64,000 nucleotides of DNA from an uncultured Victivallis sp. (GTDB taxonomy: Bacteria > Verrucomicrobiota > Lentisphaeria > Victivallales > Victivallaceae). Shown here piece by piece: positions 1 through 64,000 of this stretch. The position numbers and the translations under genes are program-made. Location of the stretch: positions 810 through 64,809 of the forward strand of contig CALXNS010000064.1 of assembly GCA_944389815.1 (NCBI GenBank), written 5' to 3'. Each line of letters opens with the position of its first letter. Position 1 is the first letter of the stretch. The notes under the pieces were generated by a model. It searched no databases, was not told the DNA's origin, and saw only the letters and a list, made by a program, of their open reading frames with translations.

Positions 1-339
1 AACGGCGAAAACTGGGGACCGCGAAACCGGCTGGTGCTCTTCCGTTCGGAGGACAACGGCGACTCGTGGGAAGAGATCCGCGTGCTCGACGCCGAACCCC
101 TGCCGCCGGAAGGCGCGGGAACCGGAGTCGAATTTTCCTATCCGGCAATCATCGTTCTGCGCAACGGTGACGTGGCACTTTCCTACACCTGGAAACGCCG
201 GAGTATTCGTTTCCATCTTTTTCCGGCGGAATCCTTCATGAAATCGCCGCGCCGCCGGAGCCGGAAACAACCCATTCATCCGAATCCACCGCCTTTCCAT
301 TCCGTCCATCCGGCAACGGAAGAGCGTCTCGCCAAATAA
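1..339 (+). CDS. C-terminal fragment of a BNR/Asp-box (sialidase-family) glycosyl hydrolase; 5' end lies outside the window
   Basis: Frame 1 is open from base 1. Asp-box SxDxGxxW is present as 'SEDNGDSW', with a beta-propeller-like 'FSYPAIIVLRNGDVALSYTW'. Stop at 337-339. Confidence 0.55.
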   Translation, partial: NGENWGPRNRLVLFRSEDNGDSWEEIRVLDAEPLPPEGAGTGVEFSYPAIIVLRNGDVALSYTWKRRSIRFHLFPAESFMKSPRRRSRKQPIHPNPPPFHSVHPATEERLAK

Positions 340-358
340 ACAACAGGAGAAACCGCAA

Positions 359-1399
359 ATGAAAACTCTCTGGCGATACGGAGCAAATTTCATTCCCTCC
401 ACGGCAATCAATCAGCTCGAAATGTGGCAGGCGGAAACCTTCGATCCCGCCACCATCGACCGGGAACTCGGCTGGGCGGAGAAAATCGGCATGTCGGTCA
501 TGCGGGTCTATCTGCACGATCTGCTTCATCTTCTGGACCGTTCCGGATTGTTCCGTCGTATGGATCAATACCTGAAAATTGCCGATTCTCATCAGATCAA
601 AACCATCTTCGTCTTTTTCGACGACTGCTGGAAACCGGAGTTCGCACCGGGCAAACAACCCGACCCCATTCCCTTCACCCACAATTCCGGCTGGATTCAA
701 TCCCCGGGCAATGCGGTCGGCAATGACCCCGCACAATGGGGACGGCTGGAAAAATATGTGAAAGACGTGATCTCGCACTTCGCGCAGGATGACCGGATCG
801 CGATGTGGGATCTTTACAATGAACCCGGCAACGGCCGTTCCCCCGAATATGACAATCCGAACGGATTGCGCAGTGCACGTTCATTGCCGCTTCTGCGCGC
901 GGTCTTCAACTGGGCGCGCGACGCGGCGCCGTCACAGCCGTTGACCACCGGATTGTGGTGGTTCGATGATCCCGAATTCGAAGAACTTAATCATCTGATC
1001 GCAGAGGCGAGCGATGTCATTTCATTCCATGCCTACCTCCGCCCGGATCTCTTCAAGGCGCGGATCGCTGAAGTGGAGCACCTTGCAGGCTCCAGAGAGA
1101 TCGTCTGCACCGAATACATGGCCCGCCCCTCCGGCTGTACGTTCCGCGACTGCCTGCCGATATTGCGCGACCACGGCATCTGGGCGATCAACTGGGGACT
1201 GGTGAGCGGAAAAACCCAGACCATTTTTCCGTGGAACTGGAGTGAATCCAAGGGCATGCCGGAACGATTCTTCCACGACATCTTCCACGCTGAAGGAAGC
1301 TACCTTTATCCGGAGGAGGAAGAGATCTTCCGAAAGGTTGCAGCAGCAGCGCCCGCCGTTACGGATTCGGCTTTCCCTGCGCCGTCCCCTCGCTCATAG
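359..1399 (+). CDS. Clan GH-A TIM-barrel glycoside hydrolase (GH5/cellulase-like family)
   Basis: ATG follows 'aggaga' RBS. 'WDLYNEPGN' carries the NEP catalytic-acid motif typical of GH5-like enzymes. 'TEYMARP' is a candidate nucleophile region. No signal peptide. Confidence 0.7.
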   Translation: MKTLWRYGANFIPSTAINQLEMWQAETFDPATIDRELGWAEKIGMSVMRVYLHDLLHLLDRSGLFRRMDQYLKIADSHQIKTIFVFFDDCWKPEFAPGKQPDPIPFTHNSGWIQSPGNAVGNDPAQWGRLEKYVKDVISHFAQDDRIAMWDLYNEPGNGRSPEYDNPNGLRSARSLPLLRAVFNWARDAAPSQPLTTGLWWFDDPEFEELNHLIAEASDVISFHAYLRPDLFKARIAEVEHLAGSREIVCTEYMARPSGCTFRDCLPILRDHGIWAINWGLVSGKTQTIFPWNWSESKGMPERFFHDIFHAEGSYLYPEEEEIFRKVAAAAPAVTDSAFPAPSPRS

Positions 1400-1453
1400 C
1401 CCCGGAACCGGAGCCCCCCCGGAGCCATCCCGGCACATTCCCGGGACATTCCG

Positions 1454-1819
1454 TCATTGAACGCCGAGAAAACGCACCGGAAGAAGAATCGTGTGAAACA
1501 CCAGCTCAAACGGCGCAGCCGCCCCCTCGGTGATATGCCCCACTCCAGTCGACAGCATTCCGAACGGCAACCCCAGCGTCGCTTCACACACGCCCAGCGG
1601 CAGATAAAGAATTTTGAACGCCGATATCCCGATTTTCGCCAACCCCTGCGCTCCACCGGCCAACCCGGTCATCACGTAGGGATGCGTCGCCTCCGCCAAC
1701 CGGATTGCCGCCGGTGCCACCAATGCAATCGTCACCGGATCCATCGCGTGAATCCGCACCGGAGCAAAACAACACATCACGGCAACGCCGATTCCCAGAT
1801 ACCATTTTCGCATCTTCAT
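1454..1819 (-). CDS. Small exported hypothetical protein, last gene of the secretin/ABC operon
   Basis: 121-aa ORF starting 10 nt after the permease stop. N-terminal signal-like 'MKMRKWYLGIGVAVMCCFAPVRIHA', then a Gly/Ala-rich hydrophobic body. No family recognised. Confidence 0.45.
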   Translation of the reverse strand: MKMRKWYLGIGVAVMCCFAPVRIHAMDPVTIALVAPAAIRLAEATHPYVMTGLAGGAQGLAKIGISAFKILYLPLGVCEATLGLPFGMLSTGVGHITEGAAAPFELVFHTILLPVRFLGVQ

Positions 1820-1828
1820 GACCGCTTC

Positions 1829-3180
1829 TTATTCCGACCGCAGCACGGTAATCGGATTCTGTTGCGCCGCCTGATAGGCCGGATATGTACCGAATATCAC
1901 GCCGACCAGACTGGAAATCACCAGCGAAAGCCCGATACTCCACCACGAATACACCGTCGGCATTCCACTGTAATAGGTGATCGTCCGGGCGATGCCGACG
2001 CCGACCGCGATCCCGATCACCCCGCCCAGACTGGTCAGGAATACCGTTTCGATCAGAAACTGCAGCAGAATATCCGACTTCTGGGCGCCAAGCGCCCGTC
2101 GGGTTCCGATCTCCTTGCGCCGCTCGAATACGCTGGCAAGCATGATGTTCATGATGCCGATGCCGCCGACGATCAGGGAGATTCCGGCGATCGATCCCAT
2201 CACGATCGTAAAGATATTCTGGGTCTGCTCCTGCTGTTTGAGCAGTTCGAACGGCACCACCATCCCCCAGTCGGCAATCTCACCGTGAGTTTTCTCCAGA
2301 TAACCGGAAAGACGTTTGGCGGTGTTGTCGATATAAGCCGTATCATTGACCTTCACCAGAAAGAGATCGAACTCCACCCGGATGATTTTCGAACTGCGCC
2401 CTTCCCGATAAAAAGCATAATCCTTGTAAAACGCCCGTCCGGTCGTCTGCGGAATCAGAATCATATCATTCTGTCCGCCGATTTCGGGATACTGGCTTTC
2501 GTAGGGATTGTTGATGATTCCGATAATGCGGTACACCTTGTCATCCACCCGAAGCATTTCTCCGACCACATTGGTGTCGCCCAGTTCAAACATTTCTCGG
2601 CGGACGTTCTTGCCGATGACGCAGACCGGAACGTTGTTCTTGAAGTCCGCGGGCGTGAACCAGCGCCCCTTTTCCAGAAACGCGGGGGATTCATTCAGAA
2701 AATTGATGTCGCATCCGATCAGTTTCAGATTCGTGCGTGTCAGGCCCTTGAGGATTTTCTTGCGCACGTCGAAAAGCCCGATCACCTGATCGACGTTGTC
2801 CATACGCTCAATGTGACTGCGATCGCGTTGCGTGAGCCCGTAACGTTCGATCATGCTTGCCGAATTTGAACTTTCACTCTTGCCCGTCAACGACGGACGT
2901 TTCGAGAATACGATGATCCGATCGATTCCCATCGCCTCAATCTGAGCGAGCGCAGAACGTTTCGCCCCCTCTGAAATCGCCAGCATCGCAATCACGCTTC
3001 AGAGGGGGCGAAACGTTCTGCCCCCTCTGAAATCGCCAGCATCGCAATCACGCTTCCGACGCCGAAAATCACCCCGAGCGAGGTCAGAATCGACCGCACC
3101 TTGTGCATCAGGAGATTGTGCAGCGCCAATCCCAGCAAATCACGTGTGAGCATCATTTCGGCGTCCCCCGCACTTCCCAT
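1829..3180 (-). pseudogene. MacB/FtsX-type ABC transporter permease, split into 62-aa and 388-aa ORFs by a 56-bp duplication
   Basis: The upstream ORF ends '...[23 protein letters not shown]' and the downstream ORF restarts '(V)[22 protein letters not shown]'. The C-terminus has FtsX-type TM helices ('RRKEIGTRRALGA'). Removing one 56-bp unit restores one ORF of about 423 aa. The likely native start, ATG 3156, overlaps the ATPase stop (ATGA). Confidence 0.8.
2953..3056. repeat. Direct 37-bp repeat at 56-bp offset (2964-3000 and 3020-3056) with an embedded inverted copy (3001-3020 is the reverse complement of 2953-2972)
   Basis: Read directly. 'gccccctctgaaatcgccagcatcgcaatcacgcttc' occurs twice. 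'agagggggcgaaacgttctg' is the exact reverse complement of 'cagaacgtttcgccccctct'. Confidence 0.9.
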
Positions 3181-3884
3181 TCGAACGGCGTGTCGTCGAT
3201 CCGCCCGTCCCGCAGTCGAATGATTTTATCATAATGCGGACCGAGAGCCGGATTATGCGTGACCATGACGATCGTCACTCCCTGTTCGCGATTGAGTTCG
3301 TGAAAAAGCTCCATGATTTCATTGCTGGTCTTTTCGTCGAGATTTCCGGTCGGTTCGTCGGCGAGAATGAATGCCGGCTGATTGCTCAATGCGCGCGCAA
3401 TGGCGATACGCTGACACTCTCCACCGGAAAGCTGAGTCGGCCGGTGTCCCAGCCGGTGTCCCAATCCGACCCGTCGGGCGAGTTCCAGAGCCCGTTTCCG
3501 CCGGATGCGCCCCGGGATCCGGGCGTAAAGCATCGGCACTTCGATGTTCTGCTCGACGGAAAGATAGGCGAAAAGGTTGAAACTCTGAAAAATGAACCCG
3601 ATCTTGCGGTTTCGGATCGTCGCCTGCTCCACGTCGCTGAGCTGGCCGACTTCGACGTCTTCGAGAAAATATTCGCCCGCGGTCGGCACATCGAGCATCC
3701 CGAGAATGTTCAACAGCGTTGATTTTCCGCTGCCGCTGGTGCCGATGAAGCCGACGAATTCTCCCCGGCTGACCGTCGCATTGATCCCTTTGAGAACCGG
3801 AACGCGCAGATCGCCGGTAATATAAGTTTTACGTATGTCGATCAGACGGACAATGTCTCCGCCGTGCGCTTCCGTGGTCATCAC
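3153..3884 (-). CDS. ABC transporter ATP-binding protein (MacB/LolD-type ATPase)
   Basis: Walker A 'GTSGSGKST', signature 'LSGGECQR', Walker B 'FILADEPT', H-loop 'VTH'. The start (GTG 3884 or ATG 3881) overlaps the HlyD stop. Confidence 0.9.
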
Positions 3885-5404
3885 GATCCAGCCTTCACCG
3901 TTTGATACGGTCGATACAAATAAACCACGTCGCCCTCTTCAAGTCCGTCCTTGATCTGGACGAAATTGTCATTGGATTCGCCGATTACCACGTCGACCTC
4001 CTCCGGACCGGTCAGAGTCGAACGATAAACGAAAAACCGGTCTCCGTCCTCAAACACCGCCTCCACCGGGACGAACAATGCCCGCTGAATGATTTTCGTG
4101 ATGATGTTGAGTTTGACGCTCATGCCGTTGACCAGGCGGGGAGACTGTTCATCGAGCCGGACTTTTGACTTGTAGATCTTCGGTGACGAACCATCCCATA
4201 CCACCTGGTTGACCGGCAGAGTGTCGATGTGCATGATCTTTCCGGTAAACTTGGTCCCCGGCAATGAATCCGGAAAAATATTCACCACATCGCCGATATT
4301 CACCTTGGTGCGCGACTGTTCCGGCAGGTCGAATTCCACAATCAGATTGGACATGTCCGGTATCGTGATCAAAACGCGCCCCTTGCCGACATCCATGCCT
4401 TCCTGGAGTTCGAGTTTATCCCAGACGTTGTCCGCGTCGCCGTAGATGACCACGCCGTCAACCGGAGCGACCAGCTGCATTTGCTCCATATATTCCTGAT
4501 AGCGTTCCAGCTGTTCACGGGTCCGCCGGATGCGGCGTTTGAGGTTTTCGATCGAACGCTTCTGCTGGATTTCCTTGGAACCGGTCGAGATGCGAACCTT
4601 GCGCAGATTGAGCTTTGCCTGTTCGAATGCGTTGGTCAGGCGCGTCATTTTGCTCGGATGATCGAAGCGGCGGAAGACCTTGCGGTTGTCTTCGGCCTTC
4701 GAGAGCTCCTTTTCCGCCTTGTCGATCGCCGCCTGGGCGGTTTTCAGCTCCTGGCGTTTCTTTTCGGCCGGGTCCTCGTCATTTGTGGTGGAGGGGTCGG
4801 AATCACGCACCGTTTCGTAAGAATTGCGGGCGGTCTCAAGCGTTTCCTCGGCATTGGTGATGGCCAAATCGAGCGAATCGCGCTGGCTGATGCGCTCAAA
4901 CCGACGATATTTCCGGAGCGCGTCCTCGGCTTGAAGGAGAGTTTCCTCGGCCGACTGGAGATCTGCCGCGTTGGAACTGATCTGAATTTTTTCGGATTCG
5001 ATGGCGAGATCCAGCTCCTTTATGAGATTGTCGAGTTCGATTTCCTGATTCTCAATCTGAATCTTCAACGCATCGGTCTCGAATTTCGCCAGCACATCCC
5101 CGGCTTTCACCTTGCTGTTTTCGTCGACCACCCACAAAAGCTTGGTTCCATAATTGGCCTGAAGCGCAAGCTTGTATTTCTTGCTGGCATTCACATAACC
5201 GCCAAGCAGCAACCCGATCGGCAGATCGTCACGGCGCACCCGGAATGTCCGGTCCATGTCGCCGTCTCCGGCGGAAAGCTTGCGTGCGGCCTCCTGGGCG
5301 CCGGCTTTCCGCGCCGGGCGGACGACGCCGAAATAATATCCCGATCCGCCGCAGACGAGCAGCAGCAGCACGATCAGAATGATTTTCCTGCGTGTCAATT
5401 TCAT
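3881..5404 (-). CDS. HlyD/MacA-family periplasmic adaptor (membrane fusion protein) with a long coiled coil
   Basis: N-terminal TM anchor 'IILIVLLLLVCGG', an extended heptad-rich central region and a C-terminal beta-barrel-like segment. The ATG overlaps the secretin stop (ATGA). Confidence 0.85.
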   Translation of the reverse strand: MKLTRRKIILIVLLLLVCGGSGYYFGVVRPARKAGAQEAARKLSAGDGDMDRTFRVRRDDLPIGLLLGGYVNASKKYKLALQANYGTKLLWVVDENSKVKAGDVLAKFETDALKIQIENQEIELDNLIKELDLAIESEKIQISSNAADLQSAEETLLQAEDALRKYRRFERISQRDSLDLAITNAEETLETARNSYETVRDSDPSTTNDEDPAEKKRQELKTAQAAIDKAEKELSKAEDNRKVFRRFDHPSKMTRLTNAFEQAKLNLRKVRISTGSKEIQQKRSIENLKRRIRRTREQLERYQEYMEQMQLVAPVDGVVIYGDADNVWDKLELQEGMDVGKGRVLITIPDMSNLIVEFDLPEQSRTKVNIGDVVNIFPDSLPGTKFTGKIMHIDTLPVNQVVWDGSSPKIYKSKVRLDEQSPRLVNGMSVKLNIITKIIQRALFVPVEAVFEDGDRFFVYRSTLTGPEEVDVVIGESNDNFVQIKDGLEEGDVVYLYRPYQTVKAGS

Positions 5405-6916
5405 TTTACAACCTCACCCTCCTCCGGTGCGCCTGCGGCGGGCACCGGCGTAGACCCGTCATCGGAATTTTCCGGCATACCGGGAGGAACCGGATTGGGC
5501 AGTTCAAACGACTCATGGAGCAGTTCCTGACGGCGACGATATTCCTCGTGTCGGGCGCGCCGACTCTCCGGCGAAGCACTCTTGAGTTCATCGACGAAAT
5601 CCTCGACGGATGTTTCCCGTATCGGGAAGGAGTCCATGTTCTGCAGAGCGTCACCGATTCCCTCGCTGAGGAACGCATTGTCATCCGGGCTGAAATAAAC
5701 GTTATCCGGCACCTGTTCCGGGGGAATGATGTGAATCTTCAAAAAGAAGATCAGCTGCGTCACTTCCTTGGAATAATTTTTTCCGGTAAAAAGCTCACCG
5801 ATCCACGGCAGATCACTCAAAATCGGAACCCGCTGCTGCTGAAGCGTATCACGGCTGTTGTAAAGTCCACCCATCATCACGACCTGACCGCTCTGCATGC
5901 GCAGATGGGTTTCGACGCTGCGCACCGCGATCACCGGCACGGAGTAGCTCGATGCGCCGGTGCCGCTTCCGGTGGTGATGGTTTCGTAACGCGTCACATT
6001 CGACACCTGGGGATAAACACGCAACGTCACGTTATCATCGTTGATGATCTTCGGCTCGACCTCCAGCTCAACGCCGACGTTTTTGAATTTGGTGGTGATG
6101 CTGAGGTTGCTGCTCACGGTGTTGGCCTCCTGAATCGGGATGTCCTCACCGGTGACGATCCTGGAAATCTCATTGCGTGACAGCAGGATGTTCGGACTCG
6201 AAAGCACTTTGGCGTCCTGAGCGGTCAGCAGCCACTGAAATGCGATGTTGAGATTGTCTTTTCCCTGAATCACATTCCAGTTTCCGCTGGCGCCCTGAGT
6301 CGGCTGGACGGATTGTCCGGGCACCTCGGTCTGAGCGCCGACGCTGCCGCGGTTGTTGGAGAACATCATCGACAAATTCCGCTGCATCCCGTCGGAAAAG
6401 AGCACTTCGACCACCTTCGCTTCGATCAGCACCTGCGAAGAGGGCACGTCGGCGGCTTCGAGAATGGCGCGATACTGTTCGATTTCAGCGGACGGGGCGT
6501 TGATCATCAAGACGTTCTGTTCGGTGACCACATCGACGTAAACCGTCCCGAAAACGATGCTGTCGAGCGCCTTATACAACTCTTTCGCCGACGTGAACCG
6601 CGGCCGGAACACCAAAACCGAGCGTCCCTCTTCTCCGGCAATCACCCGGGAATACGCGGGGGCAACCTTTCGGGGGGGGGGTGGTCAGTATCGGACGTTC
6701 AGAATTCTCCTCGAAAAGCGCGGCGAGTTCGTCGACGACATTTCGCACGTTGCGCTTTCCCTGTTCGATATCGGCCTCGGTGCGAACGACCACCGGAACG
6801 TCTTTCTCAGCGGCATTCTCCTCTTCCGCGCCCGCCGGCAGGACGGGGAGCAGAAAAGCAGTCAGAAAAAGCTGCCATGAAACAGCCGGACGGATGAAGC
6901 GGAGCCGAATAAACAT
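5401..6916 (-). pseudogene. Secretin (GspD/PilQ/CpaC-family outer-membrane channel), frameshifted in a homopolymer
   Basis: C-terminal secretin-domain motifs 'VLSSPNILLSRNE', 'GEDIPI' and 'VPILSDLPWIGELF'. The signal peptide and N-terminal part ('MFIRLRFIRPAVSWQLFLTAFLLPVLPAGA', ATG at 6916) are in a different frame. The two frames join across the G10 run at 6672-6681 if one base is removed, giving '...ILTTPPPRKVAPAYSRVIAGEEGRS...'. Confidence 0.8.
6672..6681. repeat. G10 (C10 on the coding strand) homopolymer at the secretin frameshift site
   Basis: Counted directly in 'ctttcggggggggggtggtc'. Confidence 0.95.
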
Positions 6917-7228
6917 TGTCGAAATCCCTGTTTTCTTAACCTTACTCTCTATACACAAAACAAAACCAAACCAAATACAATCGAACAAACAGGGGGAAAC
7001 ACAAAACGACAAAAGAGAAGCGTTGATTGCCAGGCCGTCCCCCAACTGCCGGAATCCCGCTGAAAATGAATACAGAAAACGTTCTTTTTAATGTCGGTAA
7101 TATAACGGCAGCCAAATCATTTTCAAGACCATTCCGCGATTTTTTTTTAAATTTCCAGGTGTGACGAAGATTGGAACCGTTCTTGTTCAAAGGAGTTTGC
7201 CGGAATGAAAATTCCAACATGAAAATTA

Positions 7229-8926
7229 TTGACCGAAAATTACGGCAGTCTGTCGTTGAAAAACAAAAAATATTATGATATATTTGCCTATATTCTGCGG
7301 TATCAATTTCAATCCAGGTTCAAAAGCGGCATGAAGAATAAACTGTATGATTTTTACAAGGCGACGGAGTTGAAGATTGTAAATTTCGCCCACCGCTTCG
7401 GGAGTTTGCGACTTCGAACACAAAGTCTGTGGATTCTGCTTTTTCTATTATTCGTCATTTTGTGCAACCTCCAATTCATAGCCAAGGGGGGGGATGCGAT
7501 TCACAAGTGGTTTATGGTTCGGCTCTATCTGGAGCACGGCACCTTTTTCCCCATTCAACCGGATCACCATCTATTGCGCTGGGGACTCATGTGGCCGGTC
7601 ATCGGAGTGTGCAAATTGCTTGGCGCCTCCATTTACTGTTATTATTTATATCCCCTCTTCTGCTACTGTGCCGGCGGACTGTTGTTTTTCTGGCTTGGAC
7701 GGCAGATTCTCAGCCGCGAAACGGCTCCGTTTGCGGTATTGCTTTACGCGTTTTATCCCGTCATCATTCACGAAGGGACACAATTTCTGCCGCTGGTGCC
7801 GGCCACAATGTGGATTTTGATGACTCTTCTCTTCACTTTACGCTTTCTCGACGGCAAACAGAAGAATCCCTTATGGATGGTGGCGGCGGGAGCGGCACTG
7901 GTTTTCGCGTACGGCTGCAAGGAGACATCTTTTTTCTGGGCTCCGGGAATTTTTCTTTTTCTGGCATTTTCCCCTGCTGAAAAAGAGTGTTTGCACTGGA
8001 AAAAATTTCATGTCACCTGGGGAATGCTTCTCTTTTTTCTCACGTGCATCGGCGGAATGGGAATTGAAACTTTGATAATCAACCAGATTTACGACTGTAC
8101 TCTGGGGCGTTATGAACTCCTGCTCGGATCCCATCTGCTGGGGGATACCCAACAGGGAAATTACGCCACAATCTGGAGTTATCCCTTCAGTTTTCTCAGA
8201 CAATTCTCATGGCATGGCAAATATTATCAATTCCTGCCTCAGAACATTTCCATACTCATGGGATTGACCGGAGCTTTTTTTATTCTTAAATATCACCATG
8301 AAATCAGAAGGCGTTTTCTTGCCGTCGCCTTTCTCGGAGCGTACCTGTGTCACTGTTATGTCATTTTCAAGATTAATCCCATCAGTTATCCGGAACTGGT
8401 CATCCATCGTTATCTGATCGCCGTGCTCTGTGTCGGTTTCCTTCTGTTCTGCGCTTCGCTTCCCGACTTGAAAAAATGGTGTTGCGCAGGGCGTGCATGG
8501 CGCCGGATTCTCGTCGTTTCACTCGGCGGAATCTGGCTGATTACGGTGGCCATTTACAACATCAACGCCCGGCTGCAGGACGGCAATCTCTTTCAATTGG
8601 AGCAAATGCGCAGAACGATTCCGGCGGCCCTCAAAAACGGAGACGCCGTAGGAGTTGTTACAGAGCGTAAAAAAATCGCCCCCGACATAGATAATCGCGT
8701 CCTGCCCGATAAATGGGGGCTGCTCCATCTGCGCTGCTGGGGAGACACTCAAATGTTCTTTGAACTCCAGAAAAAACGCTGCACCTACACCCCATACGGC
8801 AAAAAGCAGGTCATCGTCTGGCTGAGTGCTCCCCGTGAAGGGAAACGCCGATTCGTTTTGGATGAATACTCCATCATCCGGGACCGGGATCTCCCTTCGC
8901 CTGACTTTGCGAACGGCTCTAAGTAA
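7229..8926 (+). CDS. Polytopic membrane glycosyltransferase, GT39/GT83 (ArnT/PMT)-like
   Basis: Many TM helices, with 'LLYAFYPVIIHEGTQF' and 'FAYGCKETSFFW' segments typical of ArnT/PMT-like proteins and a C-terminal soluble tail. The ORF starts at TTG 7229; the first ATG (7331, 'MKNKLYDF') is an alternative start. Visibly lower GC than its neighbours. Confidence 0.6.
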   Translation: MTENYGSLSLKNKKYYDIFAYILRYQFQSRFKSGMKNKLYDFYKATELKIVNFAHRFGSLRLRTQSLWILLFLLFVILCNLQFIAKGGDAIHKWFMVRLYLEHGTFFPIQPDHHLLRWGLMWPVIGVCKLLGASIYCYYLYPLFCYCAGGLLFFWLGRQILSRETAPFAVLLYAFYPVIIHEGTQFLPLVPATMWILMTLLFTLRFLDGKQKNPLWMVAAGAALVFAYGCKETSFFWAPGIFLFLAFSPAEKECLHWKKFHVTWGMLLFFLTCIGGMGIETLIINQIYDCTLGRYELLLGSHLLGDTQQGNYATIWSYPFSFLRQFSWHGKYYQFLPQNISILMGLTGAFFILKYHHEIRRRFLAVAFLGAYLCHCYVIFKINPISYPELVIHRYLIAVLCVGFLLFCASLPDLKKWCCAGRAWRRILVVSLGGIWLITVAIYNINARLQDGNLFQLEQMRRTIPAALKNGDAVGVVTERKKIAPDIDNRVLPDKWGLLHLRCWGDTQMFFELQKKRCTYTPYGKKQVIVWLSAPREGKRRFVLDEYSIIRDRDLPSPDFANGSK

Positions 8927-9285
8927 AAAATCTCATTTGCGGCAATTCGGAACTGACTGGTCTGGAGTATCATACCTCCGCCCCGAACCGGTCGTTTTAT
9001 TCCTGCCCGGATCAATAACGCATTGAGAATTCATCTGTATTCAAATCTGGTGTTCCCGCTCCTTTCATCAATTCCACGTCCGGCCTGCGCCTGCAGATGT
9101 CGTCCTCTCCGCATCAACCGCGAATTTCCGGGAATAATAGAACAAAATCTTCCGCATTTTCAATGAAAACAACCTCAAAAATCAGAAACATTGCAAAAAA
9201 GCAATCTTTTTTTCAAAAGGGACTGGACAACTGCGCCGAATCGATTATCTTAAATATAAAGGACACCGATTGCAACCCGAATTGA

Positions 9286-10905
9286 ATGAAGATGAACATC
9301 GACAGCAGCAAACTTGATCCGGTCACCCGGAAATTTCTCGAAAGCCATGAAAATGAATGCGCGGCGGTCGTCACCACGCCGGCGCAGCGCTGTTATTATC
9401 TGCTGCTGTGCATCGGGTTGCTGTTTTTATTGAAATACCGCTGGGATTATTTTGTTTTTCTCACTGCGGCATATTTCATGTTCTGGTACGGTGCGGCGGC
9501 GCTCTTCCGGGGGGGGGCGGCGGTGCTGTCGTTCTTCGGCTGCGGCGAGACGCGCATCTCCTCGCAGGAAACCGCCGGCAATGACGCTGAACTTCCGATC
9601 TACACCATTCTTCTGCCGCTCTATCACGAAGCGAATATCGCACCGAAGATCGTCCGCAACATCGGCAGACTCGATTATCCGCCGGAGAAACTCGATGTCA
9701 AGCTCCTGCTCGAAAGCGACGACGCGGAGACGCGCCAGGCTCTGGAACACGCCGGCCTGCCGTCCTTTTGCGACGTGATCGTCATTCCGGATGCGCCGCC
9801 CAAAACCAAGCCGCGCGCCTGCAATTTCGGACTCGAACGCGCCCGCGGCGAATTCTGCGTGATCTACGACGCCGAAGACGCTCCCGAACCGGATCAGCTC
9901 CGCAAAGCGGTCGCAGTCTTCCGCCGCGACCCGGAACGAAAAATTCTCTGCGCCCAGGCAAAACTCAATTATTACAACGCGCGCCAGAACCTCCTGACAC
10001 GCCTCTTCACCGTGGAATATTCCACCTACTTCGATTTGACGCTGAGCGGTTATCAGCTTTTCCGGCTGCCGCTGCCGCTCGGGGGCACCAGCAACCATTT
10101 CCGCACCGAACTTCTCCGTCAGATCGGTCCCTGGGATCCCTTCAACGTCACCGAAGACTGCGACCTCGGATTGCGGATTTATGAAAAGGGGTATCGCACG
10201 ACGCTCTTTAATTCCACCACCTTCGAGGAGGCGAACTGCGAACTGTGGAACTGGATGCGGCAACGTTCGCGCTGGGTCAAAGGTTTCATTCAGACCCACC
10301 TGGTTCATTACCGCAATCCCTTCCGGACGGTTGAAAAACTCGGCTGGTACGGCACGCTCGGCGGTTTTCTCGCCGTCGGCGGCAGCGCGCTGATGATGTT
10401 GACCAACATTGTGTTCTGGGGGTTGATCCTGCTTTACTTCGGATTGCTCATTCACGGCTTCTCCCACGGAGTCGGCTTCTGGGAACAGATTCACGGACCG
10501 CACCTCGACGGAGGAATCTATCAGGGGATTGCCGTCGGACCGTTTCATCTGCGTGCATGGCCGTTGATTTTCACCGGCCCGGGGGAAGATCCGTTTCTCT
10601 CCGTCTTTTCGGAGCTGTTTTTCGCGGGATCGATGATTCTCTTTCTGGCGAACTTTCTTTTTATCGGCATCGGCATTGCGGCGTGCATCAAGCGACGCAT
10701 GTTCGATCTGATTCCGGCGGCGCTGCTGATGCCGTTTTACTGGCTGCTGATTTCACTGGCGGCCTGGAAAGGCTTCTGCCAGATCTTCACCAGACCATTC
10801 TACTGGGAAAAAACCAAACACGGTTTGACCAACAATACCGACACCGACGTCGAGCATGCAACAGGGGGGACCATAACATGCGACAAACAAACCATTTCAC
10901 TTTAA
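9286..10905 (+). CDS. Processive family-2 glycosyltransferase (membrane-embedded polysaccharide synthase type)
   Basis: D,D,D,QxxRW signature: 'ESDD', 'YDAEDAP', 'VTEDCDLG' (TED) and 'RQRSRW'. N- and C-terminal TM helices flank the catalytic domain. Confidence 0.85.
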
Positions 10906-11582
10906 TCGAGCTTCTGGTGGTAATCGCGATCATCGCGATTCTTGCGGGCATGCTGCTTCCCGCGCTCAACCGCGCGAGGGAAAAGGCACAGGACACAACC
11001 TGCCTCAACCAGCTCAAACAACACGGTCTGGCGCTCGACATGTACCGCAACGATTATCGCGACCGGATGCCGCCGTGGCTTTCGACCCTCTATCCGAACT
11101 ACACAACCTCCGCACAACTCTACCATTGTCCGAAGGATCAGAATCCGCCGGACACCGCTCCGGAGGACTGGAAATCGCGCGGCTTGAACGACGACTCCTA
11201 CGCGGCCAGTTACGACCGGCAGGGCAACGTCGGAATCCGCGGAAACAATCCGAATACGGATGTGACGGCCAATCCCACTACGGCGGTCAACAAGATCAGT
11301 TATTTCTATGAATTCGCGGAGGCGCAATGCCAGTTCGGCACCGCGGAGGAACAGGCGACCATGAGCTGGAACGAGAAAAAAGCCAAAGATATGCGCGGCG
11401 GCACCTGTGACGTGGAAGGGCCGTTCAAGGATGTGCCGTACCGCAGTATCATGACGCTTTTTCCGACCGTACGCTGTTCGTGGCACATCAGCGCCGGAAC
11501 AGACAAACCCGTGCAGAACGTCTCTTATGCGGGCAACATTTTCTACAGCATGAGCATGTGGGAACGCGGTGCCTGGAAATAA
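10878..11582 (+). CDS. Prepilin-type N-terminal cleavage/methylation domain protein (pseudopilin-like paralog 1)
   Basis: '[37 protein letters not shown]'. ATG at 10878 lies inside the longer 10557 ORF, whose upstream part overlaps the GT2 gene in another frame. Confidence 0.85.
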
Positions 11583-12522
11583 GTTCACAGAAAAAAATCC
11601 GCACCTGACCTACCATCTCCGGCAACTGGTCGGGACGGCTTCGCGCATCGGGGTCATCCATCAAAGCTGGGAACGCGACATGGATGCCATTCCCCATCAG
11701 CACGATTTCGTGGAAATCGTGCTGATCTGCAGCGGCTGCGGCGTCAACCGGATCAACCGGATCGGTTATCCGGCCATGACCGGTGACGTTTACGTAATCC
11801 GGCCGGGTGAAGAGCATACGTTTCACACCGCCACGCATTTGAACCTTTTCAACATCATCTTCCGTCCGGCAGGGCTCTTCAGCCGCATGGAACGGACGGA
11901 ATGGGAGAAATCCCCCGAATACCGCACGCTGTTCGTCAACCCCGTTCAATACGGTCCGCTGCGGTTTACGCCGGAGCATTTCGAACCGCTTGAACGTCTG
12001 ACCGAAAGACTGGAAGCGGAACTGGCGTCGCCCGGTCCGGTTTCCACCCAGACGGCGAAAGCACTGTTGATTCTGATCCTCCGGGAAATCTGTTCGATGC
12101 AGCGGCATGCCTCCACCCGCCGCGCCGCCGACAACGACGCCCATGCGGGAAACACGGCCGATCGTCATCTCGCACGAATTCTTGATTTCGTGAACCGCAA
12201 CTTCACCCGGCCGCTTCCAGCAGAGGAAATCGCACATGAAGCCGGCATTTCCCCGGATTATCTCAGCGATTTCTTCCGCGCCAGAACCGGCACTCCGCTG
12301 GTGAAATACATCAACTCCCTGCGCATCGCCCATGCGGGTCATCTGCTGCGGAATCGTTCCGAGTGCAACGTTACGGAAATTGCCGCGCTCTGCGGGTTCG
12401 CCGACTCCGGATATTTCACCCGGCTCTTCCGGAAAAATACCGGACTTACACCGACCGATTTTCGGCGTTCCATTCAAATTGAAACCGAAAAAATCTGGAA
12501 AAAATCCCAAAAAAAACCGTAA
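11569..12522 (+). CDS. AraC-family transcriptional regulator (cupin sensor plus HTH)
   Basis: The C-terminus has a double HTH: '[42 protein letters not shown]...[33 protein letters not shown]'. GTG start, so the 5' end is uncertain. Confidence 0.85.
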
Positions 12523-12596
12523 TCATTACAGTTTTCCGCCCTGTCTCCTCCTATATTGAAAGAAGTAAAGCAACCTCCAATCAGAGGAAATTCAAA

Positions 12597-14045
12597 ATGG
12601 CGGAAACGACAACCCATCTCGCGCATTACCATGACCGGGTGCTCGGCTGCTGGACGGGCAAAACCATCGGCGGCACCCTCGGAGCGCCCTTCGAAGGGCA
12701 CGTCGGAGAACTTGCACTTGATTTTTACGCGAAGATTCCTGACGGCGAACCCGCACCGAACGACGACCTCGATCTACAGCTCATCTGGCTGGAAGCGGCC
12801 GAAACGCACGGCATCGATCGAATCACGCCGCGACTGCTCGCGGAATACTGGCTCGATTACGTGCTCGCCGGGTGGAATGAATACGGCGTATGCACCGCAA
12901 ATCTCCGCAACGGAATTTATCCGCCGCTCTCCGGATTCTGCGGCAACCGGAGATGGGGGTTCAGCAACGGCGCCTGGATTCGTTCTGAAATCTGGAGCTG
13001 CCTGTTTCCCGGGGATGTGCAGAATGCGACGCGCTGCGCATGGATGGACAGTTGTCTCGACCATTACGGGGAAGGAATTTACGCGGAGATCTTCACTGCC
13101 GCTCTTGAATCGGCGGCGTTCGTCGTCAACGATCCCCGCAAACTTGTGGAAATCGCACTGGCGATGATCCCCCGTGAAAGTCTGCTTGCGCAAAGCGTCC
13201 GCCGCGCCTGCGACGTTTTCGCCGCGGGCGGAACCCCGTCGGAAGCCCGTTCAGCCGTCCTCGAACGGAACACTGAACTTGGGGATTTCCAGTCGCCTGC
13301 CAATGTCGCCTTCGTCGTCATCGGTCTGCTCTGGGGCGCCGGAGAGTTCGGGAAAACCATCTGCACTGCGGCCAACTGCGGCGACGACACCGACTGCACT
13401 GCCGCGACGGCCGGCGCGATCATGGGCATTCTGCTGGGACGTTCCGGCATTCCGGAAAAATGGACGCGCCCGATCGGAGACAAAATCCGGACGGCAACCA
13501 TCAACCCCATGCACAACAACATCGCCATTCCCGCAACCCTCGACGAACTTGCATGCCGGGTGGAAAAACTTGCCCGCCGCCCCGACGGAACTCTGCTCAA
13601 GGTGCCGGACGCTCCGGTCAACATTCCGCCGTCGGATTTCATGCGTTTCGAATTGCCGTGGGGCGAACTTCTGGTTCGTTATCGGAGCGGCGCCGAGGCG
13701 CTCCCCGGCGAATCGCTGACGTTTGAACTTACCACCGCTTCGCTGGCGATCAGCACAATGGATTTGTGTTCGTTCCGGTGGCTGCTGCCGGCGGGCTGGC
13801 GCATTTCGCCCGGAGCATTCGGCATGATGCGCCGCTGTGGAAGCCGGGTCGAATTCACCGTGGAAGCGGGGGAATTCTCCGCCGAAACGGAGTTGCTGCA
13901 ACTGGAAGTGACGCTTGCCGGGCGGAAGGTGCCGGAAGTCATTCATCTGCCGATTCTGCTGCGCGGCAGTTTTGATTACAATACGCAGGTTCCGAACCTC
14001 CTCGAAGAACGACGCCAACTTGTCAAGCAATGGAGAACGGCATGA
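12597..14045 (+). CDS. ADP-ribosylglycohydrolase-family protein with a C-terminal extension of about 150 aa
   Basis: 'DRVLGCWTGKTIGGTLGAPFEG', 'DDLDLQ' and 'CGDDTDCTAATAGAIMG' are the hallmark metal-binding segments of the ARH/DraG fold. RBS 'agagga' upstream. Confidence 0.85.
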   Translation: MAETTTHLAHYHDRVLGCWTGKTIGGTLGAPFEGHVGELALDFYAKIPDGEPAPNDDLDLQLIWLEAAETHGIDRITPRLLAEYWLDYVLAGWNEYGVCTANLRNGIYPPLSGFCGNRRWGFSNGAWIRSEIWSCLFPGDVQNATRCAWMDSCLDHYGEGIYAEIFTAALESAAFVVNDPRKLVEIALAMIPRESLLAQSVRRACDVFAAGGTPSEARSAVLERNTELGDFQSPANVAFVVIGLLWGAGEFGKTICTAANCGDDTDCTAATAGAIMGILLGRSGIPEKWTRPIGDKIRTATINPMHNNIAIPATLDELACRVEKLARRPDGTLLKVPDAPVNIPPSDFMRFELPWGELLVRYRSGAEALPGESLTFELTTASLAISTMDLCSFRWLLPAGWRISPGAFGMMRRCGSRVEFTVEAGEFSAETELLQLEVTLAGRKVPEVIHLPILLRGSFDYNTQVPNLLEERRQLVKQWRTA

Positions 14046-16000
14046 AAAAAATATCCGCCACACCATTGCTATTGCTCCTTTTTCTGAGCACATCCGCCTT
14101 TGCCGCGACGGAAAAATACACCGCCGCCGAAGCGGCGCGCGGAGAAATCACGGCGGAGATCCTCGTTCCGCTGCTGCCGGAGACCCCCCGCGGCCTCGGC
14201 GCTCCGGCAGGCGATCGCCATTACTGGTTCGACACGCTGGGCAAATATTTCCGGAATCCCGAACCGATCTATGAACGCGCCAGACAGACGGCGGCCGACT
14301 TCACACCGGATTTTTCCGACGAATGCTGGCTGGATCGCAGGAATTTCGCCCGTTACGGCGGCGAAATCAGCCGAAGCGCCGAACTGCTCCAGCGCCTGAC
14401 CGCGGCGGAATGCCTCGAAAACAAAGGCAATTTCCTGCCGGAGATCGCCCGGCGGATCGATCAGTTGTGCTCCCTGAAAACCTGGGTGACGTTTCATCAT
14501 GACCGCGATGGTTACGCCTTTTCCGGCAAGGGGCGTTTCTGCGACCTGCTCGCCTCCGATCTGGGGCGCACGCTGGCTGAAATCGATTTTCTGTTCGGCG
14601 ACGGCCTGCCGGAATCCACCAGAAAAAACATCCGCAGTGCCGTCAACGCCTGGCTCTTCGAACCGTATCTCGGCTCCATGCGCGCAGGCAAACCTCTCAG
14701 CGGCATGTGGTGGATCGAAAGCGGCAACAACTGGAACGCGGTCTGCAACTACAACGTCGCCGCCGCCGCCGCGATCCTGATCGAATCCAGAGAACAGCGC
14801 GCGGAGCTTCTCGCATTTGCGCTCGAAAGTGTTCAGCGTTACCTGAACGCCTTCAGCGACGACGGTTATTGTTCGGAGGGGGTCTCCTACTGGAACTACG
14901 GCTTTTCGCATTATCTGTCGCTGGCGGAGCTTTTTTATTGCCAGACCGGCGGCACGGTCAATCTTTTCAGCGGGACAGCGAAACTCGACGCGATTTCCCG
15001 GTTCGGACTGCGCTGCGATATGAGTGAGAAACTTTATCCGGCCTTTGCGGATTCTCCAACCACGATCTATTTGAAATATCCGCTGACCGTGCTTCTGGAA
15101 CGCCGCGCCGGGCTGACCGCTTACGCCCGGTATTCCCGTCATCCGGCCGGCACGATCCCGACCTGGAACGCAGGAGAACTTCTGCTGGTCAAAACGGCTC
15201 TGGACATGCCGAAAACCGCCTCAAGCGACGGAGAAGCCTCGTCCAAAGAAAGCGCAGGGCAGCACCTTTTCCCCGATGCCGGAGTGGTCATCTCCCGCCC
15301 CGCCGCACCAAACGGCCTGTTTCTCGCATTCAAAGCCGGAACCAACGCCGAATTCCACAACCACAACGACATCGGAAGTTTCGTCGCCGGCATCGACAAT
15401 ACTCCGATTCTGACCGATCCGGGTTATCCGGAATACACCGCGGACTCCTTCACGCTCCGGCGCTACGAATCCGATGCGAACAACTCCTTCGGTCATCCGG
15501 TTCCGGTAGTGAATGGATATTTGCAGGGCTCCTGCGGCGAATTCGGGCCACCGGATGCGCCGCTCTATTACGGGACGATTCTCGAACACGAATTCACCGG
15601 AGATTCCACCCGGGCGCTGATCGATCTCAAACCGGCTTATCCGACCGAATGCGGCATAAAGACTCTCACGCGGGAATTCCTCCACGTCAGGCAAAATCAG
15701 GAACGTGTCGTCACGACCGACTGTTTCGAATTGGAAACGCCGGGGCGTTTCGGCGGCGCGCTGACCACCTACGCCGGGATCCGTGAACTCGGAGAAGGGG
15801 AATACGAATTCGCCACCGGCGGAAACACGGTTCTTCATGCTTCCATCCGGGCCGAAGGCGGCAAACTGCGTTTCAATCGACAATCACTGAAATCGCGTTT
15901 CATCCAGCACGACCAGCCGCCGGTCCGGCTGGGATTCGAATTTGCAGAACCAATCCAATCCGGCAGAATCATTGTGGAAATTCAACCGAAAGGAAACTGA
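14042..16000 (+). CDS. Secreted heparinase II/III-family (polysaccharide lyase-like) protein
   Basis: Signal peptide '[21 protein letters not shown]', 'NWNAVCN' and '[10 protein letters not shown]' motifs. ATG 14042 overlaps the upstream stop (ATGA). Confidence 0.75.
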
Positions 16001-16002
16001 AT

Positions 16003-16815
16003 ATGACGCACGCAGAAACAATCACCCGGCCCGTTTTCCGTTCCATTTCCGCTTCCGCAATCAAACCATTGCACTTCACGCTGATCGAACTCCTGATCGT
16101 AATTACGATCATCGCCATTCTTGCTTCAATGCTGCTTCCGGCGCTCAATCAGGCCAGGGAACGGGCACACGCCGCCGGCTGCATGAACAATCTGCGCCAG
16201 CTCGGAATGGCGGTCAACGCCTATCGTTCCGACAACGATGATTTCTTCTCCAACGCATGGGGCGGTTTCGAAAAACGCAATTATGAGAATGCGCCCCGTC
16301 ATCTCTCCGGTTATCTCGGCGGTCCGACCAGGGCGCAGATTGACGGCAGTGCCGAATTTCAGAACGACGATCTGATTCCGCAGCCCTTCTTCTGTCCCTC
16401 CGTCAAACCGGATCCGGCCTATTACCGATCGAACTACACCTACGCATTCGCATACAGTTATTACTCTGTGAGCAATGCGATGCGCCTCTCGCAGACGAAG
16501 TTCAACGACACGCACAATCAGCCGCAGCCGCGCAGCCGGGCGATCATCGCGGCGGACTCCCATTGGGCGATTGCCGACGGGGCATATCACGGCAACGGAC
16601 TGCGTCCGGCCGCGCAAACCTGGGCGGGCGCGATCTCCGTGCGTCACGGCAACCGCGGTAATCTGCTGCTGGTCGACGGATCGGTCCCGGGGGTGAATGC
16701 CGCCGAGTTGCGGGAATATTATATTCTCAACCGCCACAACGACGCTTCGCCGTTCCCGATTGCCCATCAGGTCAGCGAGTGCTATGACGCAAACGGCGCG
16801 TTGATGGCGCTTTAA
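16003..16815 (+). CDS. Prepilin-type N-terminal cleavage/methylation protein with an H-X9-DG C-terminal motif (pseudopilin-like paralog 2)
   Basis: '[32 protein letters not shown]' and '[14 protein letters not shown]' (H-X9-DG). Starts 3 nt after the heparinase-like stop. Confidence 0.9.
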
Positions 16816-16894
16816 ACGTCCTCACCCGGGTCTGAGTTCTTCAGGCAGATTCGATTTGTTCGGCACAATTGGAATCTCTTGGCAGATCGCCGTC

Positions 16895-16923
16895 GCACCG
16901 GATTTTTCCGGTGCGTTTTTTTT
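16895..16923 (+). terminator. Rho-independent terminator
   Basis: 8-bp stem 'gcaccgga'/'tccggtgc', a 4-nt loop, then g and T8. Confidence 0.7.
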
Positions 16924-16967
16924 CGTGATGCCGATCAGAAAAAAATTCCTTTTTTCCTCCGCCGCTC

Positions 16968-16996
16968 TTGACTTTCCATAGCAAATGCGTCATAAT
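16968..16996 (+). promoter_or_regulatory. Sigma70-like promoter candidate for the LacI-family gene
   Basis: TTGACT-N17-CATAAT, about 50 nt upstream of ATG 17047. Confidence 0.45.
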
Positions 16997-17046
16997 ATAA
17001 AGCGACGATATACAATTAACGTAATATTTATACATCTGCAAAAAAA

Positions 17047-18129
17047 ATGTCGAACATCAATATCAACACCATCGCCAAGCACGCCCGAGTGTCGACGACG
17101 ACGGTGTCCAACTACATCAACGGGACGGAGAAAATACCGATCAGTCCGGAAACGCGCCGCCGGATCAGCAGCGTGATGCGGGAACTTGATTACCGTCCGC
17201 ATCCGGGCGGCAGTCTGATTCGCCGGAGCCGTCAGGAGCGGAAGCGCATCGGATTCATTTTCGGGGAGAACTGCATGTTGCCGGTGCCGGAAATCTTTCA
17301 TGTTCAACTGATTCAGGATCTGATCCGGGAATTGAGTTACGCATTTCTGCGGCACGGGTTCGATCTTGAAGTGCTCAATGTCGCCGACGAAAATTCGCGC
17401 AGCGACTGGAACAACGCGTTTCTCGATATCGATTTCGTGCTCAATTACGGACAGTTCAACAATCTGATGTACGACACGCTCTCGCGGCGCAACATCCCGG
17501 TGGTGGAAATTTTTTCGCTTGACCGCTTCCGGATTGTCGGTGACGCGGATCCGGCCCCGGCGGCGGAACTTCATACTATTTTCTGGCGGAATGATCGCCA
17601 GATCGCCGGAATCTTCGATCGTTTCTATCAGGAGGGCGCCCGGAATTTCCTCTATATTTCGTCCTGGAACGTGAAATCGAACCGCCCGGATTTCTACGGT
17701 TATGACGCAGAATGCAAAATGGCCGGTTTTCTAGCGGCGCTTCAGGCGCACTCCGACGCCCGCGGCTCCGTATTGACCCCGCCCCGCCCGGAAAATTCCG
17801 ATATGGGGTACGAATTCAAACTCGCCCGCGACCTTCTCTCCGAACGCATCGAAGAGCTCATGAATGTCGATGCCATCATCGCTCACAACGACATCGTCGC
17901 CTATGGCGCGGCCTCCGTGCTGCAGGAGCATCCGGAACTCAAAAAACGCGCCATCAAGCTTTCCGGCGAAGGTGATTTTTCGTTTCTCCGCCACTGGTAC
18001 CCGGCAATCACAACCTCGAGCGTTGATTTACAGCAACTTTCCGCAAAACTGATTGAATTGGTCGAAAATATCATCAATAAAAAATGTTTCAAAGCACAGA
18101 AAATTGAAATTCCAATCGTCATTCGTTAA
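17047..18129 (+). CDS. LacI-family transcriptional regulator
   Basis: N-terminal HTH '[46 protein letters not shown]' followed by a periplasmic-binding-protein-like body. Confidence 0.9.
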
Positions 18130-18145
18130 CAGGAAGGAGAGGGAA

Positions 18146-18796
18146 ATGAAGCGTTTATTCACACTGATCGAATTGCTCGTCGTTATTGCGATCATCGCGA
18201 TTCTCGCGTCAATGCTGCTTCCGGCGCTCAATCAGGCCCGGGAACGGGCCAAAGGGGTCGCCTGCAAATCGAACCTCAAGCAGATCGGCACCCAAATTCA
18301 GATGTATGCCGACGACTTCAAGGATAACCTTCCGGAAACCGGATCGTCGACCTACTCCTGGGAGCAGCGGCTGCTCGATTTGAATTACATTCCCTACAGC
18401 GGTCAGGGAGTCAAGCTGGTTCTCTGTCCCGGCGACGTCATTAAACGCACCTCGACCGAACACGCCCCGAAGAGTTACCGCTGCAACGGCTATCTCTGGA
18501 CCAATGCGGACGCAAGCTGCGTCAACGGCGCCGTCACCCGGGTGCGCAATCAGCCCAGCCAGCTTGTCTCGCTGGTCTGCCAGCCGCATGAGGTGATGAC
18601 CTGTTACAGCGGCAGCGCGGCATTTCAATACGGCTTTGCAATTCCGACGTCAAGCAGTGTCGAACAATGGACGCACGGGGATTTCGGCACGTTCCTTTTC
18701 CTTGGCGGCAACGTAGGCAATATCATGTTTCGGACGACGAGCGACACCACGCTCTTCAATCGCCACTGGCGCGCCAACAAGGCGGAAAACGAATAA
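18146..18796 (+). CDS. Prepilin-type N-terminal cleavage/methylation protein (pseudopilin-like paralog 3; degenerate H-X9-GG)
   Basis: '[35 protein letters not shown]' after RBS 'aggaaggaga'. The C-terminus '[12 protein letters not shown]' resembles H-X9-DG with D changed to G. Confidence 0.9.
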
Positions 18797-18811
18797 GATC
18801 CCCTTCAGAAA

Positions 18812-21800
18812 ATGGTTCGCATCATGATGAAAACGCTTTTTTACGCCGTTCTTTCCGTTGCGGTTGTAACCGCCGGAGCCGCCATGGTTCCGGACGGTTT
18901 TTATTATGAAAAAAACGATCACCTGCAAACGCGGAGTGAATCGCTGTTCTTCACGTATAAATTCTCTCCGGGAGACGAAGACGCCCTCCGGCGCGGGGTC
19001 AAATTCGAATTGAGCAATCTCGACAACGAAATTGTCCGTTCCGGCGAAAGCCGGGAATTCGAACTCCGGGACGGTCTGGCGATCTACCGGCTGCTGCCGC
19101 CGGCGGAGATGGCGGAATTGCCGAGCGCATGGTACAATCTGGCGATCGCGCCTGCGGGAGACGAAACGAACAATATGTTCGATCTCAAATTTCAACTCGA
19201 TTCCACGCCGTACCGCTCCCGTGTCGTCTATCTGCTCGACAACGCGACTCCGGAAGGGTACGCCCGCTGGCTCAACCGGGAATTCCCCGGCGAAATCGAA
19301 CCTCTCCGCGATTTTCCGGAAGACGGTTCCGCGCCGGCGGCGGTCATCATTTCCAGTTATCGTGAAGTGGACGCGCCGACGGTCGAGAAACTCCGGAACT
19401 ATGTGGAAAACGGAGGAACGCTGCTCTTTTTCGGAGTGAATCATCCATCGCTTGATTCACTCAACCCTCTTGCGCAGAACCGTGACGATCTCTACAGTTA
19501 CACTCCGTCAATGGCGGTGCAGAATGCCGAACTTCCGGAACTTGCCGATTTCGCCGTCTACCCGGTCAACGCCACCGCAGCTCCGGAAGCGGAAATTCTG
19601 GCGACCGCCGATGACGGAAAAATTCTCGCCGCCGTCAAACCGGTCGGTTCCGGCAGAAGTTACGCCTTCGCCGGCGCACTCAAGCCCAATGCCGGATATC
19701 GCGCCATGCTCGCGAAAGCACTGCAATTGAAATCACACCCCCTTCCCTCGACCGCGCCGGTCGCGGGAGCCGACGGTTTCACCGAAGGCATTTCCCGCAA
19801 CAACATCGGCCGGTTCGGATTCCTCAACACCGACCGGACCAACGATCTCTCGATCCGTCCGGAAAACATCTTCCGGCTCTGGGATCTGGAACAGGATACC
19901 TTCGCAATCAGCTTCACCGACTCCGACGAACCCGGCGAAATCGCCTGCGTCGAGGCGAATTATCTGCAGAAAACTCTTCGCGGCAAAGGCGGACGCTTCG
20001 GTGAGGAGACCATCTTCTCCTACGGGCTCGGCACACCCGGAATCTTGTTTGAAAACCCGATGGCGGAATCCTTCCGGTTCGAATCGCCGATGATCGGCCA
20101 TATCGCGTATCCGACGGAAAACGGAATCGTCGTCAACGACCTTGCAAGAGAACGTCCCGATCTGACGAAACTTTCACAGAACTGGTTCCTCGTCTGGAAC
20201 TCCACTTCGAAATATGACGCCTGGCCGCTGCTGGTGACGCTCAACCGCAAAGTTCATTCCGTTGAAAATTCCGCGCCCGGGAAACTCAAACTCGCCTTCG
20301 CCGAACCGGGTCTTGCGATTTCAGTCATGCCGCTTGCCGGAGCACGCCATTTCACGCCGGACGAAGTTGCCGCCTGGAATCCAACGCTGCCGGAAACCAT
20401 CGCCGTCGCCGCCGAACACTGGGCCCGCGCCCTTTCGGCCCGCACGACCGGTTGCATGGAAAGCTATCGCATCAATCCTGACAAAACAGTTACGATCCGC
20501 AATCAATTCACGCTCCGGGAGCTCCCAAACGAATGGAACATCTCCGCCGAACCGCGCGCCTATCTGCCGCCATTGCTGCCGATTTACGCGAAAACCGGAT
20601 TTGCCCGGTTGCCCGACAATCTGGAAGATCTTTCTTTCGCCACGCTGCATGGTCCGCTCGCCTGGGTGCCCGGCGACACGGTCGAGTACACACTCTCCAT
20701 CCCCGATCCGGAATACACCATGCCGGTCACGCCGACTGATCCACGCCTCGATTGTCCGGCGAACAAAACGCTCTTCAACCGGATCATCGATCATCTTGAC
20801 GAAGCCGGTCTCACCTACATTCCGGCGCGCTTCGCGATCGTTGAACCGCAGCCGGGACGAATTTATCCGGAACGGGATCTTGCCGACGTGGTCAAATGGC
20901 CCTTCAGCACTGATGCGCCGAGCTGGAAATACATCGACATTCATCTGAGCTGGGGCGGCGTCACCGGAAATTTGATGTTCAAACCCTATCTTGACGCCGT
21001 TCCCGGTTACGATGAAGTCAAAGCCCGGCTGGAAACGAAGATCCGCCGCAACATCAAACGCGACATCGAATATTTCCAATATAAAACCTTCCTGCTCTAT
21101 CGCAATGAACCCTTCAGCAACCAGCCTTATCTGATGGCGTTCATCTCGCCGGTACGGTTCAATGACGGCTATCGCACGTTCCACGACATGAACGAGACCA
21201 CCGGTATCATCATGCAGACGCTTGCGCTTTATGACAACATCTATCATGATCGCGATTTCCTCGAATCCAACCGGGAATATTTCGACCTTTTCATGAGTTA
21301 CACAAAACTCTTCAACGACTGGGCCTGGATGAGTTCGATCGCAGTGGAGTGGGGCATGGGCAACAATATCGACATGCTCAATGCCGAACTGCCGGCCTGG
21401 ACCGGACGTTACCGGATCGATCGCACTCTCGGACGCGATGCGGAGGCGGATTTCGCACTCTACATGGCGGCGAAGGCGGGAGCTTCGGCCGGGGCGCGGC
21501 TCTTTTTCGGCGACTTCTACAATTCGCTGAACTTCCCGATCCCGCCGCAGCTCGCTCCGCAGATCCATGAGATGAAGGACAGCGGTCAGACGAGCATGAC
21601 GCGCAACAATTATCTGCCGTTCCAGCTTGCTCAGGGATACGGCGAAGGCTGGCCGTCGCTGTGGCCGTCGGCGATGAACAAGGGGTTGGTCATGCACGCC
21701 TACGACGGCAAGGATTTCTACAGCACCAGCAAGGGGGTTCCCATCGAACTGGTCAACTTCTACCGCAGCAGTCCTGAGATGTGTGAAGTGCTCGGCGTTT

Positions 21801-22522
21801 ACGAAAACGCGTTCCGGCAGTTCGCCTTCGACAATGATCTGCCCTACCTTTATTCGCGCATCGCCGGCGACGTCTGCCTCAATCCGGTCGATCGCGGGGA
21901 GCTGGAAAAACGCCTCAACCGCACATGGCGTTTTGGCGGCATGACCGCGAAGAGCCTCGGCATGGGCGTCGCCGACTGGGAAACCACCGCAATGAGCATT
22001 CTTCTGGAAGAATTGCGCAGGAGCGCCGATCAGGATGAACTTCGTTTCACCGTCCCGGTCGAACCGGAAAAATGGGAGGCGGTCTGGCCGAAATCCGGTC
22101 CGGCGCCGGAATGCAAACCGGTCGACACGCCGGAGGGACGCGCCATGCATTTCCGTTTCCAGGCGCCCACGCCGGAGAACGTGCCGGTCGCCTTCGCCCG
22201 GTTCGACAAAAAATCCGTCGCCGACAAAAAATGCGCCGCGCTCTCTTTCCGGATTAAATCCCCCACCCCGGGGGGCACGCTCGACATCGCGCTTCCGGAG
22301 ACCGACTGGACGAAGAATCCGGTCGTTTCGCTGCCGATCGATGAATCGATGCGCGACGGGAAAGTCGTCCGGCTCGAATTCGAACGCGATTTCAAACTTG
22401 GCTCTTTCGGCATGAAACCGGAGAATCTCCGCGGCGAACTCTTCTTCTACAATGGAATTGTCCCGGGGAAGACGCGCGGCGAATTAAATTTCGAATTGAC
22501 CGATATCCGCTTCGAACCTTGA
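18812..22522 (+). CDS. Large secreted protein of unrecognised family, probably carbohydrate-active
   Basis: 1236-aa ORF with signal peptide 'MMKTLFYAVLSVAVVTAGAA'. It has an N-terminal flavodoxin/GATase-like segment ('AAVIISSYREVDAPTVEKLRNYVENGGTLLFFG'), a helical middle and a C-terminal beta-sandwich-like tail. The antisense 609-aa ORF is spurious. Confidence 0.75.
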   Translation: MVRIMMKTLFYAVLSVAVVTAGAAMVPDGFYYEKNDHLQTRSESLFFTYKFSPGDEDALRRGVKFELSNLDNEIVRSGESREFELRDGLAIYRLLPPAEMAELPSAWYNLAIAPAGDETNNMFDLKFQLDSTPYRSRVVYLLDNATPEGYARWLNREFPGEIEPLRDFPEDGSAPAAVIISSYREVDAPTVEKLRNYVENGGTLLFFGVNHPSLDSLNPLAQNRDDLYSYTPSMAVQNAELPELADFAVYPVNATAAPEAEILATADDGKILAAVKPVGSGRSYAFAGALKPNAGYRAMLAKALQLKSHPLPSTAPVAGADGFTEGISRNNIGRFGFLNTDRTNDLSIRPENIFRLWDLEQDTFAISFTDSDEPGEIACVEANYLQKTLRGKGGRFGEETIFSYGLGTPGILFENPMAESFRFESPMIGHIAYPTENGIVVNDLARERPDLTKLSQNWFLVWNSTSKYDAWPLLVTLNRKVHSVENSAPGKLKLAFAEPGLAISVMPLAGARHFTPDEVAAWNPTLPETIAVAAEHWARALSARTTGCMESYRINPDKTVTIRNQFTLRELPNEWNISAEPRAYLPPLLPIYAKTGFARLPDNLEDLSFATLHGPLAWVPGDTVEYTLSIPDPEYTMPVTPTDPRLDCPANKTLFNRIIDHLDEAGLTYIPARFAIVEPQPGRIYPERDLADVVKWPFSTDAPSWKYIDIHLSWGGVTGNLMFKPYLDAVPGYDEVKARLETKIRRNIKRDIEYFQYKTFLLYRNEPFSNQPYLMAFISPVRFNDGYRTFHDMNETTGIIMQTLALYDNIYHDRDFLESNREYFDLFMSYTKLFNDWAWMSSIAVEWGMGNNIDMLNAELPAWTGRYRIDRTLGRDAEADFALYMAAKAGASAGARLFFGDFYNSLNFPIPPQLAPQIHEMKDSGQTSMTRNNYLPFQLAQGYGEGWPSLWPSAMNKGLVMHAYDGKDFYSTSKGVPIELVNFYRSSPEMCEVLGVYENAFRQFAFDNDLPYLYSRIAGDVCLNPVDRGELEKRLNRTWRFGGMTAKSLGMGVADWETTAMSILLEELRRSADQDELRFTVPVEPEKWEAVWPKSGPAPECKPVDTPEGRAMHFRFQAPTPENVPVAFARFDKKSVADKKCAALSFRIKSPTPGGTLDIALPETDWTKNPVVSLPIDESMRDGKVVRLEFERDFKLGSFGMKPENLRGELFFYNGIVPGKTRGELNFELTDIRFEP

Positions 22523-22621
22523 TTTGATTTTTCATTGAACCGGGATATATTCTGTTTTCTGTAATGTAAAATCTGTGATGTCATACCCTCTTCAACAGGG
22601 AAGAAAGGATACCTTCTGAAA

Positions 22622-23944
22622 ATGGAAATCATGATCCCGGCCCGGAATATTCCGGTTTTGACCGAAGCGGACGTCTGTGTCATCGGCGGCGGAACCACCG
22701 GCGTTTTCGCCGCGCTCCGCGCCGCCCGGCGCGGAGCGAAAACGGTTCTGATCGAACGCGGCAACCGCCCCGGCGGAACCGCCACGCTTTCGCTGGTCTG
22801 TTACTGGCACACGCTCTTCGATCTTTCCGGAAAACGCCGGATCATTTCCGGATTAACTCAGGAAGTGATCGACCGCCTCGCCCGGCGCGACGCGGTAAAA
22901 ATTCACGAACCGGACAACCCGTCCTATTATGTCACGCTCAATACGGAGGAGTTGTCCATTGAACTTGAGGAGATGCTTCGCGAAGCGGGAGTTGAAATTT
23001 TTTATCACACGATGTTTCTCGCGCCGCTTCCGGAACTGCGCGGCATCCGCGTCGGCGGAAAAAACGGCGAATACGCCATTCTTGCGAAACGTTTCGTCGA
23101 TGCAAGCGGTGACGGCGATCTCATTTACTCACTCAATCTTCCGATGTGGAGCAATCCCGCTCCGCAACCGCCGAGCTGCTGTGCCAAATTGTCGAATTAT
23201 CCGTTTGAAACCGACGCCGCGGCGATCGGAGAACTGATTCACCGCAACGCCGCACGCTACGGATTGCCTGAAGGACACATCTGGGGCTGTCCGCTTCACA
23301 ACAGTCCGCTTTACTTCCTCTCCGGAACCAAGGTGGCCGGACTCAACGTCGCCGGCATAAGAGAGTTGTCGCGGGCGGAAACGGAGGGGCGCCGCCAGCT
23401 CCGCGCCATCCTGGACATCATCGCCGAGGCCGGATATCCCCGACCGACGCTGGAGGCATTGCCGTCGCTGCTCGGCATCCGCGACAGTCGTCACATCCAT
23501 GCGCTCTACCGCGTAACCGACGATGATCTTCTCTCCGGACGCGCCTTTCCCGACGCGGTCGCGGCGGGAACCTACCGGCTCGACGTCCATCAACAGAATC
23601 CGCCCGGCACCGAATTCCGTTATCTGGACGGACGGCGGGAATTCCAATCGCCGCATCAGCCGCCGAAATGCGACTTCTGGCGCGATCCGGCGCTGCCGAC
23701 GCCGCCATTCTATCAGATTCCGCTCCGCAGCCTGATTCCTGCAGGGACGCAGCAGGTCATCGCCGCCGGCAGAATGGTGGATGCCGAAACCGGCGCCTTC
23801 GGTGCGATCCGGGTGATGGTCAATTTAAATCAGCTCGGCGAAGCGGCCGGCGCCACCGCGGCGCTCTCGCTCGAACGTGATTGCGACATCGCCGAAGTTC
23901 CGGCCGCGGCGGTCCAGGCCGAACTTGCACCGCCGTTCCTGTAA
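22622..23944 (+). CDS. FAD-dependent oxidoreductase (glucose-inhibited-division/FAD_oxidored-like family)
   Basis: Dinucleotide-binding motif 'DVCVIGGGTTGVFAALRAARRGAKTVLIE' followed by 'GGTAT'. Confidence 0.8.
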   Translation: MEIMIPARNIPVLTEADVCVIGGGTTGVFAALRAARRGAKTVLIERGNRPGGTATLSLVCYWHTLFDLSGKRRIISGLTQEVIDRLARRDAVKIHEPDNPSYYVTLNTEELSIELEEMLREAGVEIFYHTMFLAPLPELRGIRVGGKNGEYAILAKRFVDASGDGDLIYSLNLPMWSNPAPQPPSCCAKLSNYPFETDAAAIGELIHRNAARYGLPEGHIWGCPLHNSPLYFLSGTKVAGLNVAGIRELSRAETEGRRQLRAILDIIAEAGYPRPTLEALPSLLGIRDSRHIHALYRVTDDDLLSGRAFPDAVAAGTYRLDVHQQNPPGTEFRYLDGRREFQSPHQPPKCDFWRDPALPTPPFYQIPLRSLIPAGTQQVIAAGRMVDAETGAFGAIRVMVNLNQLGEAAGATAALSLERDCDIAEVPAAAVQAELAPPFL

Positions 23945-24015
23945 CGAATTTTCCTGCCTCAGATGGCAAACGCCCCGGTCGGCCAGGCCGGATGGCGTGA
24001 CTCCGTCTGTGCGCT

Positions 24016-25257
24016 TTATTCGTTTTTTAAAACATTTTCCCCGCACAACGCACCGGAGCTGAACGCCCACTGTAAATTGAAGCCGCCGCACGGCCCGTCC
24101 ACATCAAGCATCTCCCCGCAGAACGACAACCCGCCGAGCCGGCGGCTTTTCATCGTCCCGGCGTCAACCTCATCCAGCGCGACGCCTCCCGTGGTCGCCA
24201 TCGCCTTCTCCCAGCCGTCAGTTCCGGAAATCGTCAATCGCATCCCGCTCAAATGGCCGATCAGAAGATCCCGGTTCGCGCGGGAGAGTTCAGCACCCCT
24301 CACCGCAGCGCAACCGCCGCTCAAACGGCAGATTTCATCGACCAGGCGCCGCGGCAGATGCTGTTCGGCAAGCAGCGTGCCGATCTGCCGCTTCCCGCAC
24401 GAACCGCGCCATTTCTCAAAAACGTTCCGCCACCACTCCCGGTCACGTTCCGCAAATAACGCCGCTTCAATCGTCACGCGTTCTCCCGCCGCCAGACGCC
24501 GCGACACTCTGCCGGAATAATCCAGCGTCGACGGACCATTTACCCCGGTATGCGTGAAAACCAGCGCCCCGCGCCCCGTTTCCCGCTTCCCGTTCCCGAA
24601 CCGGATCAGAACATCATCCAGAAGCGTTCCCGCCAGCGTTCCCGGCCACGTTTCGAGCGTCCGCAATCCGACCAGCGCCGGCAGCGGCGTCACGATCGAA
24701 TGCCCCGCCTGACGGGCCAGTTCATAACCGCTTCCACCGCCGCCCAGCGCCGGATAACCGTTGCCGCCACACGCGAGCACGACATGACGCGCATGAAATT
24801 CCCGCCCGTCGGCGGTGCACACGCCGGCAACCCGGTTCGCTTTCACCAGCAGCGACCGCACCGGAGTTCCGCTCATGATGACGCCATGCGAACTTCGCAG
24901 CGATGAAGTCAACGCCGACAACACGTCCCCCGCACGCTGCGATTCGGGGAAATAATGGAAGTTGTCCGTCGCAACAGTCGGAACGTGCCGCGCCCGGAAC
25001 CAGTCACGCAGACGCTCTGAGCTGAAATAATGAAACGCCTTCCGGACGAACCGCTCTCCATGAGGAAAACGCGCCGCCATCTCATCCGGCGTAAGCACGT
25101 TGGTCAAATTGCATTTTCCCGCGCCGGACGCCAGCAATTTCCGCCCCGGCGACGGCAAAAATTCCAGAACCAGCGTCCGCCATCCGCGCCGCGCCGCAGT
25201 CACCGCCGCCATCAGCCCCGCCGGACCGCCGCCGACGATCAATACATCGATATCCAT
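24016..25257 (-). CDS. HI0933/BaiN-like NAD(P)/FAD-dependent flavoprotein
   Basis: 'DVLIVGGGPAGLMAAVTAARRG...GRKLLASGAGKCNLTN' and C-terminal 'GEMLDVDGPCGGFNLQWAFSSG'. Confidence 0.85.
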   Translation of the reverse strand: MDIDVLIVGGGPAGLMAAVTAARRGWRTLVLEFLPSPGRKLLASGAGKCNLTNVLTPDEMAARFPHGERFVRKAFHYFSSERLRDWFRARHVPTVATDNFHYFPESQRAGDVLSALTSSLRSSHGVIMSGTPVRSLLVKANRVAGVCTADGREFHARHVVLACGGNGYPALGGGGSGYELARQAGHSIVTPLPALVGLRTLETWPGTLAGTLLDDVLIRFGNGKRETGRGALVFTHTGVNGPSTLDYSGRVSRRLAAGERVTIEAALFAERDREWWRNVFEKWRGSCGKRQIGTLLAEQHLPRRLVDEICRLSGGCAAVRGAELSRANRDLLIGHLSGMRLTISGTDGWEKAMATTGGVALDEVDAGTMKSRRLGGLSFCGEMLDVDGPCGGFNLQWAFSSGALCGENVLKNE

Positions 25258-25317
25258 CTTACTTATCGTGTTTCATCTTCTCTTACGAAGAGCGCGAATG
25301 CTATGTTTCACGCAAAC

Positions 25318-25356
25318 AAAAAAGGCATGCACCCTCTTCTGCGGCCATGCCTTTTT
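25318..25356. terminator. Bidirectional hairpin terminator candidate (downstream of the 25410 gene on the minus strand)
   Basis: Stem 'ggcatg'/'catgcc' flanked by an A-run on one side and a T-run on the other. Confidence 0.5.
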
Positions 25357-25409
25357 CGCACTCTGCGTCATCTCTCCCGCGTTCCGATTCCTGAACCGGA
25401 ACGCTTTCC

Positions 25410-28226
25410 TCATGCATTGCCACCGTCCGCGTCGTCCTCCTCAAGATCATCCGGCGGCTTCAACAACGTAACCTTTTCGCCGAGGCGGAATTCAGTGTTG
25501 CCGAGCTGCGCCCGGGTCATTTCCGGCAGAATCTTCACCGGCACATTCGAATCGAGCATCACCTCCAGCCCGCCGTCCGGCAATTTCTTCCACTGCACCT
25601 TCAGCCGCCCGCGCGCCATCGGCAGCGTCGCCTCCGCCCAGTCGATCAAATTAAAGGCCGGGTTGAAATAGATCACCGAATGTCCCGCCTCGGCAATCCG
25701 CACGCCGACAACTTCGCGCAACAGGAAAATGTTCGGCGAAACACAACTGCCATCGGAGAATTTGGTTGGCGCCGGTTCCGGATGATCCGGCGAAATCCGC
25801 CACGCATCGCAATCATCGCAGATCCGCCGGGCCCAGTAATCCCGGAAATACCGGAACGCCCAATCCCGCTGCCCGATCGCAAACATCATCTCTATGAAGA
25901 GAAAATGGAAATACGGATGCTCCGACTCCTCGCTCTTGTCGAACGGCGGATCGTAATTGAAGAATGCATAGAAGAACCGCTCGAACGATTCCAGCGGAAA
26001 CACCCCGCCGAACATCGCGCAGAAGTTGGCAAACAAATTGTGGTCCGGTTTCCGCTTCGCCTGGAACCCCCACCGCCCGAAAAGCTGTGCCTCCTCGTCG
26101 AAATTCAGCCGCATCAACTGGCCGGCCACACGCTGCGCCAGCGACACGCAGCGCGCCACGCTGCCGGGCTGATTGACTTGCCGATAAATTTCCGCCGCAG
26201 AGAGCAGGAACCGGCAGAAAAGCGCATTCAGATAGGTCGGCACCTCATCCTCCCCGAATTCCCCGTGACTCAAACGGCTGTGCAGGCCGAAACGCGTCTC
26301 CACATCGACCAGCAAACCGGTCTCCTCGTCCAGCATCGCCTCAAAATATTCCCGGGTCAGATCGAGGCTCGGAACCGTCCGCTCCAGTTCCACCGGGTTC
26401 GCGCAGAACCGGTAGTTGTAATAAATCCATACCGGGAAGAAAAACAAATGGTGTATCTGCGACGCATGCCGCCGCCCGAAGGTCAGCGCCGGAATGTCCC
26501 CGTTCTCCAGCTGCGCATCGATGAACTGACGCAGCCGTGCCGTCGCGTAATCGAAATCCCCGAACACCGCGGCCATGTTCACAGCGTCGATGTAGGCGTC
26601 GAGCATGTAACAATCAAAATCGCTCCGGGATTCCGCCAATGGAACGAATGCCGCCGAACGGCGCAACGTCTGGCGACCGATCTCCCAGAACCGGTTCAGC
26701 AGTTCGTCCGAGCAGCGAAACGACGCCTCGTGCCGAACCGGACGATACAACTCCTCCAGCCACACGCCCGTCACCCGAACCGGGCCGGACGAACTCCTCA
26801 CGGCAATCATCACATAAAAACAATCCGACGGCGTGAAACTCAGAAACATGTTCTGATCCTTCCGGCAGACAATCGTACAGGCGCTGCGCACTCCGCCCGC
26901 GGGAACCACCAGCCCGCGCTCCGAACGGCGCAAGCCGGTGATGATGTCCACGACGTCTCCCTCGTTCGCCGTAAGTTGAACCCGGACGAAACCGCTGCGC
27001 AATTTATCCAGACGATAGATCAGATATTCCCGCTCCGCCAACGGCTCCGGCACGCCGATTTCCGCCGGAGTTTTCCCGGCAGGTGAGAAAACGCAATGTT
27101 TCAAATAACTGAACGGATCCGTCAACTTCGACAAATCCGGAAGATACCGCTTCACCTGCAACCGTTCAAACCGCAGCGACGGCGTCGCTTCCGCCAGCGA
27201 CAATTTCAACGGACCGACCGTGTTCCAGCCCGATGCGGCGTCGTCCATCATATCCTGATACACCTGGAACGGACGACCGAACGCCTCGTCCGGCAGCACC
27301 AGGAAGAATCCCATCGAGTGACATCCCGGATTTTGAATCAGCAGCAAACGGTTCCAGCCGGCGCGCAACGGCAGCACGACCTCCTCGCCGCTGCTGTATT
27401 CCCCCGTAGCAACCAGACGGTTGTTGCAGAAGAACTTGAACGGATCGTCGGTGTATGGACGAACCGCAATCTCGCACTCTTCCTCGCAGAAAATATAGGT
27501 GTCCGCCGCGTAGGTGAAACCCAATGTGTCACAGCTGTTGTCGAACACAACCTGCGTCCAGTTGGGCTGCGTCGTCACAAAACCGCGCTCCGTCAGGAAA
27601 ATCGGCGGTTGTTCCTCATTGATCACCGGCGGCGTCAGCGGATGCAGTTCCAGTTTTGCGCCGAGTTCGCCGACCGGAACCGTGTAGTCCGGCCGCTGCC
27701 AGTTCGCATCCGGAAGAAACATCGGATTCGACCATTTCGGCGGGCAGTCCTTCGCCCGGAAGAGCTGCGTCATGCCCTGTTCCGGCGAAATCCGAGCCCG
27801 GTGCCCGCCGAAACAACTCCCATCATAAATGAACCACGATTCATCCGAACAGATCACCTGCTGGTGTTCGGTCTCCATCTGACACCACAGTCCCGGCGTG
27901 CGACGGTCGTCGCCCCCGGGAAACACGTTGTAATAAAGCAATACCGCGATCACATTGATCCCGGATTCCAGATAATAGGTCACCTCATGCTGGTCGATGT
28001 AGCTGATCCCGCAGCTCTGGTGCGCTCGCGGACCGAATCCGACGAAACGACCGTTGATGAAAAGTTGATACGCACAGTTCGCGCTGATCCAGAGATTGGT
28101 CTCCAGCCCGACGCTCGAGCAGACAAACTCCTTTCGCATCAGAAGAAAACTGTCCGGATGATTCAGAAGGGACTGCTTCCAAATCCACACACCATTGATC
28201 TTCCTGGGCAATGTTACGTTCGCCAT
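25410..28226 (-). CDS. Alpha-L-rhamnosidase (GH78)-like multidomain protein, cytoplasmic
   Basis: The N-terminal domain 'LWISANCAYQLFINGRFVGFGP' resembles the bacterial rhamnosidase N-domain. The long C-terminal helical region is consistent with a six-hairpin fold. ATG 28226 has RBS 'ggggag'; ATG 28256 is an alternative start. Confidence 0.6.
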   Translation of the reverse strand: MANVTLPRKINGVWIWKQSLLNHPDSFLLMRKEFVCSSVGLETNLWISANCAYQLFINGRFVGFGPRAHQSCGISYIDQHEVTYYLESGINVIAVLLYYNVFPGGDDRRTPGLWCQMETEHQQVICSDESWFIYDGSCFGGHRARISPEQGMTQLFRAKDCPPKWSNPMFLPDANWQRPDYTVPVGELGAKLELHPLTPPVINEEQPPIFLTERGFVTTQPNWTQVVFDNSCDTLGFTYAADTYIFCEEECEIAVRPYTDDPFKFFCNNRLVATGEYSSGEEVVLPLRAGWNRLLLIQNPGCHSMGFFLVLPDEAFGRPFQVYQDMMDDAASGWNTVGPLKLSLAEATPSLRFERLQVKRYLPDLSKLTDPFSYLKHCVFSPAGKTPAEIGVPEPLAEREYLIYRLDKLRSGFVRVQLTANEGDVVDIITGLRRSERGLVVPAGGVRSACTIVCRKDQNMFLSFTPSDCFYVMIAVRSSSGPVRVTGVWLEELYRPVRHEASFRCSDELLNRFWEIGRQTLRRSAAFVPLAESRSDFDCYMLDAYIDAVNMAAVFGDFDYATARLRQFIDAQLENGDIPALTFGRRHASQIHHLFFFPVWIYYNYRFCANPVELERTVPSLDLTREYFEAMLDEETGLLVDVETRFGLHSRLSHGEFGEDEVPTYLNALFCRFLLSAAEIYRQVNQPGSVARCVSLAQRVAGQLMRLNFDEEAQLFGRWGFQAKRKPDHNLFANFCAMFGGVFPLESFERFFYAFFNYDPPFDKSEESEHPYFHFLFIEMMFAIGQRDWAFRYFRDYWARRICDDCDAWRISPDHPEPAPTKFSDGSCVSPNIFLLREVVGVRIAEAGHSVIYFNPAFNLIDWAEATLPMARGRLKVQWKKLPDGGLEVMLDSNVPVKILPEMTRAQLGNTEFRLGEKVTLLKPPDDLEEDDADGGNA

Positions 28227-28446
28227 GACCAATCTCCCCGATCGTTGAAATCGCATCTCATGCGAATTTGGATATTATGCAGATTCGCCCGCGCCACGGA
28301 GCGGCACACTGCAACCTCGACGCGGAAGGATTCCGTTATAACTATGGCCCATGAAATCTACTTTGTCAACCATTGCGTAAACTTTTTGCCGATTTTTCCG
28401 CACTTTTTTCTCTGGTGCCGCTTCAGATACGGATATTTTTCCGAAA

Positions 28447-28827
28447 TCAGCGCTCCCAGACCGCGGTGGCCGTCGCGTAACTTCGCTCATGGCTGATCGA
28501 GATCAGGATTCTTCCGCCCCCTCCCCGCGCAAAATGCGCCGCAGCCGATCCGTGAAGTTCCACCCGAGGCTCCCCGGTCGCAACATCGTTGAGGATTTCC
28601 ACCTCCTTGAACGCGCACGACGCTCCGATCCCGCACCCCAGCGCCTTGGCGACCGCCTCCTTCGCCGCCCAACGACCCGCGCAATGCGGCCCCGGCGCGG
28701 AGTGCGATGCGAAATTTCCCTGTTCGCGCGAAGAAAAAATCCGATCCAGAAATATCTCTCCGAAACGCTTCAAGGCCCGTTCGACACGCTCCACTTCGAC
28801 GATATCCGTACCGATTCCCGCAATCAA
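28447..28827 (-). CDS. acpS: Holo-[acyl-carrier-protein] synthase
   Basis: 'IAGIGTDIVEVERV', 'RWAAKEAVAKALG' and 'ISISHERSYATA'. Confidence 0.9.
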   Translation of the reverse strand: MIAGIGTDIVEVERVERALKRFGEIFLDRIFSSREQGNFASHSAPGPHCAGRWAAKEAVAKALGCGIGASCAFKEVEILNDVATGEPRVELHGSAAAHFARGGGGRILISISHERSYATATAVWER

Positions 28828-30023
28828 GGTCTCACCTCGCCGGACGCCTTTTGCTCCGCTGTTTCCCCCGGCGCCGGAACCGATGGATTCCGCGCCTTCA
28901 ATAATTCCGCCACCCGGCGGCGAAGTTCTTCAATTTCACGGCGCGACACCGCCGCTTCCTCCTCGGCTTTCTTCCGCGCAGCGACGGCTTCGGCACGAAT
29001 GCTTTCCGCATCCGTCGCACTCTTCTCCAATTCAGCGACCTTCGCCTCATACGAAGCGGCCGCCTCTGTCAGAATCTCCTGCTGCCGGCGGGCGAATTCC
29101 TCCTTGAGGCGGATCACTTCCGCCTCATGTCGGGTCGCCGCCGCGCTCTCAAGTTTCTTCAGCGTCTCTTCGAACCCCTGCCGCTGCAACGCGAGTTCAC
29201 TTTCAAGTTCAGCCAAACTCCGCTGGAAATCCGCACGCGAACGGTCGAGCAGCACGGTCACTTCCGCAAGCTTTTTTTCGCTTGCATCAACCGCGCGACG
29301 CTGTTCATCCCGGAGAGCATCCACCTCGCCGGACATCGTCGTCCCGAGCGCCTCAACCTTCGCCGAATCCGCTGCCCGCTGGTCGACAAGCTCCACATAC
29401 AGCAATCGAGCCGTCAACGCAATCGCCGCCATCAACAGCACCGCCCCCCCCGCAATAACCGCGGAAAGCAGCCGGAGACGCCGCAAAAGACGACGGCGCT
29501 CCGTTTCCCACACCTCCAGCTGTGAGGCAAGTTTCTCAAATTCACGGTTGATCTGCATTGTCACCGCCTCGAACGCCGGTCGCACCATCGGCAATGCCGC
29601 ATCCCCGGCGTTTTCCGCCGCCCCTCCCCCGGACGTGGCGGCTCCCTCTCCGGCTCCGGAAGCAACCTGCGCGGCTCCTTCGGTGCCTTCCGCCACGGCA
29701 CCGTTCGGATCAACGGAAACATTCCCGCCGGAAGCCGATGAACCTGCCGGAGGCGGCGGAGGCACTGGCGGAACCGCAACTTCCGGACGCAGACCGTAAC
29801 GCGCGGCAAGCTGCTGTTCGATTTCAAATGAACTCAACCCGTTGTTGCGGAATTCACTGATTTCCCGCAATATCCGCAATGATTTCTCCGAATACGCCCG
29901 GCGCTTCCCGCGATTTTCCGTCTCCAGATAATCCCCGTAACGGCTGAGCCAGTCATTGACCGTACTGCGCGCCACACCAAGTTCATTGGCCAGATCGCTG
30001 GCCAGATAGGACTTCGTTTCCAT
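28824..30023 (-). CDS. MerR-type HTH protein with a low-complexity linker, one TM helix and a long coiled coil
   Basis: N-terminus 'YLASDLANELGVARSTVNDWLSRYG', a P/G/A-rich linker, TM 'LLSAVIAGGAVLLMAAIALTA', and a heptad-rich Glu/Ala/Arg C-terminus. It overlaps ribF and acpS at both ends. Confidence 0.7.
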   Translation of the reverse strand: METKSYLASDLANELGVARSTVNDWLSRYGDYLETENRGKRRAYSEKSLRILREISEFRNNGLSSFEIEQQLAARYGLRPEVAVPPVPPPPPAGSSASGGNVSVDPNGAVAEGTEGAAQVASGAGEGAATSGGGAAENAGDAALPMVRPAFEAVTMQINREFEKLASQLEVWETERRRLLRRLRLLSAVIAGGAVLLMAAIALTARLLYVELVDQRAADSAKVEALGTTMSGEVDALRDEQRRAVDASEKKLAEVTVLLDRSRADFQRSLAELESELALQRQGFEETLKKLESAAATRHEAEVIRLKEEFARRQQEILTEAAASYEAKVAELEKSATDAESIRAEAVAARKKAEEEAAVSRREIEELRRRVAELLKARNPSVPAPGETAEQKASGEVRP

Positions 30024-30970
30024 TACACCTGCTCCCTGTAATATTCCCTCACCTGCCGCAAATCGCAGCTGATCTGCCGTTTCAATTCCGACGGATCCGC
30101 AAAGGTACGCTCCTCTCGCAGATGACGCAAAAATTCGACGCCAAGTTGCGTTCCGTACAAATTTCCGCTGAAATCAAGCAGATGCACCTCCACCCGGCGG
30201 CGGGCGTTCTCCCAGCCGAAAGTCGGCGCAAAACCAATGTTCACCACCGCCGGATGCGGTTCTTTCGCCACAAAAGCACGCGCGGCATACACTCCGTCGG
30301 GCGGCAGCACCCCGGCATGAAACGCCAGATTCGCCGTCGGACACGCCAGTTTCGTACTCGCCGCCTGATATCCGCCCTCCACCACGCCGACCAGACGGTA
30401 GGGACGACCCAGCAACTGCGCCGCCTCTTCCAGGCGTCCGGCGGATATCGCCTGCCGGATCGCGCTCGAACTGACCACTCGGCCATTCATACGCACTTCC
30501 GGCACCGCGGCAAGCTTCAATCCGCGTTCGGCGCAGCAGCGCTCCAGAAGCGCGGTATCGCCACTGCCGCCGCGCCCGAAACGCCACTGCCGCCCAACGG
30601 CGATTCCAACGACCTCCACACCGGAGATCGAGGTGATTAAATCGAAAAATTCCTCCGGCGGCAACAACGACAATTCCCGGGAAAAACGCACCACCCAGAC
30701 CTGTTCCGCACCGACGGCGCGCAGCATCCGGATCCGTTCATCCAGCGATTGCAGCAGCAGCGGCGGTTCATCCGGGCGCAACACGGCACGCGGATGCGGA
30801 TCAAAGGTCAATGCCGCCGGAACCGCATCGTTTTCCTCTGCCAGCCGCACCGCAGCTTCCATGATGCGACGATGCCCGGAATGGACCCCGTCAAATACGC
30901 CGATGCCCAATACGAAACGCCCCCGGATCAACGGCATCGCTCCGTTGGCGAATTCCAGAATATTCTCCAC
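30023..30970 (-). CDS. ribF: Bifunctional riboflavin kinase / FMN adenylyltransferase
   Basis: 'GVFDGVHSGHRRI', 'FDPHP' and a C-terminal riboflavin kinase region 'PTANL...DGVYA...PTFG'. Confidence 0.9.
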   Translation of the reverse strand: MENILEFANGAMPLIRGRFVLGIGVFDGVHSGHRRIMEAAVRLAEENDAVPAALTFDPHPRAVLRPDEPPLLLQSLDERIRMLRAVGAEQVWVVRFSRELSLLPPEEFFDLITSISGVEVVGIAVGRQWRFGRGGSGDTALLERCCAERGLKLAAVPEVRMNGRVVSSSAIRQAISAGRLEEAAQLLGRPYRLVGVVEGGYQAASTKLACPTANLAFHAGVLPPDGVYAARAFVAKEPHPAVVNIGFAPTFGWENARRRVEVHLLDFSGNLYGTQLGVEFLRHLREERTFADPSELKRQISCDLRQVREYYREQV

Positions 30971-30990
30971 TTAAAAAAATTCCCGCTCTA

Positions 30991-31019
30991 TTGCATTGCC
31001 CCGGTTTCAGGGGTATATT
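30991..31019 (+). promoter_or_regulatory. Sigma70-like promoter candidate for coaD
   Basis: TTGCAT-N17-TATATT, 58 nt upstream of ATG 31077. Confidence 0.45.
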
Positions 31020-31076
31020 AATGATGCGTTTCTATAAGATACACTGATTTCAACTTCTCGTCAACAGGAAAATGCA

Positions 31077-31601
31077 ATGAAAACCGTTCTCTATCCCGGT
31101 TCATTCGATCCCTTCACCAACGGTCATCTCGATCTGGTGGTCCGGGCCGGGCTGCTCTTCGACCGCGTTATCGTCGCAGTGGCGATCAACTCGGAGAAAA
31201 CGCCCATGTTTTCGCTCGAAGAACGCAAACAGCTCATCGAGGAGAGCTGCCGCCACCTGCCCCATGTTCAGGTCGTCACCTTTCAGGGACTGCTCGTCGA
31301 TGCGATCGTCCGATTCGACGCACAGGCGGTGCTCCGGGGACTGCGCGCCTTTTCCGATTTCGAATACGAACTGCAGATGGCTCTCATGAACCGCAGCCTC
31401 CGCCGTCAGTGCGAAACCATCTTCATGATGCCGACCCTTAAAAATTCCTTCGTCGCCTCGCGCCTCGTCAAGGAAGTTGCACAGCTCAATGGAGAGTTCC
31501 GACCCTACGTTCCGGAACCGGTCGCCCGCGCCATCGAAGAAAAACTGCGTGCCCGGAGCCGGAAACAATCACAGAACACGGAGGAACCGCATCATGATTA
31601 A
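31077..31601 (+). CDS. coaD: Pantetheine-phosphate adenylyltransferase
   Basis: 'VLYPGSFDPFTNGHLDLV' and 'RGLRAFSDFEYELQMALMN'. Confidence 0.95.
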   Translation: MKTVLYPGSFDPFTNGHLDLVVRAGLLFDRVIVAVAINSEKTPMFSLEERKQLIEESCRHLPHVQVVTFQGLLVDAIVRFDAQAVLRGLRAFSDFEYELQMALMNRSLRRQCETIFMMPTLKNSFVASRLVKEVAQLNGEFRPYVPEPVARAIEEKLRARSRKQSQNTEEPHHD

Positions 31602-32061
31602 ATTTTCCGCCGCACGTCTCGCAAAAGAACCCATCGAACTTGACGGCTTCGAACCGGCGGAGTTTCTCGACATCGAACCTTCCGAACTCCTCGCGGTCGA
31701 CGCTCCGGTCGAATATCATCTGCTCGCAAAGGAAGTTTCCGGCGGCGCACTCATCAACGGCACCGTTTCAACCGTCCTCAAGGGACTCTGCGGACGATGC
31801 CTTGCTCCCGTGCGGCGTGAACTCAAAACCGGAGAACTCTGCATCTTCCGTGAAATCGAAAGTCATGAAGAGGAAATCGATATCAGCGACGACGTCCGCG
31901 CCGAACTGCTGCTCGAAATGCCGATGAATCTGCTCTGTTCAGACAATTGCCGCGGACTCTGTCCCGTCTGCGGCGCCAACCGCAACACCACCGAGTGCAG
32001 CTGCTCCGCGCAACCGGCCAATCCGGGATGCTGGGACGCGCTCGACAACCTCAAATTCTGA
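31594..32061 (+). CDS. YceD/DUF177-family protein
   Basis: 'CGRCLAPV' and C-terminal 'CRGLCPVCGANRN...CSC'. The ATG overlaps the coaD 3' end. Confidence 0.85.
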   Translation: MIKFSAARLAKEPIELDGFEPAEFLDIEPSELLAVDAPVEYHLLAKEVSGGALINGTVSTVLKGLCGRCLAPVRRELKTGELCIFREIESHEEEIDISDDVRAELLLEMPMNLLCSDNCRGLCPVCGANRNTTECSCSAQPANPGCWDALDNLKF

Positions 32062-32851
32062 TCGCAAACAAAATCCCGATCAGCAGCAGCAGAAATTCCG
32101 CCGCGCTTCCGGCCAGCGTGATCATTTCTGCGGACACCCCGCCGAAATTCCGGTCGAAATACCGGGAGAACCCGACGATCATTCCCCAGATCGCCAGCCC
32201 CGCCATCAACGCCCCGAACGGAAAGAAACACATCCAGACCACGCAAATTACGCCCACCACCCAGCCGAGCACCCGGTTGCGGATTCCCTCCGATATTTCC
32301 AGAAACGGACGCCCGCTCTCCTCTTCCGGCAATCCGGCCAGCGCCCCCTGAACGGCAAATCCCCCCGCCAGAACAATCACCAGCCATGCGTTTGCATGTC
32401 CGAAGCAAACCAGAAACAACATCGCCGCTTTCACAATCTCCAGCAACGTCAACACTGCCGCGCTCAATGGCGACGTGAGTGCGTTCAGATCCGGATTCAT
32501 CCGTTCCAGCGCCTCGTCCCACGCCAGGCCGCGCCGCCGCAACGTCAACACCGAGGTGGTCAACCCAAGCGAACGGCCACCATCCTTCCACTCCAGCAGC
32601 AGCAGCGCCACCACTGCGAACGCCAGCGCACCGCCGGCCGGATGAAACACCCGTACCAGAAAACTTCCAGCCAGACCCAGCAGCACCCCGAACATCAACC
32701 CGAGCAAGGGAAAGCCCGCCAGACGAAATGCCGCGGAAACTCCACCCTTTGATCGTTCCGCCACGCCGCGCAACACCTCCGGCGGCGGCGCATCGATCAA
32801 CATCTCCCACGCCGCAAGCATCCCGCGATACAACTTCTCAATCGCCGCCAT
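32051..32851 (-). CDS. Polytopic membrane protein, distantly CobS-like (catalytic motifs not conserved)
   Basis: About 6 TM helices. The C-terminus 'FGGVSAEMITLAGSAAEFLLLL' echoes the CobS 'GGxTGDxLGAxxE' region, but the HxDGxxD motif is absent. Overlaps the upstream acyltransferase by 14 nt. Confidence 0.45.
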   Translation of the reverse strand: MAAIEKLYRGMLAAWEMLIDAPPPEVLRGVAERSKGGVSAAFRLAGFPLLGLMFGVLLGLAGSFLVRVFHPAGGALAFAVVALLLLEWKDGGRSLGLTTSVLTLRRRGLAWDEALERMNPDLNALTSPLSAAVLTLLEIVKAAMLFLVCFGHANAWLVIVLAGGFAVQGALAGLPEEESGRPFLEISEGIRNRVLGWVVGVICVVWMCFFPFGALMAGLAIWGMIVGFSRYFDRNFGGVSAEMITLAGSAAEFLLLLIGILFAIRI

Positions 32852-33602
32852 CTCGTATCCTCCAATACTCTTCGTTCATGCTCTGCCAGACCCGTTCCGC
32901 CAGCTCCTTGCGCGCTTCGTCCCGTTCCGGCGTCACCACCTTGAGAAGATAGACGTCGGCGACCAGTTTCCGCAACCCGAGCACCCGCCATAAATGCGGC
33001 ATCAGCCGGGCACTCCCGAACCAGGCAAGCGGCTTATCCGTTTCCGGTTCGCTTCTCAGAAACGTCAGCACAGGCTGAATCGGCGCTCCGGAGGCGACCG
33101 CCGCCTCGAACGGCGTCGATTTGAAAGGCAGCAATCCATGTTTCCCGTCCGTACTGGTTCCCTCCGGATAGACCACCATCGAAATGTGATTGCTCAACGT
33201 AGCCGCAATCTCATCGGCAACCAGCCGCGACTTCTGCCGGGAACTCCGGTCGATCCAGATTGGACGGTTCAAGCCGACCAGCCATCCCAAAAACGGCCAC
33301 CGGCGCATCTCCGCTTTCGGCGCAAACCGCAATGCGAAAACCGAGGCGTGCACCGGGATATCCAGATACCCCTGATGATTGCTCACCACCAGACCGCCCG
33401 GAAACGCCCCGGGATTCCCATGCACCCGGATCGACAACCCGACGATCCGCGATGAAATTGCCGCCCAGGACCGGGTGATCTGCGCCGCTCGCGCCCGCCC
33501 TTTCCAGCCGCGGTCGCGATTGACGATCATCGTGTAGACACCGGCAACCACGAACCAGCAGAACAATCCAACCAACCGCACGATCCGACGCAGCAGCTTC
33601 AT
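32838..33602 (-). CDS. PlsC-family lysolipid acyltransferase (OlsA-like)
   Basis: HX4D motif 'NHQGYLD' and 'VYPEGTS', with an N-terminal TM. Confidence 0.85.
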   Translation of the reverse strand: MKLLRRIVRLVGLFCWFVVAGVYTMIVNRDRGWKGRARAAQITRSWAAISSRIVGLSIRVHGNPGAFPGGLVVSNHQGYLDIPVHASVFALRFAPKAEMRRWPFLGWLVGLNRPIWIDRSSRQKSRLVADEIAATLSNHISMVVYPEGTSTDGKHGLLPFKSTPFEAAVASGAPIQPVLTFLRSEPETDKPLAWFGSARLMPHLWRVLGLRKLVADVYLLKVVTPERDEARKELAERVWQSMNEEYWRIRDGGD

Positions 33603-33629
33603 CTCCCAGACTCCAAGTTCCCCGCAGCA

Positions 33630-34448
33630 CTAAACGTTGAAATGCCGCACGTATTTTTCCGGCAGCTGTTCAAAATCGAACCAGATCAGAAAATCGATCG
33701 ATCCGAATCCGGCATCCAGCGCCGGTTCGCCGCAGATCTTCGCTCCGATCCGCAGATATCCCTTGAACAACGGCGGCAGTTCGCGTTGCAGAAACACTTC
33801 ATCCTCCTCTCCGGTCGTTGCGACGGACGGCGGCTGCGGCAGGCGTTCCAACCGGTATGCCGGGCGCGGCGTCGCCGTGATTTCCCGGCAGAAGAGACGG
33901 CGCTCCTTCAAAATTTCATAGATCCGCCAGCCGATCCGGCAATCGGTATGCTCCAGACTCACACAGCCGAGCATGTAACGGAATCCGAACCGGCGCCGTA
34001 CCGCACCGATTCCCGACCAGAGCATCGCTACGGCTGCGCCATTACGGAACTCCGGCGCAACGCAGGAGCGCCCCACTTCAAATACGTTCGGGGCAAATCC
34101 TTTGAGCGCAGGAATATCGAATTCGCGTTCCGAATAAAACCCTCCGCCATCCGGCGCACACGCCCGCGCCCCCGACTGCATCCGATACGTCCCCGCCACT
34201 CGACCGGATTCCCGGTCGATCACCAGCAAATGCAGACATTTCGCATCAAACTCATCCCGGTCGATCTGCCCGGCGCTGCCGTCGAGTTCCGCCAGCCGCC
34301 CCTGTTCAAGCTTAAACACCTCGTAACGCAGATGGAGAGCTTGTTCCACCTCCGCAGGCGTATCAGCCAATTTGACGATGAATCTCCGATTTTCCATTAG
34401 TACGGCCGAAGCCGTTTCCCGGTGCGATGCGTCGTCGATCTCTTCCAT
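33630..34448 (-). CDS. GNAT-family N-acyltransferase (OlsB / N-acyl amino acid synthase-like)
   Basis: 'ALHLRYEVFKLEQG', 'DEFDAKCLHLLV' and 'FEVGRSCVAPEFRN', typical of the OlsB-type Acetyltransf_5 family. Adjacent to the PlsC-like gene. Confidence 0.7.
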   Translation of the reverse strand: MEEIDDASHRETASAVLMENRRFIVKLADTPAEVEQALHLRYEVFKLEQGRLAELDGSAGQIDRDEFDAKCLHLLVIDRESGRVAGTYRMQSGARACAPDGGGFYSEREFDIPALKGFAPNVFEVGRSCVAPEFRNGAAVAMLWSGIGAVRRRFGFRYMLGCVSLEHTDCRIGWRIYEILKERRLFCREITATPRPAYRLERLPQPPSVATTGEEDEVFLQRELPPLFKGYLRIGAKICGEPALDAGFGSIDFLIWFDFEQLPEKYVRHFNV

Positions 34449-34474
34449 GCAAACTCTTCCTCTTCAATGAATCT

Positions 34475-36031
34475 CTAAAACGGGAAATCACCCACCGCCT
34501 CTCCGGCGGAAGATTCCCGGCGCTTTTTCAATACTTCCGCAGGATCCGCCGCGGCTTCCTGAACCGCAACCCCCGACACCCGAACCGCCTTTTCGCCGAC
34601 TACCGGACAAATATATTCACAGCTCCCGCAGCCGATACACAACTCGGTAATCACATGCGGAATGGTCAAGCCATCCTTCCACGGCTCCATCTGCAACGCC
34701 CCGACCGGGCAATGTTCGGCACAGGCGCCGCAGGAGGTTCCGTTGAGCGGCACCACGCAGCGCGACGGATCGTAGCTCACAACTCCGATCCGGAGCCGCC
34801 GTTTCGCCCGCCCGCCGATATTGGTCAATGCTCCGGTCGGGCAGACCTTCGAACAGTTGTGACAATTGAATTCGCAACGCCCCGCGTGAAAGGAGAGCAC
34901 CGGCATCCCGACCCCGGCAAGGCCGTATTCGTCCAGCGCCGGAACCAGCGTCTTTCCCGTGCAGTTGGCCACGCAGAGCTGACACCCCGTGCAACGCGAA
35001 AAGAACCGTTGCCGATCGAGCGCCCCAGGCGGCATGACCGGAGCTCCGGAAACGTGGTTGAAACGGCGCACCGCCACGCCGGATGTGAAAGCGCCGACTC
35101 CGCCGAGCACTCCGAGGGCAATCGCTCCGCGCCGTCCGGCGTCGACCTTCGGTTTTTCCGCATTCTCCGGCGTCGAAGTGGGCAACGGACGCTCGCGCCG
35201 CAGGAAATGAACCGCGTCCGCTTCACAGACGGCGGCGCAATTGAAACACTCCACACAACGGCCGCTGTCGATCGACTGATCCTTCAAATTGATGCACCCC
35301 GCCTTGCAGGCCCGGACACAGCGACCGCATTTGACGCACCTTTCCGGATCGATCGTCAACGGATACCGCGCAAGACGCGCCGCCAGACGCAGCACGCCTC
35401 CCACCGGACAGAACGTGTTGCAGAACAACCGCCCGCGCCAGAATGCACTCAACAGAATTCCCGCCAGCAGCAACAGCGTCACGACCACCAGCACCGGCGA
35501 CGCGGCGGGTTTCATTTCCAGCGGCACGATATGCCACGAGGTGTGTTCATAGATGAAATCGCTCAACGCGATCAACGCCGGCTGGCCGGCCGAAGCCGTC
35601 CCGCGCATGAAGAGCGAATACGGTTCCAGCCAGCCGAGCGGCACGACCCAGCCGCCGATCAGAGCGAAAAACAACACCGAAATGACCAGCGTCCACAACG
35701 GAAACCGCTCCTTCCGATAACGATAACGAAACGTCTTGAACGGCAATCGCCGCCCCAGCCACGCGAAGACGTCCTGCAACGCTCCGAGCGGACAGCACCA
35801 TGAACAATAAAACCGCCCCCACAGAAGCGTGACCGCCCAGATCATCAGCAGCACCAGCGACGAAATGAGTGCCGTGCCATACCAGCCGGCCACAAATTCA
35901 AACCGCGCAAGAAACGCCGCAGGCGGAAAGAGCGAACTGCCCGCCACCAGAAACGCGGCAAGCAACAGCAGACTTACTCCAACGCACACCCATTTGACGA
36001 TGCGGAATTTGTTCAATCTTCGCCGAGTCAA
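34475..36031 (-). CDS. Membrane-anchored polyferredoxin (NapH/MauN-like 4Fe-4S binding protein)
   Basis: N-terminal TM helices with 'CSWCCPLG', followed by at least five CxxCxxCxxxC(P) clusters. TTG start abuts the DUF362 stop. Confidence 0.85.
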   Translation of the reverse strand: MTRRRLNKFRIVKWVCVGVSLLLLAAFLVAGSSLFPPAAFLARFEFVAGWYGTALISSLVLLMIWAVTLLWGRFYCSWCCPLGALQDVFAWLGRRLPFKTFRYRYRKERFPLWTLVISVLFFALIGGWVVPLGWLEPYSLFMRGTASAGQPALIALSDFIYEHTSWHIVPLEMKPAASPVLVVVTLLLLAGILLSAFWRGRLFCNTFCPVGGVLRLAARLARYPLTIDPERCVKCGRCVRACKAGCINLKDQSIDSGRCVECFNCAAVCEADAVHFLRRERPLPTSTPENAEKPKVDAGRRGAIALGVLGGVGAFTSGVAVRRFNHVSGAPVMPPGALDRQRFFSRCTGCQLCVANCTGKTLVPALDEYGLAGVGMPVLSFHAGRCEFNCHNCSKVCPTGALTNIGGRAKRRLRIGVVSYDPSRCVVPLNGTSCGACAEHCPVGALQMEPWKDGLTIPHVITELCIGCGSCEYICPVVGEKAVRVSGVAVQEAAADPAEVLKKRRESSAGEAVGDFPF

Positions 36032-36940
36032 TTACACAAGCTTCCTGATTTGAATCTTATCCAGCTGAGTCGTCCCCAGCCCGAGCCGTTCCGCATTGCC
36101 GATGTGTCCGACCGCCGCCGGGTCGAATCCGATCAACCGCGCCGCTGCCGTGTCCACCGCGACGATGTCGCGCGACAACAGCAGACTCTTCATCAATTTG
36201 ATTTCCGAACCGGCATTCCCCCGCGGCCCGCCCGTACGCATTACCCGGTAGGCGTCCACGATGTTGAGATCTGGCCGCCGGATCAGCGACGCATCGGCGA
36301 TGCACTGCTGTAAATCGTTCTTATGCATGAATCCGCGATCCCAGACGATTCCCATAAAATTCTTCATCGCGCACGTCAGCAGCGCCCCGCCGTGATGTTT
36401 GAGAATCGGAACATTGAAGAACACATCACTGTCCAGCACCAGCCGGTGCACCCGGGCCCGGCGCATCTTCACCGCGCCCGGAATCTCCACCTCCCGGTAA
36501 TCGCTCTCCTGCTTGCCGCTGACCATCACGCCGCCGGCGCCCTCAACCGCATCGCGGATGCCGCTGCGGCGATAGGAGTTCACCCAGTTGTCGCAGCTGT
36601 TGTCGAAAACGGCGACCTCGGCGGCCCCGGCCTTCAGACAGAGTTCAACCATGTGCCGAATCAGATCCGGATTGGTGTTCGCTGCCATCTCCGGCGGCTG
36701 ATCCCAGCCGATGTTCGGCTTGATCAGCACCTTCTGACCGCGTTTGACGAATGCGCCGATTCCGCCGAATTCGGCGATTCCGCGATCGAACATCGCCGCA
36801 GGATCCTCACCACGCACGGCGACAAGGTCAGGCTCTCCCGTTTCATTTTCAGCGGAAACGCCGGCGCCGCGCAGCGTGCCGGGCAGACCGGCGAACAGCG
36901 CACAGAGCGCCGCTCCCTTCAGAAAATCGCGTCGTTCCAT
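36032..36940 (-). CDS. Tat-exported DUF362-domain protein
   Basis: Twin-arginine signal 'MERRDFLKGAALCALFAG', 'VLIKPNIGW' and 'LKHHGGALLTCAMKNFMG'. Only the last 302 codons of the 671-aa ORF are credible; the rest is antisense to the Na/Pi gene. Confidence 0.8.
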   Translation of the reverse strand: MERRDFLKGAALCALFAGLPGTLRGAGVSAENETGEPDLVAVRGEDPAAMFDRGIAEFGGIGAFVKRGQKVLIKPNIGWDQPPEMAANTNPDLIRHMVELCLKAGAAEVAVFDNSCDNWVNSYRRSGIRDAVEGAGGVMVSGKQESDYREVEIPGAVKMRRARVHRLVLDSDVFFNVPILKHHGGALLTCAMKNFMGIVWDRGFMHKNDLQQCIADASLIRRPDLNIVDAYRVMRTGGPRGNAGSEIKLMKSLLLSRDIVAVDTAAARLIGFDPAAVGHIGNAERLGLGTTQLDKIQIRKLV

Positions 36941-37050
36941 AAAAAACCTCCCGGGGGTTACACCCCTGTAACCATATCTCCTGCAAAACATCCATATATT
37001 AACGATACCACCAAAAAGCCGTTTTACAAGAAAAAGAATCGCAAAATACC

Positions 37051-37078
37051 TTGAGAAATTTATTTTGCGGCGATATAT
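37051..37078 (+). promoter_or_regulatory. Sigma70-like promoter candidate for the Na/Pi cotransporter gene
   Basis: TTGAGA-N16-TATATT, 43 nt upstream of ATG 37121. Confidence 0.4.
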
Positions 37079-37120
37079 TAATCCCGAGTCCCTGCATTTG
37101 AAACAACCCAGGTACACTTT

Positions 37121-39580
37121 ATGCGAAAAAAACGCGCATTGCGCACTGGTATCATCGCGGCGTTTTTCTGCGGCCTGCTCCTTCTGTCGACGGCCTGCTC
37201 CGAACGCCGGAATCCGCCCCTCGATAAAATCACCGTCCTCCAGGGCGCCGATCAATGCGCGCTCCCCGGGGAAGAGTTCGCCGTGCCGCTGCGCATCGAA
37301 CTGCTCGGGCCGCGCGAACCCGGCCTTCTCGGCGGAAAAGGTTCGCGTTCTCCGGTTGTGGACGAAGAGGTCCGGTTCGTTCCGGAAGAAGGATCCGGGC
37401 TGCGGATCGAACCGCAGGCGGCCCGTTCCGACGCGGGCGGCGTGATTTCCGCCGTCGTCAGCGCCGGAAACCGCACCGGCGACCAGTACCTGAAGATCAT
37501 TCCCGAGGGTGCGCCGGAAAAAGCATTCCGCGTCCGATTCATCGTCGGCATGAAAATTTCCGGCGACGAATCGGAAAACCGCGCAGGGAAACTTGCCGAA
37601 ACCCCGCTCTCGGTCAAACTCGTCCGTGATGACGGTTCTCCCGCCGGCGGCGTACCGGTTTATTTCCGGATGCTCTCGACCGTGGAAGGCAGTTCCAGCA
37701 AAGCTGAACTTCTTTCGCCGGTCACCACGACCGACAGTTCCGGCGTCGCACAAACCCAGATCCGGCTCGGCGAAAAAACCGGCGCTTACCGCGTCGGCGT
37801 CGAAATCGCCGATCCGGAACAGGGATTCATAATCCGCGGCAAGGCGGTGCGGCTCTTCGGAACCAATTTCACCGCGGTGGTCATCGCCGTCCTCGGCGGC
37901 TTGGCGCTCTTCGTTTTCGGCATGAAACTCATGGGGGACGGCATCCTGAAGGTCGCCGGAGAAAACATGCGCAAAATCCTTCAGTTCTTCGCACGCAACG
38001 GCATCGTCGCCGTCCTCGCCGGAACGCTCGTCACCGCAGTCATTCAATCTTCCAGCGCAACGACGGTCATGGTGATCGGTTTCATCAACGCGGGCCTCCT
38101 TTCTCTGACTCAGGCGATCGGCATCATTTTCGGCGCCAACATCGGTACCACGGTCACGGCTCAGATCATTTCCTTCAATCTCTCCGGCCTTGCACTGCCC
38201 GCGATCACGATCGGATTCTTAATTACGCTCTCAAAAAAACGCATCACCCAGGGATGGGGCGAAACCATTCTCGGCTTCGGTCTGCTCTTCTTCGGCATGA
38301 ACATCATGAGCGATGAACTCAAGGTGCTCGGCGAACTGCCCAGTTTCATCGACTTCTTCAAACTCTTCGACTGCGCACCTCAGGCCGGGTCGGCGTGGAT
38401 GCCCTTCGGGGCGGTCATCGGAGCAATTTTCATCGGAGTGGTCGCCACGGTGATCATTCAATCCAGTTCGGCGGCGATGGGAATCGTCCTCGCGCTCGCC
38501 GGAAGCGGATTGATCAACTTCTACACCGCCGTCCCGCTCCTGGTCGGAACCAACATCGGAACGACCATCACCGCCATGCTCGCCGCCGCCACCGCCAACC
38601 GCGTCGCCAAACAGGCGGCGCTGGCGCACACTCTCTTCAACGTTTTCGGCGCACTGGTCATGCTCGTGCTCTTTTACGTGCCCTACGGTCCGGAACGGAT
38701 CCCGGTCTTCCTCTATTTCATCAATTCGATTACGCCGGGAGACGTCTTCGCCGCGATTCCGCAGAACATCGAACGCCACATCGCCATGGCGCACACCTTC
38801 TTCAACATCACCGTGGTCGTGCTGCTGCTGCCTTTCATCCGGCAATTCGCCACGCTCTGTTCGCGGCTGCTGCCGATCCCGCAGGACGCCAAGGTCGAAA
38901 TCAAACTCCTCGAACCCGGATTGCTCTCCACTCCATCTGTCGCCTTGAAGCAGAGCGTCAGCGCCATCCGGCTCATGGTTCAGGAGTCGTGGCGGATGGT
39001 CGACGCCGCAGTGAACCGCCACTTCCTCGGCGGAAATACCGACGAAGCGAAATACGAGGAACTCGCACGCGCCGAAGACCGGATCGATGAAATGCAGAAA
39101 AACGTCACCGATTATCTCGTGCAGATCACACGGCAGCAGTTGACCGAGCCGCAGTCCGAACTTGTGCCGTTGCTCATGCACTGCACCAACGATGCGGAAC
39201 GGATCGCCGATCATACCGAACAGATTCTTCAACTGACCACCCGGCTCTTGAAATCCGAAAAACGCATTTCCGAAGCCGGTCGCAAAGATCTCAAGAAGGT
39301 CTGGCAGCTGCTTGACGATCAGGCGCGCAACGTCATCGCCGCGCTCGGAAGCGCCAGCGCCACCGAGGTGAAGTTCGCACTGAAGGACGAACGAAAGATC
39401 AACAAGCTCGCCGACAAATATGAACAAGCTCACATCGAGCGCCTCTGCAAAGGTTCCTGTTCTCCTGCGAACGGCATCATCTTCATTGAAATGCTCGGCG
39501 AACTTGCCAAGATCGGCGACCGCCTCTCCAACATCGCCGAACGGACGCCGGAAATTCAGAAACATTACATGGAACTCTAA
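37121..39580 (+). CDS. Na/Pi cotransporter-family protein with an N-terminal lipoprotein Ig-like extension and a C-terminal PhoU-like domain
   Basis: Lipobox 'LLLSTAC'. About 240 aa with two Big-like repeats ('GVISAVVSAGNRTGDQYLKI', 'GVAQTQIRLGEKTGAYRVGV'). Transporter core 'FGMKLMGDG...AVIQSSSATTVMVIGF' and a second 'IIQSSSAAMGIVLAL'. Helical PhoU-like tail. Confidence 0.9.
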   Translation: MRKKRALRTGIIAAFFCGLLLLSTACSERRNPPLDKITVLQGADQCALPGEEFAVPLRIELLGPREPGLLGGKGSRSPVVDEEVRFVPEEGSGLRIEPQAARSDAGGVISAVVSAGNRTGDQYLKIIPEGAPEKAFRVRFIVGMKISGDESENRAGKLAETPLSVKLVRDDGSPAGGVPVYFRMLSTVEGSSSKAELLSPVTTTDSSGVAQTQIRLGEKTGAYRVGVEIADPEQGFIIRGKAVRLFGTNFTAVVIAVLGGLALFVFGMKLMGDGILKVAGENMRKILQFFARNGIVAVLAGTLVTAVIQSSSATTVMVIGFINAGLLSLTQAIGIIFGANIGTTVTAQIISFNLSGLALPAITIGFLITLSKKRITQGWGETILGFGLLFFGMNIMSDELKVLGELPSFIDFFKLFDCAPQAGSAWMPFGAVIGAIFIGVVATVIIQSSSAAMGIVLALAGSGLINFYTAVPLLVGTNIGTTITAMLAAATANRVAKQAALAHTLFNVFGALVMLVLFYVPYGPERIPVFLYFINSITPGDVFAAIPQNIERHIAMAHTFFNITVVVLLLPFIRQFATLCSRLLPIPQDAKVEIKLLEPGLLSTPSVALKQSVSAIRLMVQESWRMVDAAVNRHFLGGNTDEAKYEELARAEDRIDEMQKNVTDYLVQITRQQLTEPQSELVPLLMHCTNDAERIADHTEQILQLTTRLLKSEKRISEAGRKDLKKVWQLLDDQARNVIAALGSASATEVKFALKDERKINKLADKYEQAHIERLCKGSCSPANGIIFIEMLGELAKIGDRLSNIAERTPEIQKHYMEL

Positions 39581-39602
39581 TTGCCGGGAGTATTTCAAAT
39601 TT

Positions 39603-40448
39603 ATGCGTATTCTTTCCTTTGATGAAGTCGTTGAAGCCGTCACGCTCTTGTGCGGCAAGGCCGCCTGCGACCTGCCGCCGGATGTCCTCCGCGCGCTGGA
39701 GGACGGAGCGGCACGGGAACAAAGTGAACTCGGAAGCGAATTCTTCCGTCAGTACCGCGAAAACGCCCGCATCGCCGCGGAGGAGCGGCTTCCGCTCTGT
39801 CAGGACACCGGATTCGCGGTTTATTTCGTTGAATTCGGCGATCAGCTCCGGCTCGACCGCGGCACGGTCGATGAAGCGATCAATGCAGGTACGGCGGCGG
39901 GGTACAAAAAATATTTTCTGCGGAAATCGATCGTCGACGATCCGCTCTTCGACCGCAGAAACACCACCGACAATACGCCCGCAATCGTCCACTTGAAGAT
40001 GATTCCGGGCGACCATCTCCGAATCGTACTCGCGCCCAAGGGGGGCGGTTCGGAAAACATGAGCGCGCTTCGCATGTTGAAGCCATCCGACGGGCGTGAC
40101 GGCGTCGTCCGTTTCGCCGTCGAAACCCTGCGCGCCGCGGGCGGCAATCCCTGTCCGCCGACCATCGTCGGAATGGGAATCGGCGGCACGATGGAAATGG
40201 CGGCGCTTCTCGCGAAAAAGGCGCTGCTCCGCCCCGTCGGAGAACCCAGTCCAGACCCGCGCTACGCTGAACTTGAACGCGAAATTCTCGGTAAAATCAA
40301 CGCCACCGGCGTCGGTCCGCAGGGACTGGGAGGAGACGTCACCTCGCTTGCCGTGCATATTGAATTCCATCCCTGCCACATCGCCAGTTTGCCGGTGGCG
40401 ATCAACCTCAACTGCCATGCGGCCCGTCATGCGGAGGTGACCTTATGA
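39603..40448 (+). CDS. Fe-S hydro-lyase alpha subunit (class I fumarate hydratase / tartrate dehydratase type)
   Basis: 'LPLCQDTGFAVYFVEFG', 'KGGGSENMS' and 'CPPTIVGMGIGGT'. Confidence 0.85.
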   Translation: MRILSFDEVVEAVTLLCGKAACDLPPDVLRALEDGAAREQSELGSEFFRQYRENARIAAEERLPLCQDTGFAVYFVEFGDQLRLDRGTVDEAINAGTAAGYKKYFLRKSIVDDPLFDRRNTTDNTPAIVHLKMIPGDHLRIVLAPKGGGSENMSALRMLKPSDGRDGVVRFAVETLRAAGGNPCPPTIVGMGIGGTMEMAALLAKKALLRPVGEPSPDPRYAELEREILGKINATGVGPQGLGGDVTSLAVHIEFHPCHIASLPVAINLNCHAARHAEVTL

Positions 40449-40984
40449 TGAAAGATGTGAAAATTTTAAATACCCCGTTGAACGAAAAAATCATCCGTTC
40501 GCTGCGCGCCGGCGACCGCGTCCGGTTGAACGGCGTGATCTGGACCGGACGCGACGCCGCCCACAAACGGCTGGTCGCCTTGCTGGACGCGGGAAAGACG
40601 CTGCCGGTCGAACTGCGCGATCAGGCCATTTATTTTGTCGGCCCCTGCCCGGCGCCTGAAGGGCGGCCGATCGGCAGTGCGGGACCGACCACCAGCGGTC
40701 GGATGGATGCGTATTCTCCGCGGCTGATCGCCGAATGCGGACTGCGCGCCATGATCGGCAAAGGAAACCGTTCCGAACAGGTGATCGAGGCGATGAAACA
40801 GTACGGCGCGGTCTATTTTGCGGCGACCGGAGGCGCGGGCGCACTGATCGCGCAGCGCATCAGGCATTGCGAACTCGTGGCGTTTCCGGAACTCGGCCCG
40901 GAAGCGATTTACAAATTGACGGTGGAGGATTTCCCGCTGGTGGTGGCGATCGATGCCGCGGGAGAATCGCTTTATCACGCATAA
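40445..40984 (+). CDS. Fe-S hydro-lyase beta subunit (class I fumarate hydratase C-terminal domain)
   Basis: 'GVIWTGRDAAHKRL', 'GPTTSGRMD' and 'MIGKGNRS'. ATGA overlap with the alpha subunit. Confidence 0.85.
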   Translation: MMKDVKILNTPLNEKIIRSLRAGDRVRLNGVIWTGRDAAHKRLVALLDAGKTLPVELRDQAIYFVGPCPAPEGRPIGSAGPTTSGRMDAYSPRLIAECGLRAMIGKGNRSEQVIEAMKQYGAVYFAATGGAGALIAQRIRHCELVAFPELGPEAIYKLTVEDFPLVVAIDAAGESLYHA

Positions 40985-40989
40985 AAGGA

Positions 40990-41017
40990 TTGATTTTTTT
41001 CACATTTCATATATATT
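40990..41017 (+). promoter_or_regulatory. Sigma70-like promoter candidate for grpE-dnaJ
   Basis: TTGATT-N16-TATATT. No CIRCE inverted repeat seen. Confidence 0.4.
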
Positions 41018-41038
41018 AATAAACTCATACCGGAAATT

Positions 41039-41734
41039 ATGATAAAGGAGTTATTTTTATATATGAAACACCATAAACACGAAGAATTCATTCCCGACAA
41101 CGATACCGAAATCAAGGTGGAATGCGACGACGGCAATGATCAGCCGAACGGCGCCGCTCCCGCCGATTCCCACGCCGAAAACGGCACGCAGAGCGAAGCT
41201 CCGAACACCGAAGATGCGGTCGTTGCGGAAGAAAAAGAGAGTGAAGTTGATAAACTTAAGCGCGAACTTGAGGAAATGCGCAACAAGTTTCTCTATCTTC
41301 AGGCAGACTATCAGAATTACCGCAAGCGCACCGCAAAGGACATCGCCGACGCGCGGGTCTACGGAGCCGCCGGCGTGCTTGAACCCTTCCTGACGGTCTA
41401 CGATTTTTTGAATATGGCCAAAGCGGCAGCGGAAAAATCCGACAATATCGAATCCATTCGCCAGGGGTTGAACATGATTCTCGGCGAATACGTCAAGGCG
41501 TTGGATGAAAACGGCGTAAAGAAAATCACCACTGTCGGCAGTAAATTCAATCCCGAACTGCATGAGGCGGTCGCCAACGAACCTTCCGATACAGTTCCGG
41601 AAGGAGAGATTCTCCGCGAATGGAGCGGCGGCTATCAATATGGTTCACGTTTGCTCCGACCCGCCCGGGTTGTGGTTTCCGCCGGCCCGGCGACTGTGTC
41701 GGAGGAAGAAGAGGACGCCGCAGACAAGGAGTAA
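41039..41734 (+). CDS. grpE: Nucleotide exchange factor GrpE
   Basis: '[18 protein letters not shown]' and 'FNPELHEAV'. Alternative start at ATG 41063, downstream of 'aaggag'. Confidence 0.9.
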
Positions 41735-41742
41735 AAATTACC

Positions 41743-42897
41743 ATGGCAAAAGATTATTATGAGACGCTGGGCGTAGGACGGAACGCAACAGCGGATGAAA
41801 TAAAAAAAGCATATCGCAAACTTGCACTTAAATATCATCCGGACAAAAATCCGGGAGACAAGGCCGCAGAGGAAAAGTTCAAGGAAGTTTCGAGCGCCTA
41901 TGAAGTTCTGAGCGATCCGCAGAAGCGCTCTCAGTACGACCAGTTTGGTCATGAAGCCTACACGAGCGCCGGAGGCGCCGGCGCCGGAGGTGCGGACTTC
42001 CGCCACGCACAGGATATTTTCAGCCAGTTTTTCGGCGGCAGCTCCGGCTTCTCCTTCGAAGATCTGTTCGGCGGCTCCGGCGGCGGACAGCGGAGAACTT
42101 ACAACGGGCCGCAGGAAGGAAACGATCTGCGCTACGATCTTGAAATCGACTTCGAAGAAGCCGTCTACGGCGCCGACAAGGCGATTATGCTTCCGCGTCT
42201 GGTCGATTGTCCCGACTGCCACGGCAGCGGCTGCGAAGCCGGTTCCGGAAAAAAACGCTGCACACGTTGCGGCGGTACCGGTCAGCAAACTGTTTCGCAG
42301 GGATTTTTCAGCATTCGCCAGCCCTGCCCGGCCTGCGGCGGCACCGGAGAAATCATCGAGAAACCATGCCGCAAATGCCACGGTCAGGGACGAGTTCAGG
42401 AGAAGAAGACGCTCAAACTCCATATTCAGCCTGGCGTGGACACCGGATCGCGTCTCCGGGTCGCGGGAAAGGGCGAAGCCGGATTGCGCGGCGGCCCGCC
42501 TGGAGATTTGTACGTCGTCATCCACGTGCGCCCCAGTGCGGTGTTCGCCCGCGAGGCCGAGGATCTGATGTGCGAGGTGCCGATCGATTTCGCCACGGCG
42601 GCGGCGGGCGGCGTCGTCGAAGTGCCGACGATCTCCGGCAAGGCGAAAATGCGCGTCCCCGCCGGAACCCAGAGCGGTTCCACGCTCCGTTTGAAGGGAA
42701 AAGGCGTTCCGTCTCTCCGCGGCGCAGGACGCGGCGATCTCCTGGTGCGCGTCATCGTTGAGACGCCGACGCATCTGACGAAAGAACAGGAGGAGCTGCT
42801 CAATAAATTCAACCAGACGTTGACCGCACGGAACCGGCCGCGCTATAACGCATTCGCGGAACGCGCGAAGAATTTTCTGCGCGACGATCAGCCCTGA
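41743..42897 (+). CDS. dnaJ: Molecular chaperone DnaJ
   Basis: J-domain '[33 protein letters not shown]', a G/F-rich region and four CxxCxGxG zinc-finger repeats. Confidence 0.95.
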
Positions 42898-42911
42898 GGA
42901 AGTTCGAGTCG

Positions 42912-43379
42912 ATGCCTAAAGATAAAAAATCCGATACCGGCGCGGTTCTCGCCAACAACAAAAAGGCGTTTCATGATTACAATATCATCGAACGCTTCGA
43001 GGCGGGCATCCAACTGGTCGGTACCGAGGTGAAAAGCTGCCGGATGCGCCAGATCAATCTGCAGGACGGTTATGCCCGCATTCAAAATGGGCAGGCGTTC
43101 CTGATGAATGTGCACATCGCTCCCTACGGTTTCGGCAATCGATTCAACCACAAGGCAGAGCAGCAGCGCCGGCTGCTGCTCCACCGCAGCGAAATCCTCA
43201 AGCTGGCACAATGGCTCGGCACGAAAGGCGGAACTCTCATCCCGCTGAAGTTCTATTTGAAACAGGGCCTGGTCAAGGTGGAACTCGCCTACTGCCAGGG
43301 CAAGTCCCACGCCGACCGGCGCGACACGCTGCGCCAACGTCAGAGCGACCTTGAAATGCGCCGAATGGTCAAACGCTGA
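42912..43379 (+). CDS. smpB: SsrA-binding protein
   Basis: 'NKKAFHDYNIIERFEAGIQLVGTEVKS' and 'RRLLLHRSEI'. Confidence 0.95.
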   Translation: MPKDKKSDTGAVLANNKKAFHDYNIIERFEAGIQLVGTEVKSCRMRQINLQDGYARIQNGQAFLMNVHIAPYGFGNRFNHKAEQQRRLLLHRSEILKLAQWLGTKGGTLIPLKFYLKQGLVKVELAYCQGKSHADRRDTLRQRQSDLEMRRMVKR

Positions 43380-43495
43380 GCGCGGCTGAAAGGTCGGGTG
43401 ATGAACAGCGCCGGAATCGTTCCGTCACGGGTTGATTCGGGCGCCTCTTTTCCAAGCGTCCCTGTATCGAAGTCGAACATTTTCAGTTCCGGTCG

Positions 43496-43523
43496 TTGCA
43501 AGCCGTCGATACGGTGCTATAGT
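43496..43523 (+). promoter_or_regulatory. Sigma70-like promoter candidate for the GH35 gene
   Basis: TTGCAA-N16-TATAGT, 35 nt upstream of ATG 43558. Confidence 0.4.
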
Positions 43524-43557
43524 ATTTCTCGTACCCCCCAGAACAGGAGCAACAGTC

Positions 43558-45312
43558 ATGAGCAATGTAAAAATTGAAGGCGGCGCCATCCGGATCGATG
43601 GAAAACCCACGCAGATTTTATCCGGTACCATCCATTACTTCCGCGTCCGCCCCGAACAGTGGCGCGACCGGATCGAGAAGGCGCGCATGATGGGACTCAA
43701 CACCATCGAAACCTATCTCTGCCACAATTTGCACGAACCGCATCCGGGCAAATTCGATTTCGCCGGCGGACTCGACTTCGAACACTTCCTCGATGAAGTC
43801 GCCGCCGCCGGACTTTACGCCATCGTCCGACCCGGCCCGTACATCTGTGCCGAATGGGAAAACGGCGGCCTTCCGCCATGGATTTCCGCCATTCCGGGCA
43901 TTCAACTGCGCTGCAGCAATCCGGCATTCCTGGAAGTATGCGACCGGTATCTCAATGAGGTTCTGCCCCGGCTGCGCAAACACCTCGCCACCGCCGGCGG
44001 TCCGGTCATCGCCATGCAGATCGAAAATGAATACGGCAGTTTCGGCAATGACAAAAAATATCTGAACCATTTGCGCGATCTTTTCCTCGCCAATCAAATC
44101 GACGTGCCGCTCTTCACCTCCGACGGCCCGAGCGACTGGATGATTCAGGGCGGAACATTGCCCGATGTTTTCCAGACGCTGAACTTCGGCAGCGATGCCG
44201 AAAACGCGTTCGCATCCGGCCGCAAATACCGCCCGGAGGGACCGGATTTCTGCATGGAATTCTGGAACGGATGGTTCGATCACTGGGGAGAAGAACATCA
44301 TACCCGCCCCGCCGACGACGCGGCCGATACACTCGATTCAATCATTAAAAACGGCGGATCGGTCAATTTCTTCGTTTTCTGTGGCGGAACGAATTTCGGC
44401 TTCATGGCCGGAGCAAACGGCAACGGCGACCGTCCGGGAGATTATGCCCCGACCGTCACCAGTTACGATTACGACGGGCCGTTGAGTGAAGCCGGCGACC
44501 CGACGGAGAAATTCTTCGCGTTTCAGTCCGTGATCCGCAAATATCATCCCGACCACCCCTTCGGGAAACCCGTTCCCTCCCCCAAGGCCGCTTACGGCGC
44601 TGTCCCGCTCCGCTGGAGCGCCCCGCTTCTCGGAGAACTCGACCGCCTCGCAGAACGGCGCGATTTCCTGAAACCACCGACCATGGAGGAGTGCGGCCAG
44701 AGTTACGGCTTCATCCATTACCGCACGCACCTGAACGGCCCCTTCAGCGAGCCGCTCTATTTCCCGGAAGTCCGTGACCGGGTGATGGCGTTCCTCGACG
44801 GCCGTTATCTCGGCACGGTTTACCGCAACGACGATTCACGCAGAATCCCGCTGACCGTCCCCGACGGCGGCGGCGTGCTCGATCTCCTCGTGGAGAACAC
44901 CGGGCGCATCAATTACGGTCCGCTGGTCGGACGCGATCAGAAAGGGTTGCCCGGCGGAGTCGGCATCTGCTGGCAGCTTCAGAGCGGATTTTCCGTCTGG
45001 AATCTGGAACTGGACAACATCGACCGTGTCCGGTACGGCGCCTTCGCGGAAGCGGAAAACATCCCCGCCTTCCACAAGGGTGAATTCGAAATCGACACGC
45101 CATGCGACACATTCCTCGAATTCCCCGGGAAAAAAGGCGTCGTATGGATCAACGGCTTCAACATCGGCCGTTACTGGGAGATCGGGCCGGGCAATACGCT
45201 CTACGTTCCGGCACCGCTGTTGAAGAAGGGACGCAACGAAGTGGTCGTTCTCGAACTTCATCAATTGCGTGAAAATGCCGTTCGCTTCGTTGACGCACCG
45301 AATCTGGGGTAA
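43558..45312 (+). CDS. GH35 beta-galactosidase
   Basis: 'GTIHYFRVRPEQWRDRIEKARMMGLNTIETYLCHNLHEP', 'PYICAEWENGGLP' and 'QIENEYG' (GH35 catalytic acid/base region). ATG 43558 lies inside the longer ORF. Confidence 0.9.
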   Translation: MSNVKIEGGAIRIDGKPTQILSGTIHYFRVRPEQWRDRIEKARMMGLNTIETYLCHNLHEPHPGKFDFAGGLDFEHFLDEVAAAGLYAIVRPGPYICAEWENGGLPPWISAIPGIQLRCSNPAFLEVCDRYLNEVLPRLRKHLATAGGPVIAMQIENEYGSFGNDKKYLNHLRDLFLANQIDVPLFTSDGPSDWMIQGGTLPDVFQTLNFGSDAENAFASGRKYRPEGPDFCMEFWNGWFDHWGEEHHTRPADDAADTLDSIIKNGGSVNFFVFCGGTNFGFMAGANGNGDRPGDYAPTVTSYDYDGPLSEAGDPTEKFFAFQSVIRKYHPDHPFGKPVPSPKAAYGAVPLRWSAPLLGELDRLAERRDFLKPPTMEECGQSYGFIHYRTHLNGPFSEPLYFPEVRDRVMAFLDGRYLGTVYRNDDSRRIPLTVPDGGGVLDLLVENTGRINYGPLVGRDQKGLPGGVGICWQLQSGFSVWNLELDNIDRVRYGAFAEAENIPAFHKGEFEIDTPCDTFLEFPGKKGVVWINGFNIGRYWEIGPGNTLYVPAPLLKKGRNEVVVLELHQLRENAVRFVDAPNLG

Positions 45313-45362
45313 TAAAGCAAAAAAAAGAAGAAGTTCTTCTTCCTTAACTAAATTTACTGTTG

Positions 45363-45392
45363 CGAACCACGCCGTGGAAACGGCGTGGTTCG
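45363..45392. terminator. Strong hairpin between convergent genes (candidate bidirectional terminator)
   Basis: 12-bp perfect stem 'cgaaccacgccg'/'cggcgtggttcg' with a 6-nt loop. Only a weak T tract follows. Confidence 0.5.
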
Positions 45393-45408
45393 TTCGTATC
45401 GTAAAATA

Positions 45409-45957
45409 TCAGCGCACCAGACGCGAAATCGTCCGGAATTCCGGATGCTTCGCCGTTCTGAGCCATTGGAAAAGAATCGATTCCACACTCCAGACCTGCG
45501 CACCGGCATGGCGGAAGGAGGAGAGTGCCAGCGCCGGATCGGAAGCTTTGCGGCTGGTCACTGCATCACCGGCAACCGCCACCTGAAACCCGGCGTTGAG
45601 CGCATCAAATACACTCTGCTGCACACAAACATGGGACTCAATCCCGCAGAAAAAAAGCCACTCCCGGCGCTTTGCACTGAGCACGCTCCGGAAATCGTCA
45701 TTGCCGAACACGGAGAACTCCGTCTTCGGAAGAACCGGCGTCCCCGCCGGAAGCAACGCGGTCAATTCCGGAAGCGTCGCGCCCAGCCCCTGTGGATATT
45801 GTTCGGTTACGATCACATCCACATGCAGCGCAGCGCACCCTTTCAACAGCAGCTCAATCCGGTTCAGCACCGCGTCCGCCTGATCCATCGCTCTCATCAA
45901 TCGTTCCTGGACATCCACCAGAATCAACACACTGTTTTCAATCGTCGGCAAATTCAT
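45409..45957 (-). CDS. Isochorismatase-family cysteine hydrolase
   Basis: 'LILVDVQE', 'VTEQYPQGLG' and 'CGIESHVCVQQS' (catalytic Cys context). Confidence 0.85.
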   Translation of the reverse strand: MNLPTIENSVLILVDVQERLMRAMDQADAVLNRIELLLKGCAALHVDVIVTEQYPQGLGATLPELTALLPAGTPVLPKTEFSVFGNDDFRSVLSAKRREWLFFCGIESHVCVQQSVFDALNAGFQVAVAGDAVTSRKASDPALALSSFRHAGAQVWSVESILFQWLRTAKHPEFRTISRLVR

Positions 45958-45999
45958 GGTTCCTCTTCTCCCCTTTCATCACAACTCTCGTTTTCCTCT

Positions 46000-48582
46000 T
46001 CATTTCGTTGCGGCATCCCCGGAACACGACGCCGCCATCCGACCGGCAAAACCGGTCACCAGCGGCGGACGATGAAAATACGGCTGAAGAATCGCATTGA
46101 CCTCTTCGCGCCGGAGGGAGCGCAACTCCTCCTCATGATTCCAGGGCGACTCCGCCTCCTGACCGTAGTGCAACGCCAGCAGCGACGAAAGCAACGCCGC
46201 CGAAACCGATTCACACTGCCGCGCCCCGTGGAAGGCAGCCCCTTCCCGCGCCGCGTCAAATTCTTCGGCATCCAAACCTTCCGTCCCCAGCCGATCCACT
46301 TCCGCGCCGATCAGTCCGAGCGCTTCCGGAGCCTGTTCCGCCGTCGTCCCCGCATAAAAGAGCAACATTCCCGGATGCAGTCCGGCCGACAGCCGCATCC
46401 CGGTCGAATACGCCATCGCATTCTTCTCCCGGACATCCTTGAAGAGCCGTGATGATAAACCATTCTCCGCCTGATAGAGCACTTCAAACGCCGCAAATTC
46501 GCGCCCCTTCATCACCGGTCCCGGCAACGCGGCCACCACCACAGTCTGCTCGCGCGGCAGCTCCAGGGAAAATTCCTCGGCTTCCGCGGGAAATTCCGGC
46601 AATGGCGGGAACGGCACCTTGTCGGAGCGCCATGCGATTTTCCCGCTCAACTCCTCCGCCCACGCGAGCGCTTCGCCCCGATCGCAATCCCCGCCGAATC
46701 CGAAATGCACCTGCTCCGCATTCCAGCGGCCGGCAAAAAATTCCGCCACATCCGCACGAGTGATCCTCTCCAGTTGCTCCATCGTACCGGTCAAGCCCCA
46801 GCCGTAAGGATGCGCGCCGAACAACAATCTCCGCGCCCGATCCGACGCCGCCGCCCGCGGCGACTGCGCCCGGCTCCGGAGCAACTCGCGCCGGTTATCT
46901 TTCTCCCGCTCGAATTCCACCTCGCCGAACGCCGGCGCACTCAACAATTCGCCCACCAGACCGATCACCCGCCGAAAATGCCGGCGCGGCGCCGACAACT
47001 CCAGTATCAATGAATTCAATCCGGCGGAAAAATTCAACTCCGCGCCCCCCGCATCCAGCAGCTGCAACACCTCGCTCTCGCTCCGGCGCCCGGTTCCCGC
47101 CGTCAGAAGATCCGCGGTCAAACCGGAGATTCCCCCCAGCAATGCCGGTTCAAAAATACTTCCGCCCGGCAATACCAGACCGAAATGCACCAGCGGCAAC
47201 CGATGATCCGGAATCGTCACCAGATTCGCTCCCGATTTCAACTCTTCCCGCTCCGGCGTCAATCGTCGATCCGAATGCGACGCGCCTCGCCGATTCCGCC
47301 GGATTCCTCCCGGCGGCACCTGGCGAACCAGAGAAAATCTCTCCTCTTTGAGATACTCCTCGGCCACGCGCACCACATCATCCCGCGTCAGGGAACCGAG
47401 TGTCCGTAGATATTCGTCGTTCAACGCCGGCGCATTGGCGGCAATCACGCCACCACCGATATTCGCCGCAATCTCCTGAATCCCGCTCAACTCCCGCAGA
47501 TGATCCGCCAGCTGCTGGGTTTTCTCCCGTTCGATTTCCGCCCGCGACAATCCACCCCGGCGAATCACTTCCAACTCCCGGCGCAACGCGCGTTCAAGCC
47601 GGTCAAGTCGCTCCGGCGACGTGCCCGCGGTAATGCCGAGCAGCCCGCCCTGCGGCTGCGTGTAACAGAAACTCCGCAGTTGAATGGCCAGCTTTCCCTC
47701 CAGCTCCAGAATCCGTACCAGCCGTGACCCGTCTCCCATCCCGAAAATTCCCGCCAGCACATCCAGCGCCGGAAGATCACGATCCGTCACCGGCGGCACC
47801 CGAAACCCGAGCGCCAACCGCGTCAGGGGATCAGAAAACTCAAATTCGCCGCGCCGGAACAGCGACTGAACGGGTTCCTCCGGCAGCACCGGTTCGGCAA
47901 CATGAGAAATTTTCCAGTCGTCCATCTTTTCGCGGATCAATTCAAATGCCGCTTCCGGCTCCACCGCGCCGACGACCACCCAGAAACAGCGCTGCGGAGT
48001 GTAACGCCGTTCATAATATTCGGTCATCATTCCGCGCGTGACGCCGGCGATCAGTTCCCGGTAACCGATGATCGGATGCCGCAGCGGGCTGACCTTGAAG
48101 ATTTCCCGCATCAGCGATTCGAACAATTGCCGATCGGGATTGTCGCACCCCATGTCGCGTTCGCGCAGAATCACCTCCCGTTCCGACGCGAAGCGCGCCT
48201 CGGGAAATTCCGGCGTGCGCACCATCGCACTCAACACCTCCACCGCAGAGGCCAGATGACGCCCCGAAAGATGTGCGTGATAGACCGTATGACCGTAACT
48301 GGTATACGCATTCATGCTTCCGCCGAGGCGGTCAATCCGATCCGCCGCCGCCGTTCCCGGAAATCCCTCACATCCCTGGAAAAGCATGTGCTCGAGAAAA
48401 TGTGACAACCCGCAACCGAGAAACTCTCCTTCGTGAATACTCCCGCTTTGAATGTAACACTCCACCTCCACCGCGCTTCCCGGCTGCGGAAGCACGAAAA
48501 TACGCACTCCGTTGGCCAGCGTTCTGGAAACCACTCCCGCGTAGAATTTCATTCGCAACGGTCCTCTCCCATGCTCTCTCAA
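46000..48582 (-). CDS. Two-module M16 (pitrilysin/insulinase) zinc peptidase
   Basis: Inverted zinc motif 'HFLEHMLFQG' near the N-terminus. The 860-aa length fits a duplicated M16 active plus inactive unit. Confidence 0.9.
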   Translation of the reverse strand: MREHGRGPLRMKFYAGVVSRTLANGVRIFVLPQPGSAVEVECYIQSGSIHEGEFLGCGLSHFLEHMLFQGCEGFPGTAAADRIDRLGGSMNAYTSYGHTVYHAHLSGRHLASAVEVLSAMVRTPEFPEARFASEREVILRERDMGCDNPDRQLFESLMREIFKVSPLRHPIIGYRELIAGVTRGMMTEYYERRYTPQRCFWVVVGAVEPEAAFELIREKMDDWKISHVAEPVLPEEPVQSLFRRGEFEFSDPLTRLALGFRVPPVTDRDLPALDVLAGIFGMGDGSRLVRILELEGKLAIQLRSFCYTQPQGGLLGITAGTSPERLDRLERALRRELEVIRRGGLSRAEIEREKTQQLADHLRELSGIQEIAANIGGGVIAANAPALNDEYLRTLGSLTRDDVVRVAEEYLKEERFSLVRQVPPGGIRRNRRGASHSDRRLTPEREELKSGANLVTIPDHRLPLVHFGLVLPGGSIFEPALLGGISGLTADLLTAGTGRRSESEVLQLLDAGGAELNFSAGLNSLILELSAPRRHFRRVIGLVGELLSAPAFGEVEFEREKDNRRELLRSRAQSPRAAASDRARRLLFGAHPYGWGLTGTMEQLERITRADVAEFFAGRWNAEQVHFGFGGDCDRGEALAWAEELSGKIAWRSDKVPFPPLPEFPAEAEEFSLELPREQTVVVAALPGPVMKGREFAAFEVLYQAENGLSSRLFKDVREKNAMAYSTGMRLSAGLHPGMLLFYAGTTAEQAPEALGLIGAEVDRLGTEGLDAEEFDAAREGAAFHGARQCESVSAALLSSLLALHYGQEAESPWNHEEELRSLRREEVNAILQPYFHRPPLVTGFAGRMAASCSGDAATK

Positions 48583-48995
48583 TCGATTTTCGGCAGCGTC
48601 TTCGCCGTCGCGGCTGCATTCTCCTCCGCCGCCTGCGGCACGTCATAAAGTGGGAAATCACAATTGAAATCCTCCGGATGATCGTCCGGCGATGCGGCCA
48701 GCAATCCGGCGCCGATCAGCAGATAAACCACCGTGCCCACATCATTCGCACTGCGCAATCCCCAGGAATCGAGCACCTCTCCGGCAAGAACGCCGTACTG
48801 CTGCTTTGCGTAATCCCTTACTCCGGCCAGCAATTCCCGCGCCGAAACATGCCGGTGCGAACCGAGCCGGTCAACCGTGAACGTCACCGCGTCCGCCACG
48901 AAGCGGTAGGCTGCTGCCTCGTATCGCGGCTCCTCATCAATCAGACCGGCGATCTTTTTCTCCATCGTGGCTGTATCCATATTTTCACACTCCAT
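48579..48995 (-). CDS. Small conserved hypothetical protein (possibly the Verrucomicrobia/Planctomycetes 'Minf_1886'-type family)
   Basis: 138-aa ORF coupled by 4-nt overlaps between mlaD and the M16 peptidase. The family assignment is from memory only. Confidence 0.45.
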   Translation of the reverse strand: MECENMDTATMEKKIAGLIDEEPRYEAAAYRFVADAVTFTVDRLGSHRHVSARELLAGVRDYAKQQYGVLAGEVLDSWGLRSANDVGTVVYLLIGAGLLAASPDDHPEDFNCDFPLYDVPQAAEENAAATAKTLPKID

Positions 48996-48998
48996 TCC

Positions 48999-49985
48999 TC
49001 ATTCCGCCACCGGACGCGAACTTTTTCCCCGTACCAGGGAACCGGGATCCTGATTGAGATATTCCACCAGTTCAGTCATCGCATCCAGCGCGCGGTTCAA
49101 TTTAAAGAGCGTCACGCCGAAATTTTCGCTCCCGGCAACCAGCGATGCGGCAGCCTCCCGGAATGCCGCACTGCTCTCCGGAATCTTCGCCTCGCGCGAC
49201 TCCCGCTTCCACTGTTCGCCCAGTTCCCGAATCATCGTCAAATCCGCCTCAAGCAGATCCATCAACCGCTCCAGTCGCTCCTCATTGATCACTCCGGCGA
49301 TCGTCCGGCTGGTCGACTGCAGATCCAGTGCGGCGCCGTTGACCCGTTCGATCATCGACTTCAAGGCCGGATCGGAGAGTAGACCGGACAATTCGCTGAA
49401 ACTCCGCTCCAATCCGTCGGAAATTTCTTCGAAGCGAACCCGCGAAATTCGATCGAGCGACGTCCCGATCGCCTTGAGAATGTCGTGGAACGACGACGGA
49501 ACCGCGGGAATGAACAATTGATCCGCATCGTCATCATCCAGCGGTTTTTCCGGCAGTGCCTGACCCGGCGTCGCGTAATAATCAAAATCGATATACCGCA
49601 ATCCGGTTATTCCGGTATATTCCAGACGGCAACGCATTCCCTTCTCCAGCTCCGACTGGAAGAACCGGTTGAAGTCCGCGATCTGCTGCCGCCGCCCTCC
49701 TTCGTCGACATTTACGAAATGATCGAGGCCGATTTCCATATTGACCTGCACAAGTTGATCGGAAACCCGGATGATGATCTTCGATACCGTCCCGATTGCC
49801 ACTCCGCGGTATTTCACCTCCGATCCCACCGACAGCCCCTGCACAGATTCGGCGAAATAGGTGCAGACCGCCGCCTTGTGCGAGAAAGCATCCGACAACC
49901 CGAGAAAGAACAGCATCCCCAGCAGAAATACCACCCCGCCCAACACAAACAATCCAAGACGGAAATTCCGACCGGCATCTTTCAT
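48999..49985 (-). CDS. MlaD/MCE-domain protein
   Basis: N-terminal TM 'LGLFVLGGVVFLLGMLFF' and MCE core 'GLSVGSEVKYRGVAIGTVSKI'. Confidence 0.85.
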   Translation of the reverse strand: MKDAGRNFRLGLFVLGGVVFLLGMLFFLGLSDAFSHKAAVCTYFAESVQGLSVGSEVKYRGVAIGTVSKIIIRVSDQLVQVNMEIGLDHFVNVDEGGRRQQIADFNRFFQSELEKGMRCRLEYTGITGLRYIDFDYYATPGQALPEKPLDDDDADQLFIPAVPSSFHDILKAIGTSLDRISRVRFEEISDGLERSFSELSGLLSDPALKSMIERVNGAALDLQSTSRTIAGVINEERLERLMDLLEADLTMIRELGEQWKRESREAKIPESSAAFREAAASLVAGSENFGVTLFKLNRALDAMTELVEYLNQDPGSLVRGKSSRPVAE

Positions 49986-50803
49986 TTTTCCTCCGCCTCC
50001 GTCCTTTGGCTTTTCTCCCGACGACGCTCAGCACCGCGAAAACCGCCGCGATTCAGAAAGGCGCGCACCCACGCGTTCTCCGAATGTTCGCGCAATTCAA
50101 AGGGATCTCCTTCCGCCGCAATTGAACGGCTCTTCTTATCAAGCATCACCACCCGGTCGGCAATCGTGAACACGCTGTCGAGTTCATGCGTCACAACCAC
50201 CACCGTCGCTCCGTACTGGTCGCGCATCCGCAGAATCAATTGATCCAGTTCCGCCGACGTAATCGGATCGAGTCCCGCCGACGGTTCGTCGAAGAACAGC
50301 AGTCGCGGATTGAGCGCCATCGCCCGGGCCAGTCCGGCGCGTTTGCGCATGCCGCCGGAAAGTTCCGCGGGCATGTAACTTTCCAACCCCTCCAACCCGA
50401 CGAGCTTGAGTTTCTCTGCGACCACCGCGGCAATCTCGGCCCGGCTCATTTGCGTGTACTCCTCCAGCGGCAGCGCCACGTTCTCTCCGAGCGTCATCGA
50501 GCCGAAAAGCGCACCTCCCTGATACGTCACGCCGAAGTGGCGCATCAGTTCCTGTTTCTCCTCCTCGTCGGCACGAACAATGCTGCGGCCGAAAATTTCA
50601 ATATCTCCGGCCATCGGCTCATACAATCCAATGATATGTTTGAGCAGCGTGCTCTTGCCGCATCCCGAACCGCCCATGATGCAGAAAATCTCACCCGGTC
50701 GCACGTCGAATGAAATGTCTTGAAGCAATACTTTCTCCGTTCCGTAACCGACCGTCAGATTCCGCACGGAAATATCAGGAGTCTTCCCGCTCTGCTGAAC
50801 CAT
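49982..50803 (-). CDS. ABC transporter ATP-binding protein (MlaF-type)
   Basis: Walker A 'GGSGCGKST', signature 'LSGGMRKR' and 'LLFFDEPSAGLDP'. ATG 50803 avoids overlap with the permease gene. Confidence 0.9.
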   Translation of the reverse strand: MVQQSGKTPDISVRNLTVGYGTEKVLLQDISFDVRPGEIFCIMGGSGCGKSTLLKHIIGLYEPMAGDIEIFGRSIVRADEEEKQELMRHFGVTYQGGALFGSMTLGENVALPLEEYTQMSRAEIAAVVAEKLKLVGLEGLESYMPAELSGGMRKRAGLARAMALNPRLLFFDEPSAGLDPITSAELDQLILRMRDQYGATVVVVTHELDSVFTIADRVVMLDKKSRSIAAEGDPFELREHSENAWVRAFLNRGGFRGAERRREKSQRTEAEEK

Positions 50804-50816
50804 TCTTCCCTCCGCC

Positions 50817-51593
50817 TCAATATCCGATGAAGGAATACAATATCGCAATGACCGCATCGGCGATCACCACCAGAAATATCGAACTAACTACCGCGCTGGT
50901 CGCCGCACGCCCCACACCCTGCGCATCCGCCGAGGAACGAAATCCGCAATAACAGCCCGCCAGCGTAATCAGCACCGCAAATACCATGCTCTTGACCACC
51001 CCCAGCAGAAACGTTACCGAATCAAGCACTTCCATCGTTCTTGAACAATACGCCGCCATCGGAAGATCCAATACCGTCACGCCGACCGTCAGCCCCCCGA
51101 CGATCCCGGCAAAATCACCGAACACCGTCAAAACCGGCAGAGCAATCAGCATCGAGAGCATCTTCGGCAGCACCAGATAGGCGGCAGGCGAAATCCCCAT
51201 CGTCTCCAGCGCGCTGATCTCTTCATCAACCTTCATCGTGCCGATCTCCGCCGCGAACGCCGAACCGGCCCGCCCGGTGGCGATCATCGCCACCATCAAC
51301 GGTCCGAATTCCTTGAGCACGGAAAACCCGACCAGATCCACCACGAAGATCTCCGTTCCCACCTTGCGCATCTGCAACGCCGCCTGAAACCCGAGCACCA
51401 GCCCCATCAGATAACAGATCGCCAGCACGATCGGCAGCGAGCGCGCCCCGCAGAGGTCCAGATAATAAAGAAATTCTCGGCGACGCAATCCACGCCGATG
51501 AAACAAATGCGGAAAGACGCCGGCAACACGCCCGATAAACACCACTGGCTCCCGAAACGTTTCCACGACTTCCCGCATGCCGATCATTTTCAA
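50817..51593 (-). CDS. MlaE-family ABC transporter permease
   Basis: 258 aa, polytopic, with 'ATGRAGSAFAAEIGTMKVDEEISALETMGI' characteristic of MlaE/YrbE. Confidence 0.9.
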   Translation of the reverse strand: MKMIGMREVVETFREPVVFIGRVAGVFPHLFHRRGLRRREFLYYLDLCGARSLPIVLAICYLMGLVLGFQAALQMRKVGTEIFVVDLVGFSVLKEFGPLMVAMIATGRAGSAFAAEIGTMKVDEEISALETMGISPAAYLVLPKMLSMLIALPVLTVFGDFAGIVGGLTVGVTVLDLPMAAYCSRTMEVLDSVTFLLGVVKSMVFAVLITLAGCYCGFRSSADAQGVGRAATSAVVSSIFLVVIADAVIAILYSFIGY

Positions 51594-51677
51594 ACCAGCC
51601 TCCCGCCGTTGTTCTCCGCCGTCTTAATTTATTCTCCCGCCGCCGCTCCATCTCCCGCCCGGAAATGGCCTTCCCCG

Positions 51678-52490
51678 TCAGAACATCCGGAACTGCTGCC
51701 GCGTCTGGCGCTGCTGCTGAACCTTCACCTTCGGTTCCTCCAGATACAGCGAATACCAGACATCGCCGAGGTTGGCGTTGCTGAAATGCTTCTCCTTGCC
51801 GTTGACCAGACGGGCGTGATTTTCAAGCAGCGTCGGATTGTCCGAAGATTTCCTTGCATCAACCAGCGCGGCCAGCGCCTTCTCCTTTTCGCCGCACTTC
51901 AACTTCATCCACGCGTAGGTCAACGCGGCAAGCGCGCCGTCCTCGCCCTTGAGCCGCGCGCACTTCTTCAGGTAGAACCGATCCAGTCCGGGGTCGTTCC
52001 GCCGGTAAAGCCGCACCAGCTTGATGAGCAGCGAACGCGAATCCGCCAGCAGGCATTTCGGCAGCAGCGCATCGACCTTGTCGAAGTCGCGCAACTGAAA
52101 ATAAAGCTGCATACGCATCGTATTAACCTGCTTTTTCAGCAGCCAGTTCCATTTGTAGAACTTCTCGAACTGTCCGGTCGCCTCCAGCGTTTTCATGACG
52201 GCGTCATGCTGAATATTCTCCAGCGTCTGCTGCATCATGCGCACATTGCCGTTCGGACGCTGCTGAAAAACCGTCATCTGCCGGTTGATCTTCACTTGTG
52301 CCGCGCGCATGATCTCTTCCAGATTGCGGTTGACCACCGCGACCTTTTTCCGAATCAGAAGCGCGATCACCACCTGTGCGATGAGAAATACGCCAACCCC
52401 GCAGACCACACCCCAGACCGGCCCCAGGTCGCGACTGGTCACGTACCATATCGGAAGACCGATCACAAACGATATCAGCATCGAAAGCAT
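51678..52490 (-). CDS. Membrane-anchored helical (TPR-like) hypothetical protein
   Basis: Two N-terminal TM helices followed by an alpha-helical soluble region. No motif recognised. Confidence 0.55.
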   Translation of the reverse strand: MLSMLISFVIGLPIWYVTSRDLGPVWGVVCGVGVFLIAQVVIALLIRKKVAVVNRNLEEIMRAAQVKINRQMTVFQQRPNGNVRMMQQTLENIQHDAVMKTLEATGQFEKFYKWNWLLKKQVNTMRMQLYFQLRDFDKVDALLPKCLLADSRSLLIKLVRLYRRNDPGLDRFYLKKCARLKGEDGALAALTYAWMKLKCGEKEKALAALVDARKSSDNPTLLENHARLVNGKEKHFSNANLGDVWYSLYLEEPKVKVQQQRQTRQQFRMF

Positions 52491-52516
52491 CTTACAACTC
52501 CATCCTCACTCTTCGG

Positions 52517-53971
52517 TTATTTCCGGCGCCGACGCTGTTTGGCGCGTTCCTTTTTCGCCAGTTTCGCCAGACGCTTCTTATGCTCCTGTTCCTTCTTCGA
52601 GATCGGAGCCGGACCGCCGAGCAACCCGCCGAAGGTGCCCGGCGCCGCATTTTCCGGCAGTGGAGCGCCCGACATCAGACGCCCGAGCATACCGTTGTGT
52701 TTCATCATCTTGCGCATGGTTTCAAACTGTTTGACCAGATTGCTCACCAGTTCGACCGGCACCCCGGCGCCGCGGGCGATACGCTTCTTGCGCGAGAAAT
52801 CCATCAGATCCGGATTCGCGCGTTCCGCCTTGGTCATCGACAGAATGACCGCCTCCATACGCGCAAAGTGTTTCGGATCGACTCCGGAGAGCATGCCGCT
52901 CAACTGCCGCCCGCCGGGGAGAAATTTCAAAATGCTCTCCATGCCGCCGAGTTTGGAAATCTGCCGCAGCTGCGACAGAAAATCATCGTAGTCGAACTGG
53001 TTCTTGCGCAACTTCTCCTGAAGTTTCTTCGCTTCAGCTTCATCGATCTCCGCCGCCGCCTTCTCCACAAGGGAGACCACGTCGCCCATTCCGAGAATGC
53101 GTCCGGCCATGCGCTCCGGATAAAACACCTCCAGCGCATCGAGCTTTTCGCCCATACCGATGAATTTCACCGGACAGCCGGTCACCTTGCGGATCGAAAG
53201 CGCCGCACCGCCGCGCGCATCGCCGTCGAGTTTGGTCAGAATGAATCCGGTCAGGTCCAGCGCCTTGTGGAAATGTTCCGCTACGGAAACCGCCTCCTGA
53301 CCGAGCGCCGCGTCCGCCACCAGAAGCACTTCATCCGGATGAACCGCCTGCCGGATCCGCACCAGTTCCTGAACCATGCTCTCGTCGATCTGCAGCCGCC
53401 CCGCGGTGTCGATGATCACCACGTCGACATTCTGGCGCGCCGCCTGTTCCACGGCATTCATCGCGATCGCCGCCACGTTGACGCTGGTGCGTTCGGCGTG
53501 AACCGGCACATTGATCTCACGGCCGATGATTTCGAGCTGATCGATCGCGGCGGGCCGGTAAACGTCGCCCGCCACCAGCAGCACCTTCTTGCCGTCCCGG
53601 CGCAGTTTCAAGGCGAGTTTTCCGCTGGTGGTCGTTTTGCCGCTGCCGTGCAGACCGGCGACCATGATTACCGACGGGTGCGACACCAGATTCAATTCGG
53701 ACGCGCCGCCGCCGAGCAGTTCGACAAGTTTGTCGTGAACGATTTTGACCACCTGCTGCCCCGGCGTAACGCTCCGGACAACGTCCTGCCCGATGCATTC
53801 GCTGCGCACCGCTTCGATGAATTCGGTCGCAATTTGCAAATTGACGTCCGCATCGAGCAGCGCCAGCCGGATCTCCCGCATCGCATCGGCGATGTTGCCT
53901 TCGGTGAGGGTGCTCTGTCCGCGCAATTTGCGAAATACGTCGTGAAGCTTGTCACTCAGAGATTCAAACAT
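52517..53971 (-). CDS. ffh: Signal recognition particle protein
   Basis: 'MFESLSDKLHDVFRKLRG', 'GLHGSGKTTT', 'DTAGRL' and an M-domain with a basic tail. Confidence 0.95.
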   Translation of the reverse strand: MFESLSDKLHDVFRKLRGQSTLTEGNIADAMREIRLALLDADVNLQIATEFIEAVRSECIGQDVVRSVTPGQQVVKIVHDKLVELLGGGASELNLVSHPSVIMVAGLHGSGKTTTSGKLALKLRRDGKKVLLVAGDVYRPAAIDQLEIIGREINVPVHAERTSVNVAAIAMNAVEQAARQNVDVVIIDTAGRLQIDESMVQELVRIRQAVHPDEVLLVADAALGQEAVSVAEHFHKALDLTGFILTKLDGDARGGAALSIRKVTGCPVKFIGMGEKLDALEVFYPERMAGRILGMGDVVSLVEKAAAEIDEAEAKKLQEKLRKNQFDYDDFLSQLRQISKLGGMESILKFLPGGRQLSGMLSGVDPKHFARMEAVILSMTKAERANPDLMDFSRKKRIARGAGVPVELVSNLVKQFETMRKMMKHNGMLGRLMSGAPLPENAAPGTFGGLLGGPAPISKKEQEHKKRLAKLAKKERAKQRRRRK

Positions 53972-54021
53972 ACTGAGATTTATCCTTTATTTTACCTTAT
54001 TAAAACAAAACATAACATTTT

Positions 54022-54050
54022 AATATATCGTCCCGAAAGCGTAACTTCAA
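54022..54050 (-). promoter_or_regulatory. Sigma70-like promoter candidate for ffh
   Basis: On the minus strand TTGAAG-N17-TATATT, about 50 nt upstream of ATG 53971. Confidence 0.4.
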
Positions 54051-54165
54051 GAGCCTGCAACAACGTTCCCGCGATATTTCCGGAATGTTTGATTGCTTTT
54101 TTCCGCCCGCATGGTAAATTAAGCACCGGACTCTTAACACCAATCAACCATAATCGAGGTTCATC

Positions 54166-55851
54166 ATGCGAAGCGACATCATGAAGAAGGGCCCGGAACG
54201 GGCACCGCACCGCGGCCTGATGCGGGCAACCGGCATCAAACGTGAAGATATCGATAAGCCGTTCATCGGCGTCTGCAATTCCTACACCAACATCGTCCCC
54301 GGCCACTGTCATCTCCGGGAGGTCGGCCGCATCGTCTGCGACGCGATCCGGGAAGCCGGCGGCGTTCCCTATGAATTCAACACCATCGCCGTCTGCGACG
54401 GAATCGCCATGGGCCACAGCGGCATGAAATATTCCCTCGCCAGCCGCGAAATCATCGCCGACAGCGTCGAAACCATGGGAACCGCGCACCCCTTCGACGC
54501 CATGATCTGCATTCCGAACTGCGACAAAGTGGTTCCCGGCATGCTGATGGGCGCGATGCGGCTCAACATTCCGACCATCTTCGCCTCGGGCGGCCCGATG
54601 CGTTCGGGAGAGCCGCGCACCGCAGGCGGCAGCCGTACTGACCTCATCACCATTTTCGAGGGGGTCGCCGCCAACCGCATCGGAAAAATGAGTGATGCGG
54701 AACTTCAGGATCTGGAGTGCACCGCCTGCCCGGGACCCGGTTCCTGTTCGGGGATGTTCACCGCCAACAGCATGAACTGTCTCTGCGAAGCGCTCGGCAT
54801 CGCCCTTCCCGGCAACGGAACCATCGCCGCAGATTCGCCGGAACGAATCGAATTCTGGAAGAAGGCCGCCCGGCGCGCCGTCGAACTCGCGAAAATGGAA
54901 AACCCGCCGCGGGCACGGGATTTCGCCACGCCCAGAGCATTCCAGAACGCACTGGTGCTCGACATGGCCATGGGCGGCTCCTCCAATACCGTGCTGCACA
55001 CGCTGGCCATCGCCAACGAAGCCGGCGTCCCGTTGAGCTTGAAGAAACTTGATGAGATTTCGGCGGCCACTCCGAACATCTGCAAACTTGCGCCATCGGT
55101 CTCCTATCACATCGTCGAAGACTGCCACCGGGTCGGTGGCATCATGGCGATCCTCAAGGAGATCAGCAAGGTTCCGGGACTGATCGACGGTTCCGCGCCG
55201 ACGGTCTCCGGCAAGACGCTTGCCGAACAATATTCCGCCGCCCCGGATCCGGACGGCACGATCATCCGCCCGCTCGCAAACGCCTACAGCGCCAAAGGCG
55301 GTCTGGCGATCCTCTTCGGCAATCTCGCAGAGAAGGGATGTGTGGTTAAGGCTGCCGGCGTCGCCGAATCGATGCTGACCCATCGCGGACCTGCGGTGAT
55401 CTTCGACAGTGAGGAAGAGGCCGGAGAAGGCATTCTCGCCGGCAAGGTCAAACCCGGCGACGTCGTCGTCATCCGTTATGAAGGACCCAAAGGCGGTCCC
55501 GGCATGCAGGAGATGCTTGCGCCGACGAGTTACATCATGGGGCGCGGCCTCGGCGAGAGCGTTGCGCTGATTACCGACGGACGCTTTTCCGGCGGCACCC
55601 GCGGCGCCTGCATCGGGCACGTCAGCCCGGAAGCGGCGGCGGGCGGCTTGATCGGGCTGGTCGAACCCGGCGACATCATCGCGATCGACATTCCGAATCG
55701 CACCATTACGCTCGAAGTGCCGGATGCGGAAATCGCCCGGCGGCGCGCCAACTGGAAGCCGCGCGAACCGAAGATCAAAACCGGCTATCTCGCGCGTTAC
55801 GCCGCGATGGCCACCAGCGCGGATACCGGCGGCGTTTTGAAGGTCAACTAA
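54166..55851 (+). CDS. ilvD: Dihydroxy-acid dehydratase
   Basis: '[19 protein letters not shown]', 'CDGIAMGH', '[13 protein letters not shown]' and '[14 protein letters not shown]'. Confidence 0.95.
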
Positions 55852-55926
55852 GTTCCGGAAATCCGACAGGATCCTCCGGACATGCCGGACACTGGCCGGG
55901 GGCATTTCTTCCGTTCTTCTCCCCGC

Positions 55927-55954
55927 TTGAAAATTTCAGAATTTACAGTATAGT
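55927..55954 (+). promoter_or_regulatory. Sigma70-like promoter candidate for the Cys/His-rich small protein gene
   Basis: TTGAAA-N16-TATAGT. Confidence 0.4.
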
Positions 55955-55996
55955 ATTATATTACAAACATTTATATCGAACATGAGGTTGGACGAT

Positions 55997-56299
55997 ATGA
56001 AAAAAATTCTGTACCTTTCGCTTTTCTCCGGCTCGGTTCTTCTCCTTGCCGCATCCGCGGCATGGGCCGGCGGTTACATCTGTCCGTCCCCGGCGGCGGA
56101 GCGTGTCGGCAACTGCGACGTCTGCCGCGCGGCATTCGATTCCTGCGACCGCGTCGCCGTCTGCCAGACCTGCCATGCGGAATACCACTGCAATGACACC
56201 AGCTGGAATTGTGACGACAGCCACTACTCTCATCACGCCGCGAAACGGCACTGCCGGGAACGCGGTCACATGGGACATGGGCGACGCTATTGCCGTTAA
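55997..56299 (+). CDS. Small secreted Cys/His-rich protein
   Basis: Signal peptide 'MKKILYLSLFSGSVLLLAASAAWA'. The mature part is about 76 aa with 10 Cys and a His-rich tail ('SHYSHHAAKRHCRERGHMGHG'). Alternative upstream start at 55982. Confidence 0.55.
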   Translation: MKKILYLSLFSGSVLLLAASAAWAGGYICPSPAAERVGNCDVCRAAFDSCDRVAVCQTCHAEYHCNDTSWNCDDSHYSHHAAKRHCRERGHMGHGRRYCR

Positions 56300-56335
56300 C
56301 AGTATTGCCGAATTCGGCCGGAAATCAGAGGAATC

Positions 56336-57955
56336 ATGAAACACGCCCGATTGGATTTCGCCTCCGTGCCGTCTGCCGCGCAGCGGGAAGCATGGCGGCA
56401 GACCGCGGAGACGCTGCGGCCGGTGCTGCAGCATAAAACCGTATCCCCCGTATCGATGGTCGAACAGCTCCACGATCCCGACGCCTGGCAGGGAATACGG
56501 GTCATTCCGGTCGCCGCGGCAGCGGAACTGCCGAACCGGAGATGGAGAAAAGGCGACTCCTTCATTCTGGATTTCGGAGAACACCATGTCGGCTATTTCA
56601 TCTTCGCGATGCGTATCGCCGGCTGTTACTGCGACTCGCCGGTTTCGCTCCGATTTCTGGCGGCGGAACTGCCGTTTGAACTCGCTTACAAAGCGGAGAA
56701 TTTCAAGGGTTCCTTAAGTCAGGCCTGGGTGCAGGAGGAATACGTCAAAATCGACGAACTGCCCGGATCGATCCGGCTTCCGCGCCGCTATGCCTGCCGC
56801 TATCTGCGCGTTGACGTTCTCGCCACGCCGGACACGCTGGTTTTCGACCGAATCGAATTCGATACGGTCGCCGCGGTCAATGCGCTTCCGGAAACGCCTT
56901 CCTCTCTTTCCGGCATCGAGCGGGAAATTTACCTGACCGGATGCCGGACGCTGCGCGACTGCATGCAGAGCTGTTTTGAGGACGGCCCGAAACGCGACCG
57001 CAGACTGTGGCTCGGCGATCTCTATCTGGAGGCGAAGGTCAATGCCGTGACGTATCGGCGGTTCGATCTGGTCGAACGGTGCATTTATCTCCTGGCGGCA
57101 AACGTCGATGAACATGGAATGCTTCCCGCGTGCGCCTTCGAAAACAGCAACATTCAGACGAATTGTTACATTCCGGACTACGCACTTTTGTTTCCGGCGC
57201 TGCTGCTCGAACATTACACGGCGTGCGGCAACCGGGAAATCGTCGAGGAATTTTACCCGCTTGCCGTCCATCAGGCGGAATTGTTTCAAACGTTTCTGCA
57301 GGAGGAGGAGTGTCTCCTGAAAAAGGCGCCGGGATACTGGTTCTTCGTCGACCACGCGCCGGGACTGGAGAAGGATACGGCGGAATACTGCATCTACCTC
57401 TTCTCGCTCCGGAATCTTGCGGAACTTGCACGGCTGCTCCACTTCCCGGAGGACGAAGCGCGTTTCCTCCACGAATACCGGCATTGGCGGGAACTCCTCC
57501 GCGCCCGGACCATCGATCCGGGAAACGGGATGCTGCGTTCCGGCGTCACCGGTCAGATTTCCGAGGCCTCCCAGATCTGGGGCGTGCTCTCCGGCGTCTT
57601 CACGCCCGGAGAAGGACGGCACGCGCTGAAGAGAATGGAGGAACTTGCGGAAACGGTTCGCTCCTGCAACCCCTATTTGTATCATTATCTTCTTGAAGCA
57701 TATCTGGTCTGCGGTGAAGAGGAAAAGGCGCGCAAACTTATTGACGATTACTGGGGCGGAATGATCCGCCTGGGAGCGGATACCTTCTGGGAGGTGTTCG
57801 ATCCCTCCGGCACCGCCCCGGTGCTGTACGGAGACATTTATCTTGTCAGCGCCTGCCACGCATGGAGCTGCACTCCGTGCTTCTTTCTGCGGCGGTGGCA
57901 CGACGCCGACAGCGGAAACGCGTCGTTCCCCTCCCCGATTCCATCAGTTCAGTAA
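56336..57955 (+). CDS. GH78-like six-hairpin glycosidase (alpha-L-rhamnosidase catalytic-domain type), cytoplasmic
   Basis: 'FEDGPKRDRRLWLGDLYLEA' matches the 'DCPxRERxGWxGD' region of the rhamnosidase (alpha/alpha)6 domain. No signal peptide. Confidence 0.65.
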   Translation: MKHARLDFASVPSAAQREAWRQTAETLRPVLQHKTVSPVSMVEQLHDPDAWQGIRVIPVAAAAELPNRRWRKGDSFILDFGEHHVGYFIFAMRIAGCYCDSPVSLRFLAAELPFELAYKAENFKGSLSQAWVQEEYVKIDELPGSIRLPRRYACRYLRVDVLATPDTLVFDRIEFDTVAAVNALPETPSSLSGIEREIYLTGCRTLRDCMQSCFEDGPKRDRRLWLGDLYLEAKVNAVTYRRFDLVERCIYLLAANVDEHGMLPACAFENSNIQTNCYIPDYALLFPALLLEHYTACGNREIVEEFYPLAVHQAELFQTFLQEEECLLKKAPGYWFFVDHAPGLEKDTAEYCIYLFSLRNLAELARLLHFPEDEARFLHEYRHWRELLRARTIDPGNGMLRSGVTGQISEASQIWGVLSGVFTPGEGRHALKRMEELAETVRSCNPYLYHYLLEAYLVCGEEEKARKLIDDYWGGMIRLGADTFWEVFDPSGTAPVLYGDIYLVSACHAWSCTPCFFLRRWHDADSGNASFPSPIPSVQ

Positions 57956-57983
57956 AAACGCCTGACGCCGACGGCCACCACGA

Positions 57984-58003
57984 CCCGGAATATTTTTTCC
58001 GGG
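57984..58003. terminator. Hairpin between convergent genes (weak terminator candidate)
   Basis: 7-bp stem 'cccggaa'/'ttccggg' with a 6-nt loop. No clear U-tract on either strand. Confidence 0.3.
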
Positions 58004-58017
58004 AGGAAGCGGAACGT

Positions 58018-58734
58018 TTACAAAACCGTTTCGTCCTGCCGACTCCGGTTCCACAATTTGCTGTCGAACTCGGCGCGGCGGCTGGGACAATTCCTGCGGT
58101 GACACAATTGACAGGCGGCAAAATCGTGTTCGGCCGCGAAGAGAATCCCGGAGGCGCTTTTGTAAGGCAGCATCAGCAATGATTCGGTCAACGTCACACC
58201 GATCAACTCCGTCACCCGCCCCTTGAGCAATTGATTGAAAAGTTTGGATTGTTCGCTCAACGGCCAGACGTCGGCGTCACCGGAGCCGGGCGCCATGCCG
58301 ACCAGTTTCGGAATGCGGCAGCGGCGACTGATTTCACGATGCAGAGCGCCGATGGCCTGGCGCAGAAGTTCCATGCGCAGCTCTTCCAGCCAGAATCGTT
58401 CTAATGGCTCCAGTGAATCTTCCAGAGCCGCCGTCTCGGTGCCGCAGGTGGCGCAGTAGGCGAAAAGCCGCCGTCGGCCGCCGAGCTGTTGCGCCATGAC
58501 CCGGCTTTTGAGGGCGACGCCTTCAACGATGACTTCATCACCGGAAACGGCATCAACCGTACAGTCGCGGAAAACCGCTTTGGGAGAAGCGATCGTTTCG
58601 ACCTTCTTCAGCAGCGTTTCCCACGCGCAACATAATTCGGCATCCTCTTTCTCCAGATGCACACGACCGGCGAGAGCGGTTCCATTGAGCTGAAACGCAA
58701 TGGAATCCAGCACGATAAGCGTTTGCTCCTCCAT
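58018..58734 (-). CDS. Stand-alone methionine-synthase (B12-dependent) activation-domain-like protein
   Basis: 'GMAPGSGDADVWPLSEQSKLFNQL...IGVTLTESLLMLPYKSASGILF' resembles the Met_synt_B12 activation-domain signature. Confidence 0.6.
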   Translation of the reverse strand: MEEQTLIVLDSIAFQLNGTALAGRVHLEKEDAELCCAWETLLKKVETIASPKAVFRDCTVDAVSGDEVIVEGVALKSRVMAQQLGGRRRLFAYCATCGTETAALEDSLEPLERFWLEELRMELLRQAIGALHREISRRCRIPKLVGMAPGSGDADVWPLSEQSKLFNQLLKGRVTELIGVTLTESLLMLPYKSASGILFAAEHDFAACQLCHRRNCPSRRAEFDSKLWNRSRQDETVL

Positions 58735-58778
58735 AGATGGTGATCCCGAAAAAATAAACTGTTTTTTGAAATATGATT

Positions 58779-59312
58779 TTATTCCAGACTCATCCAGTTG
58801 AAGTGGATTTTGCCCGACTCTTCCAGCAGCCGGAACGCCAGCGCTTCCAGTGGTTTTATCGTCACGGAATGGAATACCAGCGATATGAAAAACTCCCCCG
58901 AAGCCGGCGGCCGGGTCGGAATCAATTCCATGATGATGGATTGATTCCGGCGCGGCGACACGACGGTTCCGATTTCACTCTGAAGAAAAACAGCCGCATG
59001 CAGAGAGCTCACGGCTGCGTCGCAATTCAGGGAAAATTGAGTGACGTCACGAAAACTGAGCTTGAAAGCGATATTGACATATTCCCCATTCTCGTTTTCG
59101 AAGTTCGGGCAGTTGAGAACCATCGAAAAGGTACGGTTTTCGATATCAAACTGAAACGTCTCAATTTCGCCGTCATGAAAGGCGCCGCCGTAAAAATATT
59201 TGATCAGATCCGGTTCCAGATACTCACGGTATTTCCTGAGATGTTCCTCATACTTCCTCTCGCAAAGTTCGCAGCCCGGCTCAGGAAAAAGTTTCTTTCT
59301 GATCTTGAACAT
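58779..59312 (-). CDS. Hypothetical cytoplasmic protein (immunity-protein-like; no family confirmed)
   Basis: ATG 59312 is preceded by 'gaggg' RBS; the longest ORF extends to 59363. 'FHDGEIETFQFDIEN' is reminiscent of DUF4085-type proteins. Lower-GC codon usage. Confidence 0.45.
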   Translation of the reverse strand: MFKIRKKLFPEPGCELCERKYEEHLRKYREYLEPDLIKYFYGGAFHDGEIETFQFDIENRTFSMVLNCPNFENENGEYVNIAFKLSFRDVTQFSLNCDAAVSSLHAAVFLQSEIGTVVSPRRNQSIIMELIPTRPPASGEFFISLVFHSVTIKPLEALAFRLLEESGKIHFNWMSLE

Positions 59313-59804
59313 CAATCGACCCTCAAATGATTGTTCCGCCACCTCTCTCCAACTGTAGGACAAGCTTCATTACCGCGGCGGCAATGAAGCTCGTTTCCAT
59401 TACTATAATTCCAGACTTATCAATTACAAGCGTCTTCCGGAACAGATTCTGGCTCTGCAATAAATTCTCCGAATCTGTGGAATACCCTGAAATGCAGGGG
59501 ATATATACCACTCCGGAAACTCCGGATTGCTTCAGCGAAACGCCATACGATCCGGAACGGCTCTTATTTCAAAACGTGAATCGTCAGTTGAAAACGCTTC
59601 AAGTTTCTCCATACATGCAATATCGCTTTACTGCGTTGAGCCGCCGGACGCCCCTCTTCGCCAACATGAAAATTTCTGAAAATCCGGTTCCTCCTCAAAC
59701 GAATCCCCGCACTTGCAATCAACGACAGTTGTGGTATAGTAACTTTCAGAACGTCGATGCGATCTTTTCTGAAGAAAATTGTCCGAATCGAAAGGAGCCC
59801 GGCA

Positions 59805-60488
59805 ATGAATACTCGAGATGCGACGCAACCAATGATACGCAAAGTGGTTAAGATTTTGTCATCCTCCCTGGCCGGTCTGCTGTATTTGATTTTGCTTGCC
59901 GTCGCCGCGAACAGCTTCTATCAAAGTGATCTCCTGTTGTTCGGACCGGAACAAATTGCGGGAGCAGCGAACGTCGGCTATCATGCTGACGGGAGTTTCT
60001 ATTATACCAATCCCCTTGCCATGCTTTTCCGATACCTCGTTTATCTGCTTTTCCTTGGCGCGCTGACGTGGGCGGCCGCTGTAGGCTGTGAACCATTCCT
60101 GCGGTTGCATTTATTTTCCCGTTTCGCGGCATCCCCCGAAAGGATGCGGCGATTATTGCTTGCCTGCGTCTTTTGCGGTATTTTCATCGGCATCGGAACC
60201 GGAATCTTCGTCTGGGCGTCCCGTCAGGATGCGGAACTCTGGCGCAATGTCAACACGTGCCATTCCGTGGCACAATACGAAAAGTGCCTGGGAAAAGCAA
60301 GATATCATACTCCGAAAGCCGATGAGGAATTTTTTGAACAATTTGTCCGGAACCGCCGGATGTGTGATCGGGAATTTGCTCTGGGGAAAGAGGTATATGT
60401 CTTCAGCTCCAGTTGGCCGTTCCGCCGTTTTTTCGTCTGTCTGGAGAATGGGCGAATCGGCAAAATGACCTGGTGCGGCGGTTGGTAA
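59805..60488 (+). CDS. Hypothetical membrane protein
   Basis: ATG after 'aaggag' RBS. About 4 TM helices and a Cys-containing soluble C-terminus. No motif recognised. Confidence 0.55.
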   Translation: MNTRDATQPMIRKVVKILSSSLAGLLYLILLAVAANSFYQSDLLLFGPEQIAGAANVGYHADGSFYYTNPLAMLFRYLVYLLFLGALTWAAAVGCEPFLRLHLFSRFAASPERMRRLLLACVFCGIFIGIGTGIFVWASRQDAELWRNVNTCHSVAQYEKCLGKARYHTPKADEEFFEQFVRNRRMCDREFALGKEVYVFSSSWPFRRFFVCLENGRIGKMTWCGGW

Positions 60489-60584
60489 AGCGCAGGCGTC
60501 GTCTGATTTCTCCGTTTTCTGACGGCGTGCAGGAGAAGAATACATGCCTTTAAATATTTTCCGGACAAGGAAAAGGAAGTTGTC

Positions 60585-61172
60585 ATGGCGGAAAGAATGA
60601 AGATCGTGAAGCAGACGAGGCCTGGAGGCCCTCTGATCGTTCAAGCTGCAGTGATTCTTTTCCTGTTGCTCTTCCTCGGTGGAATCTATATTGCATTGTA
60701 TCATGGGAACGCGGCCTTTCGCGCCCGGCTATTCGACACCTGGTGGCTGTGGGTGCTTCCCGGCCTGCCCGCAATATGGGGATTATGGCTTGTCGCGGAT
60801 TTCATTGTCACTTTTCCAGCAAGGCATCGCCGATTGCTGTTGATCGACTTTCAAGTCGATGAAGAAAAGGAGCTCATCCAGATCGCATTCAAGCTTGACG
60901 GCTTCCCGAAAGTGCCGGTGCCGACAGAAATGTTAGCGGCGGGATATCAGTTGATCTATGGGAAAGGAGGCCCGCCGATCCGTTTCAAGTGTCGGCAGAC
61001 GATTATTTATGATCCCGCAGGAGATTTATACAAAATCACGCTCAACGCGGCCGGGTTTCTCATGAAAATCAAAGAGGTGTTTATTTTTGTAAAACAGAAA
61101 AGGCTGCTGCCGTTTCACTGCATTTACAAAGTTCATCGTTTCCCATATGATTGGCGCAACCCGCGCTTTTGA
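60585..61172 (+). CDS. Hypothetical membrane protein
   Basis: ATG after 'aaggaag'. Two TM helices and a soluble C-terminal domain. Confidence 0.55.
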   Translation: MAERMKIVKQTRPGGPLIVQAAVILFLLLFLGGIYIALYHGNAAFRARLFDTWWLWVLPGLPAIWGLWLVADFIVTFPARHRRLLLIDFQVDEEKELIQIAFKLDGFPKVPVPTEMLAAGYQLIYGKGGPPIRFKCRQTIIYDPAGDLYKITLNAAGFLMKIKEVFIFVKQKRLLPFHCIYKVHRFPYDWRNPRF

Positions 61173-61354
61173 TTCATGTTTTTTGGAAGATTTGACTTTT
61201 CGTTTTTTGAGAATTATGTTAGTATGAAATTTCGTCACGCCGCCGGACGTGGTCATGCCGGAATTTTTTGTCAGACGGATTGGATTACGGGATGTGTTCT
61301 TTTAAGGGGACGCAGTTCCGCGGGAGAGTAACCATCAGACAGGAGGGACGGAAA

Positions 61355-61945
61355 ATGCGCAACAAGAGATTCGGAACACTGGCTGCTGCAATCGGAATTG
61401 CCATGATCTGCGGCGGCTGCGTGAGTTATCACCGGGACGCCGGCGTCGATTACCTGAAACGTCCGGAGTCGATCGGGCAAGTTCCCTATATGACCCAATA
61501 CAGCGTGAGCAATCAACGGATTTCGGACAAGGGCTCAGCTTCCGTGCTGTTCTGGGTCTTCCAGTTCTCGGACGGGAAACACTGCCAGCTCAATCCCAAT
61601 CCGAATCTCTCGTTTCTGAGCATGCTCTGGGAATTATTGTCCCCCTCGCAGAAAGCAGTCCGCAATGCCAAGAGCACCGCACTTTACAATGCCTGTGAAA
61701 ACAATGAGGCGGATCAAATTCTCGGTGCGACGTTCGACTACAAAATTACGGATTTTCTATTTTTCACCAAAGTCGAATGTACCGTCAAAGGCTTCCCCGC
61801 CAGTGTGCGCGGCGTGGAACTTCTGCAACAGAAACCGGTCATTCTGAATGAGTGGCAGAAGATCGAATACTACTCCTCCCCCGAAGAACCGAAAGTTTAT
61901 TCCGGGCCGGAACAGGCCGTATCACCGGGAATTGCCGGCAAATAA
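61355..61945 (+). CDS. Lipoprotein, possibly TRL-like family
   Basis: RBS 'aggaggga'. Lipobox 'AMICGGC' in 'MRNKRFGTLAAAIGIAMICGGCVSY'. The 'GSASVLFWVFQFSDG' segment resembles TRL-like lipoproteins (recalled from memory, not checked). Confidence 0.6.
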   Translation: MRNKRFGTLAAAIGIAMICGGCVSYHRDAGVDYLKRPESIGQVPYMTQYSVSNQRISDKGSASVLFWVFQFSDGKHCQLNPNPNLSFLSMLWELLSPSQKAVRNAKSTALYNACENNEADQILGATFDYKITDFLFFTKVECTVKGFPASVRGVELLQQKPVILNEWQKIEYYSSPEEPKVYSGPEQAVSPGIAGK

Positions 61946-62006
61946 ATTTGAGAATTTGACGGAATTTGCCTGAATTCTCCCATCGGCCATTGATGAAAAG
62001 CCGGGC

Positions 62007-62058
62007 GGAAGAAGGAAACTCCTTTGAGGAGGGTTCTTTCCTTCTTCCGTTTTTCTTT
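62007..62058 (+). terminator. Rho-independent terminator
   Basis: 12-bp perfect stem 'ggaagaaggaaa'/'tttccttcttcc' enclosing a small inner hairpin, followed by 'gtttttcttt'. Confidence 0.7.
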
Positions 62059-62221
62059 ATCTTAAGCTGTTCGAACGACTTTGATTCAGTCCGGTTGGTG
62101 TACTGCCTGGGCTGGATCAAGGCAACCTGAAAAAGCGGGATGACAATTTAAAGGAATTCGTGCAGATTCTCTACGGAAAACCATTCGTTTAAACAAAATG
62201 CGCCACCACCGCAGAGGGCGT

Positions 62222-63022
62222 TTATTTTTCTTTCTCTTCAGCGATCCGGCGTCTGAGCCGAACCCACTGCGATCTTCTTTTCTCTTCCTCGTATTTTCTC
62301 TTTTCCCCCCGAGAAAATCTGATTGGAGGCGTCTCTCTGCCGTCGGCTCCGAAAATAAAACTTATCCACATCAGAACCGAGTACAGCATACTGCAAACGA
62401 TGAAGTAATATGCGATAATGGTGAATAGCCTGTTTGTGGTTTCGTCAGAATAGGTGGCGAAATAGAAAAGCAGGAGCCCTCCAGAAATCAGAATGATGAG
62501 CGGACTGAGGATCGTACTGAGTTTCCAGTGTTTTTTTAAGTTTGAATATGTGAAGAAGAGTGCTGCCGCCACCAGAAATATATTTATCCCGATAGAAATA
62601 TAAAGCCTGACCGTGACCAGATCCCCGCCCGTACCCATCCCCTGCTCAAGCCCTAAGGAAACAAGAAGGCCGTACGCCAGAATTGCTCCAGACGTTAAAA
62701 CCTGAAACGCCTTTACGAGTCCGGTAAAACGAAAAGACATAATCAAAAAAATCAATTCGTGAAGAAATATGGTCAACACCAGAAATGCTTCACTTCGGAC
62801 CAGCGGCACCAGGAGCGACGCCACGCCAAACAATGCCGATGCCGTTGAAATTGCCGCAGCGTTTTTCAAGAAACCAAGCCGCCAGGCGGGCGCCAGGCGT
62901 AACAGGAACAAAAATAATATCAGCAGCGACAGCGCAAGATTATATCCCCAGCTGAAAAAGTTGGTGAAAAAGAACAGTGCCGAGACAAGAATGCTCAATA
63001 GAATGTAGATGTCCATATTCAA
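62222..63022 (-). CDS. Hypothetical polytopic membrane protein with a Lys/Arg/Glu-rich cytoplasmic tail
   Basis: 266-aa ORF with about 8 TM helices and the tail 'RGEKRKYEEEKRRSQWVRLRRRIAEEKEK'. Confidence 0.6.
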   Translation of the reverse strand: MNMDIYILLSILVSALFFFTNFFSWGYNLALSLLILFLFLLRLAPAWRLGFLKNAAAISTASALFGVASLLVPLVRSEAFLVLTIFLHELIFLIMSFRFTGLVKAFQVLTSGAILAYGLLVSLGLEQGMGTGGDLVTVRLYISIGINIFLVAAALFFTYSNLKKHWKLSTILSPLIILISGGLLLFYFATYSDETTNRLFTIIAYYFIVCSMLYSVLMWISFIFGADGRETPPIRFSRGEKRKYEEEKRRSQWVRLRRRIAEEKEK

Positions 63023-63256
63023 CGCTTCTCCTTCCCCCGGGAACGGAACGCCTTTTCATGAGAAATGGCTGCAACACTCTGAAAATTATTATACTTCGCC
63101 ATTTCCCGGATTTCAAGTTTCCCAATGGAAAATTCATCCGTTTCACCCGGAAACTGATTTGTTGAAATTTGCAATTTGCAGAAAATCGTATATATATAGA
63201 CTAAAGAGCGTTTTATTCCCGTTTTCCATGAAGAACTTCATGCCGGAGGAAATTTC

Positions 63257-63889
63257 ATGACCGGGGCGGCGAAAAGAACGGCGGCGTCCGTTGCGACTCA
63301 TATTCTGATTGCGGCTGGAGTTCTCTATCTGATTTACAATGCGGGCAATTACCTGAGCAATGATTTCTCGTTTTACGAGGGGCTCAACCAACTGGTCATT
63401 GATCTTGTTCTCGCACTGCCGTTTTTCGAAATTTATTCCCGTTCTCTGCGGACGAAAACGGATGAAGTTTTATACAAAATCCATGTGACGGCACTCTGCT
63501 TCTTTCTACTCCTCATGCATCTTAAAATAATCGTGTTATGGCCGCTTCACTTCCACTCGGATTCTCATTTCTCCGCTGTGCTCTGGAAGGGATATCTTGT
63601 TGCAGTCCTTCTGCTGATCGTCGTGTATGCAGTTGATACACTCCTGCGTCCCGGCAGACGGGAAACCGCTGCGGCAAAACTGGTCTGGCCTTTTTTGTAT
63701 ATCGAGGCAACTTTCCTGTTCTGGAACGCATATTCCCCCCTCGCCGGAGATACGATGATCGTCTGGTTCGCAACCTTAATTGCGTATGCAGTCATCACAC
63801 TGCGGCAAAAAGAACTGCATTGGAGTTCGGCGTTTCTTCCATTGATTCTCTCGGGAAGTGTGCTCGGGGGAGTGTTTTTCTGCTTGTAA
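63257..63889 (+). CDS. Hypothetical polytopic membrane protein
   Basis: 210-aa ORF with about 6 TM helices. Divergent from the 62222-63022 gene. Confidence 0.6.
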   Translation: MTGAAKRTAASVATHILIAAGVLYLIYNAGNYLSNDFSFYEGLNQLVIDLVLALPFFEIYSRSLRTKTDEVLYKIHVTALCFFLLLMHLKIIVLWPLHFHSDSHFSAVLWKGYLVAVLLLIVVYAVDTLLRPGRRETAAAKLVWPFLYIEATFLFWNAYSPLAGDTMIVWFATLIAYAVITLRQKELHWSSAFLPLILSGSVLGGVFFCL

Positions 63890-64000
63890 ATTGCGACCTG
63901 CTTCCCATGATGATATGCTCTGCCGACGATACAACAAGAAAAGCGTTGCCCGCCGGCAGAAACTCCGAAGGCGCCCCGCCATTTCACACCATCCGCGGTT

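Follow-up and report, generated by a model that had tools for sequence, protein, structure and literature searches.

We describe a conserved operon in gut and marine PVC-group bacteria in which a secretin takes the TolC-type slot of a MacAB-type pump, an arrangement that suggests a route across the outer membrane not described before. The four core genes probably encode one envelope-spanning tripartite exporter, with a short secretin that lacks an N0 domain as its outer-membrane duct; the contact between adaptor and secretin, the direction of transport and the cargo are the parts of this model that we infer. In known systems, secretins provide the outer-membrane pore for T2SS, T3SS, type IV and Tad pili and for filamentous phages, and TolC-family ducts serve tripartite ABC, RND and MFS pumps. 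The conserved secretin-MFP-ABC operon departs from both rules together. In the openly accessible full-text literature searched, we found no description of a secretin combined with a MacB, HlyD, FtsX or periplasmic-adaptor pump.

The operon was found in a stretch of 64,000 nucleotides from an uncultured Victivallis sp. (GCA_944389815.1), referred to here as the window. Read on its minus strand, positions 1454-6916 begin with a secretin gene, followed by genes for a MacA-like adaptor, an ABC ATPase and a MacB-type permease and, last, by a small ORF. This gene series is the one named in the original prediction, and it is borne out by the Pfam domains and, for the fifth ORF, by a signal-peptide-like N-terminus; profile HMM searches with the repaired proteins matched the secretin, HlyD, MacB_PCD and FtsX families. 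The start/stop overlaps described for the first four genes are likewise present (ATGA at 5401-5404, TGATG at 3879-3883 and ATGA at 3153-3156). As a general description, co-translation goes too far, however, since the overlaps are confined to this lineage and in relatives the core genes are spaced 20-450 nt apart. A promoter-like site, TTGAAA-16-TATATT (7099..7126, minus strand), lies about 180 nt 5' of the secretin start codon; it matches the consensus at 10 of 12 positions and is weak evidence. The small ORF (1454..1819, minus strand) encodes 121 aa with a Gly/Ala-rich hydrophobic body and found no family match in Pfam and NCBIfam searches. Its homologues occur only in the loci of the closest clade (L001, L003, L004, L006, L008 and L017), which marks it as an accessory gene.

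The first gene (5401..6916, minus strand; 504 aa once repaired) belongs to the secretin superfamily. The Pfam Secretin domain (PF00263; TCDB 1.B.22) is matched at residues 231-397 with 133.5 bits against a cut-off of 27.5, and Secretin_N at residues 101-161 with 38.7 bits against 28.2, identifying an N3-type domain. The AF2 model of the monomer, with a mean pLDDT of only 68, has a beta-alpha-beta-beta-alpha unit of this type at 88-155. Besides a signal-peptide-like N-terminus, the protein comprises a conserved helix specific to the family (47-67), the core (161-397) and C-terminal helices (410-469). In Foldseek the model best matches GspD, PilQ, InvG and pIV (E 1e-17 to 1e-12); 40 PDB secretin chains are found at E <= 1e-10 and non-secretin chains only above 1e-2. 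Source annotations name the protein 'GspD'. Domains N0, N1 and N2 are absent, the GspD model TIGR02517 aligning only at positions 248-592 of 600, and the scores against the equivalog models of GspD (158.4 bits, cut-off 351.35) and PilQ (TIGR02515; 130.4 bits, cut-off 284.35) fall well short. Canonical T2SS and T4P secretins bind their inner-membrane platform through N0.

The adaptor gene (3881..5404, minus strand) encodes 507 aa with the Pfam domains HlyD_D23 and HlyD_3. A TM anchor (8-26) is followed by a very long alpha-hairpin, with helices at 111-201 and 212-308 (about 95 residues per arm), and then by beta-barrel and membrane-proximal domains. MacA was the top match in a PDB profile search (E 1e-13), and the AF2 model (mean pLDDT 85) has its best Foldseek matches in MacA of MacAB-TolC (9qgy_G, 4.6e-22; 5nik_D, 7.6e-21). 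Against the type_I_hlyD model the protein reaches 28.8 bits, far under the cut-off of 208.65. TolC-docking adaptors retain the RLS motif R-x3-L-x6-S at the hairpin tip. This motif was not found at the hairpin tip of the adaptor described here, where conservation within the protein is lowest (column identity 0.34-0.45 versus 0.6-0.75 elsewhere), and the RLS motif of MacA aligns with K-x3-L-x6-A at 252-263, mid-helix rather than at the tip. We also considered whether the hairpin bears a mark of secretin docking. Its length is no such mark, as the adaptor of locus L148, which is linked to a TolC-family (OEP) gene, is equally long; this observation, like the alignment of the RLS motif, counts against the single exporter favored here. 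A 'belt' formed by KYRRFER (165-171) and RFDHPSK (246-252) was a second candidate. Its specificity is unsupported, since an OEP-linked relative shares the Pro and the pattern around it, and the RLS region of MacA falls on the belt in the alignment.

The ATPase (3153..3884, minus strand; 243 aa) is a separate polypeptide of the MacB/LolD subfamily (ABC_tran, 107.7 bits). Its best NCBIfam matches are the MacB NBD (231 bits) and LolD (229.8 bits, cut-off 307.75), both under the equivalog cut-offs. Walker A (at 48), signature (152) and Walker B (172) motifs are intact, and by these motifs the enzyme is predicted to be catalytically competent. The permease (1829..3156, minus strand; 423 aa once repaired) is of the MacB or type VII ABC type, with 104.3 bits for MacB_PCD and 86.1 bits for FtsX. 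With a 56-bp insertion removed, a hydropathy scan places TM segments at 23-41, 296-314, about 344-371 and 387-405, so that about 254 aa between TM1 and TM2 form the periplasmic domain.

The linkage of secretin and pump is not accidental. The original prediction had turned on whether their adjacency recurs in related genomes, and it proved to be conserved. When species genomes were scanned with the secretin, 52 loci had secretin, adaptor and permease, and all of them show the order secretin-adaptor-ATPase-permease on one strand, one of them (L064) without a detected ATPase match, while secretin identity falls from 74% to 30%. The reciprocal scan of metagenomes, seeded with the adaptor, found a secretin 22-452 nt directly upstream in 40 of 47 informative loci. 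Four-gene order thus persists to about 30% secretin and 26% adaptor identity and across several phyla, with members in Lentisphaerota, Kiritimatiellota (including the cultured Tichowtungia aerotolerans, CP047593.1), one Phycisphaerae MAG and one Firestonebacteria MAG.

If a secretin has replaced a TolC-type duct, the expected pattern is a conserved gene order, no gspE or gspF nearby and an OEP gene in the same slot of sister pumps. The claim that the window holds no TolC-like gene agrees with our phmmer and OEP profile HMM searches, neither of which found a TolC/OEP gene there, and the OEP profile found none in any secretin-linked locus (1.95 Mb). A single E. coli TolC query is only partly sensitive, detecting four of seven OEP genes, and was replaced by the OEP profile. 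As a positive control, OEP genes were readily detected beside sister pumps. Six of the seven adaptor-seeded loci without a secretin, which hold the most distant adaptors, carry an OEP gene instead, and in L151 and L142 a Pfam OEP gene also adjoins the pump. Among the next-most-distant pumps, the OEP gene mostly lies directly upstream of the adaptor, which is the slot of the secretin here. No locus of the adaptor-seeded scan holds both. In the permease tree, one split separates all five OEP-linked pumps, along with two of unknown context, from all 79 secretin-linked pumps, a topology that one replacement event could explain. That an ABC/adaptor pair feeds a secretin pore, as the original prediction suggested, is therefore supported by the conserved order, by the lack of gspE/gspF nearby and by the OEP gene in the equivalent slot of sister pumps.

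A different explanation is that two machines are merely co-regulated. The secretin would then serve a T2SS- or T4P-like apparatus that is encoded elsewhere and deals with the numerous DUF1559 pseudopilin-like proteins, and the pump would use a TolC-family duct encoded elsewhere or none. The 'GspD' label of the secretin is in line with this, as is the frequent location of TolC genes away from their pump genes in bacteria that have been studied well. Pseudopilin-like genes are indeed present near the operon, although instead of the many that had been noted the window holds just three genes of the DUF1559 or N_methyl type (at 10.9, 16.1 and 18.2 kb). Such genes flank only 15 of the 52 related loci and are multi-copy in these genomes, so that some would be expected near the loci by chance alone. 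Together with the missing N0 and the missing assembly genes, this leaves the earlier proposal that the secretin serves these proteins without support. The window was said to contain no T2SS or T4P assembly genes, and we likewise detected no GspE or GspF homologue there; none of the 64 family loci has either within 10 kb. Among 16 more distant secretin loci used as an outgroup control, 11 have GspE/GspF within this distance and none has an adaptor or MacB-type permease. Since, in addition, the four genes are the sole conserved unit over several phyla, sister pumps are adjoined by an OEP gene, which mostly occupies the position of the secretin and never accompanies one, and the secretin lacks N0-N2 and scores far under the GspD and PilQ cut-offs, we consider two independent machines quite improbable.

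For the single exporter that we favor, the following mechanism can be proposed. A MacB-type (type VII) ABC transporter, composed of the permease with its large periplasmic domain and the separate ATPase, would reside in the inner membrane. The membrane-anchored MacA-like adaptor would oligomerize and build a periplasmic tube from its alpha-hairpins, and the outer-membrane duct, elsewhere a TolC-family protein, would be the short secretin, with one N3-type domain, its family-specific N-terminal helix and no N0. If the parallel with MacAB-TolC holds, ATP hydrolysis would drive a motion of the MacB periplasmic domain (mechanotransmission), and this motion would push substrate from the periplasm or the outer leaflet of the inner membrane through the adaptor tube and out via the secretin. 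Two structural considerations sit uneasily with such a machine. Hexameric MacA-type tubes have a narrow lumen of about 30 Angstrom, which gives no obvious reason for a wide secretin, and a 6-mer adaptor would have to match the symmetry of a 12-15-mer secretin.

The pump could alternatively act on the secretin rather than through it. Opening of a periplasmic gate is required in secretins, and the ABC module with its adaptor might be a mechanical actuator, comparable to FtsEX acting on EnvC, in which ATP moves the coiled-coil adaptor to gate, open or assemble the secretin. Substrate would enter from the periplasm by another route, or be transported inward (large glycans, DNA). Type VII ABC systems do include mechanotransducers that do not transport, among them FtsEX-EnvC and LolCDE (PMC12646458, PMC5985334). 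The variable hairpin tip, unlike docking tips, would suit such a role, and strict four-gene linkage fits it equally well. The adaptor, however, comprises all the domains of MacA and is nearest to it in both sequence and fold, and the OEP-partnered sister pumps resemble ordinary exporters. We know of no example in which a secretin mediates inward transport when no pilus is involved. On balance, an actuator appears unlikely.

The neighborhood of the operon gives little guidance on what the proposed exporter might carry. Clustering of all flanking ORFs of the 52 loci revealed no further conserved family, so that a linked cargo gene was rejected; in the paralogous L062 operon the intergenic gaps are free of ORFs, and the fifth small ORF is restricted to one clade. 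The lack of a linked cargo gene counts against a single exporter. A membrane GT2 glycosyltransferase resembling processive synthases (9286..10905, plus strand; Glyco_trans_2_3, 88.9 bits; weak similarity to CelA and PgaC) is encoded in the window, and in 11 related loci the GT2 gene lies directly and divergently upstream of the secretin. Here a PMT_2 (ArnT/GT39-like) membrane glycosyltransferase gene (7229..8926, plus strand; 44.2 bits) is placed between it and the operon, and this gene has no homologue in the other loci. With galE and GT2 as neighbors of the operon, a glycan cargo is weakly suggested. As cargo we would tentatively propose a bulky glycoconjugate or polysaccharide, alternatively a folded periplasmic protein. 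More speculatively, and with considerable doubt, the system might be a distinct, unnamed two-step secretion type of PVC-group bacteria, in which a MacB 'bellows' motor, a long-hairpin tube and a minimal secretin expel large periplasmic cargo (folded proteins, exopolysaccharide, glycolipid) without pseudopilus or TolC; it may then be the main exit for large cargo in Lentisphaerota and Kiritimatiellota.

Because it carries two frame-breaking lesions, a point that also weighs against the exporter model, the copy in this genome is either switched off or mis-assembled. A C10 homopolymer (6672..6681, minus strand) shifts the secretin frame, and deletion of one C restores the 504-aa frame; the relative L083, 93% identical, has no homopolymer at this site and is one base shorter. 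In the permease, an insertion of 56 bp (about 2998..3053, minus strand), made of duplicated 34 nt and inverted 22 nt, has a length not divisible by 3 and brings in a TGA, and the frame is open only with the insertion taken out. The L001 orthologue is intact, with 423 aa and 91% identity. The locus could thus be a decaying or switched-off remnant that, both lesions being real, makes no functional system. The two lesions are independent and absent from every relative, and of the five G/C runs of at least 8 in the window four lie within 6672-9517, compared to 11 per 986 kb in related loci, a density that fits slipped-strand on/off switching. Lesions aside, however, the two frames contain no other interruption and share 74-91% identity with intact orthologues, which argues against old decay, and homopolymer-length errors and palindromic duplications are typical artefacts of assembly and sequencing. 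We therefore regard a non-functional remnant as a serious possibility, albeit the less probable one.

If the coupling of secretin and pump is physical, the outer-membrane part of tripartite pumps would be exchangeable among unrelated pore families. The module would then also offer a minimal, pilus-free system to study how secretin gates open, and a candidate route of glycan or protein export in abundant, little-studied polysaccharide degraders of gut, rumen and sea. With only four genes and cultured hosts such as Tichowtungia aerotolerans, Victivallis vadensis, Pontiellaceae B1224 and Lentisphaerota zth2, it is directly testable.

Several known systems share parts of this design. Type I secretion (HlyB-HlyD-TolC) differs in its transporter, as the permease here is of the FtsX/MacB type with a separate NBD and there is no six-helix ABC_membrane-NBD fusion. 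LolCDE is set apart by low scores (lolCE 27 versus 362.45 bits, LolD 229.8 versus 307.75) and by the adaptor gene that is always present here. Among secretins, T2SS GspD comes closest by profile and by fold, with the core and N3 in common, and both are presumably gated multimeric outer-membrane pores for periplasmic substrates. The protein described here has no N0/N1/N2, in none of 64 loci is it linked to GspE/F/G genes, and it is consistently accompanied by an MFP adaptor and an ABC pump. The short secretins pIV and Tad RcpA are similarly small, with few periplasmic domains and a secretin core. However, pIV itself has N0 and partners with phage pI/pXI, RcpA partners with TadD and the Tad pilus ATPase, and no phage or tad genes are linked to the secretin loci. 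MacAB-TolC of E. coli (5nik, 9qgy) shares the four-TM MacB_PCD and FtsX permease, the MacB/LolD-type ATPase, the MacA-like adaptor and the position of the adaptor gene upstream of the transporter. In contrast, the operon here has a secretin for the outer membrane instead of OEP/TolC, the ATPase is a polypeptide separate from the permease, unlike in E. coli MacB, and the adaptor is about 135 residues longer than MacA, with a hairpin of about twice the length and a variable tip without the RLS motif. The combination of a long-hairpin adaptor, a separate ATPase and an FtsX-type permease is also found in the cyanobacterial heterocyst glycolipid exporter DevBCA-HgdD and in PvdRT-OpmQ, AatPABCD and YknXYZ, although the proteins here score far under the DevA and DevC cut-offs (187 versus 296 bits and 19 versus 290 bits, respectively). 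To our knowledge, the Gram-negative pumps of the DevBCA, PvdRT and Aat type all use TolC-family ducts and none a secretin. Pumps of this group export bulky substrates other than drugs, such as a glycolipid, a siderophore or a small protein.

On the minus strand of the window, positions 1454-6916 hold five ORFs in succession, and the three start/stop overlaps of the original prediction are present in the sequence as described. The first ORF (6916..5401, minus strand; 504 aa once repaired by removal of one C) encodes a secretin, an identity borne out by Pfam matches of the repaired protein to Secretin (133.5 bits) and Secretin_N (38.7 bits). Its N-terminus is signal-peptide-like and it carries one N3-type domain, with N0, N1 and N2 absent. 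The place of N0 is occupied by a conserved, family-specific N-terminal helix with near-invariant T46, G53, N56, V57, V60, L64 and F68. Of the GspD model only the last 345 positions align (158 bits, cut-off 351), scores of the PilQ, MshL and SctC models all lie below their cut-offs, and the structural matches of the AF2 model (mean pLDDT 68) are exclusively solved secretins. In source annotations the protein is labelled only 'GspD' or 'hypothetical'. The adaptor (5404..3881, minus strand), predicted as HlyD-type, is indeed a membrane-fusion protein, of 507 aa with an N-terminal TM anchor, and among solved structures it is closest to MacA by profile (E 1e-13) as well as by fold (9qgy_G, 5nik_D). 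In the Kiritimatiellota branch (loci L136-L139) the adaptor starts instead with a lipobox (LLTGC in L138, 6917-8392), thus the mode of inner-membrane attachment differs between branches. The ABC ATPase and FtsX/MacB permease calls also hold: a MacB/LolD-type ATPase with intact motifs (3884..3153, minus strand) precedes a permease with MacB_PCD and FtsX domains and four TM segments (3156..1829, minus strand). The small ORF 3' of the permease (1819..1454, minus strand) has no family match. It is confined to the closest clade (the window and loci L001, L004, L006, L008 and L017), where its product of 119-127 aa has a signal peptide and carries the conserved motif IDPVT(L/I)A(L/I)(L/V)APAA(M/I)R(M/L)AEA.

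Secretin and pump are tightly linked across genomes. A secretin-seeded scan with one genome per species yielded 78 loci, in which partner genes were then sought by tblastn. Wherever the secretin is at least 30% identical and the flank sufficient, adaptor, ATPase and permease follow downstream on the same strand. The adjacency, whose absence from related genomes the original prediction had named as counter-evidence, is kept in 52 loci, counted as those holding secretin, adaptor and permease (one, L064, has no detected ATPase match). These loci are mostly from Lentisphaeria or Victivallales, with one Phycisphaerae MAG and one Firestonebacteria MAG, and around them no further conserved flanking family was found beyond the four-gene module. 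As an alternative, the secretin had been proposed to serve the many pseudopilin-like proteins nearby. Multi-copy DUF1559 pseudopilin-like genes are in fact the commonest flanking family, in 15 of the 52 loci, and DUF1559 or N_methyl genes are present in the window. There are only three of them (10896-11582, 16003-16815 and 18134-18796), and they adjoin AraC- and LacI-type regulators together with presumed glycan-degradation genes (an ADP-ribosylglycohydrolase, a heparinase II/III-like protein and a 1236-aa protein without Pfam match), a layout that resembles sugar-utilisation loci more than pilus operons. GspE/GspF homologues lie within 10 kb in 0/64 family loci, compared to 11 of 16 control loci with more distant secretins (<30% identical); in none of these 16 was an adaptor or MacB-type permease found.

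The reciprocal, adaptor-seeded scan of metagenome contigs gave 80 loci, 47 of them informative (adaptor complete, upstream flank of 1.3 kb or more). A secretin lies 22-452 nt upstream of the adaptor in 40 of the 47, and the seven exceptions are the most distant adaptors (24-27% identity). In six of these seven, as well as in L151 and L142, a Pfam OEP (TolC-family) gene adjoins the pump, and no locus of this set holds secretin and OEP together. The OEP profile HMM found no match over the window and all secretin-linked loci (1.95 Mb), in agreement with the predicted lack of a TolC-like gene in the window. In a neighbour-joining tree of 89 permeases, one split sets the full set of OEP-linked pumps, and two more whose context is unknown, apart from all 79 secretin-linked ones. 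Taken together, the linkage surveys, the OEP search and this split are most simply explained if a secretin took the place of the TolC-type duct once and was then inherited with the pump over a long time. Among the secretin-linked pumps the deepest branch (L136-L139) is that of Kiritimatiellota, with cultured Tichowtungia aerotolerans (CP047593.1) and with Pontiellaceae B1224 among its members. A second, divergent four-gene subfamily (secretin ~30-34% identical; L061, L062, L063, L110, L113-L119, L135) occurs in Victivallis-named species genomes and large human-gut contigs, with L062 of lower G+C, and suggests paralogous systems that may differ in specificity. Three OEP-linked sister operons (L153, L155, L157) have an ORF of ~316-322 aa just upstream of the OEP gene, a gene context unlike that of the secretin-linked pumps; the sole copy scanned (L153, 4115-5065) encodes a multihaem cytochrome c.

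The data are best explained by a tripartite exporter, in which the MacB-type motor would provide the drive, the MacA-like adaptor the connecting tube and the secretin the outer-membrane duct. Since MacAB-TolC handles substrates already outside the cytoplasm (PMC5985334), the exporter would, on that model, act on such substrates as well. In the adaptor model (pLDDT 85) the alpha-hairpin comprises 91 + 97 residues, about twice the length of that of E. coli MacA; hairpin length is not diagnostic as a signature of secretin docking. Conservation along the adaptor is lowest at the hairpin tip, which also lacks the RLS motif. Together with the family-specific secretin helix in place of N0, we infer that this fits a docking other than the TolC type. 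The identical genomic data are also consistent with a rival reading, in which ABC module and adaptor act as a mechanical, FtsEX-like gate-opener. A glycan (or glycolipid) is weakly suggested as the exporter's cargo by galE linkage and a divergent GT2 neighbour. The UDP-glucose 4-epimerase gene galE (394 bits, cut-off 262) joins the module at two positions in two phyla: directly upstream, 5' of the secretin, in all five Kiritimatiellota loci (L136-L139, L164), and immediately 3' of the permease in four Lentisphaerae loci (L031, L046, L097, L098). In 11 Victivallis-clade loci the secretin has a divergently oriented, synthase-like membrane GT2 gene on its upstream side; in the window this gene is 2.4 kb from the secretin, with a PMT_2 glycosyltransferase gene in between.

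The window copy carries two lesions, while the module is intact in all relatives (for example 483, 510, 244, 423 and 119 aa in L001). A C10 run at 6672-6681, on the coding strand of the secretin, shifts its frame; the 93% identical locus L083 is one base shorter there and has no homopolymer. The permease is broken by a 56-bp insertion at ~2998-3053, in which a direct repeat of 34 nt adjoins an inverted copy of 22 nt (region 2940-3056); it could stem from template switching or be a palindromic artefact of the assembly. Both lesions may reflect assembly artefacts, phase variation or inactivation. Four of the five G/C runs of at least 8 in the window fall in 6672-9517, within the secretin, PMT_2 and GT2 genes, among them G8 at 7486-7493 (PMT_2) and G9 at 9509-9517 (GT2); related loci have 11 such runs in 986 kb, roughly one per 90 kb. 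The clustered runs may mark sites of slipped-strand phase variation in genes with envelope and glycan functions.

Full-text searches of the literature turned up no account of a secretin paired with an MFP/ABC pump. Should the coupling be borne out and the cargo prove large, the module would verge on a new type of secretion system. Every component belongs to a known family, and we therefore class the module as a tripartite ABC pump whose outer-membrane part has been exchanged.

Follow-up and report, generated by a model that had tools for sequence, protein, structure and literature searches.

The association of pilin-like genes with carbohydrate genes is statistically real, since in independent loci it exceeds what chance would give. 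Bacteria of the PVC superphylum play a major part in breaking down complex and sulfated glycans, both in guts and in oceans, and we know of no SusC/SusD machinery in these organisms. The DUF1559/H-X9-DG family is the largest paralog family of the Planctomycetota genomes that have been studied, and is very large in Lentisphaerota. A conserved module made of a sugar regulator, a pilin-like gene and a secreted carbohydrate-active enzyme (CAZyme), in which the pilin-like gene is co-inherited with one enzyme family, gives this family a testable function.

The window (the whole stretch of 64 kb that was analysed) comes from an uncultured Victivallis species; DNA sequencing runs with this organism were from chicken, pig and bird guts, and the region was found in no RNA run. 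A six-frame motif scan of the window for type-IV-pilin N-termini returned exactly three, at 10896, 16075 and 18158 ([26 protein letters not shown]). They belong to the three prepilin-leader proteins of the first-pass annotation, P1, P2 and P3 (Table 1), whose number and positions were thereby confirmed. The spacings claimed for them also hold on the coordinates. P1 shares 28 nt with the GT2 gene and 14 nt with the AraC gene, 2 nt separate the stop of the heparinase-like gene from the start of P2, and P3 lies 16 nt 3' of the LacI gene and 15 nt 5' of the gene for the 1236-aa protein. An external gene caller run on a Logan contig made the same gene calls.

Table 1. Genes and signals around the three pilin-like genes (positions in the 64-kb window)
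Feature	Position	Strand	Evidence or remarks
GT-C type glycosyltransferase (PMT_2/ArnT-like), multi-pass, upstream of GT2	7229..8926	+	PF13231 3e-11; six hydrophobic segments
GT2 glycosyltransferase, processive-synthase-like, P1 partner	9286..10905	+	Glyco_trans_2_3 5e-25; weak CelA/PgaC-type NCBIfam matches
P1, pilin-like protein, 234 aa	10878..11582	+	leader MRQTNH then FTLIELL; without H-X9-DG
AraC-family regulator (AraC_binding + HTH_18; RhaR/RhaS-like)	11569..12522	+	profile matches; same place in operon L092
ADP-ribosylglycohydrolase-family protein (ARH), without signal peptide	12597..14045	+	PF03747 9e-39; kept in L092
Secreted heparinase II/III-like polysaccharide lyase-type protein, P2 partner	14030..16000	+	Hepar_II_III_C 1.4e-5; signal peptide
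P2, pilin-like protein, 270 aa	16003..16815	+	24-aa leader; exact H-X9-DG; conserved Cys60/Cys131
Intrinsic-terminator-like hairpin, 9-bp stem (7 GC) and T-run; closes the AraC to P2 unit	16894..16925	+	
Sigma-70-like promoter TTGACT-17-CATAAT, 5' of LacI	16968..16996	+	consensus match only
LacI-family regulator	17047..18129	+	Pfam LacI + Peripla_BP_3
P3, pilin-like protein, 216 aa	18146..18796	+	leader MKRL; six Cys; H-X9-GG
Secreted 1236-aa protein, P3 partner	18812..22522	+	signal peptide; GH81-like predicted fold

These co-directional genes form CAZyme gene clusters in the broad sense (a CAZyme with a sugar-type regulator), through the pairing of AraC with the heparinase-like lyase and of LacI with the protein of GH81-like fold. 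They lack the adjacent SusC-like and SusD-like genes of a Bacteroidota-type polysaccharide utilisation locus (PUL), and no SusC-like, SusD-like or other transporter gene, including ABC, was present among the genes scanned at 7-24 kb. No convincing palindrome was found when a LacI operator was sought between the promoter-like site and LacI. Elsewhere in the window, a GH35 and a GH78 gene have no pilin-like neighbour, and PHROGs scans of a low-GC block at 58-64 kb gave no match.

All three proteins passed the cut-off (16.3 bits) of TIGR02532, the prepilin-type N-terminal domain, with 20.4-22.4 bits; with PF07963 (cut-off 21.2) P1 was just over (21.5), and P2 (19.3) and P3 (21.0) were under. They carry a class III signal, made of a short basic leader, Phe+1, Glu+5 and about 20 hydrophobic residues, and Phe+1 and Glu+5 were invariant in an alignment of 97 relatives. 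The residue preceding Phe+1 is His in P1 and P2 and Leu in P3, in place of the expected Gly (rarely Ala), and Gly occupies this position in only 3 of the 97 Lentisphaeria relatives. Canonical cleavage by a prepilin peptidase is therefore doubtful. Across all loci scanned, mostly from other PVC bacteria, Gly or Ala was found at -1 in 67 of 108.

The family label H-X9-DG had been applied to all three proteins. Of these, P2 alone has the exact motif ([12 protein letters not shown]), the spacing being kept with GG in P3 and absent from P1. Against TIGR04294 (cut-off 19), P2 scored 14.1 bits and P1 and P3 gave no match; a P3-like orthologue (in locus L090) scored 19.0. Pfam DUF1559 (PF07596) gave 21.1-22.4 bits, against a gathering threshold of 23.3 and over profile positions 2-41 of 268 only, and many homologues of the window proteins carry PF07596. 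The similarity between P1, P2 and P3 is mainly confined to the first 60-110 residues. Gene conversion was considered as the origin of the identical N-termini and rejected, because synonymous differences between the three genes are numerous (85% DNA identity); selection at the protein level explains the identical N-termini better. The heads contain conserved cysteines, which suggests an oxidising (extracytoplasmic) location.

We examined the partners of the three proteins. The lyase next to P2 matched a heparinase in the PDB (8r75, 5e-28) and also the PL35 chondroitinase 9o3q, and the gene order AraC, ARH, lyase, P2 recurs in another Victivallaceae genome (operon L092). The 1236-aa partner of P3 had no Pfam domain above the score cut-off and homologues in only 13 clusters. 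Its AF2 model (pLDDT 77, pTM 0.77) consists of a beta-sandwich, an (alpha/alpha) barrel and a C-terminal beta-sandwich, and was matched by Foldseek to GH81 (E 3e-10, TM(target) about 0.55); by this predicted fold the protein is a candidate GH81-like hydrolase. Enzyme orthologues at 51, 45 and 40% identity come with P3 orthologues at 64-70, 48 and 35%, respectively, and the pair is joined by a LacI gene in three other species. As for P1, its overlap with the GT2 gene is also kept in GCA_031549345.1, and P1 is translationally coupled to this membrane synthase, for which a TM scan indicated one N-terminal and four C-terminal segments. This indicates that P1 is biosynthetic, not catabolic, and speaks against its proposed place in a utilisation locus. 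The idea of locus-specific paralogs was borne out, as orthologues of each partner carry the same pilin-like orthologue for P1, P2 and P3 alike. The proposed arrangement of one such protein per locus, with a regulator and a secreted enzyme, applies to P2 (AraC, lyase) and P3 (LacI, GH81-like) but not to P1.

To assess these neighbourhoods statistically, we used 80 independent PVC loci chosen by similarity to P2, with flanks of up to 10 kb, and as controls 148 genes located four or more positions from the pilin-like gene in the same loci. In these adjacency counts, for which ORF calling and the signal-peptide test were crude, the 91 genes directly upstream included 12 with Peripla_BP_3, 8 with GntR and 5 with AraC HTH domains (Pfam), as compared with at most one member of each family among the controls (Fisher p about 2e-6). 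In Lentisphaerota, 14 of 38 pilin-like genes had a regulator at -1 and 19 of the 38 had one within -1 to -3; a co-directional secreted protein of at least 600 aa was found at +1 in 12 of 34 cases, against a background of 13/231 (odds ratio 9, p 5e-6). In-house LacI/AraC HMMs missed GntR-PBP regulators that were seen by Pfam; regulator counts from those HMMs are thus lower bounds. Eight of ten downstream proteins had CAZyme or CBM matches in Pfam, two of them only below the cut-off, and the enzyme folds beside pilin-like genes were lyase-like, GH81-like, GH78, GH123-like and pectate-lyase-like. The expected adjacency to regulators and CAZymes is therefore enriched in Lentisphaerota, where the module is strong, but went undetected in the loci sampled from Verrucomicrobiota and Planctomycetota. 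Pilin-like neighbours may serve as a practical genomic marker for unannotated carbohydrate-active enzymes, such as the family of the 1236-aa protein.

The large family expansion that had been claimed was confirmed, and is centred on the PVC superphylum. Full-length P2 retrieved more than 7,800 clusters, and 68 DUF1559/H-X9-DG copies have been counted in Planctopirus (PMC10632474) and 74 DUF1559 paralogs in Rhodopirellula (PMC2754498). The head of P2 alone retrieved 76 representatives among 1.84 billion proteins, and the P1 subfamily comprised about 80 full-length clusters, from Lentisphaeria. To judge from these searches, the helix appears frozen and the head fast-evolving.

The reading that we favour, tentatively, is that P1-P3 are diverged members of a PVC-specific DUF1559/H-X9-DG group, each acting as a partner-specific accessory (minor) pseudopilin. 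Somewhat unlikely in our view is that each is instead a cargo-specific adaptor for secretion or anchoring, whose head would bind the neighbouring enzyme, not the glycan, and load it onto a T2SS pseudopilus or tether it to the envelope. Other secretion systems have chaperone or adaptor genes beside their effectors, and the one-to-one, tight (2-15 nt) and conserved pairing with a single large signal-peptide protein would agree with such a role, as would the fact that the identity of pilin-like orthologues follows that of the enzyme orthologues. The diversity of the enzyme folds makes a dedicated adaptor for each cargo plausible. However, P1 has as its conserved partner a GT2 synthase with five TM segments in the inner membrane, not a secreted cargo, and the gene order differs, P2 lying 3' of its enzyme and P3 5' of its own.

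The AF2 model of P2 (pLDDT 88.3, pTM 0.83) has the architecture of a pilin, with a long N-terminal helix (residues 27-77) followed by a globular alpha/beta head. The P2 profile matched solved pilins over the helix only (6xxd PilA 1e-17, GspG 3e-8), and when the PDB was searched by sequence or by profile, all matches were confined to this N-terminal helix. With Foldseek, the P2 model retrieved nothing from the PDB below E = 1, and no lectin, CBM or solute-binding protein (SBP).

We consider it unlikely that these proteins are membrane-anchored periplasmic partners that form no filament, the helix being an uncleaved or unusually cleaved signal-anchor and the head a glycan-binding or guiding subunit, by analogy with the sugar-binding proteins that bear class III signals in the Sulfolobus bindosome, or with BcsB beside the BcsA synthase. 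The Pfam name of the DUF1559 family is SBP_bac_10. One paper also calls it a solute-binding family (PMC2754498), and class III signal peptides have a precedent among sugar-binding proteins (PMC3047682). The rarity of Gly at -1 in Lentisphaeria members, the coupling of P1 to a membrane synthase and the lack of filament-assembly genes (ATPase, platform, secretin, peptidase) in the 64-kb window point in the same direction. Yet 30 nearly invariant residues, Phe+1 and Glu+5 among them, are kept across hundreds of paralogs from several phyla, which a mere anchor would not require, and we detected neither adjacent ABC transporter genes nor a periplasmic-binding-protein fold in the head. It is very improbable that P1-P3 are ordinary structural T2SS/T4P pseudopilins placed by chance in the carbohydrate-rich neighbourhoods of a saccharolytic genome: although their best NCBIfam matches are GspG, ComGC and GspH, many relatives are named 'type II secretion system protein' by NCBI, and T2SS F and secretin genes adjoin pilin-like genes in a few related loci, they score only 34-39 bits with GspG (cut-off 88.85, from the helix only) and about 26 with GspH (cut-off 80), measure 216-270 aa against the 134 positions of the GspG model, and are dispersed singletons with no adjoining gsp genes, not members of gspG-K operons, and this reading is largely refuted by the adjacency to regulators and secreted CAZymes, far over the same-locus background, and by the recurrence of every pair in other species.

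If P1-P3 are partner-specific minor pseudopilins, the short operon, with a single pilin-like gene and a single carbohydrate-active partner, would be switched on in response to sugar by the neighbouring one-component regulator (LacI, GntR-PBP or AraC). The class-III signal and helix, nearly invariant across paralogs, would take the pilin-like protein into the inner membrane, where it may be processed. Through this shared helix, any paralog could join the same type-IV-filament machine, which would be of the T2SS or T4P kind. The fast-evolving, cysteine-rich head would then handle the glycan that the partner cuts (the P2 lyase, the P3 GH81-like protein) or makes (the P1 GT2). Indirectly in line with this reading, laminarin induces 'secretion system-related' genes in cultured Lentisphaerae (PMC11361711).

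A bolder proposal, to which we give little credence, is that Lentisphaerota, and perhaps other PVC bacteria devoid of SusC/SusD, possess a single retractile type-IV-filament machine with swappable, glycan-specific tip pilins, each induced on demand with its cognate enzyme. If true, such a modular 'glycan-fishing' pilus would draw captured polysaccharide into the periplasm, much as the competence pilus takes up DNA. PVC bacteria would thereby have their own equivalent of the Sus system, and the presence of hundreds of DUF1559/H-X9-DG paralogs in a genome would be accounted for.

The family is already known, while for the module of regulator, pilin-like gene and CAZyme we found no published description. 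Our literature search retrieved no paper in which CAZyme loci were connected with DUF1559/H-X9-DG or with Lentisphaerota pseudopilins, and the papers on PVC polysaccharides that we checked made no mention of pilins. The window proteins share with DUF1559/TIGR04294 members the N-terminal pilin helix, the overall size and the head landmarks C..NLKQ.G, CP(S/G/K) and RH....N.L..DG (the last in P2), and their relatives bear these annotations; unlike them, they stay under both curated cut-offs, and Lentisphaeria members lack Gly at -1. With the T2SS pseudopilins GspG-K they have in common the class-III signal and helix, and the role of minor pseudopilins (filament tip, cargo contact) is the model that we borrow. 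They differ in missing all Gsp equivalog cut-offs, in lying outside gsp operons, in having heads unrelated to solved GspG and in a gene copy number far above that of a T2SS.

Akkermansia MUL2 is likewise a type-IV-pilus-like system of a PVC bacterium, serving the acquisition of mucin and fucoidan (Davey 2023, as given in PMC12418764 and PMC13174399). It consists of a single conserved locus of four genes (amuc_1099-1102, with PilM), has an archaeal-like pilin and does not follow a layout of one paralog per enzyme under LacI/AraC regulators. The type 4 pili of Streptococcus sanguinis provide a precedent for glycan-binding minor pilins (PMC9934059), but these pilins belong to one pil operon, in a Gram-positive species, and do not lie scattered among catabolic operons. 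The Sulfolobus bindosome also combines carbohydrate-handling proteins, a pilin-type signal and dependence on a pilus-like assembly system (PMC3047682); its proteins are, however, SBPs of ABC transporters encoded with these transporters, and neither the transporter nor the SBP fold is found here.

The parallel with SusD that had been drawn proved loose. As with SusD in Bacteroidota PULs, each glycan locus has a single variable accessory protein of its own, encoded and probably regulated with the enzymes. SusD is, however, a TPR-like lipoprotein and the obligate partner of the TonB-dependent transporter SusC, whereas the modules described here contain neither SusC nor another transporter and pair with a single enzyme, not an importer. 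The cyanobacterial hps locus has several pseudopilins, relies on T4P/PilQ and has no link to catabolic enzymes, and HpsC matched negligibly and only to one P3-like orthologue (the one in L090; E 0.56). Yet, by its layout, it is the closest analogue of the GT2/P1 pair, as it encodes the pseudopilins HpsB-D and HpsH with the glycosyltransferases HpsE-G, I and K for polysaccharide secretion (PMC12475490, PMC6495340).

A six-frame scan of the 64-kb window found the pilin motif at exactly three sites, which are the N-termini of three ORFs designated P1, P2 and P3. Together with the ORFs and gene coordinates, the scan bore out the first-pass annotation, which had placed three prepilin-leader genes against carbohydrate genes and regulators. 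Identical gene calls were obtained on a Logan contig with an independent gene caller, and several gut metagenome assemblies contain these same genes; according to DNA runs, the organism lives in the gut of chickens, pigs and birds. All three ORFs lie within one 12-kb carbohydrate-related stretch, the other 40 kb of the window being mostly housekeeping. A terminator-like hairpin and a promoter-like site split the genes into two units, (GT2-P1-)AraC-ARH-lyase-P2 and LacI-P3-1236-aa gene, where ARH stands for an ADP-ribosylglycohydrolase-family gene and lyase for a secreted heparinase II/III-like gene.

Features of the window and their positions
Feature	Position	Size	Remarks
PMT_2 (GT-C) gene, GT2, P1	7229-11582		in this order
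GT2	9286-10905		28-nt overlap with P1
P1	10878-11582	234 aa	
AraC regulator	11569-12522		14-nt overlap with the end of P1
ARH	12597-14045		no signal peptide
Heparinase II/III-like gene	14030-16000		stops 2 nt before P2
P2	16003-16815	270 aa	
Terminator-like hairpin, strong	16894-16925		separates the two units
Promoter-like site	16968-16996		separates the two units
LacI regulator	17047-18129		stops 16 nt before P3
P3	18146-18796	216 aa	
1236-aa gene	18812-22522	1236 aa	begins 15 nt after P3
ORF, (-) strand	25410-28256	948 aa	
GH35 beta-galactosidase	43432-45312		housekeeping surroundings
GH78 rhamnosidase	56336-57955		housekeeping surroundings
Segment of lower GC	58000-64000		eight small ORFs

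In the three proteins, a short leader precedes FTLIELL(V/I)VI(A/T)IIAILA(G/S)MLLPALN(R/Q)ARE(K/R)A. All passed NCBIfam TIGR02532, while the Pfam N_methyl cut-off was barely exceeded by P1 and not reached by P2 and P3. They failed all Gsp pseudopilin equivalogs, and sequence profiles aligned with solved pilins and GspG over the helix only. Their sequence places them in the type-IV-pilin-like superfamily, and homology assigns them to the DUF1559/H-X9-DG group, whose landmarks are present in the head (the part after the N-terminal helix) of each. Both curated thresholds (DUF1559 and TIGR04294) were missed by all three: the Pfam DUF1559 matches were sub-threshold and spanned just the stretch following the helix, P2 scored 14.1 bits against a TIGR04294 cut-off of 19, and P1 and P3 did not match TIGR04294. 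The H-X9-DG label, initially applied to the three alike, is exact for P2, but P3 has H-X9-GG and P1 lacks such spacing. Published work on this group is sparse. DUF1559 is the largest paralog group of Planctopirus limnophila, with 68 copies, two of them essential (PMC10632474), and Rhodopirellula baltica has 74 copies (PMC2754498).

A search with full-length P2 retrieved >7,800 clusters, mostly from Victivallaceae and Lentisphaeria, with names such as 'DUF1559 domain-containing', 'prepilin-type processing-associated H-X9-DG protein' and 'type II secretion system protein'; the closest named relative was a Victivallaceae MAG protein (56% identity). When each species was represented by one genome, relatives were found in Lentisphaerota, Verrucomicrobiota including Akkermansia, Kiritimatiellia, Planctomycetota and Omnitrophota. 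With the P2 head alone (residues 61-270) as query, a search of 1.84 billion proteins gave just 76 representative clusters, indicating a fixed helix and very rapid divergence of the heads. Mutual similarity of P1, P2 and P3 is mainly confined to the first 60-110 residues. Their helix-coding segments share 85% DNA identity with many synonymous differences, which argues for selection at the protein level and against recent gene conversion. P2 was modelled confidently by AF2 (pLDDT 88.3, pTM 0.83), with 50 residues forming an N-terminal helix ahead of an alpha/beta head. Foldseek found no match of this head among solved structures, lectins and CBMs included. At the putative cleavage site, the residue at -1 is H in P1 and P2 and L in P3, not Gly. 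Among the relatives in alignment A1 and in loci L009-L088, the residue preceding Phe+1 is almost never Gly in Lentisphaeria members, being H, K, R, S or others, and is mostly G or A in those of Verrucomicrobiota and Planctomycetota.

Each of P1, P2 and P3 is co-inherited with its own partner in other genomes, as expected if the paralogs are locus-specific. Three other assemblies contain orthologues of the 1236-aa protein at 51, 45 and 40% identity, each with a LacI gene and a P3 orthologue (64-70, 48 and 35% full-length identity, respectively), while the similarity of P3 to P1 and P2 in the same genome is limited to the N-terminal part. The gene order of this module is flexible and its membership fixed. 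In locus L089 (3389-4818) of one related assembly, the P3 orthologue is a tandem duplicate, with copies 66% identical, and the order is two pilin-like genes, LacI and enzyme. The 1236-aa protein has a signal peptide, shows no Pfam domain above the score cut-off and belongs to a family of only 13 clusters, for which Lentisphaeria is the sole taxon named by any source. Its AF2 model (pLDDT 77, pTM 0.77) resembles GH81 endo-beta-1,3-glucanases (Foldseek E 3e-10, TM(target) ~0.55, ~10% identity), with two additions: an alpha/beta domain at the N-terminus, resembling the GH42 trimerisation or STM3548-type domain, and a C-terminal beta-sandwich. The protein is a candidate for a new glycoside hydrolase family.

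The operon order AraC, ADP-ribosylglycohydrolase, heparinase-like, P2 is retained around a 56% identical P2 orthologue in Victivallaceae GCA_028691615.1, and a 35% identical relative in another genome (L009) sits after a homologous lyase. The ARH gene is kept between AraC and the lyase in two Victivallaceae genomes. The P1 subfamily is also well conserved, with ~80 full-length clusters. The overlap with the end of a GT2 gene seen in the window is reproduced exactly by a 52% identical orthologue and recurs in a 62% identical one at a contig end; a 44% identical relative has no GT2, and AraC is not conserved at the loci of P1 orthologues. GT2 has five TM segments around its catalytic domain, as in processive synthases, which ties P1 to polysaccharide synthesis or glycosylation and not to degradation. 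With a membrane GT2 as partner, P1 is therefore a biosynthetic exception to the utilisation-locus role that had been proposed for all three. By analogy with the cyanobacterial hps locus, the segment comprising the PMT_2 (GT-C) gene, GT2 and P1 could encode an exopolysaccharide synthase and its pseudopilin partner. It could also be a cassette glycosylating pilin-like proteins, in which GT2 would make a lipid-linked sugar and the GT-C protein would be the transferase.

We called ORFs in 80 loci of other genomes, selected by similarity to P2, using a crude ORF caller and signal-peptide test. This yielded 105 pilin-like genes (108 including the window's three), mostly singletons, with 11 tandem pairs. 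The directly upstream genes (n = 91) comprised, according to Pfam, 12 Peripla_BP_3, 8 GntR, 5 AraC-type HTH and 2 LacI members, versus at most one member of each of these families in 148 control genes at least four genes away (Fisher p ~2e-6); since the controls were drawn from the same loci, the test is conservative. The directly downstream genes (n = 77) were heterogeneous, every Pfam family having at most two members. A regulator was present at -1 for 14/38 pilin-like genes in Lentisphaerota versus 1/65 in other PVC loci, and within -1 to -3 for 19/38 versus 1/67. A co-directional secreted protein of at least 600 aa was found at +1 in 12/34 and 5/53, respectively, the former against a background of 13/231 (odds ratio 9, p 5e-6). 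Carbohydrate-type domains (heparinase-like, GH78, GH123-like, DUF4838 + GH67N + CBM9, pectate-lyase-like, CBM4/9 and F5/8-C) occurred in 8/10 such downstream proteins, in two of the eight only below the Pfam cut-offs. The adjacency to regulators and CAZymes that had been postulated exceeds chance in Lentisphaerota and was not detected in the Verrucomicrobiota and Planctomycetota loci sampled. The locus-specific arrangement linked to a regulator and a CAZyme is real and general in Lentisphaerota, and each pair is conserved. This lends partial support to the first-pass interpretation.

No pilin-like gene or regulator adjoins the GH35 or GH78 gene of the window, indicating that such a partner is not universal for the CAZymes of this genome. 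The 948-aa ORF, which has no Pfam match on record, is probably a divergent GH78-like enzyme, as suggested by phmmer similarity to GH78 rhamnosidases (3e-9 with one from locus L028; 4.5e-5 with the window's own). At the end of the window, where GC falls from ~0.58 to 0.47-0.51, the eight small ORFs (174-266 aa, several with hydrophobic N-termini) showed no Pfam or PHROG matches and no mutual similarity; this segment may be a foreign island.

Three features are established: a near-invariant pilin-type helix across paralogs and phyla, with a cysteine-rich, rapidly diverging head; tight operon coupling with one carbohydrate-active partner, each pair being co-inherited; and the frequent association of sugar-type one-component regulators with the control region. 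We tentatively favour the view that P1-P3 are partner-specific minor pseudopilins whose head handles glycan. The shared helix would admit any paralog to one common prepilin-processing and type-IV-filament machine, and the head would provide specificity, dealing with glycan by capture, presentation or guidance. A rather unlikely alternative is that they are cargo adaptors or anchors for the partner enzyme, which agrees with the one-to-one, co-evolving pairing; however, the partner of P1 is an integral-membrane synthase and not a secreted cargo, which favours a glycan-handling head over recognition of the enzyme only. The near absence of Gly at -1 in Lentisphaeria (3/97 relatives) points to a relaxed-specificity prepilin peptidase or to no cleavage there. 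It is also consistent with a signal-anchored periplasmic partner outside any filament, bindosome-like or BcsB-like, which we consider somewhat less probable still. That they are ordinary structural pseudopilins with coincidental adjacency is very improbable, and the small remainder goes to some other role.

The protein family is already known, while the conserved module and the co-inheritance of the pairs appear undescribed in the searchable literature. As an indirect clue, laminarin raises the expression of 'secretion system-related' genes in cultured deep-sea Lentisphaerae, the main text naming no individual genes (PMC11361711). Related systems include the Akkermansia MUL2 type-IV-like pilus, required for mucin and fucoidan acquisition (PMC13174399, PMC12418764), the Sulfolobus bindosome, with class III signals on sugar-binding proteins (PMC3047682), the cyanobacterial hps genes, where pseudopilins are encoded together with glycosyltransferases (PMC12475490, PMC6495340), and the glycan-binding minor pilins of S. 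sanguinis (PMC9934059). Unlike the window, none of these shows one paralog per enzyme under LacI or AraC regulators. The parallel with SusD drawn in the first-pass annotation is limited, because a scan of genes from 7 to 24 kb detected neither SusC nor any other transporter; what the modules share with it is one variable accessory protein per locus.
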